This document shows, piece after piece, positions 1 to 49,247 of a DNA stretch of 49,247 nucleotides. The stretch is taken from positions 1-49,247 of the forward strand of contig CAYPDQ010000002.1 of assembly GCA_964409535.1 (NCBI GenBank), given 5' to 3'. The stretch's first letter is position 1. The number at the start of each line of letters is the position of its first letter. The position numbers and the translations under genes were made by a program. Below the pieces are notes generated by a model. It did not search any database, was not told where the DNA came from, and saw only the letters and a program-made list of their open reading frames with translations. This DNA comes from an uncultured Candidatus Saccharibacteria bacterium (lineage in GTDB: Bacteria > Patescibacteriota > Minisyncoccia > UBA6257 > 2-01-FULL-56-20).

Positions 1-82
1 CGATGGCGAGGACGGCGATGATGGCTATGACTATGAGGAGTTCGATGAGGGTGAAGGAACTCCTTCTTTCTCGTTTAGGCAT
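1..82 (-). CDS. type IV pilin-like protein, N-terminal fragment (gene runs off the left edge)
   Basis: Reverse complement of 82..1 reads MPKRERRSSFTLIELLIVIAIIAVLAI. A basic leader followed by the FTLIELLIV hydrophobic helix is the prepilin cleavage/N-methylation motif. Absent from the ORF track because it is truncated. Confidence 0.6.
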   Translation of the reverse strand, partial: MPKRERRSSFTLIELLIVIAIIAVLAI

Positions 83-93
83 AGGCAGAAAAC

Positions 94-1194
94 TTATTCC
101 CCGGCTTCCTCCAAAAGTTTCTTTAGCTTTGTCCCCGGTTTCTTAGGCGCCTTAATCATAAAGTCCACCAAGAGATCGCCGCGGCCGAAGCTGCCGAATC
201 TGGGCATTCCCTCGCCCGGGATGCGCAGGTTTTCTTTCAGATCGAAGCCAGCGGGGACCTCCGCGTGAATCTTGCCGCCGCCTATGGTCGATATCTCGAT
301 CTTTCTGCCCAAGAGCAAATCCAGCGCGCCAATCTCTTTCCGGACCACGAGGTCATCGCCCTCCCGCCGGAAACTATGGTGCGGTTTCACACGGATGCGG
401 ACATATAGGTCGCCCGCCGCCGTGCCCCGCTCCCCCGCCTCGCCCGCGCCCTTTACCTTTATGATCTGATCATTCTCTACGCCGGGCAGTATCTCCACTT
501 GGACCTTGCGCTCGCCCGGAACCGCGCCCTTGCCCTCGCAAACGGAGCAGACCTTGTTTGGGATCTGGCCGGTGCCGCGGCACTCACTGCAGGTTTTTAT
601 CTGGGAAAAACTGCCGAAAAACGTCCGCTTCTCTTCCCGTATCTCGCCCTGGCCCTTGCATACCGCGCAGGTCTTAAAACCAGCGGCTGCGTCTCCGCCC
701 TGGCCTTTGCACGCGGAGCAAAGAACGGACGTTCTTACCCGCAAATCCTTCACTGTGCCGCGAAAGGCCTCTTCCAGCGTGATCTCCTCCGCCACTTCCA
801 AATCCGACCCGCGGCGGTAGGTTTGCCGCTTGGGCCTCACCCCCAGGCCTTCAAAGAATGTCTCAAATATGTCTCCCAGGTCGCCGACGTCGCCGTGAAC
901 TTCCCAGCCGTAGTCCCCGCCGGGAAATCCGCCAAAGTCCCAACCCGGCGGAACCCCGCCGCCCGGAGAGCCCCACCCGCCAAAGGGCTCCGCCGTGCCG
1001 AAGCGGTCGTAGCGCGAACGCTTCTCCCGGTCGGAGAGAACCTGGTACGCCTCGTTTATCTCTTTGAACTTTGCCTCATCTCCGCCGCTCTTGTCCGGGT
1101 GATACTGATGCGCCAGGCGCCGGTAGGCCTTTTTTATCTCTTCTTCGGAGGCGCTCTGGGAGACGCCTAAAACTTTGTAGTAATCTTTAGCCAT
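94..1194 (-). CDS. dnaJ: molecular chaperone DnaJ
   Basis: J domain (KDYYKVLGV...HPDK), G/F-rich linker, four CxxCxGxG zinc-finger repeats, C-terminal substrate-binding domains. Confidence 0.95.
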
Positions 1195-1195
1195 T

Positions 1196-2194
1196 TCAAC
1201 TGTACTCTAATGTCTCGCGCATCCGGCTCTCGCCGACTATTTTTATGAAATCGGTCGCGAGAAGCGACTGGTAGATGAAGAAGCCGACTCCGGCGAGAAC
1301 GAGATGCGCCAAGCCGCCCACGCTCCGCAGGATGAAGAACATAACCACCCCCCAGATGAGCATAAGTTGCCCGCCGAATTTCTCCTGCCAGCCCCGCAAA
1401 CTCTTGAGCATCACCTGATAAAAAAGCGAGCTCAAAGGAGCAGTGGGATCAACTTTGGAACCGGCCCATTCGCCCAAACTCACGAGCACCTGTTTTGCCG
1501 CTTCTTCCACCGCCCGCTCCTTTGCCGCCGGCAGGAGCTGCAGGAAAGCCAGATTGGTTTTGAGCTGGAACTCGGCGAAACTCTTGGCGAATGCCTCTAT
1601 GGAAGAATCAAGTTTAAATTCCGGGTATAAGAGCGTCGTCACCCGGGAGGAAAAACCGTAAAGGCGGTCAAAAGCGTAGGGCGAGATAAAATCCCCGGCC
1701 GCGTTCCACTGCGGCAGATAGAAAAGCACCGCTAAAAGGACGAGCGCGGTGATCAGTTTATTGAGTTGGGGATGAACTACCTTGAAGAACTTGATGGCGA
1801 GCGCGCTTTGGAGTTCCGTTCGAGAGAGCATTTCTCCCCAGAGCATAAACCCGAAAGCCGCGAGCGCGGAACTCGCGAGAAAGGGAAACGGCAGATCGTA
1901 GAAAAAGGCCGCGATCCCCACCGTCGCCAAAACCAAAACCGAGATCCGGCGGCCCGGGCTTTTGGTTAAGAGCATCCCGAAAACGGAAAGCAGAGCAAAA
2001 AGAACGAAGAAAAACACCGTCCAAACCACGCTCGTGTCGCTCTTCAAATAGCCGCGGTAAAAAAGACCGAAGAAGATGGCGGCCAAAACCGTAAGGGCAT
2101 CCAACGCGATGGAGATATAAAAACCGGGCGGCCGGATGATTTTCTCCGCCGTGGTCCGTTTAAGAAGATTCTGGACCGTGAGTCTCTCGGCCAT
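1196..2194 (-). CDS. polytopic membrane protein of unknown function, wedged between dnaK and dnaJ
   Basis: 332-aa ORF with several long hydrophobic segments. Its annotated start overlaps the dnaK 3' end by 35 nt, and its stop lies 1 nt from the dnaJ start. No family recognised. Confidence 0.55.
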
Positions 2195-4031
2195 CGTTCT
2201 CTTTGTCTTTGTTGTCTTTATTGTACATCATTTGGCCCATCTTCTGAACCTCCGCCGAAAGCTCCGCAAGCGCCGATTTTATCACGTTCAGGTCGTTTCC
2301 ATCTTTGACCTTCTTCAGATTTTCCACTTTGGCGTTCACCGCCGACTTAACATCTTCTCCAACTTTGTCTCCCGCCTCGCGCAGGGTTTTCTCCGCGAGA
2401 TAGATCGTCGCCTCGGCCTGGTTCCTCACCTCCGCAAGGTCGCGCTTCCCGGCATCCTCCGACGCGTGTTCCGCCGCTTCCCGCTTCAGGCGCTCCACCT
2501 CGTCCTTGGACAAGCTGGTGGATGCTTCGATCTTCACCGACTGGGATTTGCCGGTTGCCTTGTCCAGCGCTCTGACGTTCAAGATGCCGTTCGCGTCTAT
2601 ATCAAAGGTCACCTCAACCTGGGGCACGCCTCGCGGCGCGGGCGGGATACCGTCCAAAATGAACCTGGCGAGCGTCCGGTTGTCCGCCGCCATCGGCCGC
2701 TCGCCCTGCAAGACGTGAACTTCCACCGAGGTTTGGCTGTCCGCGGCGGTGGAGAATATCTGGGTCTTGGAAGTCGGAACGGTGGTGTTCTTGGGGATCA
2801 TCGGCGTAGCCACGCTGCCCAGGGTTTCAATGCTCAAGCTCAAAGGCGTCACGTCCAAAAGCAAGATGTCTTTGACGTCGCCCTGGAGTATCCCGGCCTG
2901 CACTGCGGCGCCCACCGCGACCACCTCGTCCGGATTGATGCCCTTGTGCGGCTCTTTGCCGAAGAGATTTTTTACCGCCTCAACCATCGCAGGCATGCGT
3001 GTCTGACCGCCGACCAAAATCACTTCGTTGATCTCATTAAGCTTCAAGCCCGCGCCCTTAGGCGGAGCGGCGGTCACCGTCTCCCTGGTGAGTTCAACGG
3101 AGCGATCGATCAAATCTTTGACCAGGCCCTCCAGCTTCGCCCGGGTGAGCTTCATCAGGAAGTGCTTGGGGCCGCTTGCGTCCGAGGAAATGTACGGCAG
3201 GTTTATCTCCGTCTCCACCGCAGTGGAAAGTTCGTGCTTCGCCCGCTCTGCCGCTTCTTTGAGGCGCTGGAGCGCGAGTGGGTCTTTGGAGATGTCCATC
3301 CCCTCCTGTTTCTTGTACTCCGCGACCAGGTATTCAATTATCCGCTTGTCAAAATCGTCGCCGCCCAAGTGAGTGTCGCCGCCGGTCGCTTTCGCTTCCA
3401 CCACGTCGTCGCCGACTTCCAGAACGGAGATGTCAAAAGTTCCGCCGCCGAAGTCATAGACGACTATCTTCTCGTTCTTTTGTTTGTTCAAACCGTAAGC
3501 CAGAGCCGCCGCGGTCGGCTCGTTTATTATCCGCCGCACCTTGAAACCCGCGATCTCGCCTGCGTTCTTGGTCGCCTGTCTTTGGGAATCGTCAAAGTAA
3601 GCCGGAACGGTGATGACCGCTTCTTCCACTTTTTCGCCCAGTTTGGCTTCCGCGTCCGCCTTAAGCTTGGCCAGAATGAACGCGGAAATTTCCTCCGGGG
3701 AGTAGTCCTTGTCGCCCATCTTCACCCGGACGCTCCCGGACGGTCCTTCCGCAATGTCGTAAGGCAGCCAGGTTTTGTCCCGCTGGACTTCCGGGTCGGT
3801 CCATTTACGGCCGATCAAGCGTTTGACCGAAAAGATGGTGTTTTTCGGATTGGTGATGGACTGGCGTTTGGCGAGGAGTCCCACCAGGCGTTCCCCCGCC
3901 TTGGAGAGAGCGACCACCGAGGGCGTGGTGCGGTTGCCTTCCGCGTTCTCCAAGATCTTCGGCTCGCCGCCCTCCGTTACCGCAACCGCAGAATTGGTGG
4001 TTCCCAAATCAATTCCTAAAATCTTCGCCAT
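2160..4031 (-). CDS. dnaK: molecular chaperone DnaK (Hsp70)
   Basis: [28 protein letters not shown] and related Hsp70 signatures along the full length. Confidence 0.97.
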
Positions 4032-4038
4032 TTTATTG

Positions 4039-4584
4039 TTATGAGTTATTCGTATTTTTTGTATGACCCTTTGACACCTTCACCCTCGCTGGTCTCAAAA
4101 CCTTATCATACAGCCGGTAGCCGGTTTCTATTTCTTCCACCACGCTGCCTTCGGGCAGTTCGGATTCGGTCTCGGCTATCGCTTCCATTACAGATGGATT
4201 AAACCTATCGCCCTGCTTAACTTCTATCCGCGTAAGACCGTGTCTTTTCAAAATATCTTCCATCTGGGCGCGGATCATATATATCCCTTTCTCCATCCCG
4301 ACGACCTGCGGTGTCGGGACTCCGGCTTCGCCTTCGCCGGTTAACGGCGACGCCTTTCTCCTCTCCATAGCCATAAGCGCAAGATCAAAGTTGTCCAAGA
4401 TACCCACCAGTTCCAAGACGAAGTCCGCATTGTGGTACTTGGCGAACTCCTGAAGCCGCTCCGCTTCTTCTTTTTTGTAGTTCAAGAGATCGGCTTTGGC
4501 CCGCTGCCAGCCGGCGAGATACTCATCCCGCTGTTTTTCACATTCGCTTTTATTTTTCTCCTCCTCGGTCATTTTTACTTGCAC
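4039..4584 (-). CDS. grpE: nucleotide exchange factor GrpE
   Basis: Coiled-coil N-terminus ([12 protein letters not shown]), LDNFDLAL and a C-terminal beta domain ([14 protein letters not shown]). Sits in the hrcA-grpE-dnaK context. Confidence 0.9.
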
Positions 4585-5263
4585 GTTTGAGGCCTTTCAT
4601 CACCCTTGCTGCTTTTCTGTAATCCATCTCTTTCGGGCCGATGGCGCAAACGAAGACCCGGTTGCCGTCCACGTCATAGCTCGCAGCCATAACCGCCAGG
4701 TTTTCGCTTTTGGTTATCGGGCTCTTGCGGCCGATGAAGACCCTTATCTCGTCATCCAAGAGAGAATTCTGCATCGCCGCCAAGCGCTCTTCCAGGCCCT
4801 CAAAGTCGTGGATCAAACTCCGCAATTCTACCGCCGGCCAGTCCAAGCGGTCAATCAAATTGGCGAGCATGCTTTTGTACACCGCTCTTTGCGGGAAAAC
4901 CGAGGCGGCCCCCAGTATGTCCAGTTCCGAGGAAAATTCTCGGAGGAACTCCGGCCAGGCCCGGCGCTCGAACAAACTGACCAAGGCGCGGGCGCAGTTC
5001 GGCTGTACGTCTTCAGAAAGAAGGTCCCGCGCATAGAATTCGTAGCCCTTATCGGCGGGCACACGTCCGGCGGCGTGGTGCGGCTGGGTAAGATAGCCCG
5101 AGTCGGAGAGGGCGTTCAGCTCCAAGCGGATCATTGCTGGCTTGATGCCGAAATCGTAATTATCGTAAAGCCATTCCGAGCTCACTGGCTCGCCGGTGTC
5201 TATGAATCCCCTAACGGCTGCTTTGAGTATTTGAGATGTTCTCTCGCTAAGCACGGGAGGCAT
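4550..5263 (-). CDS. hrcA: heat-inducible transcription repressor HrcA (short form)
   Basis: N-terminal winged-helix region (LSERTSQILKAAVRGFIDTGEPVSSEWL), GYLTQPHHAAGRVPADKGY, and a CIRCE operator directly upstream. At 237 aa it is shorter than classical HrcA. Confidence 0.85.
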   Translation of the reverse strand: MPPVLSERTSQILKAAVRGFIDTGEPVSSEWLYDNYDFGIKPAMIRLELNALSDSGYLTQPHHAAGRVPADKGYEFYARDLLSEDVQPNCARALVSLFERRAWPEFLREFSSELDILGAASVFPQRAVYKSMLANLIDRLDWPAVELRSLIHDFEGLEERLAAMQNSLLDDEIRVFIGRKSPITKSENLAVMAASYDVDGNRVFVCAIGPKEMDYRKAARVMKGLKRASKNDRGGEK

Positions 5264-5273
5264 TATATTGCCA

Positions 5274-5300
5274 TTAGCAATCCAGTGTCAAGGTTGCTAA
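5274..5300 (-). promoter_or_regulatory. CIRCE-like operator (HrcA binding site)
   Basis: TTAGCAATC-cagtgtcaa-GGTTGCTAA has the 9-N9-9 architecture of the CIRCE consensus TTAGCACTC-N9-GAGTGCTAA. It lies 11 nt upstream of the hrcA start. An extra half-site TTAGCAATC is at 5310-5318. Confidence 0.75.
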
Positions 5301-5487
5301 TGCGAAGCGTTAGCAATCGCAGACCCCGTATTATTTTTGCCGCCAGGGTGGTATTCACTAACGAACTACCGCGATGCTCGGGTTTCGGGAACGGTGCGCG
5401 CGGGCCGAATAGGCCCATCCCGTTGTGGGCGAAGCGCACCGCTGCAACATCAGGAGCAAAAATAGTGCGGGGTCAAGATTCTCGTGC

Positions 5488-5493
5488 TAAAAT
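5488..5493 (+). promoter_or_regulatory. -10 box (TGcTAAAAT) for cysS
   Basis: TAAAAT preceded by TGc (extended -10). An in-frame GTG follows 5 nt downstream (5499) and an ATG 11 nt downstream (5505). Confidence 0.5.
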
Positions 5494-5504
5494 CAAGCGT
5501 GCCA

Positions 5505-6902
5505 ATGAAATCTCGGTTGAAGCTCTACAACACCCTCTCTCGGCGTCTCACAACCTTCCGGCCGCTTAAAGACAAGTATGTCGGTCTCTATACCTGCGGC
5601 CCGACGGTATATAACTACGCCCACATCGGCAACCTGCGCACCTACATATTTGAAGACATCCTAGAGCGCGCCCTGGAATGGAACGGCTATAGGGTGAAGC
5701 GAGTGATGAACATAACCGACGTGGAAGACAAGATAATCCGGGATTCAAAGAAGGCCGGAAAAACTATTTTTGAATTCACCGCGCCGTATGAGAAAGCATT
5801 CTATGAAGACATCAAAAAACTGAATATCAAGCCCGCGGACGTCTATCCCAAAGCCACCCGCCACGTTGAAGAAATGATCGCGCTCATAGAGAAACTCTTC
5901 AAAAAGGGGCTGGCTTACAAGGCGGAGGGTTCGGTTTATTTTGACATTTCCAAGTTCAAAAAATACGGGCGCTTGTCCGGCCTCAAACTCCGAAAGCTCA
6001 AAGCCGGTGCCAGAGTTGACGTTGACGAATACGCAAAAGAAACCGCGGAGGACTTCGTTCTGTGGAAAGCAGCGAAGCCGGGCGAGCCGTCCTGGCGCGC
6101 TCCTTTTGGAGACGGGCGGCCCGGTTGGCATATTGAGTGTTCCGCGATGTCAATGAAATATCTTGGCCCGACCTTGGACATTCACGCCGGCGGGGTGGAC
6201 CTCATATTCCCCCACCACGAAAACGAGATCGCCCAATCCGAGAGTGCGACCGGAAAAAAATTCGCCAAATTTTTCGTTGAGGGCGAACACCTCCTCGTGG
6301 ACGGTCAGAAAATGGCTAAGTCCTTGGGTAATACATATACCCTTCGGGATATAGAAGCCAAAAGAATAAATCCCCTCGCCTTCCGCTATCTGACTCTGGG
6401 CGCGCATTACCGCCAGAAATTGAATTTCACCTGGGAAAGTTTGGCGGCGGCGGAAAACGGGTTGAAAAATCTTTATAACCGCTACAGCGTCATTGCGACC
6501 GCGAGACACAGTCGTGGCGGGAAGCAATCCCGCAAGAGATTGCTTCGCGGGGCTCGCAATGACAAGTGGCGACAAAAGTTCACCGCCGCACTGAATGACG
6601 ATTTGAACACAGCCCGGGCAATCGCCGTCGCGGCCGCAGTCCTAAGAGACGCTAAGCTCAACCCTCGCGAGAAAGTCCCGCTCTTAAACGATTTTGACAA
6701 GGTTTTGGGGCTGGATATCGCGAAAGCCGCCGGAAAAACCGCCAAAATCCCCGCAAAAATAACGGAACTTGTCCGAAAACGCGAGGAATTCAGGCGTAAT
6801 AAACAGTTTGTGCAGGCCGACCGCTTGAGGCGGGAGATAGAACGGTTAGGATATGTGGTGGAAGATACGCCGCAGGGAGCCCGGCTGCGGCCTAAATCCT
6901 AA
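5505..6902 (+). CDS. cysS: cysteine--tRNA ligase
   Basis: LYNTLSR..., CGPTVYNYAHIGN (HIGH), KMAKSLGN (KMSKS), and the WHIECS zinc-site region. Start is ambiguous: in-frame GTG at 5484 and 5499, ATG at 5505. Confidence 0.93.
   Translation: MKSRLKLYNTLSRRLTTFRPLKDKYVGLYTCGPTVYNYAHIGNLRTYIFEDILERALEWNGYRVKRVMNITDVEDKIIRDSKKAGKTIFEFTAPYEKAFYEDIKKLNIKPADVYPKATRHVEEMIALIEKLFKKGLAYKAEGSVYFDISKFKKYGRLSGLKLRKLKAGARVDVDEYAKETAEDFVLWKAAKPGEPSWRAPFGDGRPGWHIECSAMSMKYLGPTLDIHAGGVDLIFPHHENEIAQSESATGKKFAKFFVEGEHLLVDGQKMAKSLGNTYTLRDIEAKRINPLAFRYLTLGAHYRQKLNFTWESLAAAENGLKNLYNRYSVIATARHSRGGKQSRKRLLRGARNDKWRQKFTAALNDDLNTARAIAVAAAVLRDAKLNPREKVPLLNDFDKVLGLDIAKAAGKTAKIPAKITELVRKREEFRRNKQFVQADRLRREIERLGYVVEDTPQGARLRPKS
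6490..6560 (+). repeat. nested inverted repeat embedded in-frame in cysS
   Basis: The outer arm cattgcga (6490-6497) pairs with tcgcaatg (6553-6560). Next, ccgcg (6498-6502) pairs with cgcgg (6545-6549). The inner arm gaagcaatc (6520-6528) pairs with gattgcttc (6537-6545) around an 8-nt loop. Confidence 0.7.
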
Positions 6903-6912
6903 ATTCTAAATT

Positions 6913-8307
6913 ATGTCCCCCGCCAAGAAAATGCCCACAATCAAGTTGCCGCCGCAGAATTTGGAGGCCGAGCAGTCCGTCCTGGGCAGCTTGCTTTTGG
7001 ACAAGAACGCGATCACTAAAGTCGCGGACATGCTCACGCCGCCGGATTTCTACAATCCCGCCCACGAGAAGATATATGAAACCATCCTGGACCTATACGA
7101 AAAGCGGCGGCCGATAGACATTTTGACCCTGACCAACCGGCTGAAAGAACTGGAGAAACTCCAGGACGTCGGCGGCTCCGGCTACCTTGCGGAACTTACG
7201 AACCAAGTGACCACGCCCTCGCACGTGGACCACTACGCCAAGCTGGTCAAAGAAAAAAGAGTCCTGCGCGACCTCATTAAGGCCTCGGCGGAAATAACTG
7301 AAAACGCTTTTTCCCCGGGCAAGGAATTTGACGTACTCCTGGACGATGTTGAGCAGAAAATTTTGAACATCTCCCAGAAATCGTTGCCCCAGAATTTCAT
7401 TCCAATCCGCGAAGAACTGAAACCCGCCTACGAACGGATAGAGCGCCTGCATGAGCATAAAGAGGCCCTGCGGGGAGTCCCCACCGGTTTTACCCAGCTG
7501 GACAATCTCCTTTCCGGTCTCCAGAAATCGGATTTTGTGGTTCTGGGCGCGCGGCCATCCCTCGGCAAAACCTCGCTTGCCTTGGACATTGCCCGCCACG
7601 CCGCGCTTAAGGCCGGAGTACCGGTCGGCCTCTTCTCCCTGGAAATGTCCCGGGAGCAGGTCATTGACCGCCTGATCTCCGCGGAATCCCAGGTACCCTT
7701 GTGGAAATTGCGCACCGGGAGAATTTCAAGCGACCTGGAATTCCAGATGATCCAAGAGGCGTTGCACCACCTCTCTTTGGCGCCGATTTTCATTGACGAC
7801 AACCCGTCGCCCAACATTCTTCAGATGCGTTCCGCCGCCCGGCGCCTGCAAGTGGAACACGGCCTGGGCCTTCTTGTCGTGGACTATCTCCAACTCATCG
7901 CGCCGCGCAAGAATTCCGACAACCTGGTGGCCCAGGTGACCGAAATTTCCCGCGGCTTGAAAGCCCTTGCCCGGGAGCTGGAAGTGCCGCTTCTTGCCCT
8001 CTCCCAGCTTTCCCGCGCGGTGGACCAGCGCGACCACAAAGTTCCCAAGCTCCACGATCTCCGGGAGTCCGGAAGCATCGAGCAGGACGCGGACGTGGTG
8101 CTTTTCATCTACCGCAAAGACCGGGATAAAATTGACGTTCCGCCGGAGGAACAAAATGTAGCGCAAATAATCATCGCCAAGCATAGGAACGGCCCCTTGG
8201 GCTCGGTGGACCTGAAATTCGATTCGGAGCGCGTGTCCTTCCGGAACGTGGAAAAGATTTTGGGCCAAGTGGAAGAACCGATCACCCAGGAATTCGGAGC
8301 GTTCTGA
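6913..8307 (+). CDS. dnaB: replicative DNA helicase DnaB
   Basis: PPQNLEAEQSVLGSLL N-terminal domain, Walker A (GARPSLGKTS), and RecA-like motifs (VVDYLQL, LSQLSR, DADVVLFIYR). Confidence 0.95.
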   Translation: MSPAKKMPTIKLPPQNLEAEQSVLGSLLLDKNAITKVADMLTPPDFYNPAHEKIYETILDLYEKRRPIDILTLTNRLKELEKLQDVGGSGYLAELTNQVTTPSHVDHYAKLVKEKRVLRDLIKASAEITENAFSPGKEFDVLLDDVEQKILNISQKSLPQNFIPIREELKPAYERIERLHEHKEALRGVPTGFTQLDNLLSGLQKSDFVVLGARPSLGKTSLALDIARHAALKAGVPVGLFSLEMSREQVIDRLISAESQVPLWKLRTGRISSDLEFQMIQEALHHLSLAPIFIDDNPSPNILQMRSAARRLQVEHGLGLLVVDYLQLIAPRKNSDNLVAQVTEISRGLKALARELEVPLLALSQLSRAVDQRDHKVPKLHDLRESGSIEQDADVVLFIYRKDRDKIDVPPEEQNVAQIIIAKHRNGPLGSVDLKFDSERVSFRNVEKILGQVEEPITQEFGAF

Positions 8308-8350
8308 TAACGCGACGCGAAACTACGAATACATCCGAATCTACGAATAA

Positions 8351-8953
8351 ATGCGCCTGCCTGTATCTGTACAGAAACTCATTGCCGCCCTTTCGGAACT
8401 GCCATCCATCGGTCCGCGCCAGGCAACCCGGCTGGTTTTTTATCTAATCGGCCAGGGTGAAGCCCGGATCCACGAACTTGCCCGGAGCACGGACGAGCTC
8501 AAAAAAATAAAGACTTGCGAGCGCTGCTTTTTCATTCATGAAAACAAGGGTGTGCTGTGCGACATTTGCGCCGATCCGCACCGCGACCAGGGAACCATTC
8601 TCATAATTGAAAAAGAAACCGACCTCCTGTCGTTGGAGAATACCGGCAAATTCCGGGGGCGGTATTTCATCCTGGGGCCGGTGCCCAAGACCGGCCTTCT
8701 CGCCGACTGGCAAAAACTGCGGCTCCAAGCTCTGAAGAGTTTTATCCAAAAAGAACTGGGCGGCGAAGCGAAGGAGATAATTCTGGGGATGAATCCCACG
8801 AGCTTAGGCGATTTCCACGCTTCGATCCTGACCAAAGAACTCGCGCCGCTTGGGAAGAAGATCAGCCGCCTGGGCCGGGGACTGCCTACGGGCGGTGAGA
8901 TAGAGTTCGCCGATGACGAAACCCTCGGCTCTGCTTTGGAACGCCGGAGTTAG
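8351..8953 (+). CDS. recR: recombination protein RecR
   Basis: HhH region (LPSIGPRQATRLVFYL), C4 zinc finger (CERC...CDIC), Toprim domain. 200 aa. Confidence 0.93.
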   Translation: MRLPVSVQKLIAALSELPSIGPRQATRLVFYLIGQGEARIHELARSTDELKKIKTCERCFFIHENKGVLCDICADPHRDQGTILIIEKETDLLSLENTGKFRGRYFILGPVPKTGLLADWQKLRLQALKSFIQKELGGEAKEIILGMNPTSLGDFHASILTKELAPLGKKISRLGRGLPTGGEIEFADDETLGSALERRS

Positions 8954-10020
8954 CCGTGGCGGATAACCATCACATCTCCATCCTGAACAACGTACTCCTT
9001 GCCCTCTAAGCGCAGTAGGCCTTTCTCGCGCGCTCTTGCCCAGGAACCGGCTTCCAAAAGTTTCTGCCAGTTCACCACCTCCGCCCGGATGAACTTCCTT
9101 TCAAAATCGGAGTGGATCTCCCCCGCCGCCTGCGGCGCTTTGGTTCCCCGCCTGATAGTCCAGGCGCGGGTCTCGTCCTCACCGGTGGTCAAAAAACTGA
9201 TCAAATCCAAAATCTCGTAGGCCTTTTTTATCAAAGACAACATACCAACATTCTCAAGTATGTTGGTATGTTGTACTTCGGCCAAGTCCGAAACCACATA
9301 ATCCGCGCCCAGCTCTTTTATCTTTTTCTTTAAGTCCTCGCCTACCTCTCCCTCTTTGCCGTTCAAAAGATACAGTTGTTTTTTAGCGGTAAGCAAATTC
9401 AAATCTCTTATTCCACCATTCGCGCGAATTAGAGCAGCGAACTCCGGCGAGGCGGCAAGCACTCCGCCCTTTTCTAACGCGGATTTGATTGTGCGTAACG
9501 CCTCCAATCCTTGAACCGCTTCTTTTTTGCCGCCTTTGGCATCGGACTCCGCTTTGGCAAGACGCTTTTCCACTGTCTCCAAATCCTTAAAAATAAGCTC
9601 CGTATTTATCGTCTCCAAGTCCCGCAGAGGATCCACCGAACTCTCCACATGGACCACGTTCTCGTCCCGAAAAACTCGCAGAACGACAACGATGGCCTGT
9701 GTTTCCCGAATATGGGAAAGGAACTGATTGCCCAAACCCTCGCCCTTGTATGCGCCCTTGACCAAACCGGCGATATCGTAGAACTCCACAACCGCCGGGA
9801 TTTTCCTTGGCCCGCCGAAGCCTTGCGCGGAGGCGGCTTTTGGTAACGATAGCTCGTACAGTTTATCTAACCTTTCGTCCGGCACCGGCACCACTCCCAC
9901 GTTCGGGTCAATCGTGGCGAAAGGATAGTTCGCGGCCAAAACCTGCTGCTTAGTAAGCAAATTGAAAAGCGTGGACTTGCCGACGTTCGGTAGGCCTACT
10001 ATGCCTATTGATAATTTCAT
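8950..10020 (-). CDS. ychF: redox-regulated ATPase YchF (ribosome-binding)
   Basis: GIVGLPNVGKSTLFN, DIAGLVKGAYKGEGLGNQFL, and a TGS-like C-terminus (RAWTIRRGTKAPQAAGEIHSDFERKFIRAEV). Confidence 0.95.
   Translation of the reverse strand: MKLSIGIVGLPNVGKSTLFNLLTKQQVLAANYPFATIDPNVGVVPVPDERLDKLYELSLPKAASAQGFGGPRKIPAVVEFYDIAGLVKGAYKGEGLGNQFLSHIRETQAIVVVLRVFRDENVVHVESSVDPLRDLETINTELIFKDLETVEKRLAKAESDAKGGKKEAVQGLEALRTIKSALEKGGVLAASPEFAALIRANGGIRDLNLLTAKKQLYLLNGKEGEVGEDLKKKIKELGADYVVSDLAEVQHTNILENVGMLSLIKKAYEILDLISFLTTGEDETRAWTIRRGTKAPQAAGEIHSDFERKFIRAEVVNWQKLLEAGSWARAREKGLLRLEGKEYVVQDGDVMVIRHG
9237..9274. repeat. perfect 15-bp hairpin palindrome inside ychF
   Basis: acaacataccaacat (9237-9251), loop tctcaagt, atgttggtatgttgt (9260-9274). 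There are no mismatches. It is AT-rich relative to the gene and encodes QHTNILENVGML. Confidence 0.85.
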
Positions 10021-10148
10021 CCCGTTAGAGACAGGAAACTTTCGTTTCCGTAAGTTATCACGCTAATTCGACTTTGGCTAAATTACTTGTTTGCGGTGCA
10101 ATAGTATGACTCATAAGCTTGCGGTCTCTAACGGGATTCATTGAGGGG

Positions 10149-10910
10149 TCAAATTTTCAGGAATTTGCCGACTCTGCGCCACTCCGCCGGTTTCATCAAG
10201 ATGGAGGAACTCAAGTGCCCGCCGCGTTTGCGGAGAATGAGTTTTGCGCCGGTGAGTTTCGCGAACTTGACAACCTCGTTCCAACGCACCGATTCATCGT
10301 CTTTGGCGTGGTAAATGAGGAGTTTCTTGCCGTCAATTTCGCGTGAGCGCGGCAAGGGGTTGTAGAACCTCCCGGATTTCAGCTTTCGAAAGTCCCTGCG
10401 GTTGAAACGGTAGCCGTTGCCGAAACCGAATTGCAGGAATTTTTGAAAGAAATCCATCGGCTCCGCCTTGGACGGCGCGCGCCACTCCACGACCGGGGAC
10501 ACGCAGATCACTTTGCTTACTCTCGGGTCGCGGGAGGCCAGAATCCCTGCCGGCCCGCCGAAACTGCCAGCGATAAGGTATATAGCGGCGGGTTTTACTT
10601 TCATTCTCTTTTTGCCACGCACAGTCAGATATTCAAATCCTCTGGGTAGCTGGTCAATGATGTCCAAAATGTCCCGTTCCAAAGAAAGTTTCAAAAAACT
10701 CCCGTTGCTTTCCCAAGTGCCCCGGTAGCGGGGATAAAAAAACCAAAAGCCCTTCCTGCTCCAAAACCGGAGCATTTCCCTGTGCCGCGGCACCCCAGGC
10801 GCGCCGCTGCAAAAAATAATGACTCTTTGCGGTTTCTTAGAGTTATATCGCGCAGGCGGTAAAAACTCCGCTACAATTTCCTTCTTGAACCGAGTTCGCA
10901 ATATTTCCAT
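10149..10910 (-). CDS. alpha/beta-fold hydrolase
   Basis: 253 aa. Nucleophile-elbow-like IAGSFGG, a later acidic residue (HAKDDESV) and a C-terminal GGH. Confidence 0.65.
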   Translation of the reverse strand: MEILRTRFKKEIVAEFLPPARYNSKKPQRVIIFCSGAPGVPRHREMLRFWSRKGFWFFYPRYRGTWESNGSFLKLSLERDILDIIDQLPRGFEYLTVRGKKRMKVKPAAIYLIAGSFGGPAGILASRDPRVSKVICVSPVVEWRAPSKAEPMDFFQKFLQFGFGNGYRFNRRDFRKLKSGRFYNPLPRSREIDGKKLLIYHAKDDESVRWNEVVKFAKLTGAKLILRKRGGHLSSSILMKPAEWRRVGKFLKI

Positions 10911-10921
10911 ATCCGTTCAAT

Positions 10922-12181
10922 CTAACCCGCCGGGCCGAGGCGGCGCAACATTTTTCTTTTCTCATCCGGCGAGACGCGCATTCTCTCCACTGCCCGGGCA
11001 AGAACTCTTATCGCCTCGTCGTAGGTCGGCCGGTCAACCGGATACGGAGTCGCATCCTTGCCGCCGAAAGCGAAACTGTAACGCGCCGGATCCTCGTAAG
11101 ACGGCGCAGCGCCATAGATCACCTCGCCCACAAGAGCAAGCGCGCGAATGGTCTTGGGGCCCACCCCTTCTGTGGCCAAGGTCTTCTCGTAGGTCCTCGG
11201 TTTCTCGTCGGTCAGCTTCGCCAATATCTTTTCCAGATAGCGGCTCTGGGAAAAGTTCTCCCGCACCACCGGGTGAGTATGGAATTCCCGCGGAGCGAAC
11301 TCCACCACGGTGAAAAGCTCGCCCTGCTTGCCCGCCGAAGCTTTAGCGAAGGCGGGCCGGTTCTGAAGAGTAATTGTTCTGACCAAGTTGGAGCTGTACT
11401 TGCGGAGAATGGAAATGTCTTTCATCAAACTGCGGTAACCGCCGGAGAGAAGTTCCAAACTGGTGTTCCGGCTCTTGGCGCTCTCCCGCGCGGTCATATT
11501 GAGGGAAGAATGCCTCTCGCCCGCCACTATTGCCGTGTGTGGTTCATTAACAAAATCAAACCTTTTGTTGGAAGCGGCATGCGCCTGCCCCGTACCAAGC
11601 TCGCTTTGGTATGGGGGCTCTTCCACGAGGTCTCTTACGTTTTCCGAATACCAATGATAGCGGCGGGCAGTCGCGGTTTCCGTGTTCATTCCTTGCTGGA
11701 CCACTGCCCAACTGCCGGAGCGGCTGAAGAAAAACGAATGGTGGTAGATCTGATAGCCGTCCTGGATGAGAGCCGAGTCCACTTTGGCCGCCATTCTGGA
11801 GTTGTAAGCCAGATTGCTCACCACCCCTCCGGAAAGAGCTAGGCGCTCGCCCCAATTCCGGATCTCTTCCGGGGTCTTGCGCGAGGTCTTGCCTTTACCA
11901 CCGCAGATAAAAATACCCAGCTCTCTTTCTTCCCCGCGGATGGCCTCCTTAAGCGCTGCGGTCAAAATGGTGGTGAGTCCCGAGGCGTTCCAGTCAAAAG
12001 CCAAGACCGTCCCCAGGGACTGGAACCAGACCGGGTCGGAAATCCTACGGACAAACTCTTCCGGCCCCATCTCCGCAACCAAAACCCGGACAATATCCCG
12101 GCCAAGCTTGACCATGCGTTCGAATAGCCAGCGCGGACAGCGGCCATCGTCCAGCGTGAATGTAGCAACTCCCCGGCGCAT
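10922..12181 (-). CDS. DUF763-family protein (function unknown)
   Basis: The N-terminus (CPRWLFERMVKLGRDIV...GPEEFVRRISDPVWFQSLGTVLAFDWNASGLTT) matches my recollection of the conserved DUF763 N-terminal block. Confidence 0.65.
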   Translation of the reverse strand: MRRGVATFTLDDGRCPRWLFERMVKLGRDIVRVLVAEMGPEEFVRRISDPVWFQSLGTVLAFDWNASGLTTILTAALKEAIRGEERELGIFICGGKGKTSRKTPEEIRNWGERLALSGGVVSNLAYNSRMAAKVDSALIQDGYQIYHHSFFFSRSGSWAVVQQGMNTETATARRYHWYSENVRDLVEEPPYQSELGTGQAHAASNKRFDFVNEPHTAIVAGERHSSLNMTARESAKSRNTSLELLSGGYRSLMKDISILRKYSSNLVRTITLQNRPAFAKASAGKQGELFTVVEFAPREFHTHPVVRENFSQSRYLEKILAKLTDEKPRTYEKTLATEGVGPKTIRALALVGEVIYGAAPSYEDPARYSFAFGGKDATPYPVDRPTYDEAIRVLARAVERMRVSPDEKRKMLRRLGPAG

Positions 12182-12193
12182 CGCAGGGGTATT

Positions 12194-12538
12194 TTACTCC
12201 TTATTCAGGAAGTAAAGCGACAGCGCCGCAAGGGCAAGGCCCACGTCCCGGAAAACGATGTCCAAAAGCGCGAGGTTGAAAACGGTTATCGCCGCGAGGT
12301 TCAAAAACGCTAAAGCGGCCGCCCACTTGAGCCATCTTCCCCAAACGAGCCACGCCGCGAGAACTATCTCAAAAACGGCGTGGGTATACAAAAATACCTG
12401 CGTCTGCGCGCCGAGGATGTTTTTAACAAAAAGCGGGATGTAGCCGATCCAGTTCGTAGGCGTGAGGAGCATCGCGATGCCCGCGTAAGCGAAGACAAAA
12501 GCCAGACCCAAACGCAATGTGGTTTGAGCGAACCTCAT
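12194..12538 (-). CDS. small 4-TM membrane protein (DoxX-like), apparent paralogue of 40680..41048
   Basis: 114 aa and hydrophobic. Shares LR.G.A..F...G...P..W and a C-terminal RD(V/I)GL pattern with the ORF at 40680..41048. Confidence 0.5.
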   Translation of the reverse strand: MRFAQTTLRLGLAFVFAYAGIAMLLTPTNWIGYIPLFVKNILGAQTQVFLYTHAVFEIVLAAWLVWGRWLKWAAALAFLNLAAITVFNLALLDIVFRDVGLALAALSLYFLNKE

Positions 12539-13056
12539 CTTTGGTAAGTCCCCATCAATTCCGCCTCGGCGATGACGTGGCCATTCATCGCGTCTCTCAA
12601 CTCATTTACGTTCGCATCCGAACCCAGGTCCAAAATCGTATCCAGAGCGTAGAGTTTAAAGTAGTAGCGATGCGCCCGGCCCGCCGGTGGACAAGGACCG
12701 CCGTAGCCGCCGCGCCCGAAACTCGTTTCGCCTTCCACGCTTTGTGGCGGCACGCTCCCTTCTCCGATGGCGGCGGTCTGCGGAGGAATGTTCCACGCCG
12801 TCCAGTGGGTGAAAGTTCCGCCGGGCGCGTCCGGGTCGTCCACGATCAAAACCAAACTCGCCGCCTCCGCCGGGACGTCCTGGACGCGGAGTTCCGGATT
12901 CACGTCGCCGCCGTCGCAGGTGAACTTGACCGGAATTCCCTCTCCCTCGCCGAAACTTGGACTGGTCAAAATCATTTTGCTTCTAATTAGCATCGCCGCG
13001 CCGACCAAGAGCGCGATCAAAGCCGCCAAGGTAAGTATAATCCGTAACCACCTCAT
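12535..13056 (-). CDS. YbhB/YbcL-family PEBP (Raf kinase inhibitor-like) protein with signal anchor
   Basis: LVLIVDDPDAPGGTFTHWTAWNIP and GYGGPCPPAGRAHRYYFKLYALD are PEBP signatures. Confidence 0.85.
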   Translation of the reverse strand: MRWLRIILTLAALIALLVGAAMLIRSKMILTSPSFGEGEGIPVKFTCDGGDVNPELRVQDVPAEAASLVLIVDDPDAPGGTFTHWTAWNIPPQTAAIGEGSVPPQSVEGETSFGRGGYGGPCPPAGRAHRYYFKLYALDTILDLGSDANVNELRDAMNGHVIAEAELMGTYQR

Positions 13057-13451
13057 TTTCTACGCGGGGTAAACCACTTGGACTTTTTCATCCTCCTTTG
13101 CATAGCCGACTTCTTTTCGGCCACGGTTTCCAGGTAATTGGCGTACTCCTGCCGCATAAGCCCAAGCGCATTTTCACTGCGGGGCTTCGTCCTCCCGGGA
13201 TAGCGCCAAGCGCTTATTATTTTACGCTTGCTCCCGACGTCCTGGTACATCACCCAAATCTCGTGTTTGCCGTTGCCAGCGGGCTGCATCGAGGCCCAGG
13301 TTTTGGGCGCGATCCCCTCCTCCGTCCGCGCGGGCGAGTGCAAAACCCGCCGCACCCGCGCCTCGGAGAGCCGATAGAAACCCATCTTCTCCCGGCTGTG
13401 CCAGGTCCAGTGGATGGTTTTGGGCTTATGAATGACGACTATTGACATCAA
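13053..13451 (-). CDS. hypothetical basic protein
   Basis: 132-aa ORF at native GC. The likely ATG at 13448-13446 overlaps the TGA of the upstream gene (TGATG). No family recognised with confidence. Confidence 0.45.
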   Translation of the reverse strand: MMSIVVIHKPKTIHWTWHSREKMGFYRLSEARVRRVLHSPARTEEGIAPKTWASMQPAGNGKHEIWVMYQDVGSKRKIISAWRYPGRTKPRSENALGLMRQEYANYLETVAEKKSAMQRRMKKSKWFTPRRK

Positions 13452-14278
13452 TGGATTTCACAAATCAGTTGCGCACGCTTCAAATATACCTCCCACTCTC
13501 GTTTTGCTATATCTATATCCCTCTCAAGAATTCTGTTGTGCCGATATTCACTGCCGCACACCCTTGCAGAAAAGTACCAGATGCCCATATTGGATTTTTC
13601 CGGATTATTGCTGTGATCCACAATAAACCGTGCCACGTCTTTATCTGTTTTAGTAGTATTGTTCAGCATTTTGACTGTCCGTCGCACCCATATATCTATG
13701 GGCTGTAACAAAAATCTATGTTCTAGGCTAAACTTTTCAGTATTGATATCCGTAATTTCCTTTAAGTCGCGTAAGAAAAAAGAAGATATTTTCGGGCCAA
13801 CCCCCCGAATATTTTTCACAAATTCAAACGCTACTTGGACTTCCCCTTGTTGCAACGAATCTTGCGTTGTTTTCACTAAGTTAGCTTTGTTACCCTCACG
13901 CAATTGTCGCAATAGCGACTTTGAATGTGGCGATTTTGCACTTGGATTAAGCGGTTGTCGATCAAGATTTAGTCTTTCATCTCCAAGTTTGTCTTTAAAA
14001 GATTTCCATAATTCTTCTTCTGTAATACTATCAATCCTGCCTTCCTTTAAAGCATTGCCTTCCTTCACGGCATCAACGGCAGCGTGGGTATAGTTGGGGC
14101 TCCTTCCCTGCCTCTCAAATGCATATCCGTTCAAGAAAAAAGCGGCGGCTTGCCACGGTTCCTTGCACTCTCCATATTCTTCCCAGTTAGGCCACAAAAT
14201 AGTTTGACAATAAACCCCGCCGACTTCTTCAAAAAACTTCATCCAGTGTTTTACCAAATCCAAGCGGACTATTTCCAT
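13448..14278 (-). CDS. HhH-GPD superfamily DNA glycosylase-like protein (divergent, Ogg2/EndoIII-like motif)
   Basis: IRGVGPKISSFFLRDL is a helix-hairpin-helix with Lys at the EndoIII K120-equivalent position. QPIDIWVRR downstream resembles the VDTHV/LDRH catalytic-Asp motif. The gene is low-GC. Confidence 0.55.
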   Translation of the reverse strand: MEIVRLDLVKHWMKFFEEVGGVYCQTILWPNWEEYGECKEPWQAAAFFLNGYAFERQGRSPNYTHAAVDAVKEGNALKEGRIDSITEEELWKSFKDKLGDERLNLDRQPLNPSAKSPHSKSLLRQLREGNKANLVKTTQDSLQQGEVQVAFEFVKNIRGVGPKISSFFLRDLKEITDINTEKFSLEHRFLLQPIDIWVRRTVKMLNNTTKTDKDVARFIVDHSNNPEKSNMGIWYFSARVCGSEYRHNRILERDIDIAKREWEVYLKRAQLICEIH

Positions 14279-15030
14279 TTCTCAATTTTCCTTATCATTT
14301 TCTCAAATTTTTCCGTGGGCATGTATTTCGATCTGCTCCGATTAGCCTCGGCATCAAATTCTAAATTACCGGACAGCAAAACAAAGTTTTCCTTATTGGG
14401 CAACCCACTATTCCTAATAAAGTCTTTTTCGTAATCCTCTACCTTATATTTTGAACGCCTACGGTGAGCTGCCGATACAGATGGCAACAATAGAAAATAC
14501 TGGCTCTTACTAATTCTGTGCGTCTGGCAATGCTTCTCAATTTGTTTCCTAAAATCGCTAATCGCCTTGTCCTGATCATACCCTCCTCTCTCTCCTCGTC
14601 GGAACTTACGTCTAACTTTCTTGATATTCTCTCTGGTAAAAACGCCTTGCATCCATCCTATTTTCGCCTTTGTCTCTACGATTGCTATCGTTCTACCATC
14701 TTTTTCTACCCTAACGTCAGGAACTGTTTTCTCTTTCTGACGCCGTAGGTAAATTTCCCACCCTAGATTTTTAACTTTGGAGTAGTGGTAGAAAATCCTA
14801 GCTATCAAAAACTCCATTTCTGAAGTTACAGGGTTATGATAAGCGGATTCGAATACATCTTTCTCCTTAAATGTATCTTTTACCGATTGCTCTGACGTGT
14901 ATAACTCTCCTATATAATCCAGTAGAAGCTTCGTTGCCTTTTTTCTGCTTGAAAGTAAATTGGCAATATACTTCGCTTTTCCATCCAACCATAAATAGTA
15001 CTCTCTTTTAATTTTGGAAAGTTTCTTCAT
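14269..15030 (-). CDS. PD-(D/E)xK nuclease, restriction-endonuclease-like
   Basis: SEMEFLIARIF ... VPDVRVEKDGRTIAIVETKAKIG fits the E-Xn-PD-Xn-ExK catalytic core. Low-GC. Overlaps the downstream glycosylase-like gene by 10 nt. Confidence 0.55.
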   Translation of the reverse strand: MKKLSKIKREYYLWLDGKAKYIANLLSSRKKATKLLLDYIGELYTSEQSVKDTFKEKDVFESAYHNPVTSEMEFLIARIFYHYSKVKNLGWEIYLRRQKEKTVPDVRVEKDGRTIAIVETKAKIGWMQGVFTRENIKKVRRKFRRGERGGYDQDKAISDFRKQIEKHCQTHRISKSQYFLLLPSVSAAHRRRSKYKVEDYEKDFIRNSGLPNKENFVLLSGNLEFDAEANRSRSKYMPTEKFEKMIRKIEKWK

Positions 15031-15161
15031 TGCTTACGCTTCTAACGATAGGCAGGGCAGGCAGAAATGCAAGGAAATCACTGTTAATAACTTGATTGGC
15101 CTGTGGCTTGACAAAATGTCCTTGGTTGATCTATGCTTTTGGCATAATCACTAGGAAAAAG

Positions 15162-15198
15162 CACGGCTCGGGGTCTCGTTCCCAAGCGGTGTTTTTTT
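15162..15198 (-). terminator. rho-independent terminator after the Cas4-like gene (bidirectional architecture)
   Basis: Imperfect GC-rich stem: 15162-15172 pairs with 15181-15191, with two mismatches. It is flanked by A5 (15156-15160) and T7 (15192-15198). On the minus strand the hairpin is followed by TTTTT. Confidence 0.6.
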
Positions 15199-15889
15199 AT
15201 TTCTTGGATACCAAAACCGCATTCTTGCGGTACTCGCAGTATTCGCAGTCCGAAGACGGTTCCGGCACTGCATCTCCATCCAAAACCTTCCGCGCTTTTT
15301 CCAAAACGCCCGGCACCCAGGAGGGGTCGCCCTTCAAGGGCTCCACGAAAATGTCGAAGGTCAGATTTGGCCTGCCCTCACCGTTGGAAAAGCCGTCTTT
15401 TTTGTCCACCCGCGCAAAGACGAAGTAGCCAGTGTCGGAGACCGGATACTCGTTCTGCCGCAACAGCCACTGATATATCTCCATCTGCCGCGGATAGGAC
15501 TCGTGGACTTTGTGTTCATTCGCGCCCGTGGCCTTGTAGTCCACGACGATTAGCTCGCCTTTGGGATTTACCCAGACGTCGTCCACCGCGCCGTAGACCA
15601 GAAAGTCCGTCGGCTTGTGATGGAACTGCACGCCGGTGAAATTGTGCCGCCATTTATTCAGTTTCTCCGATCTGTACGGAACCGCGTCCACTCCGGCTTC
15701 AACCATTATCGGGTGCGGCTTGCCTTTTTCGCGGTAAACGTCAAACTCCTGCTTCAGGATGTAGTCAATCGCGGTGTTTATGGTATAGGGCGCGGGCGGC
15801 GGGCGCTTGACTCCGTGCTTCACGTCCAGCCAAAAGCAGCGCGGGCAATCCAAGTATAGTTCAATTTTGGAACGGGAGAGTTTGGTCAT
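15197..15889 (-). CDS. Cas4/RecB-like PD-(D/E)xK nuclease with putative Fe-S cysteines
   Basis: N-terminal CPRCFW, a core (GAVDDVW...LIVVDYKAT), and a C-terminal CEYCEY. This is the PDDEXK_1/Cas4-type arrangement. No CRISPR or cas genes are nearby. Confidence 0.7.
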   Translation of the reverse strand: MTKLSRSKIELYLDCPRCFWLDVKHGVKRPPPAPYTINTAIDYILKQEFDVYREKGKPHPIMVEAGVDAVPYRSEKLNKWRHNFTGVQFHHKPTDFLVYGAVDDVWVNPKGELIVVDYKATGANEHKVHESYPRQMEIYQWLLRQNEYPVSDTGYFVFARVDKKDGFSNGEGRPNLTFDIFVEPLKGDPSWVPGVLEKARKVLDGDAVPEPSSDCEYCEYRKNAVLVSKK

Positions 15890-16914
15890 CCTGCAATCTC
15901 TCTCTTCAAAATCAGTGCGGAATATATGTCAAACAGGGCAAAAAGCGCGGAGAGAACGAGCGGCCCGGCGAGGAAACCGATCGGGCCCATAAGCGAGAGC
16001 CCGCCCAAAACGGAGAGAAGTATGAGGAAGGGGTGAATATGCGATCCGCGTTTTATAAGCTGCGGCGCGAGGAAGTTGTCCAAGAGGCCGACCGCGAGCG
16101 CGCCCCAGATAAGGAGCCCCAGCGCCGCCGCCGACTTCGCAACGAGGAGAAGATAGATGACCGCCGGCACGACGACGAGAGACGTGCCTACGGTCGGGAC
16201 GAGCGCCGCAAACACGGTAACCGAACCCCAAAACGCCGGATTAGGCACGCCGAAAATCCAAAAACCGATTCCGGCTATGATACCCTGTAGCACCGCTATA
16301 AGAAGAGTGCCTTTCACGACCGAATTGATCGTTGCCGTAAGCCGCTGCCAGATGAGTTCGGAGTATTTCTGCGACAAGGGCATAAGCGCAACCAGACGCG
16401 CCTCAAATTTTTCACCGTCCTTCAGAAGATAATAAAGCCCCAAGAGGCCCAAAAGCAGAGTGATGAAAACTTGGGCCAGACCGGTGAAGAAAACCGCGAT
16501 GTTCTGCAAAAGCCAGGAGACGAACTGCCGCAAATATTCCCCGAAACTCACCGATATCCCCGGCAGCGCTCCCTGGAAGTAGTTCTCCAGGCGCTGCAGC
16601 GTCCCGCCGACGCCGTTTCTGCCTCCCAAAAGGTCCAAATACAGCCCGGTCGCTTCTTCAAATATCTGCAGGCCGAAGATCATAAGCGGAGTGAACACTA
16701 TTACGACCACGAGGAGAACGACGATAAGCGCGGAGACGCCCTCCCAGCCGCCAAGCCAGCTTTTCAGCCGCACGTACACCGGTTTCATCACCACCGCAAA
16801 AACGGCGGCGAGAATCAAGGCGCTCAAGTACGGCAGAAAAACGAAAATCGCAAGAACCAAGAAAAGCGCGAGTAAAAGAAGAAAGAAATTCGTCTCCAAG
16901 CGGTTCGTGTCCAC
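15886..16914 (-). CDS. AI-2E family transporter (PerM-like permease)
   Basis: 342 aa, about 8 TM segments, with a conserved C-terminal block (LDNFLAPQLIKRGSHIHPFLILLSVLGG). Confidence 0.8.
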   Translation of the reverse strand: MDTNRLETNFFLLLLALFLVLAIFVFLPYLSALILAAVFAVVMKPVYVRLKSWLGGWEGVSALIVVLLVVVIVFTPLMIFGLQIFEEATGLYLDLLGGRNGVGGTLQRLENYFQGALPGISVSFGEYLRQFVSWLLQNIAVFFTGLAQVFITLLLGLLGLYYLLKDGEKFEARLVALMPLSQKYSELIWQRLTATINSVVKGTLLIAVLQGIIAGIGFWIFGVPNPAFWGSVTVFAALVPTVGTSLVVVPAVIYLLLVAKSAAALGLLIWGALAVGLLDNFLAPQLIKRGSHIHPFLILLSVLGGLSLMGPIGFLAGPLVLSALFALFDIYSALILKREIAG

Positions 16915-16940
16915 TTTTATATCATACCACCTACTACCTA

Positions 16941-17543
16941 CTACTTACTAATTCTTGCCGCCCCCTGTCTCAAAACTCTCACCTTCCCGCCGGCTACAGA
17001 AACGACGGTGGACGGCGGCGAATCCAGCCGCCCGGCATTGATATAGAAATCTACCTTACCACCGAAGTACTTTTTCGCCTGGGTAATGGTCTTCGCCGGC
17101 GGGAGTCCCTCCAGGTTCGCGCTCGGCGCCACGAGCGGGCCGGTTTTTTTCAAAAACACGCGCAGTTTAGCGCTTTTCGGCAAGCGGAAAGCTAAGGTCT
17201 TTGTGCCGCGGTGGAGATAGTAGAACTTGTCCCTTGTCCCTTGTCTCTTGTCACTAAGCGGCAAGACGATGCTGATTTTGCCCGGCCACAAATTAGTCAA
17301 TAGGTTATAGGTTTTAGGTTTTAGACGAATGCCGAATTTCTTGAGGTCGGCGAGGGGGCCGATCAAAACTATCATCGGCTTTTTCAAATCCCGCTTGCGC
17401 AAACGATAAACTCGCTCCACCGCCTCGCGCGAAAAGGCAGAGGCGCAGATGCCGTAGAGGGTGTCGGTCGGCACGACGCCAATCCCGCCGCGCCGCAGAA
17501 CCTTTACGGCTTCTCTTGAAAAACTTTGGAAAACTTTTTCCAT
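16941..17543 (-). CDS. tsaC: L-threonylcarbamoyladenylate synthase (YrdC/TsaC family)
   Basis: GIGVVPTDTLYGICASA, WPGKISIVL, LVAPSANLEGLPPA. Confidence 0.85.
   Translation of the reverse strand: MEKVFQSFSREAVKVLRRGGIGVVPTDTLYGICASAFSREAVERVYRLRKRDLKKPMIVLIGPLADLKKFGIRLKPKTYNLLTNLWPGKISIVLPLSDKRQGTRDKFYYLHRGTKTLAFRLPKSAKLRVFLKKTGPLVAPSANLEGLPPAKTITQAKKYFGGKVDFYINAGRLDSPPSTVVSVAGGKVRVLRQGAARISK
17226..17253. repeat. heptanucleotide tandem repeat (CTTGTCC x2, CTTGTCT, CTTGTCA) inside tsaC
   Basis: Read directly from the sequence. Similar 7-nt tracts are at 16930-16950 (CCTACTA x2, CTTACTA) and 17301-17324 (TAGGTTA, TAGGTTT x2, TAG). Confidence 0.8.
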
Positions 17544-17593
17544 CCCGTGGAGCAGGGCGAGCCGTGCCCCGCAGGATAAAAACCCGAGCCGCC

Positions 17594-17821
17594 TTAGAGT
17601 TGCTGCAAATCCGCGTCTATATCCCGCAGGTCAAGCTGATCTACGTTTACGGCGTTCAAATCTTGATTGATCTGGGAAGTTGTGTCTTGAACCGCGCCGC
17701 CCGCCGGAGCGGAAAGGCCCCCGGTTGGAGCAGCAGCCGGAGTTGCCCGGAACCACCACCATAAGCCGGCCGCCAAAATGATCACCACCGCCAAAACGAT
17801 CAGCCAAGTTGTTTTGTTCAT
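17594..17821 (-). CDS. small membrane-anchored protein
   Basis: 75 aa. N-terminal TM helix (WLIVLAVVIILAAGLWWWF) and an acidic tail. Confidence 0.45.
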   Translation of the reverse strand: MNKTTWLIVLAVVIILAAGLWWWFRATPAAAPTGGLSAPAGGAVQDTTSQINQDLNAVNVDQLDLRDIDADLQQL

Positions 17822-17834
17822 GTTCGTGTTTTAA

Positions 17835-18596
17835 CTATTGCGCGCTGCTTGTAGCAGTCGGTTCGACTTCCGCCTCGTCTACCCGCGGAATCCGGGCCAA
17901 GGCCTGCGCCGCCGCCACAGCCGCTTGGCGTGCCGCTTGGACCTTGTCCTGCACCGCCTTGAGGTCGTTAACCAGCTGCTGCCGAACCGAACCGACGTCG
18001 GTCTTCAGGTTGGCCTCTGTGGTAACGGTTATAGAATAGGTCTTGCCTGCCTGGGCGGCGATCGCGTCGCGGGCGGCGGCAACGGCGGTTTTAACGTTCT
18101 CTATCGCTGTGCGGACCGCACTAACGTCCCGGCCGTTCGCTTCCGCCTTGTCGGTGCGAGAGACGATTTTTTCCAAGACACCTTCAATTTTTTCCAAGAC
18201 GTTGCCAAAGTGATCCAAGCGCTTCTGGTTCAGCTCCTGTACTTTGGTATCCAGCCGCTCTACGATCTGCTTCTTGCGCTCGTCTTTCACCACCTGCAGT
18301 TTTTGTTTCAACTCTTCTTTCTTCGTTTCCGCTTGCTGTTTCATCTCTTCCCGCTTGGCCTCCACATTCGCCTTGAATTCTTCCCGTCTGGTCTCAATTT
18401 GCTGTTTCACTTCCGCGCGCTTCGCCTCAAGCTCTTGCTTTACATTCTGACGCACGTCTTTGACTTCCTGCCGGACCGGTGCCGGTTTGACAACATTCGG
18501 CCGAAGAGGAGCGTTTGCCTCCTGGGCCAACGCCGGCGCGACCAAAACTACGAAAATCGCAAAAGCGACTGCATTTTTAACGATGTTTTTAGACAT
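17835..18596 (-). CDS. secreted coiled-coil protein with K/E-rich repeats
   Basis: Signal peptide (AVAFAIFVVLVAPALAQE), then repeated EAKRAEVKQQ / EAKREEMKQQ / ETKKEELKQK units. The likely start is the ATG at 18596, not the track start at 18614. Confidence 0.55.
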   Translation of the reverse strand: MSKNIVKNAVAFAIFVVLVAPALAQEANAPLRPNVVKPAPVRQEVKDVRQNVKQELEAKRAEVKQQIETRREEFKANVEAKREEMKQQAETKKEELKQKLQVVKDERKKQIVERLDTKVQELNQKRLDHFGNVLEKIEGVLEKIVSRTDKAEANGRDVSAVRTAIENVKTAVAAARDAIAAQAGKTYSITVTTEANLKTDVGSVRQQLVNDLKAVQDKVQAARQAAVAAAQALARIPRVDEAEVEPTATSSAQ

Positions 18597-18626
18597 AAGG
18601 CAATTATACCACACCTATAGTGCTAT

Positions 18627-19043
18627 CTACTGCCTGGCTGGGGATAACTCAAAAACCTTCTCCGTTGTCTTATCTTTCGTTATTTCAACCAGGGCACGGG
18701 ACGGCTGGCTGTATTCTTCCGGGAAAAAGTAGCTGTTCCAGAAAACATCGTAACCCCCGACTGGCACCCTTTCAAAGAGGGCCACGCCCTCGCTGTTCGT
18801 CCTCGCAAAAGCCATTGGCCCCTCCGGCCCTCTTTTACCTATGGTTCCAAGATCAACCTCTACGTCCGGCAAGGGCGCTCTCCCCTGTCCCAAAACCGTG
18901 ACCTTGAGCGTGCCGTAGTCCGTCACGTCCGGCTTCAGCATCTCCGGCGATACCGGACCGGAGCCGCCGAAAAACCTGTAGGCGAAGAATCCCCCGCCTA
19001 AGAGAACCGCTGCCACCACGAACCCCAAAATGAACTTCTTCAT
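18627..19043 (-). CDS. membrane-anchored protein with carboxypeptidase-regulatory-like beta-sandwich
   Basis: TM anchor, then LKVTVLGQGRAPLPDVEVDL...TNSEGVALFERVPVGGYDV, a CarboxypepD_reg-like pattern. Confidence 0.45.
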   Translation of the reverse strand: MKKFILGFVVAAVLLGGGFFAYRFFGGSGPVSPEMLKPDVTDYGTLKVTVLGQGRAPLPDVEVDLGTIGKRGPEGPMAFARTNSEGVALFERVPVGGYDVFWNSYFFPEEYSQPSRALVEITKDKTTEKVFELSPARQ

Positions 19044-19046
19044 AAA

Positions 19047-19814
19047 CTAATCCTGACTCCCTGGCGCTTCTATAGGAACCGGCGCCGCTTGCGGAGCAGG
19101 TTCCGCGCCGCGGTTCTCGCCCTCGCCCGGCGGCTGCAGAGGGTTCAGATCTCTTAGCCCCTGGCCGGGCAAAAGCGGGTTCAGGCCCCGCGGCTCCGCT
19201 TCTCCTGGTTCTTCCTCTGGAGAGGACTCTTGCTCCACCCGTTCCGCGCGTTCCATTTGCTGCGTCCTTGCTTCTTCCTGAACGCGCTCCACCTCATCCC
19301 GGTATTCCTCCGCCGCTTCCGCGCCTTCCATTCTCTCAATTACCCCCGCAATATTTTCAGCAGATTTGTCCTGTGCATTTACGATCGCGTCCCGCGCCTG
19401 TTCCGGAACCTTCTCTTCCAGTGCGGCAAGTATTTCCTGGTGTTTCAAGGTATTGGTCGTGAGCGCCGTAAGCGCGTTTTTTACCGCTTCCGAGTCCTTA
19501 TTTTCCTCCGCGAGCGAGACGGCGTCATTCATTCTCGCTTCGTAGCGCTCTACTGCGTCTTTGACCCTGTCCGGGTCCTTCTCCGCGAGCGCCTCCGCCT
19601 CCGCCAAGCGCCTCTCGGCGATGTCCTCAAGCTTCTGCACCTTGGCTGCTTTGTTAAAAGTGAAGAACAAACCGATTCGTTCTCCCGCGATCTTTAGGAA
19701 GTAAAATGGCGAACCGGGCAAGACCCTGACATCGCTCGGCGTCTCCGCCGCGGCGGCGAAGTGAAACGCGGCGAACACTGCGACCAAAAGCAAAACAACG
19801 GTTAATTTTTTCAT
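19047..19814 (-). CDS. DUF5667-like secreted protein
   Basis: Signal peptide, then LPGSPFYFLKIAGERIGLFFTFN...AERRLAEAEAL, typical of DUF5667. Acidic, low-complexity C-terminus. Confidence 0.6.
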   Translation of the reverse strand: MKKLTVVLLLVAVFAAFHFAAAAETPSDVRVLPGSPFYFLKIAGERIGLFFTFNKAAKVQKLEDIAERRLAEAEALAEKDPDRVKDAVERYEARMNDAVSLAEENKDSEAVKNALTALTTNTLKHQEILAALEEKVPEQARDAIVNAQDKSAENIAGVIERMEGAEAAEEYRDEVERVQEEARTQQMERAERVEQESSPEEEPGEAEPRGLNPLLPGQGLRDLNPLQPPGEGENRGAEPAPQAAPVPIEAPGSQD

Positions 19815-19820
19815 GGTCCA

Positions 19821-19826
19821 ATTATA
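19821..19826 (-). promoter_or_regulatory. -10 box TATAAT, 6 nt upstream of the 19814 start
   Basis: The minus strand reads ggTATAATtggaccATG. A 15-bp palindrome TAATCCC-a-GGGATTA at 19830-19844 abuts it. Confidence 0.55.
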
Positions 19827-19871
19827 CCATAATCCCAGGGATTACGGTTCTAGGGACGCGGGCGGGGGTAC

Positions 19872-20177
19872 TTACCGCCTGCGGCGGGCGCGGGCTCTCC
19901 GGGCGCGGCGTATCTTCTCGTACTTCAGCCAGGCCTTGGCCGCTTTCGGCTCAACCTTGCGCAACGCGGCAAGGGACTTAGCCCGTAAAACCGAGGTTCT
20001 AACCGTCTTGCGGCCCCGCGCGAACTTCAAGACCGGCGCAGATACCTTGTTGACGACTGTCTTCGTCCGCTTCGCCGGAAGGTGGATATCCTTGCAAGCG
20101 CCTCGGATGGCCGATTTCACCTTTGCCGCGCTGAACTTCTCGCGCTTCCCGCCCCGCTTTATGACTTCTTTAGCCAT
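19872..20177 (-). CDS. ATP-cone domain protein with Arg-rich tail
   Basis: VIKRGGKREKFSAAKVKSAIRGA fits the ATP-cone N-terminal pattern. 101 aa; the tail is RRARRARARRRR. Confidence 0.6.
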   Translation of the reverse strand: MAKEVIKRGGKREKFSAAKVKSAIRGACKDIHLPAKRTKTVVNKVSAPVLKFARGRKTVRTSVLRAKSLAALRKVEPKAAKAWLKYEKIRRARRARARRRR

Positions 20178-20230
20178 TATTCATAAATTGGCTAACCCGA
20201 CCTTTGGTTCTATTCTACCACTTTCAGATT

Positions 20231-20974
20231 TCAGATGTGACAAACACCGCCGCCGTGCTTGGCGAAGTACTTTTGATGATATTCCTCCGCGCGGTAGAAC
20301 AGCCCGGCCGGGACGATTTCCGTAACGATCTTGCCCGGAAAGCGGCCGGATTTCTCCAGTTCCGTCTTGTATTTCTCGGCTTCTTCTTTTTCCTCCGGCG
20401 CAGCGTAGAAGATCGCGGAGCGGTACTGACTGCCTGACCCCACTTCCGCACTATCTCCGCGACCGCGTTCCTGCCGGTTTTGGCTCCCCGCAAGGCGCGC
20501 CGAGGAGACAATACCCGGTTGGGTAGGCTCCGAGGCGGAACGCGGCGGGGGGACAAAACCGGCGGAACCCGGAGGGATATGGCCAAATTCCGCATCAGCT
20601 GCGTCGCTCCTCCTCGGAGTACGGTCAAGTACGCCTTCGTCGTCGCTCCTTGCTGCTGCAGAATTTGGCTCATATCGCGGCCGGAGGATAGTGCGGAAGT
20701 GGGGTCTATCCGGCCCCTGGCGGTTAGGCGTGGTCGGGTCGTGGTTGTCAAAGAAAACTTTAAGTAATTCGTTATAAGTTATCTGTTCGGGATCGTATGT
20801 AACCTTGACCGCCTCCGCATGCCCGGTCTTGTCGGAGCAAACTTGTTCATAGGTCGGGTTCTCTGTGTGTCCGCCGGTGTAGCCGACTTCCGTCTCTTTC
20901 ACGCCTTTAACCTTGCTGAAAATCTCCTCCACGCCCCAGAAACACCCAGCGGCAAAAATTGCGGCCTCAAGCAC
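20231..20974 (-). CDS. msrA: peptide-methionine (S)-S-oxide reductase MsrA carrying an 89-codon in-frame insertion
   Basis: GCFWGVE active site, HAEAVKVTYDP, HDPTTPNRQGPD ... (insert) ... GSQYRSAIFY, and EYHQKYF. Confidence 0.85.
   Translation of the reverse strand: MLEAAIFAAGCFWGVEEIFSKVKGVKETEVGYTGGHTENPTYEQVCSDKTGHAEAVKVTYDPEQITYNELLKVFFDNHDPTTPNRQGPDRPHFRTILRPRYEPNSAAARSDDEGVLDRTPRRSDAADAEFGHIPPGSAGFVPPPRSASEPTQPGIVSSARLAGSQNRQERGRGDSAEVGSGSQYRSAIFYAAPEEKEEAEKYKTELEKSGRFPGKIVTEIVPAGLFYRAEEYHQKYFAKHGGGVCHI
20438..20704 (-). mobile_element. 267-nt insertion bounded by terminal inverted repeats (MITE/RPE-like or structured-RNA element) inside msrA
   Basis: The left end ccccacttccgcactatc (20438-20455) is the exact reverse complement of the right end gatagtgcggaagtgggg (20687-20704). 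Pairing extends imperfectly to about 29 nt. An internal stem pairs ccggttttg (20474-20482) with caaaaccgg (20554-20562). The length is a multiple of 3 and the frame is open. Confidence 0.6.
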
Positions 20975-21089
20975 GATGCGCGATTTTCTTCTCCAAGTGC
21001 GCTACCCTCTTTTCCAGAACAACAAACTCGTCCCGGCTGACTTTCTCAATGCTCTTCTTGTTCCTTTTTATCTTCGTCCGTTTAGCCAT
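20967..21089 (-). CDS. 40-aa basic coiled-coil peptide upstream of msrA
   Basis: MAKRTKIKRNKKSIEKVSRDEFVVLEKRVAHLEKKIAHRA. Its promoter is TTGACT (21127-21122), an 18-nt spacer, then TAGAAT (21103-21098), 8 nt before the ATG. Its 3' end overlaps the msrA start by 8 nt. Confidence 0.4.
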   Translation of the reverse strand: MAKRTKIKRNKKSIEKVSRDEFVVLEKRVAHLEKKIAHRA

Positions 21090-21171
21090 TGTTTGTAATT
21101 CTATCTCTGCAACAAGCCGCAAGTCAACGATATGGAAAAAATACCTCAAATATCGTAAAATGTTAGCGACT

Positions 21172-21242
21172 TGGGGGGTCGTCTAACGGTAGGACACCAG
21201 CCTTTGAAGCTGGGCATGAAGGTCCGACTCCTTCCCCCCCAG
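21172..21242 (+). tRNA. tRNA-Gln (anticodon TTG)
   Basis: Manual cloverleaf: acceptor TGGGGGG/CCCCCCA with U1-A72, D stem GTCT/GGAC, anticodon stem CCAGC/GCTGG with loop CTTTGAA, 4-nt variable loop, T stem GAAGG/CCTTC, discriminator G. CCA is not encoded. Confidence 0.85.
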
Positions 21243-21287
21243 CTAACCTCTGGCTCGCGCGATTTGGACCGTTAAATCAATTTTTGC

Positions 21288-21293
21288 TAAAAT
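21288..21293 (+). promoter_or_regulatory. -10 box (TGcTAAAAT), 6 nt upstream of the cupin start
   Basis: tttgcTAAAATattcctATG. Confidence 0.55.
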
Positions 21294-21299
21294 ATTCCT

Positions 21300-21692
21300 A
21301 TGAAAGGTTATGCAGCCAATATCGAAAAGCTCTCGCTGGAGAACGACAATTTCCGAAAGGTTCTTTATACCGATAAAAACAGCCAGCTTGTCCTTATGTC
21401 TCTTCTTCCGGGCGAAGAGATCGGCGAAGAGGTGCACGATGTTGATCAGTTTTTGCGCGTGGAGAAAGGCGCGGGCAAGGCCGTAGTAAGCGGCATCCCG
21501 CATGATATTGCCGACGGAAGCGCCGTCGTAGTGCCTGCCGGCACCAAACACAATATCGTGAATACCGGAACCGAATCTATGAAGCTCTACACGCTTTATA
21601 TGCCGCCGCATCACCGGGATCAAGTGGTGCACAAGACCAAAGCCGAAGCGGAGACGGATACCGAGCACTTTGACGGCGGCACCACCGAATAA
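21300..21692 (+). CDS. cupin domain protein
   Basis: 130 aa. GEEIGEEVHDVDQFLRVEKG...VVVPAGTKHNIVN fits the two-motif cupin pattern. Confidence 0.8.
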   Translation: MKGYAANIEKLSLENDNFRKVLYTDKNSQLVLMSLLPGEEIGEEVHDVDQFLRVEKGAGKAVVSGIPHDIADGSAVVVPAGTKHNIVNTGTESMKLYTLYMPPHHRDQVVHKTKAEAETDTEHFDGGTTE

Positions 21693-21816
21693 TCCCGTTA
21701 GATCCTGGCCGATATACCGATCCAGAGACGCCGGTTCTAAACCGCGTCGCACGGCAAGGTGCGGGAGAGCCGCGTCAGTCCAAGTTTGAATCCTGGTTCC
21801 CCAACAAAGACGTACT

Positions 21817-22557
21817 ATGAAACTTATATCTCTAAACACGTGGGGCGGACGTGCTGGTAAGGAAAAGATTCTTGATTTTTTCAGGAAGTACAAAGATACG
21901 GACGTTTTCTGCCTCCAAGAGGTATGGAACGGCGGACATGACCAGGCGGCTCAATGGGGCGACGTCGTACCATACCTTTTAAGCGACGTCAGCGAAATGT
22001 TGCGGGACCATGTTGCGTTTTTTAGACCTCATTGGCAGGATTGGTACGGCTTGGCAATCCTTATTTCAAGAAATCTTGGCGTTCGTGAAGAGGGAGATGT
22101 TTTCGTTTTTAGAAGAAGAGCGGATGTATTTGATGGAGAGGTAGTCAATCATGCCCGTAATATCCAATACGTGGAAATAGAAACAAAGAAAGGCCCACTG
22201 ACAGTGATAAATTTCCACGGACTTTGGAATGGTGGCGAGAAAACGGATACTGATGAGCGGCTTCTACAGTCAGATAATATCGTGAAATTCCTAAAACGGA
22301 TTCCACATTCCCATATCCTGTGTGGCGATTTTAACTTATTACCACAAACAAAAAGTTTAGGAAAACTGGAAAATCTTGGAATGAGAAATCTTGTCAAAGA
22401 GTTTGGTATTACTTCAACCAGATCAAGTTACTATGCAAAGCCGGAGCGCTTTGCGGATTATACTCTCGCAAGCAACGATATCAAAGTTAACGAATTTAAA
22501 ATATTGCCGGATGAGGTCTCCGACCACCTTGCTATGTATTTAAATTTCGAAAACTAA
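21817..22557 (+). CDS. endonuclease/exonuclease/phosphatase (EEP) family protein
   Basis: ISLNTWGG, DVFCLQEVW, VINFHGLW, CGDFNLLP, VSDHLAM. Confidence 0.85.
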   Translation: MKLISLNTWGGRAGKEKILDFFRKYKDTDVFCLQEVWNGGHDQAAQWGDVVPYLLSDVSEMLRDHVAFFRPHWQDWYGLAILISRNLGVREEGDVFVFRRRADVFDGEVVNHARNIQYVEIETKKGPLTVINFHGLWNGGEKTDTDERLLQSDNIVKFLKRIPHSHILCGDFNLLPQTKSLGKLENLGMRNLVKEFGITSTRSSYYAKPERFADYTLASNDIKVNEFKILPDEVSDHLAMYLNFEN

Positions 22558-22576
22558 TATCCCCTGCCCGGCAGCC

Positions 22577-23320
22577 ATGTATAAAGCATTAATTTTCGAT
22601 TTGGATGGAACGGCAATTCCGAATAAGCCGGATGGACTGCCATCCGATGAACTTGTGAAAGTAATCCGAAAATTAAAGAAAAATTTGAAGATTTGCGCGG
22701 CAACCGGCAGACCTCTATACAATTCCAAACCCATTCTTCGGAAGCTCGGTTTAACCGACCCCTGTATAATTTCGGGAGGGACACAGCTCGTAGATCCGAC
22801 AACCGAAAGGGTCTTATGGGAAAAGGACATGGATAAATCGCAGGTAGAAGAAATAATGGCGATTACATCGAAATATCCTTACCAAGTTTTTTTTAGCGAT
22901 GAAAAAACAAGTGCCCTGGGAAAAGACAAGAAAATCAAAGGTGCCGAGCGGATAATTTATATAATGTCAGTAGAAAAAATAGAAACAGAAATTATTTTAG
23001 AAAAGTTGGCTAAAATACCAAATATAACCGCTCACAAAGTAATTTCTTGGTCGCCAGGTTGTTTTGATATCCACATAACTCATTCAGAGGCAACAAAAGA
23101 ATATTCCCTGCATGTGCTTCTCGAAATATTGGGTGTTAACAAAAGTGAAGTCGTTGTAGCCGGAGATAGTAATAATGACCTTCCTCTTTTCGAAATAGCA
23201 AATTATAAAATAGCAATGGAAAATGGATCGGAAGAACTCAAGGCCAAAGCGGATTTTATTGCTCCAGATATCAACGAAGACGGGTTAACAATAGCACTCC
23301 GAAAGGTCTTTTCTATCTAG
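22577..23320 (+). CDS. Cof-type HAD-IIB phosphatase
   Basis: LIFDLDGTAI (motif I), ATGRP, GDSNNDLPLFE (motif IV). Confidence 0.85.
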   Translation: MYKALIFDLDGTAIPNKPDGLPSDELVKVIRKLKKNLKICAATGRPLYNSKPILRKLGLTDPCIISGGTQLVDPTTERVLWEKDMDKSQVEEIMAITSKYPYQVFFSDEKTSALGKDKKIKGAERIIYIMSVEKIETEIILEKLAKIPNITAHKVISWSPGCFDIHITHSEATKEYSLHVLLEILGVNKSEVVVAGDSNNDLPLFEIANYKIAMENGSEELKAKADFIAPDINEDGLTIALRKVFSI

Positions 23321-23455
23321 GTCGGTTCCAATAACGTCCCAGGCGACCGGCAAGCAAAACCAACTCGCTCTTGCGGCGAGGCAATTTTGTTTTATGCTGA
23401 TGGGAGTTTAGGCTGTGTTAGTTTTCAAAGGTTTTCCCCAGAGAAAAAGTTAAGA

Positions 23456-23461
23456 TATAAT
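23456..23461 (+). promoter_or_regulatory. -10 box TATAAT, 6 nt upstream of the ATG at 23468
   Basis: gaTATAATtttcgcATG. Confidence 0.55.
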
Positions 23462-23467
23462 TTTCGC

Positions 23468-24073
23468 ATGAGCGAAGTGGAAAAAATCTTTAATAACCAT
23501 AAAGAAGAATTGAGACAAGTTGTAGAAATTATCACCGTTTTCAATAGAATAGAAAACATCGTGGTTATATTCGTAAGTAGCGCGTTTGCTTCTGTTTACG
23601 ACGGGCAGGAACGGATAATCTTGATGAATGACGTACTAAACGATGTCAATATTTTTGAAACCTTCAATCAAAAATTAAATTTTCTGGAAAAAACAATTTC
23701 AAGGGTAGCAATGATTGCGAAACGGGCTAAAGAAGCGTTCGACGAAAAGAAATACCTCAATGTTTGTAAGTCCATTAGAGATATCCAGAGGTATCGTAAC
23801 AAAATTGCTCATATGTCATTAATGTTTTCCCCCGAGGGAAAGGCTGTTATTTTCAAACGGAAAAAGGACAAGGAATTATTGGTAACCAAGGGTGGTAGCT
23901 TTAACAGGGAAGAACTCGATTTGAATAACGTTACAGAAAAGGTCTGGGCAGTTTATAAAACGGCGGAGGAGGTTTTACTTAAGGAGGGTATTAAAGATAT
24001 CATAAACATTCTACTGAAGGAAGAGTTAGTAAATTTTTACCGGACAAGCTCGGTGAAGAAAACTTACAAATAG
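23468..24073 (+). CDS. HEPN-motif protein (Abi-like putative RNase/toxin)
   Basis: AT-rich orphan. IRDIQRYRNKIAHMS contains the Rx4H HEPN motif in its common RN..AH form, preceded by the helical FNQKLNFLEKTI. Start placed at the internal ATG because of the -10 box; the track start is TTG at 23387. Confidence 0.5.
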   Translation: MSEVEKIFNNHKEELRQVVEIITVFNRIENIVVIFVSSAFASVYDGQERIILMNDVLNDVNIFETFNQKLNFLEKTISRVAMIAKRAKEAFDEKKYLNVCKSIRDIQRYRNKIAHMSLMFSPEGKAVIFKRKKDKELLVTKGGSFNREELDLNNVTEKVWAVYKTAEEVLLKEGIKDIINILLKEELVNFYRTSSVKKTYK

Positions 24074-24084
24074 TAAAAAATAAC

Positions 24085-24177
24085 GTGATCGGTCAACAAA
24101 CTAAAACCCTCTGCACTCTATACCTCGTCCGGCACGGGGAAACGGAAAAGAATAAGGGCACCTTCTCCTCCAGATAA
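24085..24177 (+). pseudogene. N-terminal remnant of a histidine phosphatase (PGAM-like) gene
   Basis: A 30-codon frame reads (V)IGQQTKTLCTLYLVRHGETEKNKGTFSSR*. LVRHGETE is the catalytic RHG motif block (compare MRLILTRHGETHEN of the intact gene at 25282). The frame ends where the high-GC aldolase segment begins. Confidence 0.45.
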
Positions 24178-24184
24178 GGTGCCC
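24156..24184 (-). terminator. hairpin downstream of the extended aldolase frame
   Basis: gggcacctt (24156-24164) pairs with aaggtgccc (24176-24184): a 9-bp stem with an 11-nt loop. On the minus strand it is followed by ttattctttt. Confidence 0.45.
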
Positions 24185-24204
24185 CTCGAACGATTACCAA
24201 ACTG

Positions 24205-25161
24205 TCACGCGCGACTGCCTCTCAACCCCAGACGTCGGTAGGCAGTTAGTAGCCCCTCGCGACGAAGGAAGTCCTTGACGTACTCCAACGGCAGTCCTCT
24301 CCCGCCGTAACGGAGAATTTCGAGTGTTGCGTCTGCCGCCTGCTCCGCTTACGCAAGAAGAGCATACGCTCTCTCTATCCTGAAACTCCTCGCAACGAAG
24401 CCGTGATTCATCCACAGTACCGCCTGATGCTTGAGGAGTGGATTGATACTCGCGCTCACGAGGGCTTCGGACCCGGAAGGTCTGTAGGGCACAATCCCAA
24501 CCAGGCTGGGGACGTTGCGATTTAGTCCTTCAACTTGAGTGTAAATCGCCGCATTGAACGACTTGAAGTTCCCGTTTATCCGCGGATGGACAGCAAGGAG
24601 ATTCAAGCAACGCAGGTGAGCGTGAACCACAGCTGGCGTCCCGACTCCCTCCTTGATTCCGATGCCGCACGCCAGCATGTGAACGTGCGTCTCGATGGAC
24701 GGAATCGTGCCGAACTCGCGGTTGCCATATAGAACCCTGATTGCTCTGCCGCCTTTCCCGATCTCGACGAGGTTCAAGAATCGCCCGTCCTCGCCTTGCC
24801 GCAGGGTTTCAAGTATCGCCGAGAGTTGCGAACCCGTACACGTGATGAGTATAACTCTGCCGCTAAGCGGTTTCGCGAGCTCATAGAACCGCGTGTCGGC
24901 AATACCCTCGCTGCGATATCCCGTTCGCCCGTCTTTCCTGATCGCAGACAGTTCCTGGATTGACTTGAAATTGAACCATCTGCTTGCACGGCGACGAAAT
25001 CGTCTCGCCAGAACTCCGGAGGTCTGCTCCGAAAAGACCTGGCTTACGTCTCCGCCTGCCGCTGGATGGACTTGTTGGTACCGATTGGCGAAGAACGCCA
25101 GATCTTTGACGGCGGTATCCAGTTCTTTGTGGATACCCAGCAAACTCGGAGTGTCTGTCAT
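24205..25161 (-). pseudogene. class II aldolase (rhamnulose-1-phosphate aldolase-like) interrupted by an in-frame TAA at 24349-24351
   Basis: GGDVS, ILITCTGSQ, SIETHVHML, AVVHAHLRCLNLLAV and VLWMNHGFV parallel the RhaD motifs. After the TAA the same frame continues AEQAADATLEILRYGGRGLPLEYVKDF... for 47 codons to a TGA at 24205-24207. Confidence 0.6.
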
Positions 25162-25269
25162 TGGGCCCCCTCTCTATTCTTGTTTAATTTTGAAGTGTCT
25201 AACGGCGAAACACGCTAGTATTTATCTTACTAAATCAAGTTATCCACATCCATAGTCCTTTGAGAGATA

Positions 25270-25275
25270 TAGAAT
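25270..25275 (+). promoter_or_regulatory. -10 box TAGAAT, 6 nt upstream of the 25282 start
   Basis: gataTAGAATtgaggtATG. Confidence 0.5.
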
Positions 25276-25281
25276 TGAGGT

Positions 25282-25908
25282 ATGAGACTTATATTGACTC
25301 GCCACGGAGAAACTCACGAAAACGTGAAAAAGATCTCTATGGGCCAAGGGGTTGACGGAATACTCAACGAACAGGGCATAGAGCAAGCAAAAAAATTAGC
25401 GAATCGCCTCAAAGACGAACGGATTGACTTTGCTTACATAAGCGATCTTAAAAGAGCTATCGATACGGCGGAAGAAATTCTTAAATTTCATTCACGCGTT
25501 GAAGCGATACATACACCCTATCTTCGCGAAAGAAATCTAGGAGTATATGAAGGAGGACCGAATACCGTATGGAAGGAAGTAATGCAGAAATCGTCTTTGC
25601 CGTTTCACTCTTTTCAACCACAAGGCGGCGAATCTTACAGTCAACTTCAAGAGCGCGTAGGAAAATTCTTTGATGAACTTCTATCTAAACATGGAAGTAA
25701 TTCAGTACTCCTCGTTAGTCATACTGGCGCCTTGACAATGCTTCTCCTAAAGATATTGGGTAAAGATATAACTCGCGAAAACTACGAGGAATATAAACCG
25801 GGGAATACTGCAGTAACGATTTGCGATGTCACACCAGAAGGATCATCCTTTATTCGCATCTTAAATAGCATTGAACATTTAGAAAAAGATATTTGTAACG
25901 CAGAATAA
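25282..25908 (+). CDS. histidine phosphatase family protein (PGAM-like)
   Basis: LILTRHGETHEN, ISDLKRA, LLVSHTGAL. Confidence 0.85.
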   Translation: MRLILTRHGETHENVKKISMGQGVDGILNEQGIEQAKKLANRLKDERIDFAYISDLKRAIDTAEEILKFHSRVEAIHTPYLRERNLGVYEGGPNTVWKEVMQKSSLPFHSFQPQGGESYSQLQERVGKFFDELLSKHGSNSVLLVSHTGALTMLLLKILGKDITRENYEEYKPGNTAVTICDVTPEGSSFIRILNSIEHLEKDICNAE

Positions 25909-26694
25909 TCACCTGCCGCGCTCGTAGCCGTTCTTTATCCGGCTCTTCCGCCACTTGATCTTCCTTATCTTCTCAAACAGGGGTTGGTAGATGTCTTCCC
26001 GCGGGTCCATCGTGAGTTCGCTCCGGTCTACTTTCTCTTTGAACTCGACCAGAGCGCCTGCCTGCCTGTCTGCGCAGGCAGGCGCAGACAGGCCGGTTAT
26101 GACCGCAAGCGGCTGCCGTTCCGCGCCCTCTCCCATAACCGCAACCGCCGCCGTCGCCAAACTGTCGGCGACATCGGTTCTCGTAAGTTTCAGTTTCCTC
26201 CCGAAGATATCCGGCGTGCCGCGGTAGTCCCGGACACCGCCAAAGCCGCTGTATCCCAAGGCGACGCCCACGACTCCCGCCCGGAGCGGCAAGAGGCGGC
26301 TGTCGCTTACGATGATGCCGAGATTCTTGACGCGGTAATGTTTTTTCAACCTCTCCCGCAACGCTCGCGCTGTCTTGAAACTATCCTTGGGTAGAAGGAC
26401 CATCTTTCCGTCCGCATTAGATTCGTCCACGCCGGCCGAAGACATCACCATATCGTCTTTGATGGTGAGCCAGGTGTATTTCGTCCGCATCGCCCACTGG
26501 CTTTCGGCCCTGATGAGGCGCTCTTTGGCACGCGGGCCGCTTTTCCCGCTCACCCGCCGCTCCGAGAGGGAGACGATTTTGGACGTTACGACGATAATGG
26601 AACCGTCTTTGACGCGTTTTACATAACGGATAATGAAGGGAACGAGCTGCTCCCCTTCCCGGAAAATACGCGTGCGCACGGCGCGGATAAGCAT
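25909..26694 (-). CDS. CofE-like F420-0:gamma-glutamyl ligase family protein
   Basis: SIIVVTSKIVSLSE, AGVDESNADGKMVLLP, IIVSDSRLLPLRAGVVGVALG, DSLATAAVAVMGEGAERQP. Confidence 0.7.
   Translation of the reverse strand: MLIRAVRTRIFREGEQLVPFIIRYVKRVKDGSIIVVTSKIVSLSERRVSGKSGPRAKERLIRAESQWAMRTKYTWLTIKDDMVMSSAGVDESNADGKMVLLPKDSFKTARALRERLKKHYRVKNLGIIVSDSRLLPLRAGVVGVALGYSGFGGVRDYRGTPDIFGRKLKLTRTDVADSLATAAVAVMGEGAERQPLAVITGLSAPACADRQAGALVEFKEKVDRSELTMDPREDIYQPLFEKIRKIKWRKSRIKNGYERGR
26064..26093. repeat. perfect 12-bp GC-rich hairpin inside the CofE-like gene
   Basis: gcctgtctgcgc (26064-26075), loop aggcag, gcgcagacaggc (26082-26093). It encodes part of LSAPACADRQAG. Confidence 0.8.
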
Positions 26695-26735
26695 TTCTAG
26701 ATTTTAACATCTGGTATAGAATTAGACCCACTGAT

Positions 26736-27152
26736 ATGGATCACGTCGGCGTTACGGTCGTTTATCTCTGCCACGATGGGAACGGGAACTTCCTGCTCAA
26801 CAAACGCAGCAACAATTGCCGCGACGAGCACGGCACATGGGATTGCGGCGGAGGCAGATTGGAGTTCGGGGATACTGTGGAAAACACGCTCAAGAAGGAA
26901 ATTGCCGAAGAATATTGTACCGACGTCATCAAATCGGAATTCCTAGGATTCCGGGACGTCCACCGCAATCACAATGGAGAACCCACCCACTGGATCGCGC
27001 TGGATTTCAAGGTCCTGGTGGACAGAGCGAAAGCGAAAAACGGCGAGCCCCACAAATTCGACGAGATCGGCTGGTTCAAAACTGATGCGCTCCCCCAGCC
27101 GCTTCACTCCCAGCTTCCGTTCTTCCTGGAAAAATATAGAGACAGAATATGA
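26736..27152 (+). CDS. NUDIX hydrolase
   Basis: NUDIX box GGGRLEFGDTVENTLKKEIAEEYC. Confidence 0.85.
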   Translation: MDHVGVTVVYLCHDGNGNFLLNKRSNNCRDEHGTWDCGGGRLEFGDTVENTLKKEIAEEYCTDVIKSEFLGFRDVHRNHNGEPTHWIALDFKVLVDRAKAKNGEPHKFDEIGWFKTDALPQPLHSQLPFFLEKYRDRI

Positions 27153-27162
27153 GCGAACAATA

Positions 27163-27789
27163 ATGGCGAAAAGAATTTTCCTGGGAACCGGCAACGAGGG
27201 GAAGATCGAGCGGTTCAAGAAGCTCCTTGCCGCGACCGGCTTGGAGCTGGAGATCCACACCCCGAAAGATTTCGGTTTGGAGAATATTGAGGCGCAAGAG
27301 AACGGAAAGACGCTTGCCGAAAACGCGGAGATCAAAGCGCAGGCCTACTTCGGGAAGGTTGATATGCCCATTTTGACGAACGATACCGGCTTCTGGGTGG
27401 AGGGAGAGGGTTTTGTTGACGCGCCAAAGCGGAAAGCGCTAAACGGAGCAGATGAAAAGGATCTAAGCAAAGAAGAGATCGCCTCCGCCCTCTTGGAATT
27501 CTGGAAGAGTGTCGCAAGAAAACATGGAGGAAAAGTGAATGCGGCGTGGATTGAGGCATTTGTTCTCTTGGATCCCGACGGGATGATGCATACCGCTGAC
27601 TCGCGCAGAGAAGTGATCTTAACCGACCAGGAATTTGGGAATTCCCACATCCAGATGCCGGTTCGGGCGCTTTACGTTTCCAAAGCGACCAATAAACCGG
27701 CAGTTCAACACTCCAAAGAAGAAGAGCTCCTGGAACTGAAGCCGGTCACGGATGCTTTGGTTAATGTTCTATCTGATGGTGTAAACTAA
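27163..27789 (+). CDS. HAM1/RdgB-like non-canonical NTP pyrophosphatase (divergent)
   Basis: IFLGTGNEGKIERF, ENGKTLAENAEIKAQAY, NDTGFWV. Start set at the ATG at 27163, just after the NUDIX stop. The upstream part of the track ORF overlaps the NUDIX gene out of frame. Confidence 0.6.
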   Translation: MAKRIFLGTGNEGKIERFKKLLAATGLELEIHTPKDFGLENIEAQENGKTLAENAEIKAQAYFGKVDMPILTNDTGFWVEGEGFVDAPKRKALNGADEKDLSKEEIASALLEFWKSVARKHGGKVNAAWIEAFVLLDPDGMMHTADSRREVILTDQEFGNSHIQMPVRALYVSKATNKPAVQHSKEEELLELKPVTDALVNVLSDGVN

Positions 27790-27794
27790 CCGAC

Positions 27795-28451
27795 GTGAAC
27801 AAAGTCAAGATCGTTCAAAAAACAAAACAGTACGTCCGCGCGAAGTTTAAGGAAGAAGGAACCGGCCACGATTGGTGGCATGTTGAGCGAGTGCTTAAAA
27901 GCGCCCTCGCGATCGCCAAAAAAGAAAAAGGCGCGGATCTATTCATAGTCCAACTCGGCGCTCTTCTTCACGATATTGCGGATTTCAAGTTCCACGGCGG
28001 AGACGACACAGCCGGCGGAAAAGCGGCCGCCAAGTGGCTGCGAAGCATAGGTGCTGACGAGTCCACTATCAAAAAAGTGGTCCATATCGTAGACAACGTA
28101 TCTTTTAAGGGGCTCTTGGTTAAATCAAAAATGGAAAGCTTGGAAGGCAAGATAGTGCAGGACGCAGACCGCTTGGACGCAATAGGCGCGATCGGCATCG
28201 CCCGAGCCTTCGCCTACGGCGGATACAAAAACCGGCCGTTATACGATCCCTGCGTAAAAGCGAAAAAGCATAAAAGCTTTGAAGAGTACAAAAAACACAA
28301 TACTTCAACGCTCCACCACTTCTATGAAAAAATCCTGCACCTCAAGGGCCTGATGAATACCAAAACCGGCAGGAAGATGGCCCTGCAAAGACACAAGTTT
28401 TTGGAAGCATACCTCGAACAATTCCACGCCGAGTGGCGAGGATTAAAATAA
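27795..28451 (+). CDS. HD-domain phosphohydrolase
   Basis: HDWWHVERV ... ALLHDIAD ... DADRLDAIGAIG. Confidence 0.85.
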   Translation: MNKVKIVQKTKQYVRAKFKEEGTGHDWWHVERVLKSALAIAKKEKGADLFIVQLGALLHDIADFKFHGGDDTAGGKAAAKWLRSIGADESTIKKVVHIVDNVSFKGLLVKSKMESLEGKIVQDADRLDAIGAIGIARAFAYGGYKNRPLYDPCVKAKKHKSFEEYKKHNTSTLHHFYEKILHLKGLMNTKTGRKMALQRHKFLEAYLEQFHAEWRGLK

Positions 28452-28455
28452 AAGG

Positions 28456-29052
28456 ATGATCGAAATTGAGAAAAATTTTGACCTGCAGCCGGGCGACAAG
28501 GAACGCCTGATCCGGGACGCGGAATTGCTGGGTAAGAAATCCTTTACGGACGTTTATTACGATAACGCCTCATACGACTTGACCGGTGGGGACTTTTGGC
28601 TGCGCGAGCGGGACGGCCGGTTTGAACTAAAAGTACCTCTGAACGAGAAAGGAGAAAGCCGCGCGGCTACCGACCGCTATAAGGAACTGGAAAGCGACGA
28701 AGAGATAGGCCGCGAGCTCGGTTTGGATTTAAGCGGCAAAGACCTTCGCCGTGCCTTGGCCGAATTGGGGTACTCCCCTTTCGCAACCATAACCACGGAA
28801 AGAGAACAATATCGTAAGGAGGATTTCCATTTGGATTTTGACGAGGTTCCCGCCTTGAACTATACCACTACGGAGATAGAACTTATGATGAATACGCCGG
28901 AAGAAACCCCTGCCGCCGAGGAGCGAATTCTCCAATTTGCAAAGCAACATGGCCTCGTGAACCCCGGCCACGGCAAGGTGATCGAATACCTCCGGCGCCA
29001 CAACCCTCCCCATCTTCAACTTCTAAAAGAAAAAGGCGTAGTACGAGATTAA
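28456..29052 (+). CDS. CYTH-domain (triphosphate tunnel metalloenzyme) protein
   Basis: N-terminal IEIEKNF (the ExExK motif), DVYYD, WLRERDGRFELKV, FHLDFDEV...TEIEL. Confidence 0.75.
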   Translation: MIEIEKNFDLQPGDKERLIRDAELLGKKSFTDVYYDNASYDLTGGDFWLRERDGRFELKVPLNEKGESRAATDRYKELESDEEIGRELGLDLSGKDLRRALAELGYSPFATITTEREQYRKEDFHLDFDEVPALNYTTTEIELMMNTPEETPAAEERILQFAKQHGLVNPGHGKVIEYLRRHNPPHLQLLKEKGVVRD

Positions 29053-29061
29053 CTAACTACG

Positions 29062-30267
29062 ATGGAAACCAACGAGAATCGGCCCGGAAAGAGAAACGTG
29101 TTTTTCGTCGGGCTTTTGAGCTTCTTCGGCGGCATCAGCCAAGATATCTTTGCTCCCATCCTGCCGATCTACCTCACCGCCGTCCTGGGCTTCGACAAAA
29201 CCTTCGTCGGCGTCGCTGAAGGCATAGTCACCGCTAGCGCCAATATCTCCAAAGTCGCAGCCGGTTTCTTTTCCGACAAGTTCAAAAAGCAGAAACCGAT
29301 CATTTTCGCGGGATATTTTCTGTCCATGCTCGGCCGACCGCTTTTGGCTTTCTTCACTTCCAGCGCCACGGTTCTGGGACTGCGGCTCCTGGACGGCACG
29401 GGTAAGGGCGTCAAAGACCCGCCCAAGGACGTCCTCATAGCCGGTTCCGCCGAAAAAAGCACGCGCGGCCGGAGCTTCGGCGTCGCGAGGATGCTGGATA
29501 CTTTGGGCTCCGTCGCCGGCCCCTTGCTTCTCTTCCTTCTGCTCTATCTCTTCCAAAATGATCCCGCGCTTTACCGCTACATTTTGCTCTTCTCCGCGCT
29601 GCCGCTCCTCATCACTCTCTTCGTGCTCACGACAAAAGTCAGGGAGGTCCCGCACCGCGAGGACGAACCTGGCGCAACGCCGGCTGCGGCCACAAAACCG
29701 CCGAAATCGTTCTATCTGTTCCTCGCCATCGCCGTTCTTTTCACCCTCGGCAACTCCTCGGACGCCTTCCTGATCCTGCGGGCCAGGAACCTGGGAGTGA
29801 CGCTCCTTGAGATACCGATCGTGATCGCGCTCTTCAACCTGGTGTACGCTCTGGCGGCGGTTCCTTTCGGCTCGCTCTCCGACAAGATCGGGCGCATCCC
29901 GACCCTCTTGATCGGCTGGGCCGCTTACGCGCTCGTTTACCTGGGCTTTGCCGTGGCCGCACAGGCATCTCTCGTCTGGCTTCTCTACGGACTCTACGGC
30001 GTTTATTACGCGACGAGCGAAGGGGTCGCCAAGGCCTTTTTGGCCGATATCGTAAGTCCGGAGTACCGCGGCCGCGCTTTCGGCATATACGGCACGAGCG
30101 TCGGCCTTGCCACCCTGCCGGCAAGTTTCGCAGCCGGAGTTCTGTGGGACAAGTTCGGGCCGCAGGCACCGTTCTACTTCGGGGCCGGAATGGCCGCCGC
30201 GGCAGCGGTTCTTCTCCTTTTGTTCTTCCAGGGGATGAGAGATACTAAAGAAGCAAATCCCCGATGA
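29062..30267 (+). CDS. MFS transporter
   Basis: 401 aa, about 12 TM segments, with a loop 2-3 motif (LLDGTGKGVKDP) and a second-half repeat. Confidence 0.85.
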   Translation: METNENRPGKRNVFFVGLLSFFGGISQDIFAPILPIYLTAVLGFDKTFVGVAEGIVTASANISKVAAGFFSDKFKKQKPIIFAGYFLSMLGRPLLAFFTSSATVLGLRLLDGTGKGVKDPPKDVLIAGSAEKSTRGRSFGVARMLDTLGSVAGPLLLFLLLYLFQNDPALYRYILLFSALPLLITLFVLTTKVREVPHREDEPGATPAAATKPPKSFYLFLAIAVLFTLGNSSDAFLILRARNLGVTLLEIPIVIALFNLVYALAAVPFGSLSDKIGRIPTLLIGWAAYALVYLGFAVAAQASLVWLLYGLYGVYYATSEGVAKAFLADIVSPEYRGRAFGIYGTSVGLATLPASFAAGVLWDKFGPQAPFYFGAGMAAAAAVLLLLFFQGMRDTKEANPR

Positions 30268-30728
30268 AAAGGAAATTTCTTGCAACCCTGACGGCGCTTC
30301 TCATCCTCGGCGGCGGCATCGGCCTCGGCTGGTACATCCGCAATCAAACGCTGAATCCGAAAGCATCCGTCCCCAACGTCTTGGAGCGCGTCTTATCGTT
30401 TTTCGTCAAACAGGGAGAAAAAGAGGAAGACGACCTGCTTTACTACGACACCGGGTTGATCGACTTCATAGCCAACGGCAGCCAGAAGACGAAAGTATCG
30501 GTTGAGGGCGTCGTGGATAAGGTCGCGGAGCAGCCGGACGGCGATTACCATATCATCATCCGTCCGCCGTATCTCCCACTGCCGGTTCTCGTCACCGAAG
30601 CCATCCCGGAAATAAAACTGCCCTTGCCCAAGGAAGGCGATCGCATAAAGATCTGGGGCATCGTGCGGTTCGATATACTGCACAACTGGTGGGAGATCCA
30701 CCCCGTCATCGGCTGGGAAAAGCTGTAG
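30264..30728 (+). CDS. membrane-anchored hypothetical protein
   Basis: 154 aa with a single N-terminal TM segment. Its start overlaps the MFS stop by 4 nt. Confidence 0.45.
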   Translation: MKRKFLATLTALLILGGGIGLGWYIRNQTLNPKASVPNVLERVLSFFVKQGEKEEDDLLYYDTGLIDFIANGSQKTKVSVEGVVDKVAEQPDGDYHIIIRPPYLPLPVLVTEAIPEIKLPLPKEGDRIKIWGIVRFDILHNWWEIHPVIGWEKL

Positions 30729-30749
30729 GGCACTATGACCGGCGTGCGG

Positions 30750-30755
30750 TATAAT
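30750..30755 (+). promoter_or_regulatory. -10 box TATAAT, 6 nt upstream of the ATG at 30762
   Basis: gcggTATAATcaaagcATG. Compare TATAATcaagc at 35390 and 36153. Confidence 0.55.
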
Positions 30756-30761
30756 CAAAGC

Positions 30762-31532
30762 ATGCGAACTCACGCCAAAGCAGGAGGTAAAGTTGCCTTG
30801 ATTACCGGCGGCGCGTCCGGCATCGGCAAGGCGATCGCCGAGGTTTTTGTTGCTAATGGCGCGAGGGTAGCGGCAGTTGATCTGTTCCAAAAGAAGCTGA
30901 AAACCAACGACCGCCTGTATTTTATAAAAGCCGACGTCAGCAGGGAAAACGAGGTCAAGCGCGCTTTGCAGAAAACGAAGCGCCTTTTCGGCAAGATAGA
31001 CGTAGTCGTGAACAATGCGGGCGTCTGGGGGAAGCAGGAAATCAAAAACCTCACCGAGAAAGAGCTTGACCGCATCTTTGACATCAACGCCAAAGGCGTG
31101 TTCTGGGGAATGAAGCACGCTTTTCCCTACTTGAAGCGTCCCGCAAGCCGCAAAAAAGTCGGCGGCAAGGGCGTGATTTTAAACATTGCCTCCATCGCCG
31201 GCCTTGTTTCCGAAAAGGGCTGGCTCCCTTACGGCGTGTCCAAGGCCGCGGTCATTACCGCAACGAAAGTGGCGGCGCTGGAGTACGGTGAATACGGCAT
31301 CCGGGTGAACGCCATCGCACCGGGAGCCGTCGCCACCCCGATGGTGCTCAACGAAAAACAACTGAATAACCCGCCGTCCGACCCATGGATCAACTCTCTG
31401 CCGATCCCGCGCTACGGCAGACCGGAAGACATCGCTGCCTTGGCGTTATTTCTATGCTCCGACGAAGCCGACTATATAACCGGCAGCATCTACAACATTG
31501 ACGGCGGGGCGCTCTCCGGCTGGCTGGAGTAG
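30762..31532 (+). CDS. SDR-family oxidoreductase
   Basis: TGGASGIGKA, NNAG, S...YGVSKAA catalytic motif. Start refined to 30762 from the -10 position; the track start is 30735. Confidence 0.9.
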   Translation: MRTHAKAGGKVALITGGASGIGKAIAEVFVANGARVAAVDLFQKKLKTNDRLYFIKADVSRENEVKRALQKTKRLFGKIDVVVNNAGVWGKQEIKNLTEKELDRIFDINAKGVFWGMKHAFPYLKRPASRKKVGGKGVILNIASIAGLVSEKGWLPYGVSKAAVITATKVAALEYGEYGIRVNAIAPGAVATPMVLNEKQLNNPPSDPWINSLPIPRYGRPEDIAALALFLCSDEADYITGSIYNIDGGALSGWLE

Positions 31533-31534
31533 AT

Positions 31535-32815
31535 ATGAAAAAGCTTCTCCTCGCGTCCAACGGAACTTTCCTGATCGAACAGGGATATGGCCTACTCGGC
31601 GTTCCTCTGGCGCAGATTAAAATAGGGTACGTAACAACCGCCTCCAAGGGAGCGGAAAGCACCGCTTATCTTGAACGACACAAAAAGGCAATGACAGAGC
31701 GCGGCTACAATTTTGAAGAGACAGATATCGAAGGGAAGGGTGAGCAAGAGCTTCGTGATTTCTTCAAAGACAAAAATGTTATTCACGTAGAGGGTGGCAA
31801 CACTTTTTACTTGTTGAAAGCCGTAAAAGAAACTGGCTTTGACAAAATCCTTAAAGACCTGATCGATCAGGGCAAAATATACGTGGGGACGAGCGCCGGC
31901 GCCTATATCGCCTGCCCCACGATTGAGGTGTCCACATGGGGGCCGAACCAAAAAGACCGTTATGGCGTTACCGACTTTACTGCACTGAATCTTGTACCAT
32001 TTCTCCTCAAGGCCCACTACACCGACGATATGAAAGAGTTAATCAAAGAAAGAGCAGCGCAGTCCAAATACCCTGTTAGGGTCCTAAAAGACGGCCAGGG
32101 AATCTTAGTAGAAAACGGCTCCTATCGCTTCGTCGGCGAAGGTGAGGAAGTAAATACTTCAGATATGCATCAACCCTTCATAGATTGGGCCAAGGGCCAA
32201 CTGGGCGGCAATGTCTCTGCAGATAAAGAAGAATACGGTGATGTAAGTACCGTCTACCGGCTCCGCTCGCCCAAAGGAATCTATTTCCTGAAAGTAGGAA
32301 GCGATTTGGACAAGGAGCGCGAACGCCTGAAGTGGCTGGACGGCAAATTGCCCGTTCCAAAAATTGTCGGCTTTACGCATATGGAAGACAAAGATCTACT
32401 TCTGCTTTCGGCAATAGAAGGCGTGAACCTCGCCGAGCTCTGTAAGAGTTGGCCGGCTGGTAAGGTCGTAGACAAGCTGGTCGGGGCACTGCGCAGTTTC
32501 CATGCCCTGAACCCGGCGAGTTGTCCCTTTGGCAACCCCGGGCCGGGCAAGATATTGATACACGGCGACGCTTGCCTGCCCAACTTTATCTTCCAGGGTG
32601 ACGAATTTTCCGGCTATGTGGACTTGGGGAACGTGCGAGTGGACGATCCGGAAGTGGATTTCTCCGCCGCGGTTTGGAGCTTGAACTATAATCTCGGGCC
32701 GGGACACGAAGCAGAATTCCTTAAAAAATACGGGGTGAGTGACGTCACGGAGGAACTCGTGGAACGGCTGCGTTTGCGATACGAAGAAATGCAGAAAGAG
32801 TGGGATTTGATTTAA
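31535..32815 (+). CDS. fusion protein: peptidase S51 (dipeptidase E-like) N-domain + APH(3')-like aminoglycoside phosphotransferase C-domain
   Basis: N-terminal domain: IHVEGGNTFYLL and YVGTSAGAYIACP. C-terminal domain: VYRL...YFLKV, IHGDACLPNFIF, YVDLGNVRVDDPEVDF. Confidence 0.75.
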   Translation: MKKLLLASNGTFLIEQGYGLLGVPLAQIKIGYVTTASKGAESTAYLERHKKAMTERGYNFEETDIEGKGEQELRDFFKDKNVIHVEGGNTFYLLKAVKETGFDKILKDLIDQGKIYVGTSAGAYIACPTIEVSTWGPNQKDRYGVTDFTALNLVPFLLKAHYTDDMKELIKERAAQSKYPVRVLKDGQGILVENGSYRFVGEGEEVNTSDMHQPFIDWAKGQLGGNVSADKEEYGDVSTVYRLRSPKGIYFLKVGSDLDKERERLKWLDGKLPVPKIVGFTHMEDKDLLLLSAIEGVNLAELCKSWPAGKVVDKLVGALRSFHALNPASCPFGNPGPGKILIHGDACLPNFIFQGDEFSGYVDLGNVRVDDPEVDFSAAVWSLNYNLGPGHEAEFLKKYGVSDVTEELVERLRLRYEEMQKEWDLI

Positions 32816-32845
32816 TTTGAAGTCGCGCACTCGTCACATTCGTAC

Positions 32846-32851
32846 TAAAAT
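32846..32851 (+). promoter_or_regulatory. -10 box TAAAAT, 6 nt upstream of the 32858 start
   Basis: gtacTAAAATccactcATG. Confidence 0.5.
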
Positions 32852-32857
32852 CCACTC

Positions 32858-33493
32858 ATGAAAATCACTAAATTCGGGCATTGCTGCCTACTCGTAGAAG
32901 AAAACGGCGCGAGAATCCTCACTGACCCGGGGATTTATTCAACCAGTCAGAATGACGCGAAAAATATTGATGTGGTGTTGATCACTCACGAACATCCAGA
33001 CCATCTGCACATTGATTCGCTTAAGACGGTTTTGAAAAATAACCCACAGGCGAAGGTAATTACCAACAAAAGTGTCGGTGCGCTTTTGGATAAAGAGGGT
33101 ATCGCTTACAGCACACTGGAAGGCGGCCAGAGTGAGAATGAAAAAGGAGTTCTAATAGAGGGCTTCGGCGACAAGCACGCGGTTATGCATCCCTCAATTC
33201 CGCAAAGCCAGAACACTGGCTACTTCATCGCCAATCGCCTTTTCTACCCCGGCGACGCGCTTACGAACCCCGGCAAAGAAGTTGAAATTCTTGCCCTGCC
33301 GGTTGCCGGGCCGTGGCTCAAACTTTCGGAGGCAGTTGACTACGCTTTGGAACTCAAACCTCGAATCTCTTTCCCGGTGCACGAAGGCATCTTGAAATCC
33401 CCCGGCTCAACTCACCGCATCCCGCCGCAGATTTTGGAGCCGAAAGGGATAAAATTCACGGTCTTAGAGATTGATAAAGAATACGAGTTCTAG
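32858..33493 (+). CDS. MBL-fold metallo-hydrolase
   Basis: VLITHEHPDHL motif. 211 aa. Confidence 0.85.
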   Translation: MKITKFGHCCLLVEENGARILTDPGIYSTSQNDAKNIDVVLITHEHPDHLHIDSLKTVLKNNPQAKVITNKSVGALLDKEGIAYSTLEGGQSENEKGVLIEGFGDKHAVMHPSIPQSQNTGYFIANRLFYPGDALTNPGKEVEILALPVAGPWLKLSEAVDYALELKPRISFPVHEGILKSPGSTHRIPPQILEPKGIKFTVLEIDKEYEF

Positions 33494-33549
33494 ATGACCA
33501 AAGCAATTTTCTTTGACATAGAGAATCCGTTTTGCTAACGTTAGGCGCA

Positions 33550-33723
33550 ATGAGCACCGTAACCACCAAAAAGGAATACGAAGCGCTTTTGGCACTCAAG
33601 CGTATAAGGGAATTCACCCCTACCGCGTCCCAAAAGAAAGCACTCCTTCGCGCCGAAAACAATTTCCGCAAAGGAAAAACCCTTTCCTACCGCCTACTTG
33701 CCCAGAAACGGAGCGCGGCGTAG
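33550..33723 (+). CDS. small hypothetical protein (57 aa)
   Basis: MSTVTTKKEYEALLALKRIREF...KKALLRAENNFRKGKTLSY. No family assigned. Confidence 0.3.
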   Translation: MSTVTTKKEYEALLALKRIREFTPTASQKKALLRAENNFRKGKTLSYRLLAQKRSAA

Positions 33724-33726
33724 AAT
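33721..33726 (+). promoter_or_regulatory. -10 box TAGAAT, 6 nt upstream of the 33733 start
   Basis: gcgTAGAATcaaaatATG. Confidence 0.5.
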
Positions 33727-33732
33727 CAAAAT

Positions 33733-34002
33733 ATGATTAAAAAACAGAGCCCAAAAGACAAACTCACCAGGAAGGATTTGGAAATGCTTCTCAGGGAGCA
33801 AACTATCACTATTCTCACTGCGGTTGACAGCCGCCTTGAGAAATTTGAATCTCGCTTCAATAAGAAGCTTGACCAATTGATGACCACTCTAGATCGCTTC
33901 CTGAAACGACTAACCAACTCGGAGGATGAATTCATAATTCTCAAAAAAGACGTTAACCAAATCAAGGCAGTACTAAAAGAGAAGCTGGGCGTGAATCTGT
34001 AA
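33733..34002 (+). CDS. hypothetical coiled-coil protein (89 aa)
   Basis: ORF with a heptad-like pattern and a leaderless-type promoter. No family recognised. Confidence 0.45.
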   Translation: MIKKQSPKDKLTRKDLEMLLREQTITILTAVDSRLEKFESRFNKKLDQLMTTLDRFLKRLTNSEDEFIILKKDVNQIKAVLKEKLGVNL

Positions 34003-34007
34003 GTCGG

Positions 34008-34550
34008 GTGGATATGCCCGAGGAGTATCTGGACATCGTAGACGAAAACAACCGGCCAACCGGGGAGAAACGGCTGCGCTCCGAAGTGCATGACACAGGA
34101 CTGTGGCATCGCACTGTTCACATCTACCTTTTCCGAAAAAGCGGGGAGGGGCCGGATTTCTTGGTTCACTTGCGGGCGAAGACAAAGGACTTAAATCCCA
34201 ACCAGTGGGACACGCGTTTCGGCGGACATCTTAAATCAGGAGAAAAGGTGGAAAACGCCGTCGTCAGTGAACTCAAAGATGAAATAGGCCTTCAAACAGA
34301 ACCTTCTCGCTTGCTACAAGGAGAAACATACAAGCGCGACAAGTTTCCGAACCGGGAATTCACCCTGGTCTACTATTATGAATTTGACGGCGATACCAGC
34401 GAGCTGAAATTCAACGACGGCGAGGTGCAAGAGGTGAAATGGATGAGTACGCAGGATATCGTAAACTCCATGCAACAAGAACCGGACAAATGGGCGGGGA
34501 GCTTGAAGGGTTTTAGAGAAATATATGACTTTCTGATAAATGCAATTTGA
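34008..34550 (+). CDS. NUDIX hydrolase (IDI/NudF-like size)
   Basis: NUDIX box GGHLKSGEKVENAVVSELKDEIGL, with LWHRTVHIYLF upstream. Confidence 0.8.
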   Translation: MDMPEEYLDIVDENNRPTGEKRLRSEVHDTGLWHRTVHIYLFRKSGEGPDFLVHLRAKTKDLNPNQWDTRFGGHLKSGEKVENAVVSELKDEIGLQTEPSRLLQGETYKRDKFPNREFTLVYYYEFDGDTSELKFNDGEVQEVKWMSTQDIVNSMQQEPDKWAGSLKGFREIYDFLINAI

Positions 34551-35394
34551 TCCCAAAATAACAATAAACGGCATGGTTTTTGATTACGTTGACACTCAAC
34601 GCGACGGCGATACCGCCATTTACAAAAGCGAATCCGCCTATCTGCGAATCGGGGCGCCGGAAAAAGTCAAAAGAGACCTTGCGCTGCACAAACAGATGGA
34701 AAACTATGGTTTTCCTGTGGCCAAACTCCTTGCCGAAGGCGAACTGTGTGGAATGCATTACTTTGCCGAGGAATCCTTGGGCGAGAAGCACTTCGGCCAT
34801 ATTTTCCGGGACGAGACGGAGGCATTAGGCAAAATCAAAGATGAAACTTTTGATCGGTTCACAGACGTGTGCACGAAATTCGCCGAAGTCCAACTCAAAA
34901 CCGCAACTCAAGACAAAAACTGGGACGATTTCCGGCGAGGAATCCACTTGGATACGATTAATGAAGAACTTCCGGAAGATAAAAAGCGAATACTTGCGAG
35001 ATACGAACGCGCACGGGAAAGATTGTCCCCTTTTCCATTCGTCGTAACCCACGGTGACTTCGGCACGTTCAACATTTGTCCCGGGGGCGTAATAGACCTG
35101 CAAGATTCTTTTATGGGTCCGGCGGGATACGACTTGGGAGGCCTCATAGAAAGCCACAACTGGTTCCCCGAATCCAAGGACTATGAATTTTACCGACTTT
35201 TCAACTTCTCCCCGGAACAGAGAAAAAGATTTTTGGACAGGACTGACGGTATCTACAGAAAGAACGGATTGCCCAAAATTTCTGATTACTTAGACGAATT
35301 CAATTTCACACGGGGCGTCTGGTTCGCCGTAAGGATGGATGGCGTCCCGAAACTCCAGAAGTTCAGATACGAGGTGCTGAAGAGTTTGCTATAA
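34540..35394 (+). CDS. APH/choline-kinase-like phosphotransferase
   Basis: VVTHGDFGTFNICPGGVIDLQDSFMGPAGYDL matches the HxDxxxxN ... D catalytic and Mg loops. Confidence 0.7.
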   Translation: MQFDPKITINGMVFDYVDTQRDGDTAIYKSESAYLRIGAPEKVKRDLALHKQMENYGFPVAKLLAEGELCGMHYFAEESLGEKHFGHIFRDETEALGKIKDETFDRFTDVCTKFAEVQLKTATQDKNWDDFRRGIHLDTINEELPEDKKRILARYERARERLSPFPFVVTHGDFGTFNICPGGVIDLQDSFMGPAGYDLGGLIESHNWFPESKDYEFYRLFNFSPEQRKRFLDRTDGIYRKNGLPKISDYLDEFNFTRGVWFAVRMDGVPKLQKFRYEVLKSLL

Positions 35395-35395
35395 T
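35390..35395 (+). promoter_or_regulatory. -10 box (TGcTATAAT), 6 nt upstream of the GTG at 35402
   Basis: ttgcTATAATcaagccGTG. The 13-mer gctataatcaagc is identical to the one at 36151-36163. Confidence 0.55.
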
Positions 35396-35401
35396 CAAGC
35401 C

Positions 35402-35767
35402 GTGATTAAACGCCTGCATTCTACTCTATTCTACATAAGCGACTTGGAAAAGACCGCCAAATTCTATGAGGCGCTCGGTTTTAAGATTCAGAAAACAGAG
35501 GAGGCAATCAGGGTTAAAATGGGTAATTTTACGCTTGTATTTCTAGACGAGAATAGAACACCTATCAAAAATGAATCCGGCTTGAAACCCAAGGGTCTGG
35601 GTATTTACACATACGTGGAGGTGGAAAACGTTGACGAGTATTTCAAGTGGCTTAAAGAAAGAGGCGTCTCCCCGCGCACGGAGCCGCGGGACTGGCCTTG
35701 GGGCAAGCGAGAATTCGTGGTCAAAGACCCGGACGGCTATAAGCTGGTCTTCTACTCTGCCCTCTAG
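35402..35767 (+). CDS. VOC-family (glyoxalase/bleomycin-resistance) protein
   Basis: 121 aa. LFYISDLEKTAKFYEALGF ... FVVKDPDGYKLVF. Confidence 0.85.
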   Translation: MIKRLHSTLFYISDLEKTAKFYEALGFKIQKTEEAIRVKMGNFTLVFLDENRTPIKNESGLKPKGLGIYTYVEVENVDEYFKWLKERGVSPRTEPRDWPWGKREFVVKDPDGYKLVFYSAL

Positions 35768-35816
35768 TATTTACTTCCCCGAGCAACGCGTCTATGATAG
35801 CCGGAGCGAGGTGACC

Positions 35817-36128
35817 ATGAAAAGAGAACGGGTGTGGATCCGCATCGGCGGCAATGCCAAGCACATCAAGGACGGCGGGGAATACGGCTGGCGCTGTTTC
35901 GTGAGCCACGTCCCCCTCCGGGTTTTCCACGGAGACGAGGAGATCCCGTTGAAGCGCGTGGCGATCGACGGACTCGCCGCCGGCGACAAGAACTTCATTT
36001 GGGACCACTCCCCGGAGAGTCCCATCCTCGTCGCTTGGGTGGATATGTTCGGCAACATTACCATCCAGGACGGAGTGGCGCGGATAGAGCTCCTGCCCGC
36101 GCCGACGAACACAAGCACCCCTGCGTAA
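35817..36128 (+). CDS. hypothetical protein (103 aa)
   Basis: Internal ATG of the 35631 track ORF, located after the VOC stop. High-GC. Followed by the hairpin gtaagcac/gtgcttac (36125-36142) and TTTT. Confidence 0.35.
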   Translation: MKRERVWIRIGGNAKHIKDGGEYGWRCFVSHVPLRVFHGDEEIPLKRVAIDGLAAGDKNFIWDHSPESPILVAWVDMFGNITIQDGVARIELLPAPTNTSTPA

Positions 36129-36152
36129 GCACGGGTGCTTACGCTTTTCTGC

Positions 36153-36158
36153 TATAAT
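36153..36158 (+). promoter_or_regulatory. -10 box TATAAT, 6 nt upstream of the ATG at 36165
   Basis: ctgcTATAATcaagctATG. Confidence 0.55.
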
Positions 36159-36164
36159 CAAGCT

Positions 36165-36809
36165 ATGCTTAAGAGCGCCGGGAGGGAACCGCTAAGCAGT
36201 TTGTCCCATCTCTTGGGCGCATTGCTTGCAGCCGCAGGACTTGTGCTGCTTATCGTGGTTGCGGCAAAAAACGGCAGCGCGAGGCACATCACCGGATTCA
36301 CGCTTTTCGGGGTGAGTTTGATACTTCTATACGCTACAAGCTCCCTTTACCACTTTTTCAAAACCCCGGTGCTCAAAAAAATATTCCAACGCCTGGACCG
36401 GATCGCAATATACGTCCTCATAGCCGGCACGTATACGGCGGTGTCCTTGGCGTTGCCGAGTCGGAGCTGGGGCTGGAGTTTGTTCGGCGTGGAATGGGGC
36501 CTTGCCGTTTTGGGGATAACGCTGGAATTTTCCGGGTTCAAGTACAAAAAATATCTGTCTCAGGCGTTATACCTCTCCATGGGCTGGCTCGCGCTCATCG
36601 CCCTGCCGGTGGTTCTGAGCTCTTTCTCCGCAACCGCAATCGGGCTTTTAGTCGGCGGCGGAGCACTTTACACTCTGGGCTTCGTATTTTTCGTCCTGGA
36701 CCGTTTCGTACCCGCCCGGCCGTGGTTCAGGATGCACGATATCTTCCACTTTTTGGTCATAGCCGGAAGTTTCAGCCACTTCTGGATGCTCTTCCGGCAC
36801 ACTCTATAG
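36165..36809 (+). CDS. hemolysin III / PAQR family channel protein
   Basis: 7 TM segments, SSLYHF, DRIAIYVLIAGTYT, C-terminal HDIFHFLVIAGSFSHFW. Confidence 0.85.
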   Translation: MLKSAGREPLSSLSHLLGALLAAAGLVLLIVVAAKNGSARHITGFTLFGVSLILLYATSSLYHFFKTPVLKKIFQRLDRIAIYVLIAGTYTAVSLALPSRSWGWSLFGVEWGLAVLGITLEFSGFKYKKYLSQALYLSMGWLALIALPVVLSSFSATAIGLLVGGGALYTLGFVFFVLDRFVPARPWFRMHDIFHFLVIAGSFSHFWMLFRHTL

Positions 36810-36826
36810 AAATTTTTCCGTATCCA

Positions 36827-38656
36827 TTAGCCTTTGATCCCGAGCGCTTTGCGTCGGGCGGCCATCTCGTCCAGGGTGACTTTCCTCATCCGCACGCTTT
36901 TAGGCGTGACTTCCACAAGCTCGTCGTCGCCGATATATTCCAAGGCGTCTTCCAGATCCATTGTTCGGGGTGCGTCAAAGTGCCCGTCCAATCCCTGATT
37001 CTTGGAACGCATGTTGGACAATTCTTTTTCTTTGCAGACATTGACCGGCATGTCCTGGCTGCGGGAATTCTGTCCGACCACCTGGCCCTTGTACACTTCC
37101 AACCCCGGCCCCACGAAAAGCACTCCCCGATCCTGCACGTTTAAGAGGCCGTAAAGGCGGGTGATACCAGTTTCGTGCGCGACGAGCGAACCTTGCTCCC
37201 GCTCACGCCAGTTCCCGGGATCCGGGAAGTAATCCTCGAATATGGTATTCATTATACCAAGGCCGCGCGTGTCGGTAAGAAACTCCGTGCGATAGCCGAA
37301 AAGTCCGCGGGTGGGAATCAAAAATTCAAGAAAGGTCGTGCCTTCTTCCACGCGCATGTCCTTCAATTCTCCCCGACGGCCGCCGAGCTTCTGGATGACC
37401 GCGCCGGCATACTGCTCCGGGACCTCGATCAAGGCCCGCTCGTAAGGAGTTTGTTCTTCTCCGTCCACCGTCTTGGTTATGACCTGCGGCCTGCCAACCT
37501 GGAATTCGTATCCCTCCCGGCGCATGCGTTCTATGAGGATCGCGAGGTGCAGTTCGCCCCGGCCGGCGACGATCCAGCCGCTCCCAGCGGGCAAATCCGG
37601 GCCAACTGCGTCCTCGATCTTAAGCGCCGCGTCCGATTCCAACTCTTCATACAAACGCTCCCGGATCTGACGGGAAGTCGTGAATTTTCCTTCCCGGCCG
37701 GCGAAAGGAGAATCGTTCACGGAGAAAGTCATTTTGACGGTCGGTTCCTCGATCGCGAGAAGCGGCAAGGCCTTCGGAGCCGCCGGATCGGCGAGGGTCT
37801 CGCCGATCGTGATGTCCGGAATGCCGGAAACCGCGGCTATGTCGCCCGCCGCCACCTCACTCACGTCGTTTCGGCCAAGTCCTTCAAAGGTCATGAGCGA
37901 CACCAGGCGCAGCTTGTTGACCGCTCCCGCGCGGTTCACATGCGCAATTTCCTGTCCGTTCTTCAAAACCCCGTTCACCACCCGTCCGACCGCGATCCGG
38001 CCCTTGAACTCGTCCGCGAACAAACTGGTTACGAGCATCTGCAGCGGTGCCTGCGGATCTCCCTGCGGCGGCGGAATGTTCTTCAAAATAGCTTCGAATA
38101 CCGGACTGATATCCTTCATCTTGCCGAGATCCGGTTCCGTGCCCGCCAAACCCTGTTTGGCGGAAGCGTAGACCACCGGGAAATCTGCGGTCGCGTCGTC
38201 GGCTCCCAGTTCCAGGAAAAGACCGAGGATCTTGTCCAAAACCCAATCCGGCCGGGCATCCGGCTTGTCAATCTTATTTACGACCACGACAATGCGATGC
38301 TTCATTGCGAGCGCCTTCTTCAAAACGAAGCGGGTCTGCGGCATCGGCCCCTCTTTGGCGTCCACGAGCAAAAGACAGCCGTCCGCGAGAGTAAGCACCC
38401 GTTCCACTTCTCCGCCGAAATCCGCGTGGCCGGGAGTATCGATTACGTTGATCTTCACCCCTTGCCACTTGACCGAGGCGTTCTTGGAAAAAATGGTTAT
38501 GCCCCGCTCCCGCTCCAGTTCGTTGGAATCCATTATCAGTTCCCGGGGCCCGTCCGTTTTGAGACGAAAATCCTGGGACTGCGTTAAGAGCGCGTCCACC
38601 AAGGTGGTCTTGCCGTGATCCACGTGAGCTATTATCGCAACATTCCTCAATTCCAT
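36827..38656 (-). CDS. typA: translational GTPase TypA/BipA
   Basis: [50 protein letters not shown]. 609 aa. Confidence 0.95.
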
Positions 38657-38667
38657 TGAATTAAAAT

Positions 38668-38684
38668 ACCCTCCCGAAGAGGGT
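38668..38684 (-). terminator. terminator hairpin after the IMPDH-family gene
   Basis: ACCCTC-ccgaa-GAGGGT. On the minus strand the hairpin is followed by attttaatt. It lies 11 nt upstream of the typA start. Confidence 0.5.
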
Positions 38685-38733
38685 GTCCCCGTTTACGCCA
38701 TAAATAATATAATAAATCCCAACAAAAAGCAAA

Positions 38734-39789
38734 TCAGCCCTTGATCACGTCCAAATCGTGGACTTGGCCTTCGCGTACTGAGGCCTTGGTGATGCGCACA
38801 AACCTCGCCCGGCGGGGCATTTCCGGGATGGTTCTCGCGCCAATGTAGCCCATGGAAATCTTCACGCCTCCGGCGATCTGATTTACCACTTTCTCCGCCG
38901 AACCGCGGTAGCGTACGAGCGCTTCCACCCCTTCCGCCACCATGGTATCGCCCTTCTTCGTAAGATAACGGTCGCTGGACATCCTGGTTTTTAAAACCGA
39001 TTCCGACCCCATACCGCGGTACTCTTTATATTTCACCCCGCCCTTCATAATGATCTTGCCCGGCGCTTCGTCCGTCCCGGCCAAAAGATTTCCGAGCATA
39101 ACCGCGGATGCGCCCGCAGCCAGGGCTTTAGCCGCATCGCCGGATTTGCTGATGCCGCCGTCGGCAATGACCGGAATTTTCTTTTTCCTCGCTATCTCCG
39201 CCACCTCCATCACCGCAGCGAGCTGGGGCATACCCACTCCGCTTACCACGCGGGTAGTGCAAATGGAGCCGGGACCGACGCCCACTTTCACTCCGTCCGC
39301 GAATACAACCAATGCCCGGGCGGCCTCTTTGGTCGCGATATTGCCAACGATCAACCTGGAACGGGTGAGGCGACGGCGGATGTTCCGGGCGCTCCTTATG
39401 ACCTTCAAATTGTGCCCGTGAGCGCAGTCAACGACCACAATGTCCGCGCCCGCGGCTTGAAGCGCAAGCGCCCGGGCCTCGTCAAAAGGTCCGCAGGCGG
39501 CCGCGACCGGAAGGCGCTTGGCTTTCACTTCTTTTACCATCCGCGCCTCGTAGTCCGCCGTGCAGTTGCGGTGCAAAACCCCAAGGGCACCCAAGCGACC
39601 GAGAGTTATCGCCATTTTCGCCTCGGTCACCCGGTCCATCGCTGCGGAAAGTATGGGCAGATTTAAAAAGAAGCCGCGAGCGATTTCGGCTTTCAGGTTG
39701 GCTTCACTCGGCTCTATTTCGCTTGCGGTCGGCCGGATAAGGACGTCGTCAAACGTGAGCGCTTCGGGGAAATGGATTGCTTTGGCCAT
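38734..39789 (-). CDS. IMP dehydrogenase/GMP reductase family protein lacking the CBS (Bateman) subdomain
   Basis: [44 protein letters not shown] (catalytic Cys loop), and GGISKSGD. The sequence runs straight from HRN...VK to the barrel, with no CBS insert. Start set at the ATG at 39789. Confidence 0.85.
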
Positions 39790-39794
39790 ATCCA

Positions 39795-39800
39795 ATTATA
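39795..39800 (-). promoter_or_regulatory. -10 box TATAAT, 5 nt upstream of the ATG at 39789
   Basis: The minus strand reads cacTATAATtggatATG. Confidence 0.55.
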
Positions 39801-39804
39801 GTGA

Positions 39805-39810
39805 TAAAAT
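39805..39810 (+). promoter_or_regulatory. -10 box (TGaTAAAAT), 7 nt upstream of the GTG at 39818
   Basis: gtgaTAAAATagtaaatGTG. Back-to-back with the divergent -10 box at 39795-39800. Confidence 0.5.
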
Positions 39811-39817
39811 AGTAAAT

Positions 39818-40267
39818 GTGAAAGTCCGGGAGGTGATGGAAACCGAAGTGGTTTCGGTCAGGCCGGAAACCAAATACGAGGAGGCGGCGAAGATAATGGT
39901 CAGTCGTAACTTCAGCGGTCTGCCGGTCACGAACGATCGCGGCAAGTTGGTAGGGATGATCTCGGAAAAAGATCTCTTCCGGGCAATGTTTCCGGATTAC
40001 GAATCTTTTTCAGCCGAACCACATGCCTATCAAGACCGCGAAGCTCTGGAAGACAGGATCGAAGACATCCGCAATAACCCTGTCGAGATGTATATGTCCT
40101 GCCGGGTTCTGACGGTGCAACCGGAAACGCCGGTCCTCAAAGCCGCTGGGATCATGCTCGCCCACGGCGTCCACCGCCTGCCGGTCGTGGAGAACGAGAA
40201 GTTGGTCGGCATCGTCACCCGGGAAGACATCTACAGCGCGATCCTGAAACGGCATTTGGGTTTATGA
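39818..40267 (+). CDS. stand-alone CBS-pair (Bateman) domain protein
   Basis: Two CBS repeats: VREVMETEVVSVRPE...GLPVTNDRGKLVGMISEKDL, and VEMYMSCRVLTVQPE...HRLPVVENEKLVGIVTREDI. Confidence 0.85.
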   Translation: MKVREVMETEVVSVRPETKYEEAAKIMVSRNFSGLPVTNDRGKLVGMISEKDLFRAMFPDYESFSAEPHAYQDREALEDRIEDIRNNPVEMYMSCRVLTVQPETPVLKAAGIMLAHGVHRLPVVENEKLVGIVTREDIYSAILKRHLGL

Positions 40268-40683
40268 TAAATCTCACCGCGCACGCGCTTCTTTTCACCA
40301 TTGCGGCAATCGGCGTAAGCGAAACCTCGTATCTCATAAGAAAGAGGGTCGCGGCACAACAACCGGTTTGCCCCATCGGCGAGAACTGCTACACCGTTTT
40401 AAATAGTAAATACAACCGTACTCTCGGCGTTCATAACGACATTCTGGGGATGGCGTTCTACGTCGCCTTCGCGTTCATCGTGGCATTCCTGGTGATCGGC
40501 GTGGGCCCGGCGGCGCTTTGGCTAAAACTCGCCGGGTTTATGCTCGCGGGCGCGACCGCGATGTCCGCGTTCCTGATCTACGTCCAGTGGAAAATAATCA
40601 GGGCATGGTGTTTTTGGTGTCTTATGTCCGCGGCCACGGTCGGGCTGATGGACCTCATCATTCTCATCTCTACCCTAAAATGA
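40264..40683 (+). CDS. vitamin K epoxide reductase (VKOR) family protein
   Basis: 4 TM segments, a loop cysteine pair (CPIGENC) and the CFWC redox motif in the last helix. Confidence 0.75.
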   Translation: MINLTAHALLFTIAAIGVSETSYLIRKRVAAQQPVCPIGENCYTVLNSKYNRTLGVHNDILGMAFYVAFAFIVAFLVIGVGPAALWLKLAGFMLAGATAMSAFLIYVQWKIIRAWCFWCLMSAATVGLMDLIILISTLK

Positions 40684-41048
40684 GAAATTACGCTTTCCAT
40701 ATATTGCGGGTCGGCATCGCCGTCACCTTCCTCTGGATAGGCGTACTCATCTTCGCTTCCCCGGAGGCCTGGGGGAATCTCCTGCCCTCCTGGGCGGCCG
40801 GGATCATGCCGATGCCCTTGGAGCAAGCGATGCTCGGCACCGCGGTAACGGACATTCTCATAGGATTTTTCCTGCTTATCGACTTTTACACCTGGTTTTT
40901 CTCGCTCCTCGCGGCGCTCCATCTCATAATCGTCCTCATCGTCGCGGGCATCACCCCAAGCACCGCGCGAGACATCGGACTCCTGGCGGGATGCATCTCG
41001 CTTATATTTGAGACCTGGCCGTTTGACTGGCCAGGGCCGAAAAATTAG
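40680..41048 (+). CDS. small membrane protein (DoxX-like), apparent paralogue of 12194..12538
   Basis: The ATG at 40680 overlaps the VKOR stop (ATGA). 122 aa and hydrophobic, with ARDIGLLAG near the C-terminus. Confidence 0.5.
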   Translation: MRNYAFHILRVGIAVTFLWIGVLIFASPEAWGNLLPSWAAGIMPMPLEQAMLGTAVTDILIGFFLLIDFYTWFFSLLAALHLIIVLIVAGITPSTARDIGLLAGCISLIFETWPFDWPGPKN

Positions 41049-41097
41049 TATGCAGGCAGGTTCGGAAAGCCGATACTTGTAAACCAGGAGAAACCCT

Positions 41098-42711
41098 ATG
41101 ACTCAAACGCAAAAACACGCGCTACTCTCAGTGTTCAACAAAGCCGGGATCGCGGAGTTCGCCCGAGCCCTCGCGGAAGCGGGCTGGACGATCCTCGCCT
41201 CCGGCGGCACGGCGAAAACGATCATCGCGGCCGGAGTTCCGGTACGCGACGTCGCCGAACTCGTGGGCGGCAAAGCGATCCTCGGCCACCGGGTGGTGAC
41301 CCTGTCCCGCGAGGTTCATGCGGGACTCCTCTCGAAAGACACGCAGGAAGACGCCGCGGAACTCACAGCGCTCGGCATTCCGCGCATCGATCTCGTGTGC
41401 GTGGATATGTATCCCCTCTCGGAAGCGATCGCGGAGCCCCACGCGACCGTGGAGTCGGTCACGGAGATGACCGACATCGGCGGCCCGACCATGCTCCGCT
41501 CCGGAGCCAAGGGTCGGCGCATTGTCGTCTGCGATCCGGCGGACCGGGAGCGGGTTCTGCAACTCCTCCGGAACGGCGGCTTGGATGAGGAGGCGCGCCT
41601 GCTCCTCGCTGCCAAAGCCGAGTTCACGGTCGCCGACTACGTTCTCCAGTCCGCCAAGTTTCTGGGCGACGGCGAGTACGAGGGCTTCCTCGGCTCGCTC
41701 GCGCGGGAACTGTGCTACGGCGAGAACAGGCGGCAGAAGAACGCAGCGTTCTTCAGGAACGCGGCGGCGAACGACCCCCTCGCTCTGGACAAGTTCCAGT
41801 TGATTGAAGGCAACGACCCGAGCTTCGTGAACATGACCGATGTCCACCGCCTCTTGGAAACGGCCACGCGCCTCGGCGCGGGCTGGCAGGCGAACTTCGG
41901 ACAGGTGCCATTCCTCGGGGTGGCAGTGAAGCACGGCAACGCCTGCGGCGCGGCGGTCGGAGACGGGCCGGACGAAGTCATCCGCAAGGTGGTCGCCGGC
42001 GACCCGGACGCCATCTCCGGAGGGCTCACGCTCGTGAACTTCCAGGTGGATGCTCACATGGCCCAGCTCCTGCGCAGTCACATGATGCCGGAGGGCGCGA
42101 AGCGCATCCTGGACAGCGTGATCGCGCCGGGCTTCACGCCGGAAGCGGTGGAAGAGCTCGCGCGGAAGACCGGCAAATGCCGTCTTTTCCGGAACCCGGC
42201 TCTCGCGGGCGAGGGTCTGGGGACGGGAAGTTTGGACGCGACCCGCCGCTTCCGGCAGGTGCGCGGCGGCTTCCTCACTCAGGACGGCGACCCGTTCGTT
42301 CTGAAGCTCAAGGACGAGTGGCATGAGGTTCTGACCAAGCAGCAGGAACGCGACCTCGTGCTCGGCTGGGCGATCGGCTCCACCGCGAACAGCAATACCA
42401 TCGTTCTCGTGAAGAACGACATGCTCCTCGGCGGCGGCACGGGGCAGCGTTCCCGGGTGATGGCGGCGCGAGTGGCGCTTCTCTACGCCGATGCCTATCA
42501 TCGCGGCGAGGTCCGGGGGGCGGTCGCATATAGCGACAGCTTCTTCCCTTTCCCGGACGGACCGCTGCTCCTCGCGGGCGAGGGCGTTTCGGTCATCTTC
42601 GCGACCAGCGGTTCCATCCGGGACGAAGAGGTGGCGAAGGTCTGCGAAGACAACAAGGTCATCTTCCTCCGGCTGCCGGATGCGGAGGCAAGGGGCTTCT
42701 ACGGGCATTAA
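41098..42711 (+). CDS. purH: bifunctional AICAR transformylase / IMP cyclohydrolase PurH
   Basis: MGS-like N-domain (ALLSVFNKAGI...ASGGTAKTI, DLVCVDMYP, DIGGPTMLR), AICARFT domain (KHGNACG, NSNTIVLVK, GGGTGQRSRV, SDSFFPF). AGGAG SD 7 nt upstream. Confidence 0.93.
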   Translation: MTQTQKHALLSVFNKAGIAEFARALAEAGWTILASGGTAKTIIAAGVPVRDVAELVGGKAILGHRVVTLSREVHAGLLSKDTQEDAAELTALGIPRIDLVCVDMYPLSEAIAEPHATVESVTEMTDIGGPTMLRSGAKGRRIVVCDPADRERVLQLLRNGGLDEEARLLLAAKAEFTVADYVLQSAKFLGDGEYEGFLGSLARELCYGENRRQKNAAFFRNAAANDPLALDKFQLIEGNDPSFVNMTDVHRLLETATRLGAGWQANFGQVPFLGVAVKHGNACGAAVGDGPDEVIRKVVAGDPDAISGGLTLVNFQVDAHMAQLLRSHMMPEGAKRILDSVIAPGFTPEAVEELARKTGKCRLFRNPALAGEGLGTGSLDATRRFRQVRGGFLTQDGDPFVLKLKDEWHEVLTKQQERDLVLGWAIGSTANSNTIVLVKNDMLLGGGTGQRSRVMAARVALLYADAYHRGEVRGAVAYSDSFFPFPDGPLLLAGEGVSVIFATSGSIRDEEVAKVCEDNKVIFLRLPDAEARGFYGH

Positions 42712-42714
42712 AGA

Positions 42715-42762
42715 AAGCCGCGCAGTGGATCGGACGAATGTTCCGGATTTGCTGCGCGGCTT
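42715..42762. terminator. hairpin between convergent purH and purM
   Basis: aagccgcgcag (42715-42725) pairs with ctgcgcggctt (42752-42762): a perfect 11-bp stem with a 26-nt loop. U-tracts are weak on both strands. Confidence 0.45.
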
Positions 42763-43887
42763 CTACGTTTCTCCCGGCGGCAGAAGAATGATGTTCTCCG
42801 GTTCAAAAACAACCTGGCGCTTGCCTTCTTCCACTATGCCTATATCTAAAAGCTCGTAACCCGCCCGTTTCCCGGCTGCAAGCGCGCGTTCAACCTCGCC
42901 AGCCGGAACGAAAACGTAATAACCTACGCCCCAGTTGAAAGTTTTGAGACAATCGCGGAGAGACACGCCCAATTCCCGCATGTACTGGAAAAGAGGCGGG
43001 ACCTGCGGCCAGGAGTGGATGCGGTAAGTGAAATTACGCTTATCGAACGCCAGTTTGCCGACGCCGTCTCCCGTTCCGGGCAAGAGCGCCGAAATCCGAA
43101 CCCCCTCTTCTTGGAGCGCTTCTATGAGGGCGACGTAGGAGCGGGTGGGGATGAGCGCTTCCTCCCCTAAGGTATTGCCGTTCGGAAGCTTGGTCAGGAA
43201 CTTGTCCGGAAGCTCCATCGCCCGTTTTATGACCAAAGATATGCCGTTCGCGTGGATGCCGGAAGACGCGGCGCCGATTATATGGCAGCCCGGTTTGAGT
43301 TCTTTGCCGGTTACGAGCCGGTCTTTCGGAGCTATGATGCCGGTAACGCAGCCGGAGAGGGAAGGAGCGCTCCGCACCGGTGGCTCCGGTTTCAAAAGAT
43401 ATCTCAACGCCGGGGACTCACCTGCGGGCAAGGCCATTCCCGCCTCTTTGCATATTTTGAAAAATCCCTCCGCCAAATCCCGGCTGCGCTTCGCGTCGCC
43501 GAACCAGCTGCCGTCCCCCACCGCGACCTCGTCGGTGAAAATAACTGGCATCGCTCCCTGGGCAATGACGTCGTTCACCGCCATTAGCGCCGCATCCACG
43601 CCAATATTCTCGTAATACGTCCGCCCGGTTCCGGCGTTCGCATACATCCACTCCGCGATCCAGTTCTTGTTGCCCAAACCCTCCTGGGTGCTGCACCAAA
43701 GGTGCGGCAGGTTGCCGCGGTACTCGAACACCGCTCCGTGCGCGTGAAGCACGTCCTCATTGATGTAGATCCCTCGCTTGTTCGGAAAGGAAAGAGTGCA
43801 CCGCCCCATCTCTATCATCGCCTGCTTGAACGGCTCTAGCTGGGTGTAATCCACTCCGGCTTTGGCGTATTCGCTACTACCATTCAT
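42763..43887 (-). CDS. purM: AIR synthase (PurM) family protein, divergent
   Basis: YAKAGVDY, GVDAALMAVNDVIAQGAMP, GAASSGIHANGISLV. Sits in the pur operon context. Confidence 0.7.
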   Translation of the reverse strand: MNGSSEYAKAGVDYTQLEPFKQAMIEMGRCTLSFPNKRGIYINEDVLHAHGAVFEYRGNLPHLWCSTQEGLGNKNWIAEWMYANAGTGRTYYENIGVDAALMAVNDVIAQGAMPVIFTDEVAVGDGSWFGDAKRSRDLAEGFFKICKEAGMALPAGESPALRYLLKPEPPVRSAPSLSGCVTGIIAPKDRLVTGKELKPGCHIIGAASSGIHANGISLVIKRAMELPDKFLTKLPNGNTLGEEALIPTRSYVALIEALQEEGVRISALLPGTGDGVGKLAFDKRNFTYRIHSWPQVPPLFQYMRELGVSLRDCLKTFNWGVGYYVFVPAGEVERALAAGKRAGYELLDIGIVEEGKRQVVFEPENIILLPPGET

Positions 43888-43891
43888 CGGT

Positions 43892-45265
43892 TCATTTCCC
43901 GGCGAGCTTTTCCGCGAGGCCGGTGTAGTTCTCCGGGGTCAACTTGCGCAACCTCTCTTTCACCTCCGGCGCGACATCCAGGGAATCTATGAAGCTTCGT
44001 ATGTCTTCCAAGTTCACGTCCCGGCCGCGGGTTAGGTCTTTCAGCTTTTCGTAGGGCATCTCCGCGCCGGCTGCGCGCAAAACGGTCTGAATGCCTTCCG
44101 CGATCACTTCCGGATGGGCTGCGAGCGCTTCCCGCATGGCTTTTTCGTTCACGTCGATCTTGCCCAAGCCGCGCAAAAGCGACTTATACGCGACAAGCGA
44201 GTGCGCCAAAGCGGCGCCGAAAGTCCGCTCCACCGTGGAATCCGAGAGGTCGCGCTGCAGCCGAGAAACGGGCAGTTTGCGGGAAAAGAATTCAAAGAGG
44301 GCGTTCGCAACGCCAAGATTCCCCTCAGCGTTCTCAAAGTCAATGGGATTCACTTTGTGCGGCATAGTGGAAGAACCCACCTCGCCTTCTTTGGGCTTCT
44401 GCACTACCCAGCCGTCGCTTATATAGCGCCACAAATCCTCTGCCAAATCCATAAAAACGGAGTTCAGTCGCTTTATGTTGTCAAAAAGTTCGGCATACGT
44501 GTCGTGCGGCTCAATCTGCGTCGTCATTGCATTCAGTGTCAACTTTATGTCCTCCTCGGCATTGAAACCTTCAACGAATTTCCGGCTGAAGCCGATCCAG
44601 TCCGCATCGGGATAGGCCGCAACGTGCGCGTTCCAATTTCCCGTGGCCCCGGAGAATTTCACCGATATGGCATGACTCGCAACCCCTTCCGCCTGCCTCC
44701 GGAAGCGGGCCGTGAAAACCTTCATTTCCTTGCCGAAGGTGGTGGGCGAGGCCGGCTGGCCGTGGGTACGCGCGAGCATCGGCGTCCCCGCGTACTGTTC
44801 CACGAAGGCATCCAATGCCTTGCCGATGTCGCATAAAACGGGAGCGAACACTTCCCGGAGCGCGTCGCGGAGCATCAAGGCGTAAGCGAGATTATTCACA
44901 TCCTCCGAGGTCAGACCGAAGTGCACCCATTCTGTTGCATCCGCAAGAGAGGTTTCCTCCAGTTTATCCTTAAGGAAGTACTCCACCGCTTTGACGTCGT
45001 GATTCGTTTTCACTTCCGTCGCTTTGATCGCTTCCGCGCCGGCGAGGGAGAGATCGGAGGCCAAGCGCCGCAGCGTCTCTTTTTCCGCGTCGCTCAAGTG
45101 CCGGAGGGCGGTGAGACCGCTCCCGGCAAGCGCGATCAAATATTCGCACTCGACCAAAACGCGGTAGCGCATTAGCGCCTGCTCGCTGAAATACTCGGCA
45201 AGCGGCTCGGCATTTTTGCGGTATCTGCCGTCAACCGGGTTTATGGCTTCGAGCGCGTCCATCAC
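43892..45265 (-). CDS. purB: adenylosuccinate lyase
   Basis: INPVDGRY, GLTSEDVNN, the SSTMPHKVNPIDFENAEGN signature loop. 457 aa. Confidence 0.93.
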   Translation of the reverse strand: MMDALEAINPVDGRYRKNAEPLAEYFSEQALMRYRVLVECEYLIALAGSGLTALRHLSDAEKETLRRLASDLSLAGAEAIKATEVKTNHDVKAVEYFLKDKLEETSLADATEWVHFGLTSEDVNNLAYALMLRDALREVFAPVLCDIGKALDAFVEQYAGTPMLARTHGQPASPTTFGKEMKVFTARFRRQAEGVASHAISVKFSGATGNWNAHVAAYPDADWIGFSRKFVEGFNAEEDIKLTLNAMTTQIEPHDTYAELFDNIKRLNSVFMDLAEDLWRYISDGWVVQKPKEGEVGSSTMPHKVNPIDFENAEGNLGVANALFEFFSRKLPVSRLQRDLSDSTVERTFGAALAHSLVAYKSLLRGLGKIDVNEKAMREALAAHPEVIAEGIQTVLRAAGAEMPYEKLKDLTRGRDVNLEDIRSFIDSLDVAPEVKERLRKLTPENYTGLAEKLAGK

Positions 45266-46197
45266 TTCACAAAATACGGAGCGAGATTGCGCCGGAGCCG
45301 CTCCAGAATGGGAGAAGGATCTATCTCGAACTTCCTTCCGGTCAACTGTTCGAATATCCGGATGTAGCGACTGGAGAGTTCCGCCACCATCTCCGGCGGC
45401 GCTTCCGGCAAAGTTTCGTCTTTATAGGGATCGCAGTGCTCTTTGAACCACAGGCGTAAAAATTCTTTGTCGAAATACTCCGGCTCCTCCCCTTTCCCGA
45501 ACCGCTCCCCGTAGCTCCCAAGCTGCCAGTAGCGGGAAGAATCCGGGGTGTGGATCTCGTCTATGAGCGTGAGTTCCCCCTTATCGTCCAGACCGAACTC
45601 ATACTTGGTGTCTACGAGGATCAAGCCCCGTTTTTCCGCCAACTCCTGCCCGCGGCGGAAAAGGGCGAGAGCAGCCCCGGAGACCTTGTCCCACAAATCC
45701 TGAGCTATTATGCCCTCCGCCACGATCTCCTTTGGGGTGATCGGCCGGTCGTGCTCGTCGGACTTGGTGGTGGGGGTGAGTACCGGCTCCACGAGCTTCT
45801 GGTTCTTTTTCATCCCGTCCGGCAGGGTGAAGTTGCCGAAATTCCGCTGGCCTCTGTCATATAAGGTCCAAAGAGAGGTATTGGTGGAGCCGGTAATGTA
45901 GCCGCGGACCACCATTTCCACCGGAATCACCTTGCATTTCTTCGCGACCACCGCATTGGGGTCGGGCACGGCAAGGACGTGGTTGGGCACTATGTCTTTG
46001 GTCGCTTCGAACCAATAGGCGCTCGTCTCTGTGAGCACCTGCCCTTTATAAGGAATGTGCGCGATGATCCGGTCGAAGGAGGAATGGCGGTCGGTGGAGA
46101 TCAGGATCAGGCGGTCCGGCTGAACGTATACATCCCGCACCTTGCCCGTCTTTTTCTCCCCCAATTCCGGAAAGTCGGTTGTTTTAAGAATGTTCAT
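45262..46197 (-). CDS. purC: SAICAR synthetase
   Basis: [42 protein letters not shown]. Confidence 0.93.
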
Positions 46198-46712
46198 TTC
46201 TTTTCTTCCAAGTATTTTTTGTAGCCCACTTCTTCCAGTTTCTTGGCTTTGGCTTCCACCGAATGCGCAAGTTCTTTTTTATAAGAATCCAGCTTCGCAG
46301 CAAGCGCCGCGTCGGAGGTCGCGATGATCTGGGCCGCCAGTATCCCGGCGTTCTTCGCGCCGTCAATCGCCACCGTCGCAACCGGTATGCCGGGCGGCAT
46401 CTGCACGGTGGCGTAGAGCGCATCCACCCCGGCAAGCGCCCCGGATTTGACCGGGACGCCCACGACCGGCAAGGTGGTGTGCGCAGCGACCACACCCGCC
46501 AGATGCGCCGCGCCCCCGGCCCCGGCGATCATGACCTTAAGGCCCCGTTCTTTGGCCGACTTGGCGTATTGGAGCGCCCGCTCCGGCGTGCGATGGGCGG
46601 AAATGACGCTCATCTCAAAAGCAACTCCAAGCTGTTCTAAAACCTTCGCCGCTTCCTGCATCACCGGCAAGTCCGAATCCGAACCCATGATTATGCCTAT
46701 TAAGGGATTCAT
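46194..46712 (-). CDS. purE: N5-CAIR mutase PurE
   Basis: [35 protein letters not shown]. Confidence 0.93.
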
Positions 46713-46748
46713 AATAAATATGCCTGATTATACATCAAAATTCTTTGT

Positions 46749-46775
46749 GGGGCCGAAGGATCTTCCTTCGGCCCC
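46749..46775 (-). terminator. terminator hairpin immediately after the gmk-like stop
   Basis: ggggccgaagga (46749-46760), loop tct, tccttcggcccc (46764-46775): a perfect 12-bp stem. The minus strand continues acaaagaatttt. It separates purN-purD-gmk from purE-purC-purB-purM. Confidence 0.6.
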
Positions 46776-46776
46776 G

Positions 46777-47358
46777 TCATGCAAGAACCCCTACTCCGAG
46801 GAACCGGCGGGCTGCGGCCACGACCCGGCTTGCGGCTGACTCAAACTCGCCGTCCGGATTCCCGACGATGAGATTGGAGTCGGCGTAGAGCCATAGGAAG
46901 CCCTCCGCCGGATCATCTTCCAGGATCGCCTGAATCTCGGCTTCGGTGAGGTGCGGCTGCCGCAACCTGATCCTGCCCTCGCGCTCCGCCCGGGAAGCGT
47001 GGATGAAGACGGTGAAGACGCTGCCGCCCTCTTCCGTCAAGAGTTCCCGCAACTCCCGCGCGCCGCCGGGAGTGATGTCCACGACCGCGAACGGACTCTT
47101 CGCGAGTTCCGCGCGGGTAGTGCCGGAGCGCTGGCTCCGCATCTCCATGGAGAAGACGAGCTCGCCGCACTGGATGAGCGCGTCAAACTCGCTCTCGCTC
47201 ACGAAGTGATACTCCCGCCCGTTCACCTCACCGTTCCGCGGAGAGCGGGTGGTGTGGGGAACAACTCGGCGCAAATCGGGAAACTCCCGCTGGAGACGTT
47301 TGACCGTCTCCTCTTTTCCGGCGCCGCGGGGGCCGGAAACGGTGATCAGTTTGAGCAT
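46777..47358 (-). CDS. gmk: guanylate kinase-like protein
   Basis: ITVSGPRGAGKEE (P-loop), VPHTTRSPRNGEVNGREYHFVSESEF. Confidence 0.7.
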   Translation of the reverse strand: MLKLITVSGPRGAGKEETVKRLQREFPDLRRVVPHTTRSPRNGEVNGREYHFVSESEFDALIQCGELVFSMEMRSQRSGTTRAELAKSPFAVVDITPGGARELRELLTEEGGSVFTVFIHASRAEREGRIRLRQPHLTEAEIQAILEDDPAEGFLWLYADSNLIVGNPDGEFESAASRVVAAARRFLGVGVLA

Positions 47359-47394
47359 CCCAAGCCCCCTCCTTCGGGCTGTGCTTGGTAAAGG

Positions 47395-48663
47395 TTAAAA
47401 AGATTTCGCGCCGATGTCCAGACGATAGTGCCTGCCTTCAAAATGGACCAGGTCCGCGGCTTCGTAGGCCCGGGCGAGGGCTTGTTTCAGATCTTTTCCG
47501 GTCGCGGTCACGCCCAGAACCCGGCCGCCGTTCGTTACTAACTTGCCCCCCGAGACAGCCGTACCCGCGTGGAAAACTTTCACGCCCGGGGTCTTTTCCG
47601 CTTCCGCGATGCCGGTGATCCCTTTTCCTTTTTCATATTTTCCGGGATAACCGGCGGAGGCGAGGACGATGCAAGAAGCCCCTCCCCTCTCCCACTCGAC
47701 CGAAACTTTGTCCAAAGTTCCTTTGGCGCACGCTTCCATTATTTCCAGAACGTCCGTGCGCAAGAGGCGCATATAACTTTGCGTTTCCGGGTCGCCGAAG
47801 CGCGCATTGAATTCCAGAACTTTCGGTCCATCTTCGGTCATCTTGAGCCCGGGATAAATGACGCCTGCGAAGGGCGCGCCTTCTTCGGCGAGGCCGGTGA
47901 GCGCGGGGCGGACGATGCGCTCTTCTATTTCTTTTAGCGTCTCCGGCGAAACCCAAGGCAGCGGGGCGATCGTGCCCATGCCGCCGGTATTCGGACCCTT
48001 GTCGCCGTCAAATATCGGTTTGTGATCCTGCGCCGTCGGGAAAATCTTGTAATTCACGCCGTCGGAGAAAGCGTGGATGGAGACTTCCTGGCCTTCAAGA
48101 AATTCCTCTATTACCACTTCGCTTCCCGCCTCGCCGCAAACCTTATCCACCATTACCGCCTTGAGCGCGGTTTCCGCTTCCGCCAAGGAACCGCAAACGA
48201 AGACGCCTTTGCCCAGCGCGAGGCCGCTTGCTTTTATCACAACCGGCACGGGCTGGGACGTCAGGTACTTCCGGGCCTCTTCGTATTCCTTGAACGAGGC
48301 GAAACGTGCGGTGGGAATGGCATATTTGACCATAAAGTCCTTGGCGAATGTCTTGGAGGCCTCTATCCTCGCGGCGGCTTTGGTCGGCCCAAAAATCAGA
48401 AGCCCGGCCTCCCGGAACTCATTCACGATTCCCAAAGCAAGGGGATCGTCCGGCCCGACCACGGTAAGATCGATCTTATTTTCCAGGGCGAATTTCAAAA
48501 GCGCCGCAATGTCCGTAACTGCGATCGGCACGTTCTCCCCCAACTCGCCCGTTCCGGCGTTGCCCGGGGCAGTATGAAGCTTTTCGCAATGCGGCGACTG
48601 CGCGATCTTCCATGCGAGCGCATGCTCCCTACCGCCACTGCCTACTAAAAGAACTTTAGCCAT
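47395..48663 (-). CDS. purD: phosphoribosylamine--glycine ligase
   Basis: KVLLVGSGGREHALAWK, ATP-grasp core (VIKASGLALGKGV, EEFLEGQEVS, GPNTGGMG), LEFNARFGDPE. Confidence 0.95.
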   Translation of the reverse strand: MAKVLLVGSGGREHALAWKIAQSPHCEKLHTAPGNAGTGELGENVPIAVTDIAALLKFALENKIDLTVVGPDDPLALGIVNEFREAGLLIFGPTKAAARIEASKTFAKDFMVKYAIPTARFASFKEYEEARKYLTSQPVPVVIKASGLALGKGVFVCGSLAEAETALKAVMVDKVCGEAGSEVVIEEFLEGQEVSIHAFSDGVNYKIFPTAQDHKPIFDGDKGPNTGGMGTIAPLPWVSPETLKEIEERIVRPALTGLAEEGAPFAGVIYPGLKMTEDGPKVLEFNARFGDPETQSYMRLLRTDVLEIMEACAKGTLDKVSVEWERGGASCIVLASAGYPGKYEKGKGITGIAEAEKTPGVKVFHAGTAVSGGKLVTNGGRVLGVTATGKDLKQALARAYEAADLVHFEGRHYRLDIGAKSF

Positions 48664-49247
48664 TAGGATTTAGAAAGTTTCTGCAACACATCCACGTATA
48701 GTTGGTTTTCCTTCGCTTTGAGCCGTGCATACAAGGAATCCACGGTATCGTCGGCTTGCACCCTCTCAAACACCCGTCCGAGCACGGGACCGAAATCAAA
48801 TTCCGAGGTGAGGAAGTGAATGGAAGAACCCGCGAAGGTCGCCTTCCGGTTCAACACGTTCTCTATCGCCTTTGTGGTAAGCATTCCCCTGTTCCAGAGG
48901 CCGGGAGTGCCGTCGGGATTCGGGAAGACGGAATCCAAAGTGTCGGGAACGACACCGGGGTGCAAATTGAGGATCCTCCCCGAGAAAGTCGCGACAACCT
49001 CGTCCGGCACGATTTGCTTCCATCCGGCGAGACAAACGTAGTCCGGGTTCAACTTCCGCAAGAGCGGGAGGAGATCCTGTTTCGCCGGGCAGAGATCGAT
49101 CGGCAAATCGTTCTTTCTCGCCCGTTCCAAGCCCAGCGCATCCGTCGTGTCCGAGATGACCGCGACGATCTCCGCCGAAATCGCGCCTTCGCGAACACCG
49201 TCAATTATCGCCTGGAGATTCGTGCCAGTGCCCTTGTCGGAAATCAA
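48663..49247 (-). CDS. purN: phosphoribosylglycinamide formyltransferase (PurN-like), N-terminus beyond the right edge
   Basis: GTNLQAIID, CLAGWKQIVP, ILNLHPG, SSIHFLTSEFDFGPV. The stop overlaps the purD start (TAATG). Confidence 0.8.
   Translation of the reverse strand: MISDKGTGTNLQAIIDGVREGAISAEIVAVISDTTDALGLERARKNDLPIDLCPAKQDLLPLLRKLNPDYVCLAGWKQIVPDEVVATFSGRILNLHPGVVPDTLDSVFPNPDGTPGLWNRGMLTTKAIENVLNRKATFAGSSIHFLTSEFDFGPVLGRVFERVQADDTVDSLYARLKAKENQLYVDVLQKLSKS

What the first reader, a model, noticed from the sequence alone, without database searches (positions are those of the whole stretch)
13448..15130. AT-rich two-gene cassette pairing a PD-(D/E)xK nuclease with an HhH-GPD glycosylase-like protein and no methyltransferase: candidate base-excision/nuclease defence module
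There is a sharp compositional break. One 60-nt line I counted inside the block (14281-14340) has 23/60 G+C, against 38/60 for a line in the adjacent PEBP gene (12841-12900). The low-GC block contains exactly two minus-strand genes that overlap by 10 nt (15030->14269 and 14278->13448). It starts just after the strong terminator of the upstream Cas4-like gene. Its upstream region has a long leader, unlike the leaderless native genes. Its final TGA overlaps the ATG of the native downstream gene (TGATG, 13446-13450), so it has been grafted onto the head of a native operon. Gene 1 shows an E...PD...ExK restriction-endonuclease core (SEMEFLIARIF; VPDVRV...IAIVETKAK). Gene 2 shows a helix-hairpin-helix with Lys (IRGVGPKISSFFLRDL) and a downstream Asp motif (QPIDIWVRR). 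These resemble the EndoIII LPGVGRKTA...VDTHV and Ogg2 GIGxKxASHFLRN...LDRH signatures, but with about 14 extra residues between the Lys and the Asp. No methyltransferase or other repair gene accompanies them. A horizontally acquired nuclease plus bifunctional-glycosylase-like pair looks more like a modification-dependent (type IV-like) or glycosylase-initiated anti-phage system than housekeeping BER. Glycosylase-based phage defence has only recently been described for unrelated folds. I do not recognise this pairing as a named system.
Basis: partly seen in the sequence, partly recalled or inferred. Interest (0 to 1): 0.75.

Follow-up and report, generated by a model that had tools for sequence, protein, structure and literature searches.

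The report
Acquired nuclease plus Ogg-like glycosylase cassette
A 1.75-kb piece of foreign DNA carrying a rare nuclease gene and an unannotated DNA-glycosylase-like gene was inserted precisely between two core genes of a Patescibacteria (CPR) genome; each gene resembles recently described anti-phage enzymes, but the two are not a conserved pair.

Summary
Two overlapping minus-strand genes (g1, 15030..14269; g2, 14278..13448) have third-codon-position GC of 0.41-0.42, against 0.66-0.74 in all neighbours. Close relatives of this genome keep the same gene order but lack both genes. There, the stop of the Cas4-like gene abuts the start of the downstream gene g3. So g1 and g2 arrived as one ~1.75-kb insertion.

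Both fold calls hold at superfamily level only. g1 is a PD-(D/E)xK nuclease with invariant E73, P104-D105 and E119-x-K121. g2 is an HhH-GPD protein closest to Ogg2/AGOG, with invariant K163 and D195.

The "two-gene system" reading is weak. None of 78 other g2-family loci carries g1. Only 3 of 33 independent g1 groups have any HhH neighbour, and no fusions exist. g1 moves as a single ORF and more often sits beside RecB/Cas4-type nuclease or helicase genes.

The novelty claim is dated. HhH-fold defence glycosylases (Dag) and nuclease-plus-Ogg-like fusions (END nucleases) were described in 2025.

Best reading: a Dag-like solitary glycosylase/lyase travelling with an autonomous mobile nuclease, probably acting on foreign or modified DNA. 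A repair role is not excluded. I rate it a new variant of a known kind, of moderate interest.

The parts
15031..15196 (-). Leader of the inserted block. It contains a terminator-like hairpin (15187-15166, 7-bp stem then a T-run) directly after the Cas4-like stop codon.
   Evidence: Sequence and hairpin. There is no counterpart in relatives, where the Cas4 stop abuts the g3 ATG. No Rfam family matches. The fold z-score of -1.8 is unremarkable.
14269..15030 (-). g1: a 253-aa PD-(D/E)xK-superfamily nuclease of a very small, unannotated family.
   Evidence: Invariant E73, P104-D105 and E119-x-K121 in 14 sequences. The AF2 model has pLDDT 82.5 with an alpha-beta-beta-beta-alpha-beta core. Foldseek top hits are EcoT38I, HindIII, EcoRV and ERCC4, restriction endonuclease, Mrr, VRR-NUC, all with E > 0.04. 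No Pfam, PADLOC or NCBIfam hit. Only 110 representatives exist in 1.84e9 proteins. GC3 is 0.42.
13448..14278 (-). g2: a 276-aa HhH-GPD-superfamily, Ogg2/AGOG-like predicted DNA glycosylase/AP-lyase of a large unannotated family.
   Evidence: The AF2 model has pLDDT 95.1 and is all-alpha. Foldseek top hits are CacOgg 3f10 (prob 0.89), the Pfu AGOG-like 1xg7 (prob 0.94, TM 0.48/0.53), SsOgg and Pa/Pab-AGOG. The family profile against PDB gives 4ejy at E = 0.006 and aligns K163 and D195 with the HhH Lys and the catalytic Asp. Of 57 members, 15 hit Pfam Ogg-HhH weakly. Invariant residues are Y52, G159, K163, R170, D171, Q192, P193, D195, W197, N230, G232 and W234. GC3 is 0.41.
13446..13450 (-). 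TGATG junction: the g2 stop overlaps the ATG of the native downstream gene g3. This is the distal insertion junction.
   Evidence: In relative L122 the same g3 ATG directly follows the Cas4-like TAG.
15197..15889 (-). Native Cas4-like PD-(D/E)xK (PDDEXK_1) gene. It is the proximal flank of the insertion and not part of the acquired block.
   Evidence: Pfam PDDEXK_1 at 7.8e-18. At least 7,944 homologues exist, named from Patescibacteria, Liptonbacteria and Parcubacteria MAGs. GC3 is 0.72. It is 80% nt-identical to L122 up to window position 15215.
13053..13451 (-). Native 132-aa gene g3 (function unknown). It is the distal flank of the insertion.
   Evidence: A homologue sits directly after the Cas4-like gene in L122/L123. 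GC3 is 0.74. It is absent from all g1 and g2 loci elsewhere.

Best explanation
A ~1.75-kb operon was acquired horizontally from a lower-GC donor. It inserted exactly at the stop/start junction between the core Patescibacterial Cas4-like gene and its downstream gene.

The operon carries two enzymes that are each autonomous elsewhere.
- g2 is a solitary, sporadically distributed Ogg2/AGOG-like HhH-GPD enzyme. It has an intact Lys/Asp catalytic pair and a conserved Trp two residues after the Asp. I predict it flips out and excises a non-canonical (probably modified or damaged purine) base and nicks the strand by beta-lyase chemistry. This is what the recently described defence-associated HhH glycosylases (Dag) do.
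- g1 is a small PD-(D/E)xK endonuclease that spreads as a single-ORF cassette among CPR-type genomes.

In this cassette the two are co-transcribed and probably translationally coupled (10-nt overlap). The most likely combined action is that the glycosylase marks or nicks DNA carrying a base the host does not have. The nuclease then converts such lesions, or foreign DNA generally, into breaks. That would be a loosely coupled, methyltransferase-free, modification-dependent restriction function.

Shown: the insertion, the folds, the conserved catalytic residues and the distribution.
Inferred: the substrate, the defence role and any cooperation between the two proteins.
For: Single insertion: empty sites in four relatives with otherwise conserved synteny, equal GC3 in both genes and a 10-nt ORF overlap.

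g2 as a glycosylase/lyase: a high-confidence model, Ogg/AGOG structural neighbours, K163 and D195 aligned to the catalytic Lys and Asp of an Ogg-like structure, and both residues invariant in 57 homologues.

Dag-like traits of g2: it is solitary, more AT-rich than its host (median -4 GC points over 78 loci, minimum -20), and scattered across many bacterial and archaeal phyla. Some operonic neighbours are defence or mobility genes: a type IIG R-M enzyme, a type III-like methyltransferase, WYL regulators, AlbA_2, GmrSD_N, a resolvase and an rve integrase. These match the traits reported for Dags: mobile, AT-rich, HhH superfamily near aGOG/Ogg, with a Lys/Asp/Trp active site.

g1 as an active nuclease: an invariant E...PD...ExK signature on a canonical core.

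Some link between g1 and HhH proteins: three independent g1 groups are followed by three different HhH genes (window; L026-28 g2-like at E = 4e-18; L001 Ogg-HhH at Pfam 1.7e-6). There is experimental precedent for nuclease plus Ogg-like HhH working together in defence (END nucleases).
Against: - No experiment exists, and no PADLOC hit was found.
- The pair is not conserved: none of 78 other g2 loci has g1, and 30 of 33 g1 groups have no HhH neighbour.
- No fusion was found.
- g1's commonest neighbours are generic repair-type genes: the Cas4-like core gene, PcrA/UvrD-RecB nuclease fusions, RecQ and DUF2779. That fits repair or selfish mobility as well as defence.
- Many g2 neighbours are housekeeping genes.
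- The nearest structural relatives of g2 are 8-oxoguanine repair enzymes.
- Other low-GC islands in this window carry ordinary enzymes.
- All fold matches are weak (Foldseek E > 0.04; profile E = 0.006).
Confidence: 0.4

Rival explanations
1. Horizontally acquired base-excision-repair supplement. g2 is an Ogg2/AGOG-type glycosylase/lyase for oxidised or alkylated purines in host DNA. g1 is an accessory repair nuclease that processes the resulting ends or intermediates. There is no role against foreign DNA.
For: The closest structures are 8-oxoG glycosylases. g1 homologues sit beside repair-type genes: the Cas4-like core gene, PcrA/UvrD-RecB-nuclease fusions, a RecQ-family helicase and an Ogg2-like gene. 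CPR genomes are small, and this window acquires ordinary enzymes on low-GC islands as well.
Against: Both genes are absent from close relatives. The g2 family is patchy across phyla and AT-rich relative to its hosts. That is unlike core repair glycosylases, as contrasted. g1 is extremely rare. Some g2 neighbours are R-M or defence genes.
Confidence: 0.25
2. Two unrelated passengers. g1 is a selfish, mobile single-ORF endonuclease, like a free-standing homing endonuclease or an orphan restriction gene, that inserts beside conserved DNA-metabolism genes. g2 is an independent solitary gene. They merely travelled together once.
For: Homology of 80-86% nt between L001, L003, L012 and L011 covers exactly the g1 ORF, and the flanking genes are unrelated. 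g1 lies next to RecB/Cas4-family genes in 8 of 33 groups, in three different orientations. The closest g1 relative (L120, 56%) has no HhH partner. g2 is solitary elsewhere.
Against: Both genes have the same GC3, the ORFs overlap by 10 nt, and there is a single empty site. A g1-then-HhH order recurs at three independent loci. Insertion contexts differ, which is not classical homing to one cognate site. No recombinase or terminal repeats are present.
Confidence: 0.2
3. Obligate split END-type nuclease. g2 serves only as the modified-base sensor and recruits or activates g1, which is the sole DNA-cleaving effector.
For: END nucleases fuse a PLD or 'NucS-like PD-DExK' nuclease to an Ogg/EndoIII-like HhH sensor, and these restrict hypermodified phages. 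In L001 the HhH partner of g1 has Pro in place of the catalytic Lys (GIGLP), as expected of a sensor.
Against: g2 keeps K163 and D195 invariant across its family, so it is not an inactivated domain. The pair is not conserved. No fusions exist in either family. No structural test of a complex was possible.
Confidence: 0.1
4. g2 is not a glycosylase but a DNA base-hypermodification transferase, of the aGPT-Pplase or amino-acid:DNA transferase type. That type shares the HhH-glycosylase-like fold.
For: The third Foldseek hit is the phage PaMx11 gp46 5-PmdU glycinyltransferase 8z2n (prob 0.75).
Against: No 5-hmdU kinase or other modification genes lie nearby. No relatives were found in viral contigs or plasmids. 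The Lys/Asp pattern aligns with Ogg-type catalytic residues.
Confidence: 0.03

Closest known systems
Dag defence-associated DNA glycosylases (Getz et al., bioRxiv 10.1101/2025.10.29.685425)
   Same: Both are single-domain HhH-superfamily enzymes placed near aGOG/Ogg in fold space. Both have a Lys/Asp catalytic pair plus a nearby Trp, and both are undetectable by ordinary sequence annotation. Both are sporadic across phyla, lie in AT-rich or mobile regions, and are usually encoded alone.
   Different: The g2 family occurs mainly in Acidobacteriota, Planctomycetota, Chloroflexota, archaea and here a CPR bacterium. It was not found in Vibrio integrons. Residue spacing differs: K163/D195/W197 in g2 against K118/D184/W188 in Dag1. 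Sequence membership in Dag1-17 could not be tested because no Dag sequences were available. No phage data exist. In this window g2 is coupled to a nuclease gene.
END nucleases (PMC12191111), especially END^Mag (PD-DExK nuclease fused to an Ogg-like domain)
   Same: Both combine a nuclease with an Ogg/EndoIII-like HhH module and lack a methyltransferase. Restriction of hypermodified DNA is shown for END nucleases and only predicted here.
   Different: END nucleases are single polypeptides with a catalytically inactive HhH sensor. Here there are two ORFs, the HhH protein keeps its catalytic Lys and Asp, the pairing is not conserved, and no fusions exist in either family.
Archaeal Ogg2 / AGOG 8-oxoguanine DNA glycosylase-lyases (e.g. 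3fhf, 3fhg, 1xg7, 1xqp, 7oue)
   Same: These are the best structural and sequence neighbours. The HhH motif G-x-G-x-K-x-[AS]-S-x-F-L-R is followed by a catalytic Asp, and there is no Fe-S cluster.
   Different: Similarity is only marginal (E 0.006-0.5; TM 0.36-0.53). g2 has about 11-13 extra residues between Lys and Asp relative to the Ogg-like chain 4ejy. It also has family-specific invariant motifs (FLxGYAFERQGR, NPExxNMGIWYF). It does not reach the Pfam or NCBIfam thresholds.
Type II/IV restriction endonucleases of the PD-(D/E)xK superfamily (EcoT38I, HindIII, EcoRV, Mrr) and ERCC4/VRR-NUC repair nucleases
   Same: g1 has the same catalytic core and the E...PD...ExK signature. These are also its weak structural neighbours.
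   Different: No family-level match was found. There is no methyltransferase partner and no recognisable DNA-recognition or modification-reader domain, apart from rare relatives carrying DUF7662, a zinc ribbon or an unknown 150-aa domain.

Membership tests
HhH-GPD DNA glycosylase superfamily (g2) | Helix-hairpin-helix followed by a Gly/Pro-rich loop and a conserved catalytic Asp, with a Lys in the HhH for bifunctional members | tested here: met
   GVGPK163 and QPID195IW align to GVGPK...PTDVW of the Ogg-like chain 4ejy (profile E = 0.006). K163, D195 and G159 are invariant in 57 sequences.
HhH-GPD DNA glycosylase superfamily (g2) | Two-lobed all-alpha fold similar to solved members | tested here: inconclusive
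   The model has pLDDT 95 and is all-alpha. The top Foldseek hits are Ogg/AGOG enzymes with prob 0.77-0.94, but E is 0.3-1.4 and TM is 0.36-0.53.
HhH-GPD DNA glycosylase superfamily (g2) | Reaches a curated profile threshold (Pfam HhH-GPD/Ogg-HhH, or NCBIfam N-glycosylase/DNA lyase) | tested here: not met
   The window protein has no hit. Of 57 relatives, 15 hit PF22175 only weakly, best E = 8e-4.
HhH-GPD DNA glycosylase superfamily (g2) | Base-excision (and lyase) activity | not testable with these tools
   This needs a biochemical assay.
Dag defence glycosylases | HhH-superfamily fold with a Lys/Asp (and Trp) active site | tested here: inconclusive
   K163, D195 and W197 are invariant and the fold lies near Ogg/AGOG. 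No Dag sequence or model was available for direct comparison.
Dag defence glycosylases | Encoded in mobile, AT-rich, sporadically distributed loci, usually as a single gene | tested here: met
   Shown by the empty site, GC3 of 0.41 against about 0.7, a median of -4 GC points over 78 loci, the patchy phyla and the lack of any conserved partner.
Dag defence glycosylases | Protects against phages with modified (7-deazaguanine) DNA | not testable with these tools
   This needs phage challenge experiments.
END nucleases | Nuclease domain and Ogg/EndoIII-like domain in one polypeptide | tested here: not met
   There are two ORFs. No long fused relatives appear among the g2 hits (235-377 aa) or among the 110 g1 representatives.
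END nucleases | HhH domain lacks catalytic residues (sensor only) | tested here: not met
   K163 and D195 are invariant in the g2 family. Only the unrelated L001 partner lacks the Lys.
END nucleases | No cognate methyltransferase | tested here: met
   None was found among neighbours or by motif scan.
PD-(D/E)xK nuclease superfamily (g1) | alpha-beta-beta-beta-alpha-beta core carrying E...(P)D...(D/E)xK | tested here: met
   E73, P104-D105 and E119-x-K121 are invariant. Helix 67-87 is followed by strands 92-95, 106-110 and 113-120, then a helix, then strand 178-182. All structural neighbours belong to the superfamily.
PD-(D/E)xK nuclease superfamily (g1) | Assignment to a named family (Pfam, NCBIfam or PADLOC profile, or a strong structural match) | tested here: not met
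   No profile hit was found. The best Foldseek E-values are 0.22 (PDB) and 0.045 (BFVD).
Conserved two-gene (operon-level) defence system g1+g2 | Recurrent co-occurrence of the two families across genomes | tested here: not met
   Only one other independent locus (L026-28) pairs g1 with a g2-like gene. None of 78 other g2 loci has g1, and 2 of 33 g1 groups have a g2-family neighbour.
R-M remnant with Vsr/Mig-type repair enzyme | Adjacent (cytosine) methyltransferase in this or related loci | tested here: not met
   None is present in the window. Among g1 loci, only L002 has a type III methyltransferase nearby. Two of 39 operonic g2 neighbours are DNA methyltransferase or type IIG enzymes.

The most novel reading that the evidence does not exclude
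g1-type nucleases together with interchangeable HhH modules form a split, modular counterpart of END nucleases in CPR-type bacteria. The modules look catalytically intact in the window and in L026-28, and Lys-less in L001. In this two-component, glycosylase-initiated restriction system, base excision or nicking by the HhH protein would license double-strand cleavage by the PD-(D/E)xK partner.
Probability: 0.15. Interest if true: 0.7.

Novelty: new variant of a known kind. Interest (0 to 1): 0.4.

Why it matters
Patescibacteria (CPR) have tiny genomes and few recognised anti-phage systems. A clean, datable acquisition of a glycosylase-plus-nuclease cassette in one lineage is therefore a useful natural experiment.

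The g2 family has at least 185 clusters at 90% identity, spans bacteria and archaea, and has no annotation in any library I could search. It is a good candidate for a new family of HhH defence or repair glycosylases. Its substrate could reveal which modified or damaged bases matter in these environments.

g1 shows an unusual pattern of ORF-precise mobility next to RecB/Cas4-type genes, and this pattern is unexplained.

If the two proteins cooperate, the cassette would be a split, catalytically active version of the END-nuclease design. If they do not, the finding is two ordinary accessory genes that were inserted together.

Tried and rejected
- Curated libraries (Pfam, NCBIfam, PADLOC) gave nothing for g1 or g2. 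Sequence search of PDB gave nothing for g1, with either the single sequence or the profile.
- Fusion ("Rosetta stone") proteins linking g1 to an HhH domain: none among 110 representatives. The extra domains found were DUF7662, a zinc ribbon and an unknown 150-aa domain.
- Phage or plasmid carriage: there are no relatives of either family in IMG/VR contigs or PLSDB.
- Insertion scars: no convincing target-site duplication or terminal inverted repeats. The 23-nt, 78% direct repeat bracketing g1 (14260-14282 / 15182-15204) is at about the level my rough estimate gives for chance in 3 kb.
- tRNA or structured-RNA integration site: none at this locus.
- Uncalled genes in the 600-1000 bp upstream of g2 homologues in L006, L007 and L009: no conserved ORF was found.
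- Shared synteny to explain the Cas4-like/g1 adjacency in other loci: none beyond the two genes.
- Classical homing to a site in the Cas4-like gene: rejected as the sole explanation. g1 lies 5' of, 3' of, or convergent to its partners, and can be up to 2.6 kb from the nuclease-domain coding region.
- Identity with the crenarchaeal Sis-HhH-GPD family: rejected. That protein has Ser in place of the Asp and Fe-S cysteines.
- Direct comparison with Dag sequences: not possible, because the supplement gives only locus tags.
Full report
OBSERVATION

The two minus-strand ORFs exist as described: g1 at 15030..14269 (253 aa) and g2 at 14278..13448 (276 aa), overlapping by 10 nt.

GC falls to 0.37-0.44 across 13.5-15.15 kb, against 0.54-0.63 on both sides. 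The signal is clearest at third codon positions: 0.42 and 0.41 for g1 and g2, against 0.66-0.74 for six neighbouring genes.

The quoted peptide motifs are all present. A terminator-like hairpin (15187-15166) follows the stop of the upstream Cas4-like gene, and a 166-nt leader precedes g1. The g2 TGA overlaps the ATG of the next gene, g3, as TGATG at 13450-13446.

Homologues of g1 align from its first residues. This supports the 253-aa start over the shorter 239-aa gene call.

THE INSERTION IS PROVEN

The Cas4-like neighbour is a core Patescibacterial gene. It has at least 7,944 homologues, many at 60-70% identity, and sources name them from Liptonbacteria, Parcubacteria and Patescibacteria MAGs.

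Contigs from close relatives keep the window's gene order: YrdC, AI-2E transporter, Cas4-like, g3, PEBP, DoxX-like, DUF763. These are L122-L124 (Cas4-like 84% identical) and L125 (76%). All of them lack g1 and g2.

At DNA level, window 15889..15215 matches L122 5908..6582, and window 13427..12210 matches L122 6622..7875. So about 1.79 kb in the window replaces 39 bp in L122.

In L122 the Cas4 stop abuts the g3 start (TAG|ATG). In the window the g2 stop overlaps that same ATG. The block is the leader, g1 and g2. It therefore entered inside a native operon, at a stop/start junction, most simply as a single event. Equal GC3 and the ORF overlap support this.

No target-site duplication, inverted repeats, tRNA or recombinase marks the site.

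WHAT THE PROTEINS ARE

Neither protein hits Pfam, NCBIfam or PADLOC.

g2. It has at least 185 relatives at E <= 0.001. All are unnamed or 'hypothetical' except one that JGI labels 'endonuclease III'.
- An alignment-based AlphaFold model is very confident (pLDDT 95.1) and all-helical.
- Its best PDB neighbours are Ogg and AGOG 8-oxoguanine glycosylases: 3f10, 1xg7, 3fhg, 1xqp and 7oue. A phage thymidine-hypermodification transferase (8z2n) also appears. E-values are only 0.3-5.6 and TM-scores 0.36-0.53.
- The family profile finds the Ogg-like chain 4ejy at E = 0.006. The alignment places K163 on the HhH G-x-G-x-K lysine and D195 (QPIDIW) on the catalytic aspartate, with 11 inserted positions in between.
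- K163, D195, W197 and nine other residues are invariant in 57 diverse homologues. Fifteen of the 57 touch Pfam Ogg-HhH weakly.
- Conclusion: g2 is a divergent Ogg2/AGOG-like HhH-GPD protein that looks catalytically competent as a bifunctional glycosylase/lyase. Activity itself is inferred.

g1. Its family keeps E73, P104-D105 and E119-x-K121 invariant.
- These residues sit on an alpha-beta-beta-beta-alpha-beta core in a model with pLDDT 82.5.
- The nearest structures are EcoT38I, HindIII and EcoRV, and ERCC4, restriction endonuclease, Mrr and VRR-NUC proteins. All belong to the PD-(D/E)xK superfamily and all matches are weak.
- The family is tiny: 110 representatives among 1.84 billion proteins, nearly all 240-270 aa.

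IS IT A TWO-GENE SYSTEM?

I collected 39 loci that hit the g1 profile (33 independent groups once the window is added and copies at >=85% identity are collapsed) and 82 loci that hit the g2 profile, 78 after excluding duplicates and L026/L027.

Profile searches of all six-frame ORFs show the following.
- Only one other independent locus (L026-L028) has g1 followed, 25 nt later, by a g2-like gene (E = 4e-18, 28% identity). That gene lacks the C-terminal third.
- No other g2 locus has g1.
- L001 has g1 followed by a different, 170-aa Ogg2-like HhH protein (Pfam Ogg-HhH 1.7e-6; NCBIfam N-glycosylase/DNA lyase 1.6e-10). Its HhH reads GIGLP, so it lacks the catalytic Lys.

So 3 of 33 g1 groups have an HhH neighbour of some kind. 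That is more than I would expect by chance for a gene class that makes up well under 1% of a genome (my rough estimate, not a formal test). It still falls far short of a conserved system.

The commonest g1 neighbours are RecB/Cas4-family genes, in 8 of 33 groups:
- the Cas4-like gene in the window, L002, the L003/L014 group and L022;
- a 381-aa PDDEXK_1 protein in L121;
- PcrA/UvrD-helicase fusions to a RecB-type nuclease in the L026 group and the L030/L036 group;
- a DUF2779 protein in L012.

g2's operonic neighbours are heterogeneous. They include a type IIG R-M enzyme, a large N6/N4 methyltransferase, WYL regulators, AlbA_2 proteins, GmrSD_N, a resolvase and an rve integrase. They also include PPDK, CcmF, BacA and DeoC.

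Neither family occurs in IMG/VR viral contigs or PLSDB plasmids.

g1 IS MOBILE ON ITS OWN

L001, L003, L012 and L011 share 80-86% nucleotide identity over exactly the g1 ORF, and the flanks are unrelated. L003/L014 (93%) and L003/L002 (80%) share g1 plus the adjacent Cas4-like gene and then diverge.

So g1 spreads as a single-ORF cassette, or as a g1+Cas4-like pair, into different contexts. It is usually more AT-rich than its surroundings.

In the window the Cas4-like gene is native (GC3 0.72, syntenic in relatives). The adjacency here arose by insertion beside it, not by co-transfer. Why this nuclease ORF ends up next to RecB-family, helicase and glycosylase genes remains unexplained.

COMPARISON WITH WHAT IS KNOWN

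Two 2025 preprints change the context.
- Getz et al. (10.1101/2025.10.29.685425) show that diverse HhH-superfamily glycosylases ('Dag') protect against phages with 7-deazaguanine DNA. They are single-gene, integron-borne or otherwise mobile, AT-rich and undetectable by sequence annotation. Dag1 is bifunctional and needs a Lys, an Asp and a Trp, and Dags cluster near aGOG/Ogg.
- The END-nuclease preprint (PMC12191111) shows that PLD or PD-DExK nucleases fused to a catalytically inactive Ogg/EndoIII-like domain restrict hypermodified phages without a methyltransferase.

g2 alone matches the Dag description in every respect I could test. Membership in a named Dag family could not be tested, because the supplement gives only locus tags.

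The g1+g2 arrangement echoes END nucleases but fails two of their defining features: it is not fused, and its HhH protein is not inactivated.

VERDICT

The sequence observation is right, and the horizontal acquisition is now demonstrated.

The cassette is best read as a Dag-like solitary glycosylase/lyase co-transferred with an autonomous, mobile PD-(D/E)xK nuclease, probably directed at foreign or modified DNA (confidence 0.4).

The rivals are:
- an acquired repair supplement (0.25);
- two unrelated passengers, with g1 as a selfish element (0.2);
- an obligate split END-type system (0.1);
- a base-modifying transferase (0.03).

It is not a conserved, unnamed two-gene system. Its kind is now known, so I rate it a new variant of a known kind with moderate interest (0.4).

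Noticed in passing
window 21172-24400 and 25000-26100: There are two further low-GC islands (minimum GC 0.367 and 0.409). The first begins right after the window's only tRNA (tRNA-Gln, 21172-21243). It carries an Exo_endo_phos family protein (21817-22557), a HAD hydrolase (22577-23320) and an unannotated 228-aa ORF. The second carries a histidine phosphatase (25282-25908). This genome seems to acquire AT-rich cassettes of ordinary enzymes repeatedly.
   Followed up: partly
window ~15886-15889 (AI-2E / Cas4-like junction) compared with L122 3260-5911, L123, L124, L125: All four relatives have an ~883-aa P-type cation ATPase between the AI-2E transporter and the Cas4-like gene. The window lacks it, and the AI-2E stop overlaps the Cas4-like start. 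This is a second indel in the same operon.
   Followed up: no
L001 8001-8744, L003 3479-4222, L012 1195-1950, L011 638-1381: g1 homologues share 80-86% nucleotide identity over exactly the ORF, with unrelated flanking genes. This is ORF-precise single-gene mobility without a visible recombinase or repeats.
   Followed up: partly
L001 3425-9271: A RecQ-family helicase fused to a Top1 zinc ribbon and a DUF559 (Vsr-like) domain (1208 aa) lies about 1 kb upstream of a g1 homologue. That g1 is followed by a 170-aa Ogg2-like protein whose HhH lysine is replaced by proline. This could be a sensor-type HhH next to the nuclease.
   Followed up: partly
L006 6171-6404 and 6789-6941; L006 7935-8573: The closest g2 homologue (51%) is preceded by two copies of a repeated element of ~150-230 nt (near-identical translated stretch RSVVRGGN..ALAEKRG.SRLSPVS). 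It is followed by an rve-family integrase, which suggests a mobile context.
   Followed up: no
P0228 (756 aa), residues 687-751: A 65-residue fragment of the g1 nuclease core (KTIAIIEIKAKAGWIQPF...) sits at the C-terminus of a long repeat-rich protein with recurring GGGVG motifs. This is probably a gene fragment or a chimeric gene call.
   Followed up: no
P0146 and P0158, C-terminal ~150 aa; P0139, N-terminal ~100 aa: Rare g1 relatives carry extra domains: a shared unannotated domain (…WWF[TS]F…DF..LKVP…) and a DUF7662 domain. These may be DNA-recognition modules attached to this nuclease core.
   Followed up: partly
window 14260-14282 and 15182-15204: An imperfect 23-nt direct repeat (78%) brackets g1. 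One copy spans the Cas4-like stop and the other spans the g1/g2 overlap. It is about as strong as my rough estimate of a chance match in 3 kb, so I did not interpret it as an insertion scar.
   Followed up: partly

Follow-up and report, generated by a model that had tools for sequence, protein, structure and literature searches.

The msrA gene in the window (the whole stretch of 49,247 nucleotides that was analyzed) is interrupted by a palindromic segment which, with a probability that we put at roughly three in four, is one copy of a family of non-autonomous, structure-dependent mobile DNA elements of ~270 bp, resembling REPINs, RPEs (Rickettsia palindromic elements), and MITEs. Because the segment also occurs in or beside six unrelated genes in related bacteria, it is neither an intron, nor an intein, nor a new protein domain. 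The initial annotation had described a discrete palindromic insertion that does not belong to MsrA, which was borne out by the other copies and by an empty site. The family was previously uncatalogued, and no description of such an element in CPR/Patescibacteria came up in searches of the full-text literature; the tolerance of palindromic selfish DNA in genes is known already, and what is new is this architecture together with its apparent adaptations. The hosts are uncultured bacteria, probably Patescibacteria/CPR-like, an assignment based only on the named nearest MsrA homologs (Paceibacterota, Parcubacteria, and Uhrbacteria) and on DUF5667.

The interrupted msrA gene and the anatomy of its insert

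The msrA product is matched in two pieces by Pfam PMSR, which is the only Pfam family found in the protein, and alignment with homologs showed that the two parts flanking the insert retain the catalytic GCFWG motif and every residue that is invariant in the family. Alignments with Pfam PMSR and with MsrA structures in the PDB stop after D89 and restart at G181. A single residue fills the D-x-G position in every solved MsrA structure, and in all 43 aligned MsrA homologs the invariant Asp and Gly are separated by just one residue (x in NRQGPDxGSQYRS), which is V, I, and R in 23, 7, and 5 of them, respectively. Since the homologs hold one residue where the element fills 91 codons, the net gain in msrA is 90 codons (270 nt), inserted within PDxGSQYRS after its invariant Asp and before its invariant Gly. 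The 89 codons (267 nt) first proposed for the insert did not hold, and the alternative of 270 nt offered at the same time agrees with the net gain, the family unit being 273 nt. The bounds of the element (AGA...TCA; Table 1) were set by comparison with the other copies; alternatively, the AGA in msrA could be the original codon rather than part of the element, because Arg occupies x in five of the 43 homologs.

An empty site was found: in the closest ortholog among the matches listed, P0002, which aligns at 83% identity, this position reads CCG GAC GTG GGC AGC. Judged by sequence, the element is shown to have entered msrA after the split from the closest known ortholog. The reading in which the segment is a lineage-specific MsrA loop or domain, its DNA being palindromic by coincidence, would suit an insert that is in frame and stop-free within an otherwise intact enzyme, but it is barely credible. 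No MsrA among the best 120 of 8000 scored homologs carries the segment, nor does any conserve it as a peptide without the inverted repeat; the longer proteins among them owe their length to a second domain or an end extension, single-domain members having ~153-230 aa, and the 43 aligned homologs lack it as well. GC content is 0.64 in the insert vs. 0.54 in the rest of msrA, and the GC at the three codon positions (0.70/0.64/0.57 vs. 0.59/0.39/0.66 in the host gene) follows a pattern that is unlike that of the host and not coding-like. AlphaFold, run with the family alignment, gave a pLDDT of >90 for the MsrA core on both sides of the insert and of <50 for residues 86-182, so that disorder is predicted for the 91-aa insert peptide (starting with RPHF and ending with AEVGS). 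Four of the six frames are open across the insert (three of six within the exact 273-nt bounds), the msrA frame being among the stop-free ones. The same DNA is elsewhere non-coding or read in other frames; because non-coding copies exist, an origin as a protein domain is effectively refuted.

Table 1. Positions of the msrA gene, the element, and its parts in the window, and loci of the six other copies
Feature	Position	Strand	Description
msrA ORF	20231-20974	minus	247 aa, interrupted in frame
GAT, codon of invariant Asp89	20708-20710	minus	abuts the 5' side of the element (flank ending in GGAT)
Element	20435-20707	minus	273 nt, 91 codons, phase 0; 5'-AGACCCCAC...GTGGGGTCA-3' on the msrA sense strand
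Closing stem, 5' arm	20677-20706	minus	pyrimidine-rich (..TATCCTCC..)
Hairpin B	20576-20676	minus	stem covaries between copies
Hairpin B apex, first purine-rich stretch	20634-20652		CAAGGAGCGACGACGAAGG
Hairpin B apex, second purine-rich stretch	20599-20617		CCGAGGAGGAGCGACGCAG
Central mini-hairpin / junction linker	20569-20575	minus	CCCTCCGGG (spans about 20568-20576)
Hairpin A	20467-20568	minus	covarying stem; roughly the reverse complement of hairpin B
Closing stem, 3' arm	20436-20466	minus	purine-rich
GGC, codon of invariant Gly181	20432-20434	minus	abuts the 3' side of the element
Perfect terminal inverted repeat	20436-20455 / 20687-20706		20 nt
Internal stem	20474-20482 / 20554-20562		part of the 19-nt stem of hairpin A
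Rejected tertiary pairing	20500-20507 / 20610-20617		links two different hairpins
Copy L005			lies 3 nt ahead of the rpmE ATG, with a TATAAT box on its other side; opposite orientation
Copy L073			between the last codon of rplE and the rpsN ATG (4 nt before the ATG), spc operon
Copy L072			270 nt, in frame; follows codon 10 of the gene for a dockerin-domain protein, with P0123 reading through
Copy L071			266 nt, out of frame; follows codon 2 of the gene for a UvrD-like helicase
Copy L070			272 nt, out of frame; divides a CYTH gene into two ORFs
Copy L074			in the D-loop of a degenerate tRNA-like gene

The element folds as a four-way junction, made up of a ~30-bp closing stem, two hairpins of ~100 nt, and a mini-hairpin, with computed RNA folding energies of -171.6 kcal/mol (z = -10.5) for the sense strand and -166.9 kcal/mol (z = -8.4) for the antisense strand, well outside what chance would give. 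The terminal inverted repeat had been described as perfect over 18 nt and imperfectly paired to about 29 nt. It is real and pairing does continue, imperfectly, to ~30 bp, but its perfect part measures 20 nt, of which the 18-mer is the core. This core occurs at only those two places in the 49-kb window, with none expected in 100 shuffles, in agreement with the earlier judgment that such a repeat is very unlikely by chance. Two internal stems had also been pointed out. One of them lies within the 19-nt stem of hairpin A; the other consists of sequences that are indeed complementary but belong to two different hairpins, and the idea of a tertiary contact or pseudoknot there was rejected, since 82% of cells can pair, no better than in shuffles, and covariation is absent. 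The conserved purine-rich stretches at the apex of hairpin B are accompanied by pyrimidine-rich conserved stretches (..CTCCTCGGCGCGCCTTGC..) at the apex of hairpin A. The 3' arm of the closing stem contains an outward-facing, SD-like GGAG followed ~11 nt on by a GTG (an ATG in five other copies); this GTG shares the frame of the msrA codons that follow and is 9 nt away from the element end.

Further copies and their common fold

Six further full-length copies (266-277 nt) were found at unrelated loci on six other contigs from five other samples or assemblies (Table 1). These copies were reached via predicted ORFs that cross the element, using a 376-aa query composed of four open-frame translations of the insert; a 3125-aa protein query concatenating all open frames of all copies gave no scored matches. 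In nhmmer, a model built from two copies detects them at E-values of 1e-31 to 1e-42, one built from seven scores the copies at 207-250 bits, and the exact unit lengths of the seven copies are 273, 274, 274, 270, 272, 266, and 277 nt. The ribosomal-protein neighbors at the copy loci were confirmed as L31, L5, and S14. The rpmE copy comes from the same sample as the window and matches it in tetranucleotide usage, so that the two may tentatively be placed in one genome; because only these two copies share a genome, and tentatively so, a multi-copy status within one genome is not proven. Their interiors are 81% identical, and their terminal stems differ at most positions, each being perfectly paired. 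An assembly artifact or chimera at the inverted repeat is a negligible prospect: inverted repeats can mis-assemble, and both assemblies with this msrA derive from the same sample, but full-length elements with the same boundaries were recovered from the other samples by different assemblers and come from different sources, and the reading frame and both gene halves are collinear. The independent copies in other samples thus exclude an artifact.

It is the fold, not the sequence, that is conserved in the family. The same fold is present in every copy at a sequence divergence between copies of 20-40%. Over the 95 consensus pairs of the seven copies, 92% of cells are paired, vs. 76% with shuffled partners and ~42% when the partners are slid; double changes occur in 56 of the 95 pairs vs. 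27 in shuffles, and none of 500 shuffles reached the observed value. The terminal stems, which are 23-37 bp long in the other copies, are the least sequence-conserved part. The outermost bases (AGAnCnCAT...ATGnGnTCT) are common to the seven unrelated loci, with units ending in TCT or TCA, and beyond these bases complementarity alone is kept. Conservation of sequence is found at the junction (CCGCG-ATATGAGCC ... GGCCATAT-CCCnnnGGG-TTsCG ... CGsAA-CGCGG), including the central mini-hairpin (CCC, 3-4 nt, and GGG in all copies), and in the two purine-rich stretches of hairpin B and their pyrimidine-rich counterparts in hairpin A. Every copy also matches the family model on the reverse strand, at 46-85 bits; the element is thus a large inverted repeat that has diverged, each half being a hairpin itself, and it has a definable polarity. 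The active strand was sought through G.U pairs, folding energies, and local GC skew, with no consistent answer: G.U and A.C departures are about equally common across the family pairs, and by folding energy three copies favor the sense strand, three favor the antisense strand, and one shows little difference.

Insertion sites and the fate of the host genes

No direct repeat indicative of a target-site duplication flanks any of the seven copies. Good references exist for two sites, those in msrA and in the tRNA-like gene (the intact paralog of which, 680 nt downstream, has TAAT at the site), and here 3-4 nt of the target were replaced rather than duplicated; insertion is shown to be able to replace 0-4 nt of the target. 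The 5' flank ends in AAT in three of the seven copies, in AATC and AATT in two, and in GAT in the window, which suggests a short target preference on one side of the element. The possibility that the terminal stems are copied from the target was examined and discarded, as own-flank and other-flank scores do not differ (7.6 vs. 6.9 +/- 1.3). An unexplained 13-nt match in the dockerin copy is an exception in this flank comparison.

The initial annotation had compared the insert with the in-frame palindromes known as RPEs. The likeness stands insofar as the family is stop-poor, palindromic, and resident in genes, and the in-frame rule fails: of the four copies in protein-coding genes, those in CYTH and the helicase shift the frame, and those in msrA and the dockerin gene keep it. 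A length divisible by three, which had been thought characteristic of the insert, is likewise no property of the element, the lengths modulo 3 being 0, 1, 1, 0, 2, 2, and 1. In the helicase gene, an 88-codon ORF from the original ATG crosses the element and ends at a TGA that overlaps an ATG in the 3' end of the element (ATGA), and this ATG is in frame with the helicase. The CYTH hit is contiguous (38.9 bits) only with the element removed and a 1-nt frame correction.

These host genes bear directly on the idea that the element behaves like an intron, in which the terminal stem would join the two ends and the insert would be cut from the RNA (by self-cleavage, by RNase III, or by the joint action of a splicing endonuclease and a ligase, for instance RtcB) to restore a normal msrA mRNA. 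We regard this RNA-level removal, which the initial annotation had offered as an option, as highly improbable, although the structure is very stable, conserved, and covarying, the boundary nucleotides AGA...TCT are conserved, the host genes otherwise look intact, and one copy lies in an essential ribosomal-protein operon. Six of the seven copies are also sense relative to the host or downstream gene, a count which, like that of the four of seven copies within ~30 nt of a start codon, is biased towards genic and start-proximal positions because the copies were found through ORF predictions. However, no single rule of excision fits: msrA needs 270 nt out, so deletion of the 273-nt conserved unit leaves it one codon short; CYTH needs 271 or 274 nt out of a unit of 272 nt and is frameshifted; and the tRNA-like gene is left 4 nt short. 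Since the lengths are not multiples of three and deletion restores the host genes inconsistently, excision is unsupported. Moreover, the terminal stem is perfect, with no bulge-helix-bulge at the junctions, there is no strand-specific pairing signal, and the restart codon that the helicase copy has evolved or uses would be needless if the RNA were spliced.

Comparison with known intervening sequences leads to the same end. IStrons, group I/II introns, inteins, and archaeal BHB introns resemble the element in lying within conserved genes and in sometimes keeping the frame. However, no copy matches a group I/II intron or ribozyme in Rfam, and a ribozyme core is lacking. Inteins have at least ~130 aa, Cys/Ser at +1, and a His-Asn C-terminal end, whereas the insert has 91 aa and no splicing blocks; the initial annotation had likewise judged it too short for an intein or a group II intron and lacking in their signatures. 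In archaeal BHB introns, 3-nt bulges lie 4 bp apart, whereas the junctions of the element sit at the base of an uninterrupted stem.

The family is depleted in stop codons about two-fold (58 vs. 119 +/- 8 in dinucleotide-preserving shuffles), and 11 of 42 frames are open vs. 2.3 expected; because the copies are related, this depletion is a family trait and not seven independent observations. In addition, a GGAGG/GGAG-like motif lies ~10 nt before an ATG, itself 9-10 nt from the element end, in five of the seven copies (a GTG takes its place in the window), and the other end of the element bears the same outward-facing signal because of the inverted repeat. Such features might suggest a domesticated, host-beneficial cis-acting RNA or DNA module, such as a regulatory hairpin, an RNase III site, or a portable ribosome-binding site. 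Compensatory evolution has kept the copies paired in spite of their divergence, the SD-like motif and ATG stand at the element ends, two copies lie 3-4 nt upstream of the rpmE and rpsN starts, and a third supplies the helicase start. Nevertheless, domestication seems improbable as an account of the family: the CYTH gene and the tRNA-like gene are disrupted, a regulatory role is not apparent for a loop at the MsrA active site, orthologous genes in relatives do without the element, and the SD and ATG are buried in the ~30-bp duplex. A regulatory role may hold for the start-proximal copies and does not explain the disruptive ones.

Taking the segment in msrA as a mobile element, its simplest outcome would be translation straight through it as a loop of 91 residues, predicted to be disordered, near the active site. 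The loop would presumably lie one residue past the substrate-binding Asp of MsrA and five residues before the catalytic Tyr of QYRS, and MsrA activity may well be reduced by it. It is also plausible that the 30-bp duplex in the msrA mRNA is a substrate of RNase III. The best reading is that the msrA copy either is tolerated as a read-through disordered loop or cripples the enzyme; with transcription and translation of msrA presumably running on across the element, MsrA may be impaired or down-regulated rather than spliced clean.

Relation to known elements and possible mobilization

Among known elements, REPINs, which are REP doublets mobilized by HUH transposases of the RAYT or IS200-IS605 type, come close in several respects: they are non-coding and non-autonomous, consist of two inverted hairpin-forming units, adopt a long-hairpin or "clover" fold, and produce no target-site duplication. 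Compensatory changes and the alternative "clover" fold have been described for them (PMC3116915), and pairing in the present element is similarly kept by compensatory change. In contrast, the element is ~270 nt long vs. ~70-110 nt for REPINs, has an extra terminal stem of ~30 bp, and lacks a conserved GTAG-type head; REPINs are extragenic, whereas four of the seven copies reside in protein-coding genes (msrA, CYTH, dockerin, and helicase) and another in the tRNA-like gene. RPEs are palindromic selfish DNA in protein-coding and RNA genes that is translated as an extra peptide (PMC10969869), and the element shares with them its scarcity of stop codons, its residence inside genes, and, in two copies, its in-frame position. 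However, RPEs are ~100-150 bp long, almost always reported in frame, and have a conserved peptide, whereas the lengths of the element are not multiples of three, its copies use different frames, and indels between copies move the frame within it; the host phylum differs as well, and the element folds as a four-way junction while RPEs form a simple hairpin.

Classical MITEs (Correia/NEMIS, ERIC, and Nezha) are also small, non-coding, and bounded by terminal inverted repeats, and they are co-transcribed with their neighbors, the long duplex being a potential RNase III site (PMC3184786 and PMC10969869). Unlike them, the element has no target-site duplication of fixed length, and in its terminal repeats only complementarity, not sequence, is conserved among copies. 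A classical DDE-type MITE is disfavored by the missing target duplication, by the conservation of complementarity rather than of terminal sequence, and by the hairpin-doublet build. We know of no related autonomous IS for the element.

The element may be mobilized in trans by an enzyme that recognizes folded single-stranded or cruciform DNA, in the manner of IS200/IS605-RAYT systems; such an enzyme would not be a classical DDE transposase binding conserved terminal repeats. Neither the 49-kb window nor the DNA flanking the other copies showed a RAYT or Y1 transposase or any other transposase or partner gene, and since the partner gene was not seen, an enzyme of the HUH type is what we infer. 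To our knowledge, a long terminal stem is not part of IS200/IS605 elements, which makes the proposed enzyme class no more than an analogy. Survivors in compact genomes would be those copies that do little harm, and they would be of several kinds: in-frame, stop-free copies (msrA and the dockerin gene), copies whose terminal ATG would restart translation (helicase), and copies wedged just ahead of start codons (rpmE and rpsN).

In Rfam 15, the window element (E up to 10) and the six other loci (E up to 0.1) gave only chance matches to miRNA hairpins. The 18-nt terminus had two single chance matches in the GTDB representative genomes (Anaerolineae and Myxococcaceae), and no element was found in IMG/VR with a two-block pattern or in phages and plasmids by BLAST. 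A conserved interior 18-mer retrieved 64 loci from JGI metagenome contigs, all of which were dismissed as chance by BLAST and nhmmer, the best candidate (L028/L040) being a gappy 17.8-bit extension around the seed. Extending the window in search of more copies gained no sequence, as the Logan contig stops where the window does. Because exact-word and BLAST searches of GTDB, JGI, IMG/VR, phages, and plasmids came back empty, the family appears to be rare or poorly sampled.

A more far-reaching reading, which we offer tentatively and think unlikely to hold as a whole, is that the family represents a "gene-tolerant" class of mobile elements suited to streamlined genomes, which would transpose as a folded strand or cruciform without duplication, would be selected to be stop-poor in several frames, and would have at each end a ribosome-binding site and a start codon that face outwards. 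Such an element would live inside ORFs or fit exactly into the space that separates a start codon from the promoter or stop codon before it, ribosomal-protein operons included, and translation would either cross it or restart at its end, as the ATGA overlap in the helicase gene suggests. In a bolder variant, the RNA copy would be actively removed or bypassed.

On the preferred reading as a non-autonomous mobile element, the family adds a structurally unusual repeat to bacteria whose mobile DNA is almost unexplored, and it provides a second independent example, after RPE, of selfish DNA that persists inside conserved genes. Gene callers yield spurious or chimeric proteins across such elements (e.g., P0121-P0127), and the 247-aa "MsrA" should not be taken as a new enzyme variant. 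Should the depletion of stop codons and the terminal SD and ATG signals prove adaptive, the family would illustrate how mobile elements can manage in genomes with almost no intergenic space.

Repeats, composition and host clues in the window

Inverted repeats were also detected at window 10019-10137 and 9237-9274, neither of which is related to the mobile element carried by msrA. On the plus strand, a 627-aa ORF (2136-4019) matched the Pfam family NAD-GH (PF10712) at E 6e-155; this candidate gene was rejected as a shadow ORF, as it lies antisense to dnaK (2160-4031; HSP70 match at E 2e-244). Two low-GC patches (0.41-0.47 at 13000-15000 and 0.38-0.40 at 22000-24000) may represent foreign DNA; GC is ~0.55 outside both, and the ORFs at 13448-15030 had no Pfam match. 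In addition, the window contains a purine-biosynthesis cluster, which in near-complete form would be unusual in a typical CPR genome, and the assignment of the host to CPR therefore needs caution.

Coordinates of features in the window and at other element copies
Locus	Positions	Feature	Details
Window		inverted repeat in ychF-hydrolase spacer	23-nt arms, 87% complementary
Window		inverted repeat within ychF	18-nt near-perfect palindrome
Window	13000-15000	low-GC patch	
Window	22000-24000	low-GC patch	
Window	36800-49247	purine-biosynthesis cluster, nearly complete	GARS, AIRC, SAICAR synthase, ASL, AIRS, AICARFT/IMPCH, IMPDH
L005	6170-6465	element between good -10 box and start codon	TATAAT
L071	930-960	element between good -10 box and start codon	TACAAT
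L071	949-1220	88-codon ORF across element	from original helicase ATG to TGA
L074	4690-5850	tandem modules	one tRNA-like gene with abnormal anticodon stem-loop per module
L074	4693-4764	tmRNA-like fragment	

Element copies in dockerin and tRNA-like genes

In the dockerin-domain protein gene (L072:627-700), 13 nt of the 3' arm of the element, GGAGGTATTTTTG, recur exactly in the host gene, 30 nt further downstream than the insertion point; the chance expectation for this match is ~1e-4. Among the tRNA-like genes of L074, the one at 5678-5750 is intact and the other is split by the element; the modular region also holds repeated hairpins (GGGTTCCCGCCTGCGCGGGAAC).

Coding-related traits and insertion sites

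Across the seven copies (window 20435-20707, L005 and L070-L074), stop codons were depleted two-fold (58 vs 119 +/- 8 in dinucleotide shuffles), 11 of 42 frames were open, and both element ends carried an outward-facing SD-like motif and an ATG. In the UvrD-like helicase gene (L071), the terminal TGA of the 88-codon ORF overlaps, within the 3' terminus of the element, an ATG (ATGA) that shares the helicase frame, which looks like a frameshifting insertion rescued by termination-reinitiation.

At this locus and near the rpmE start (L005), the element lies between the -10 box and a start codon placed 7-8 nt downstream. Before insertion, transcripts of the disrupted genes may have lacked a leader, and the region where transcription starts is the landing site of the element.
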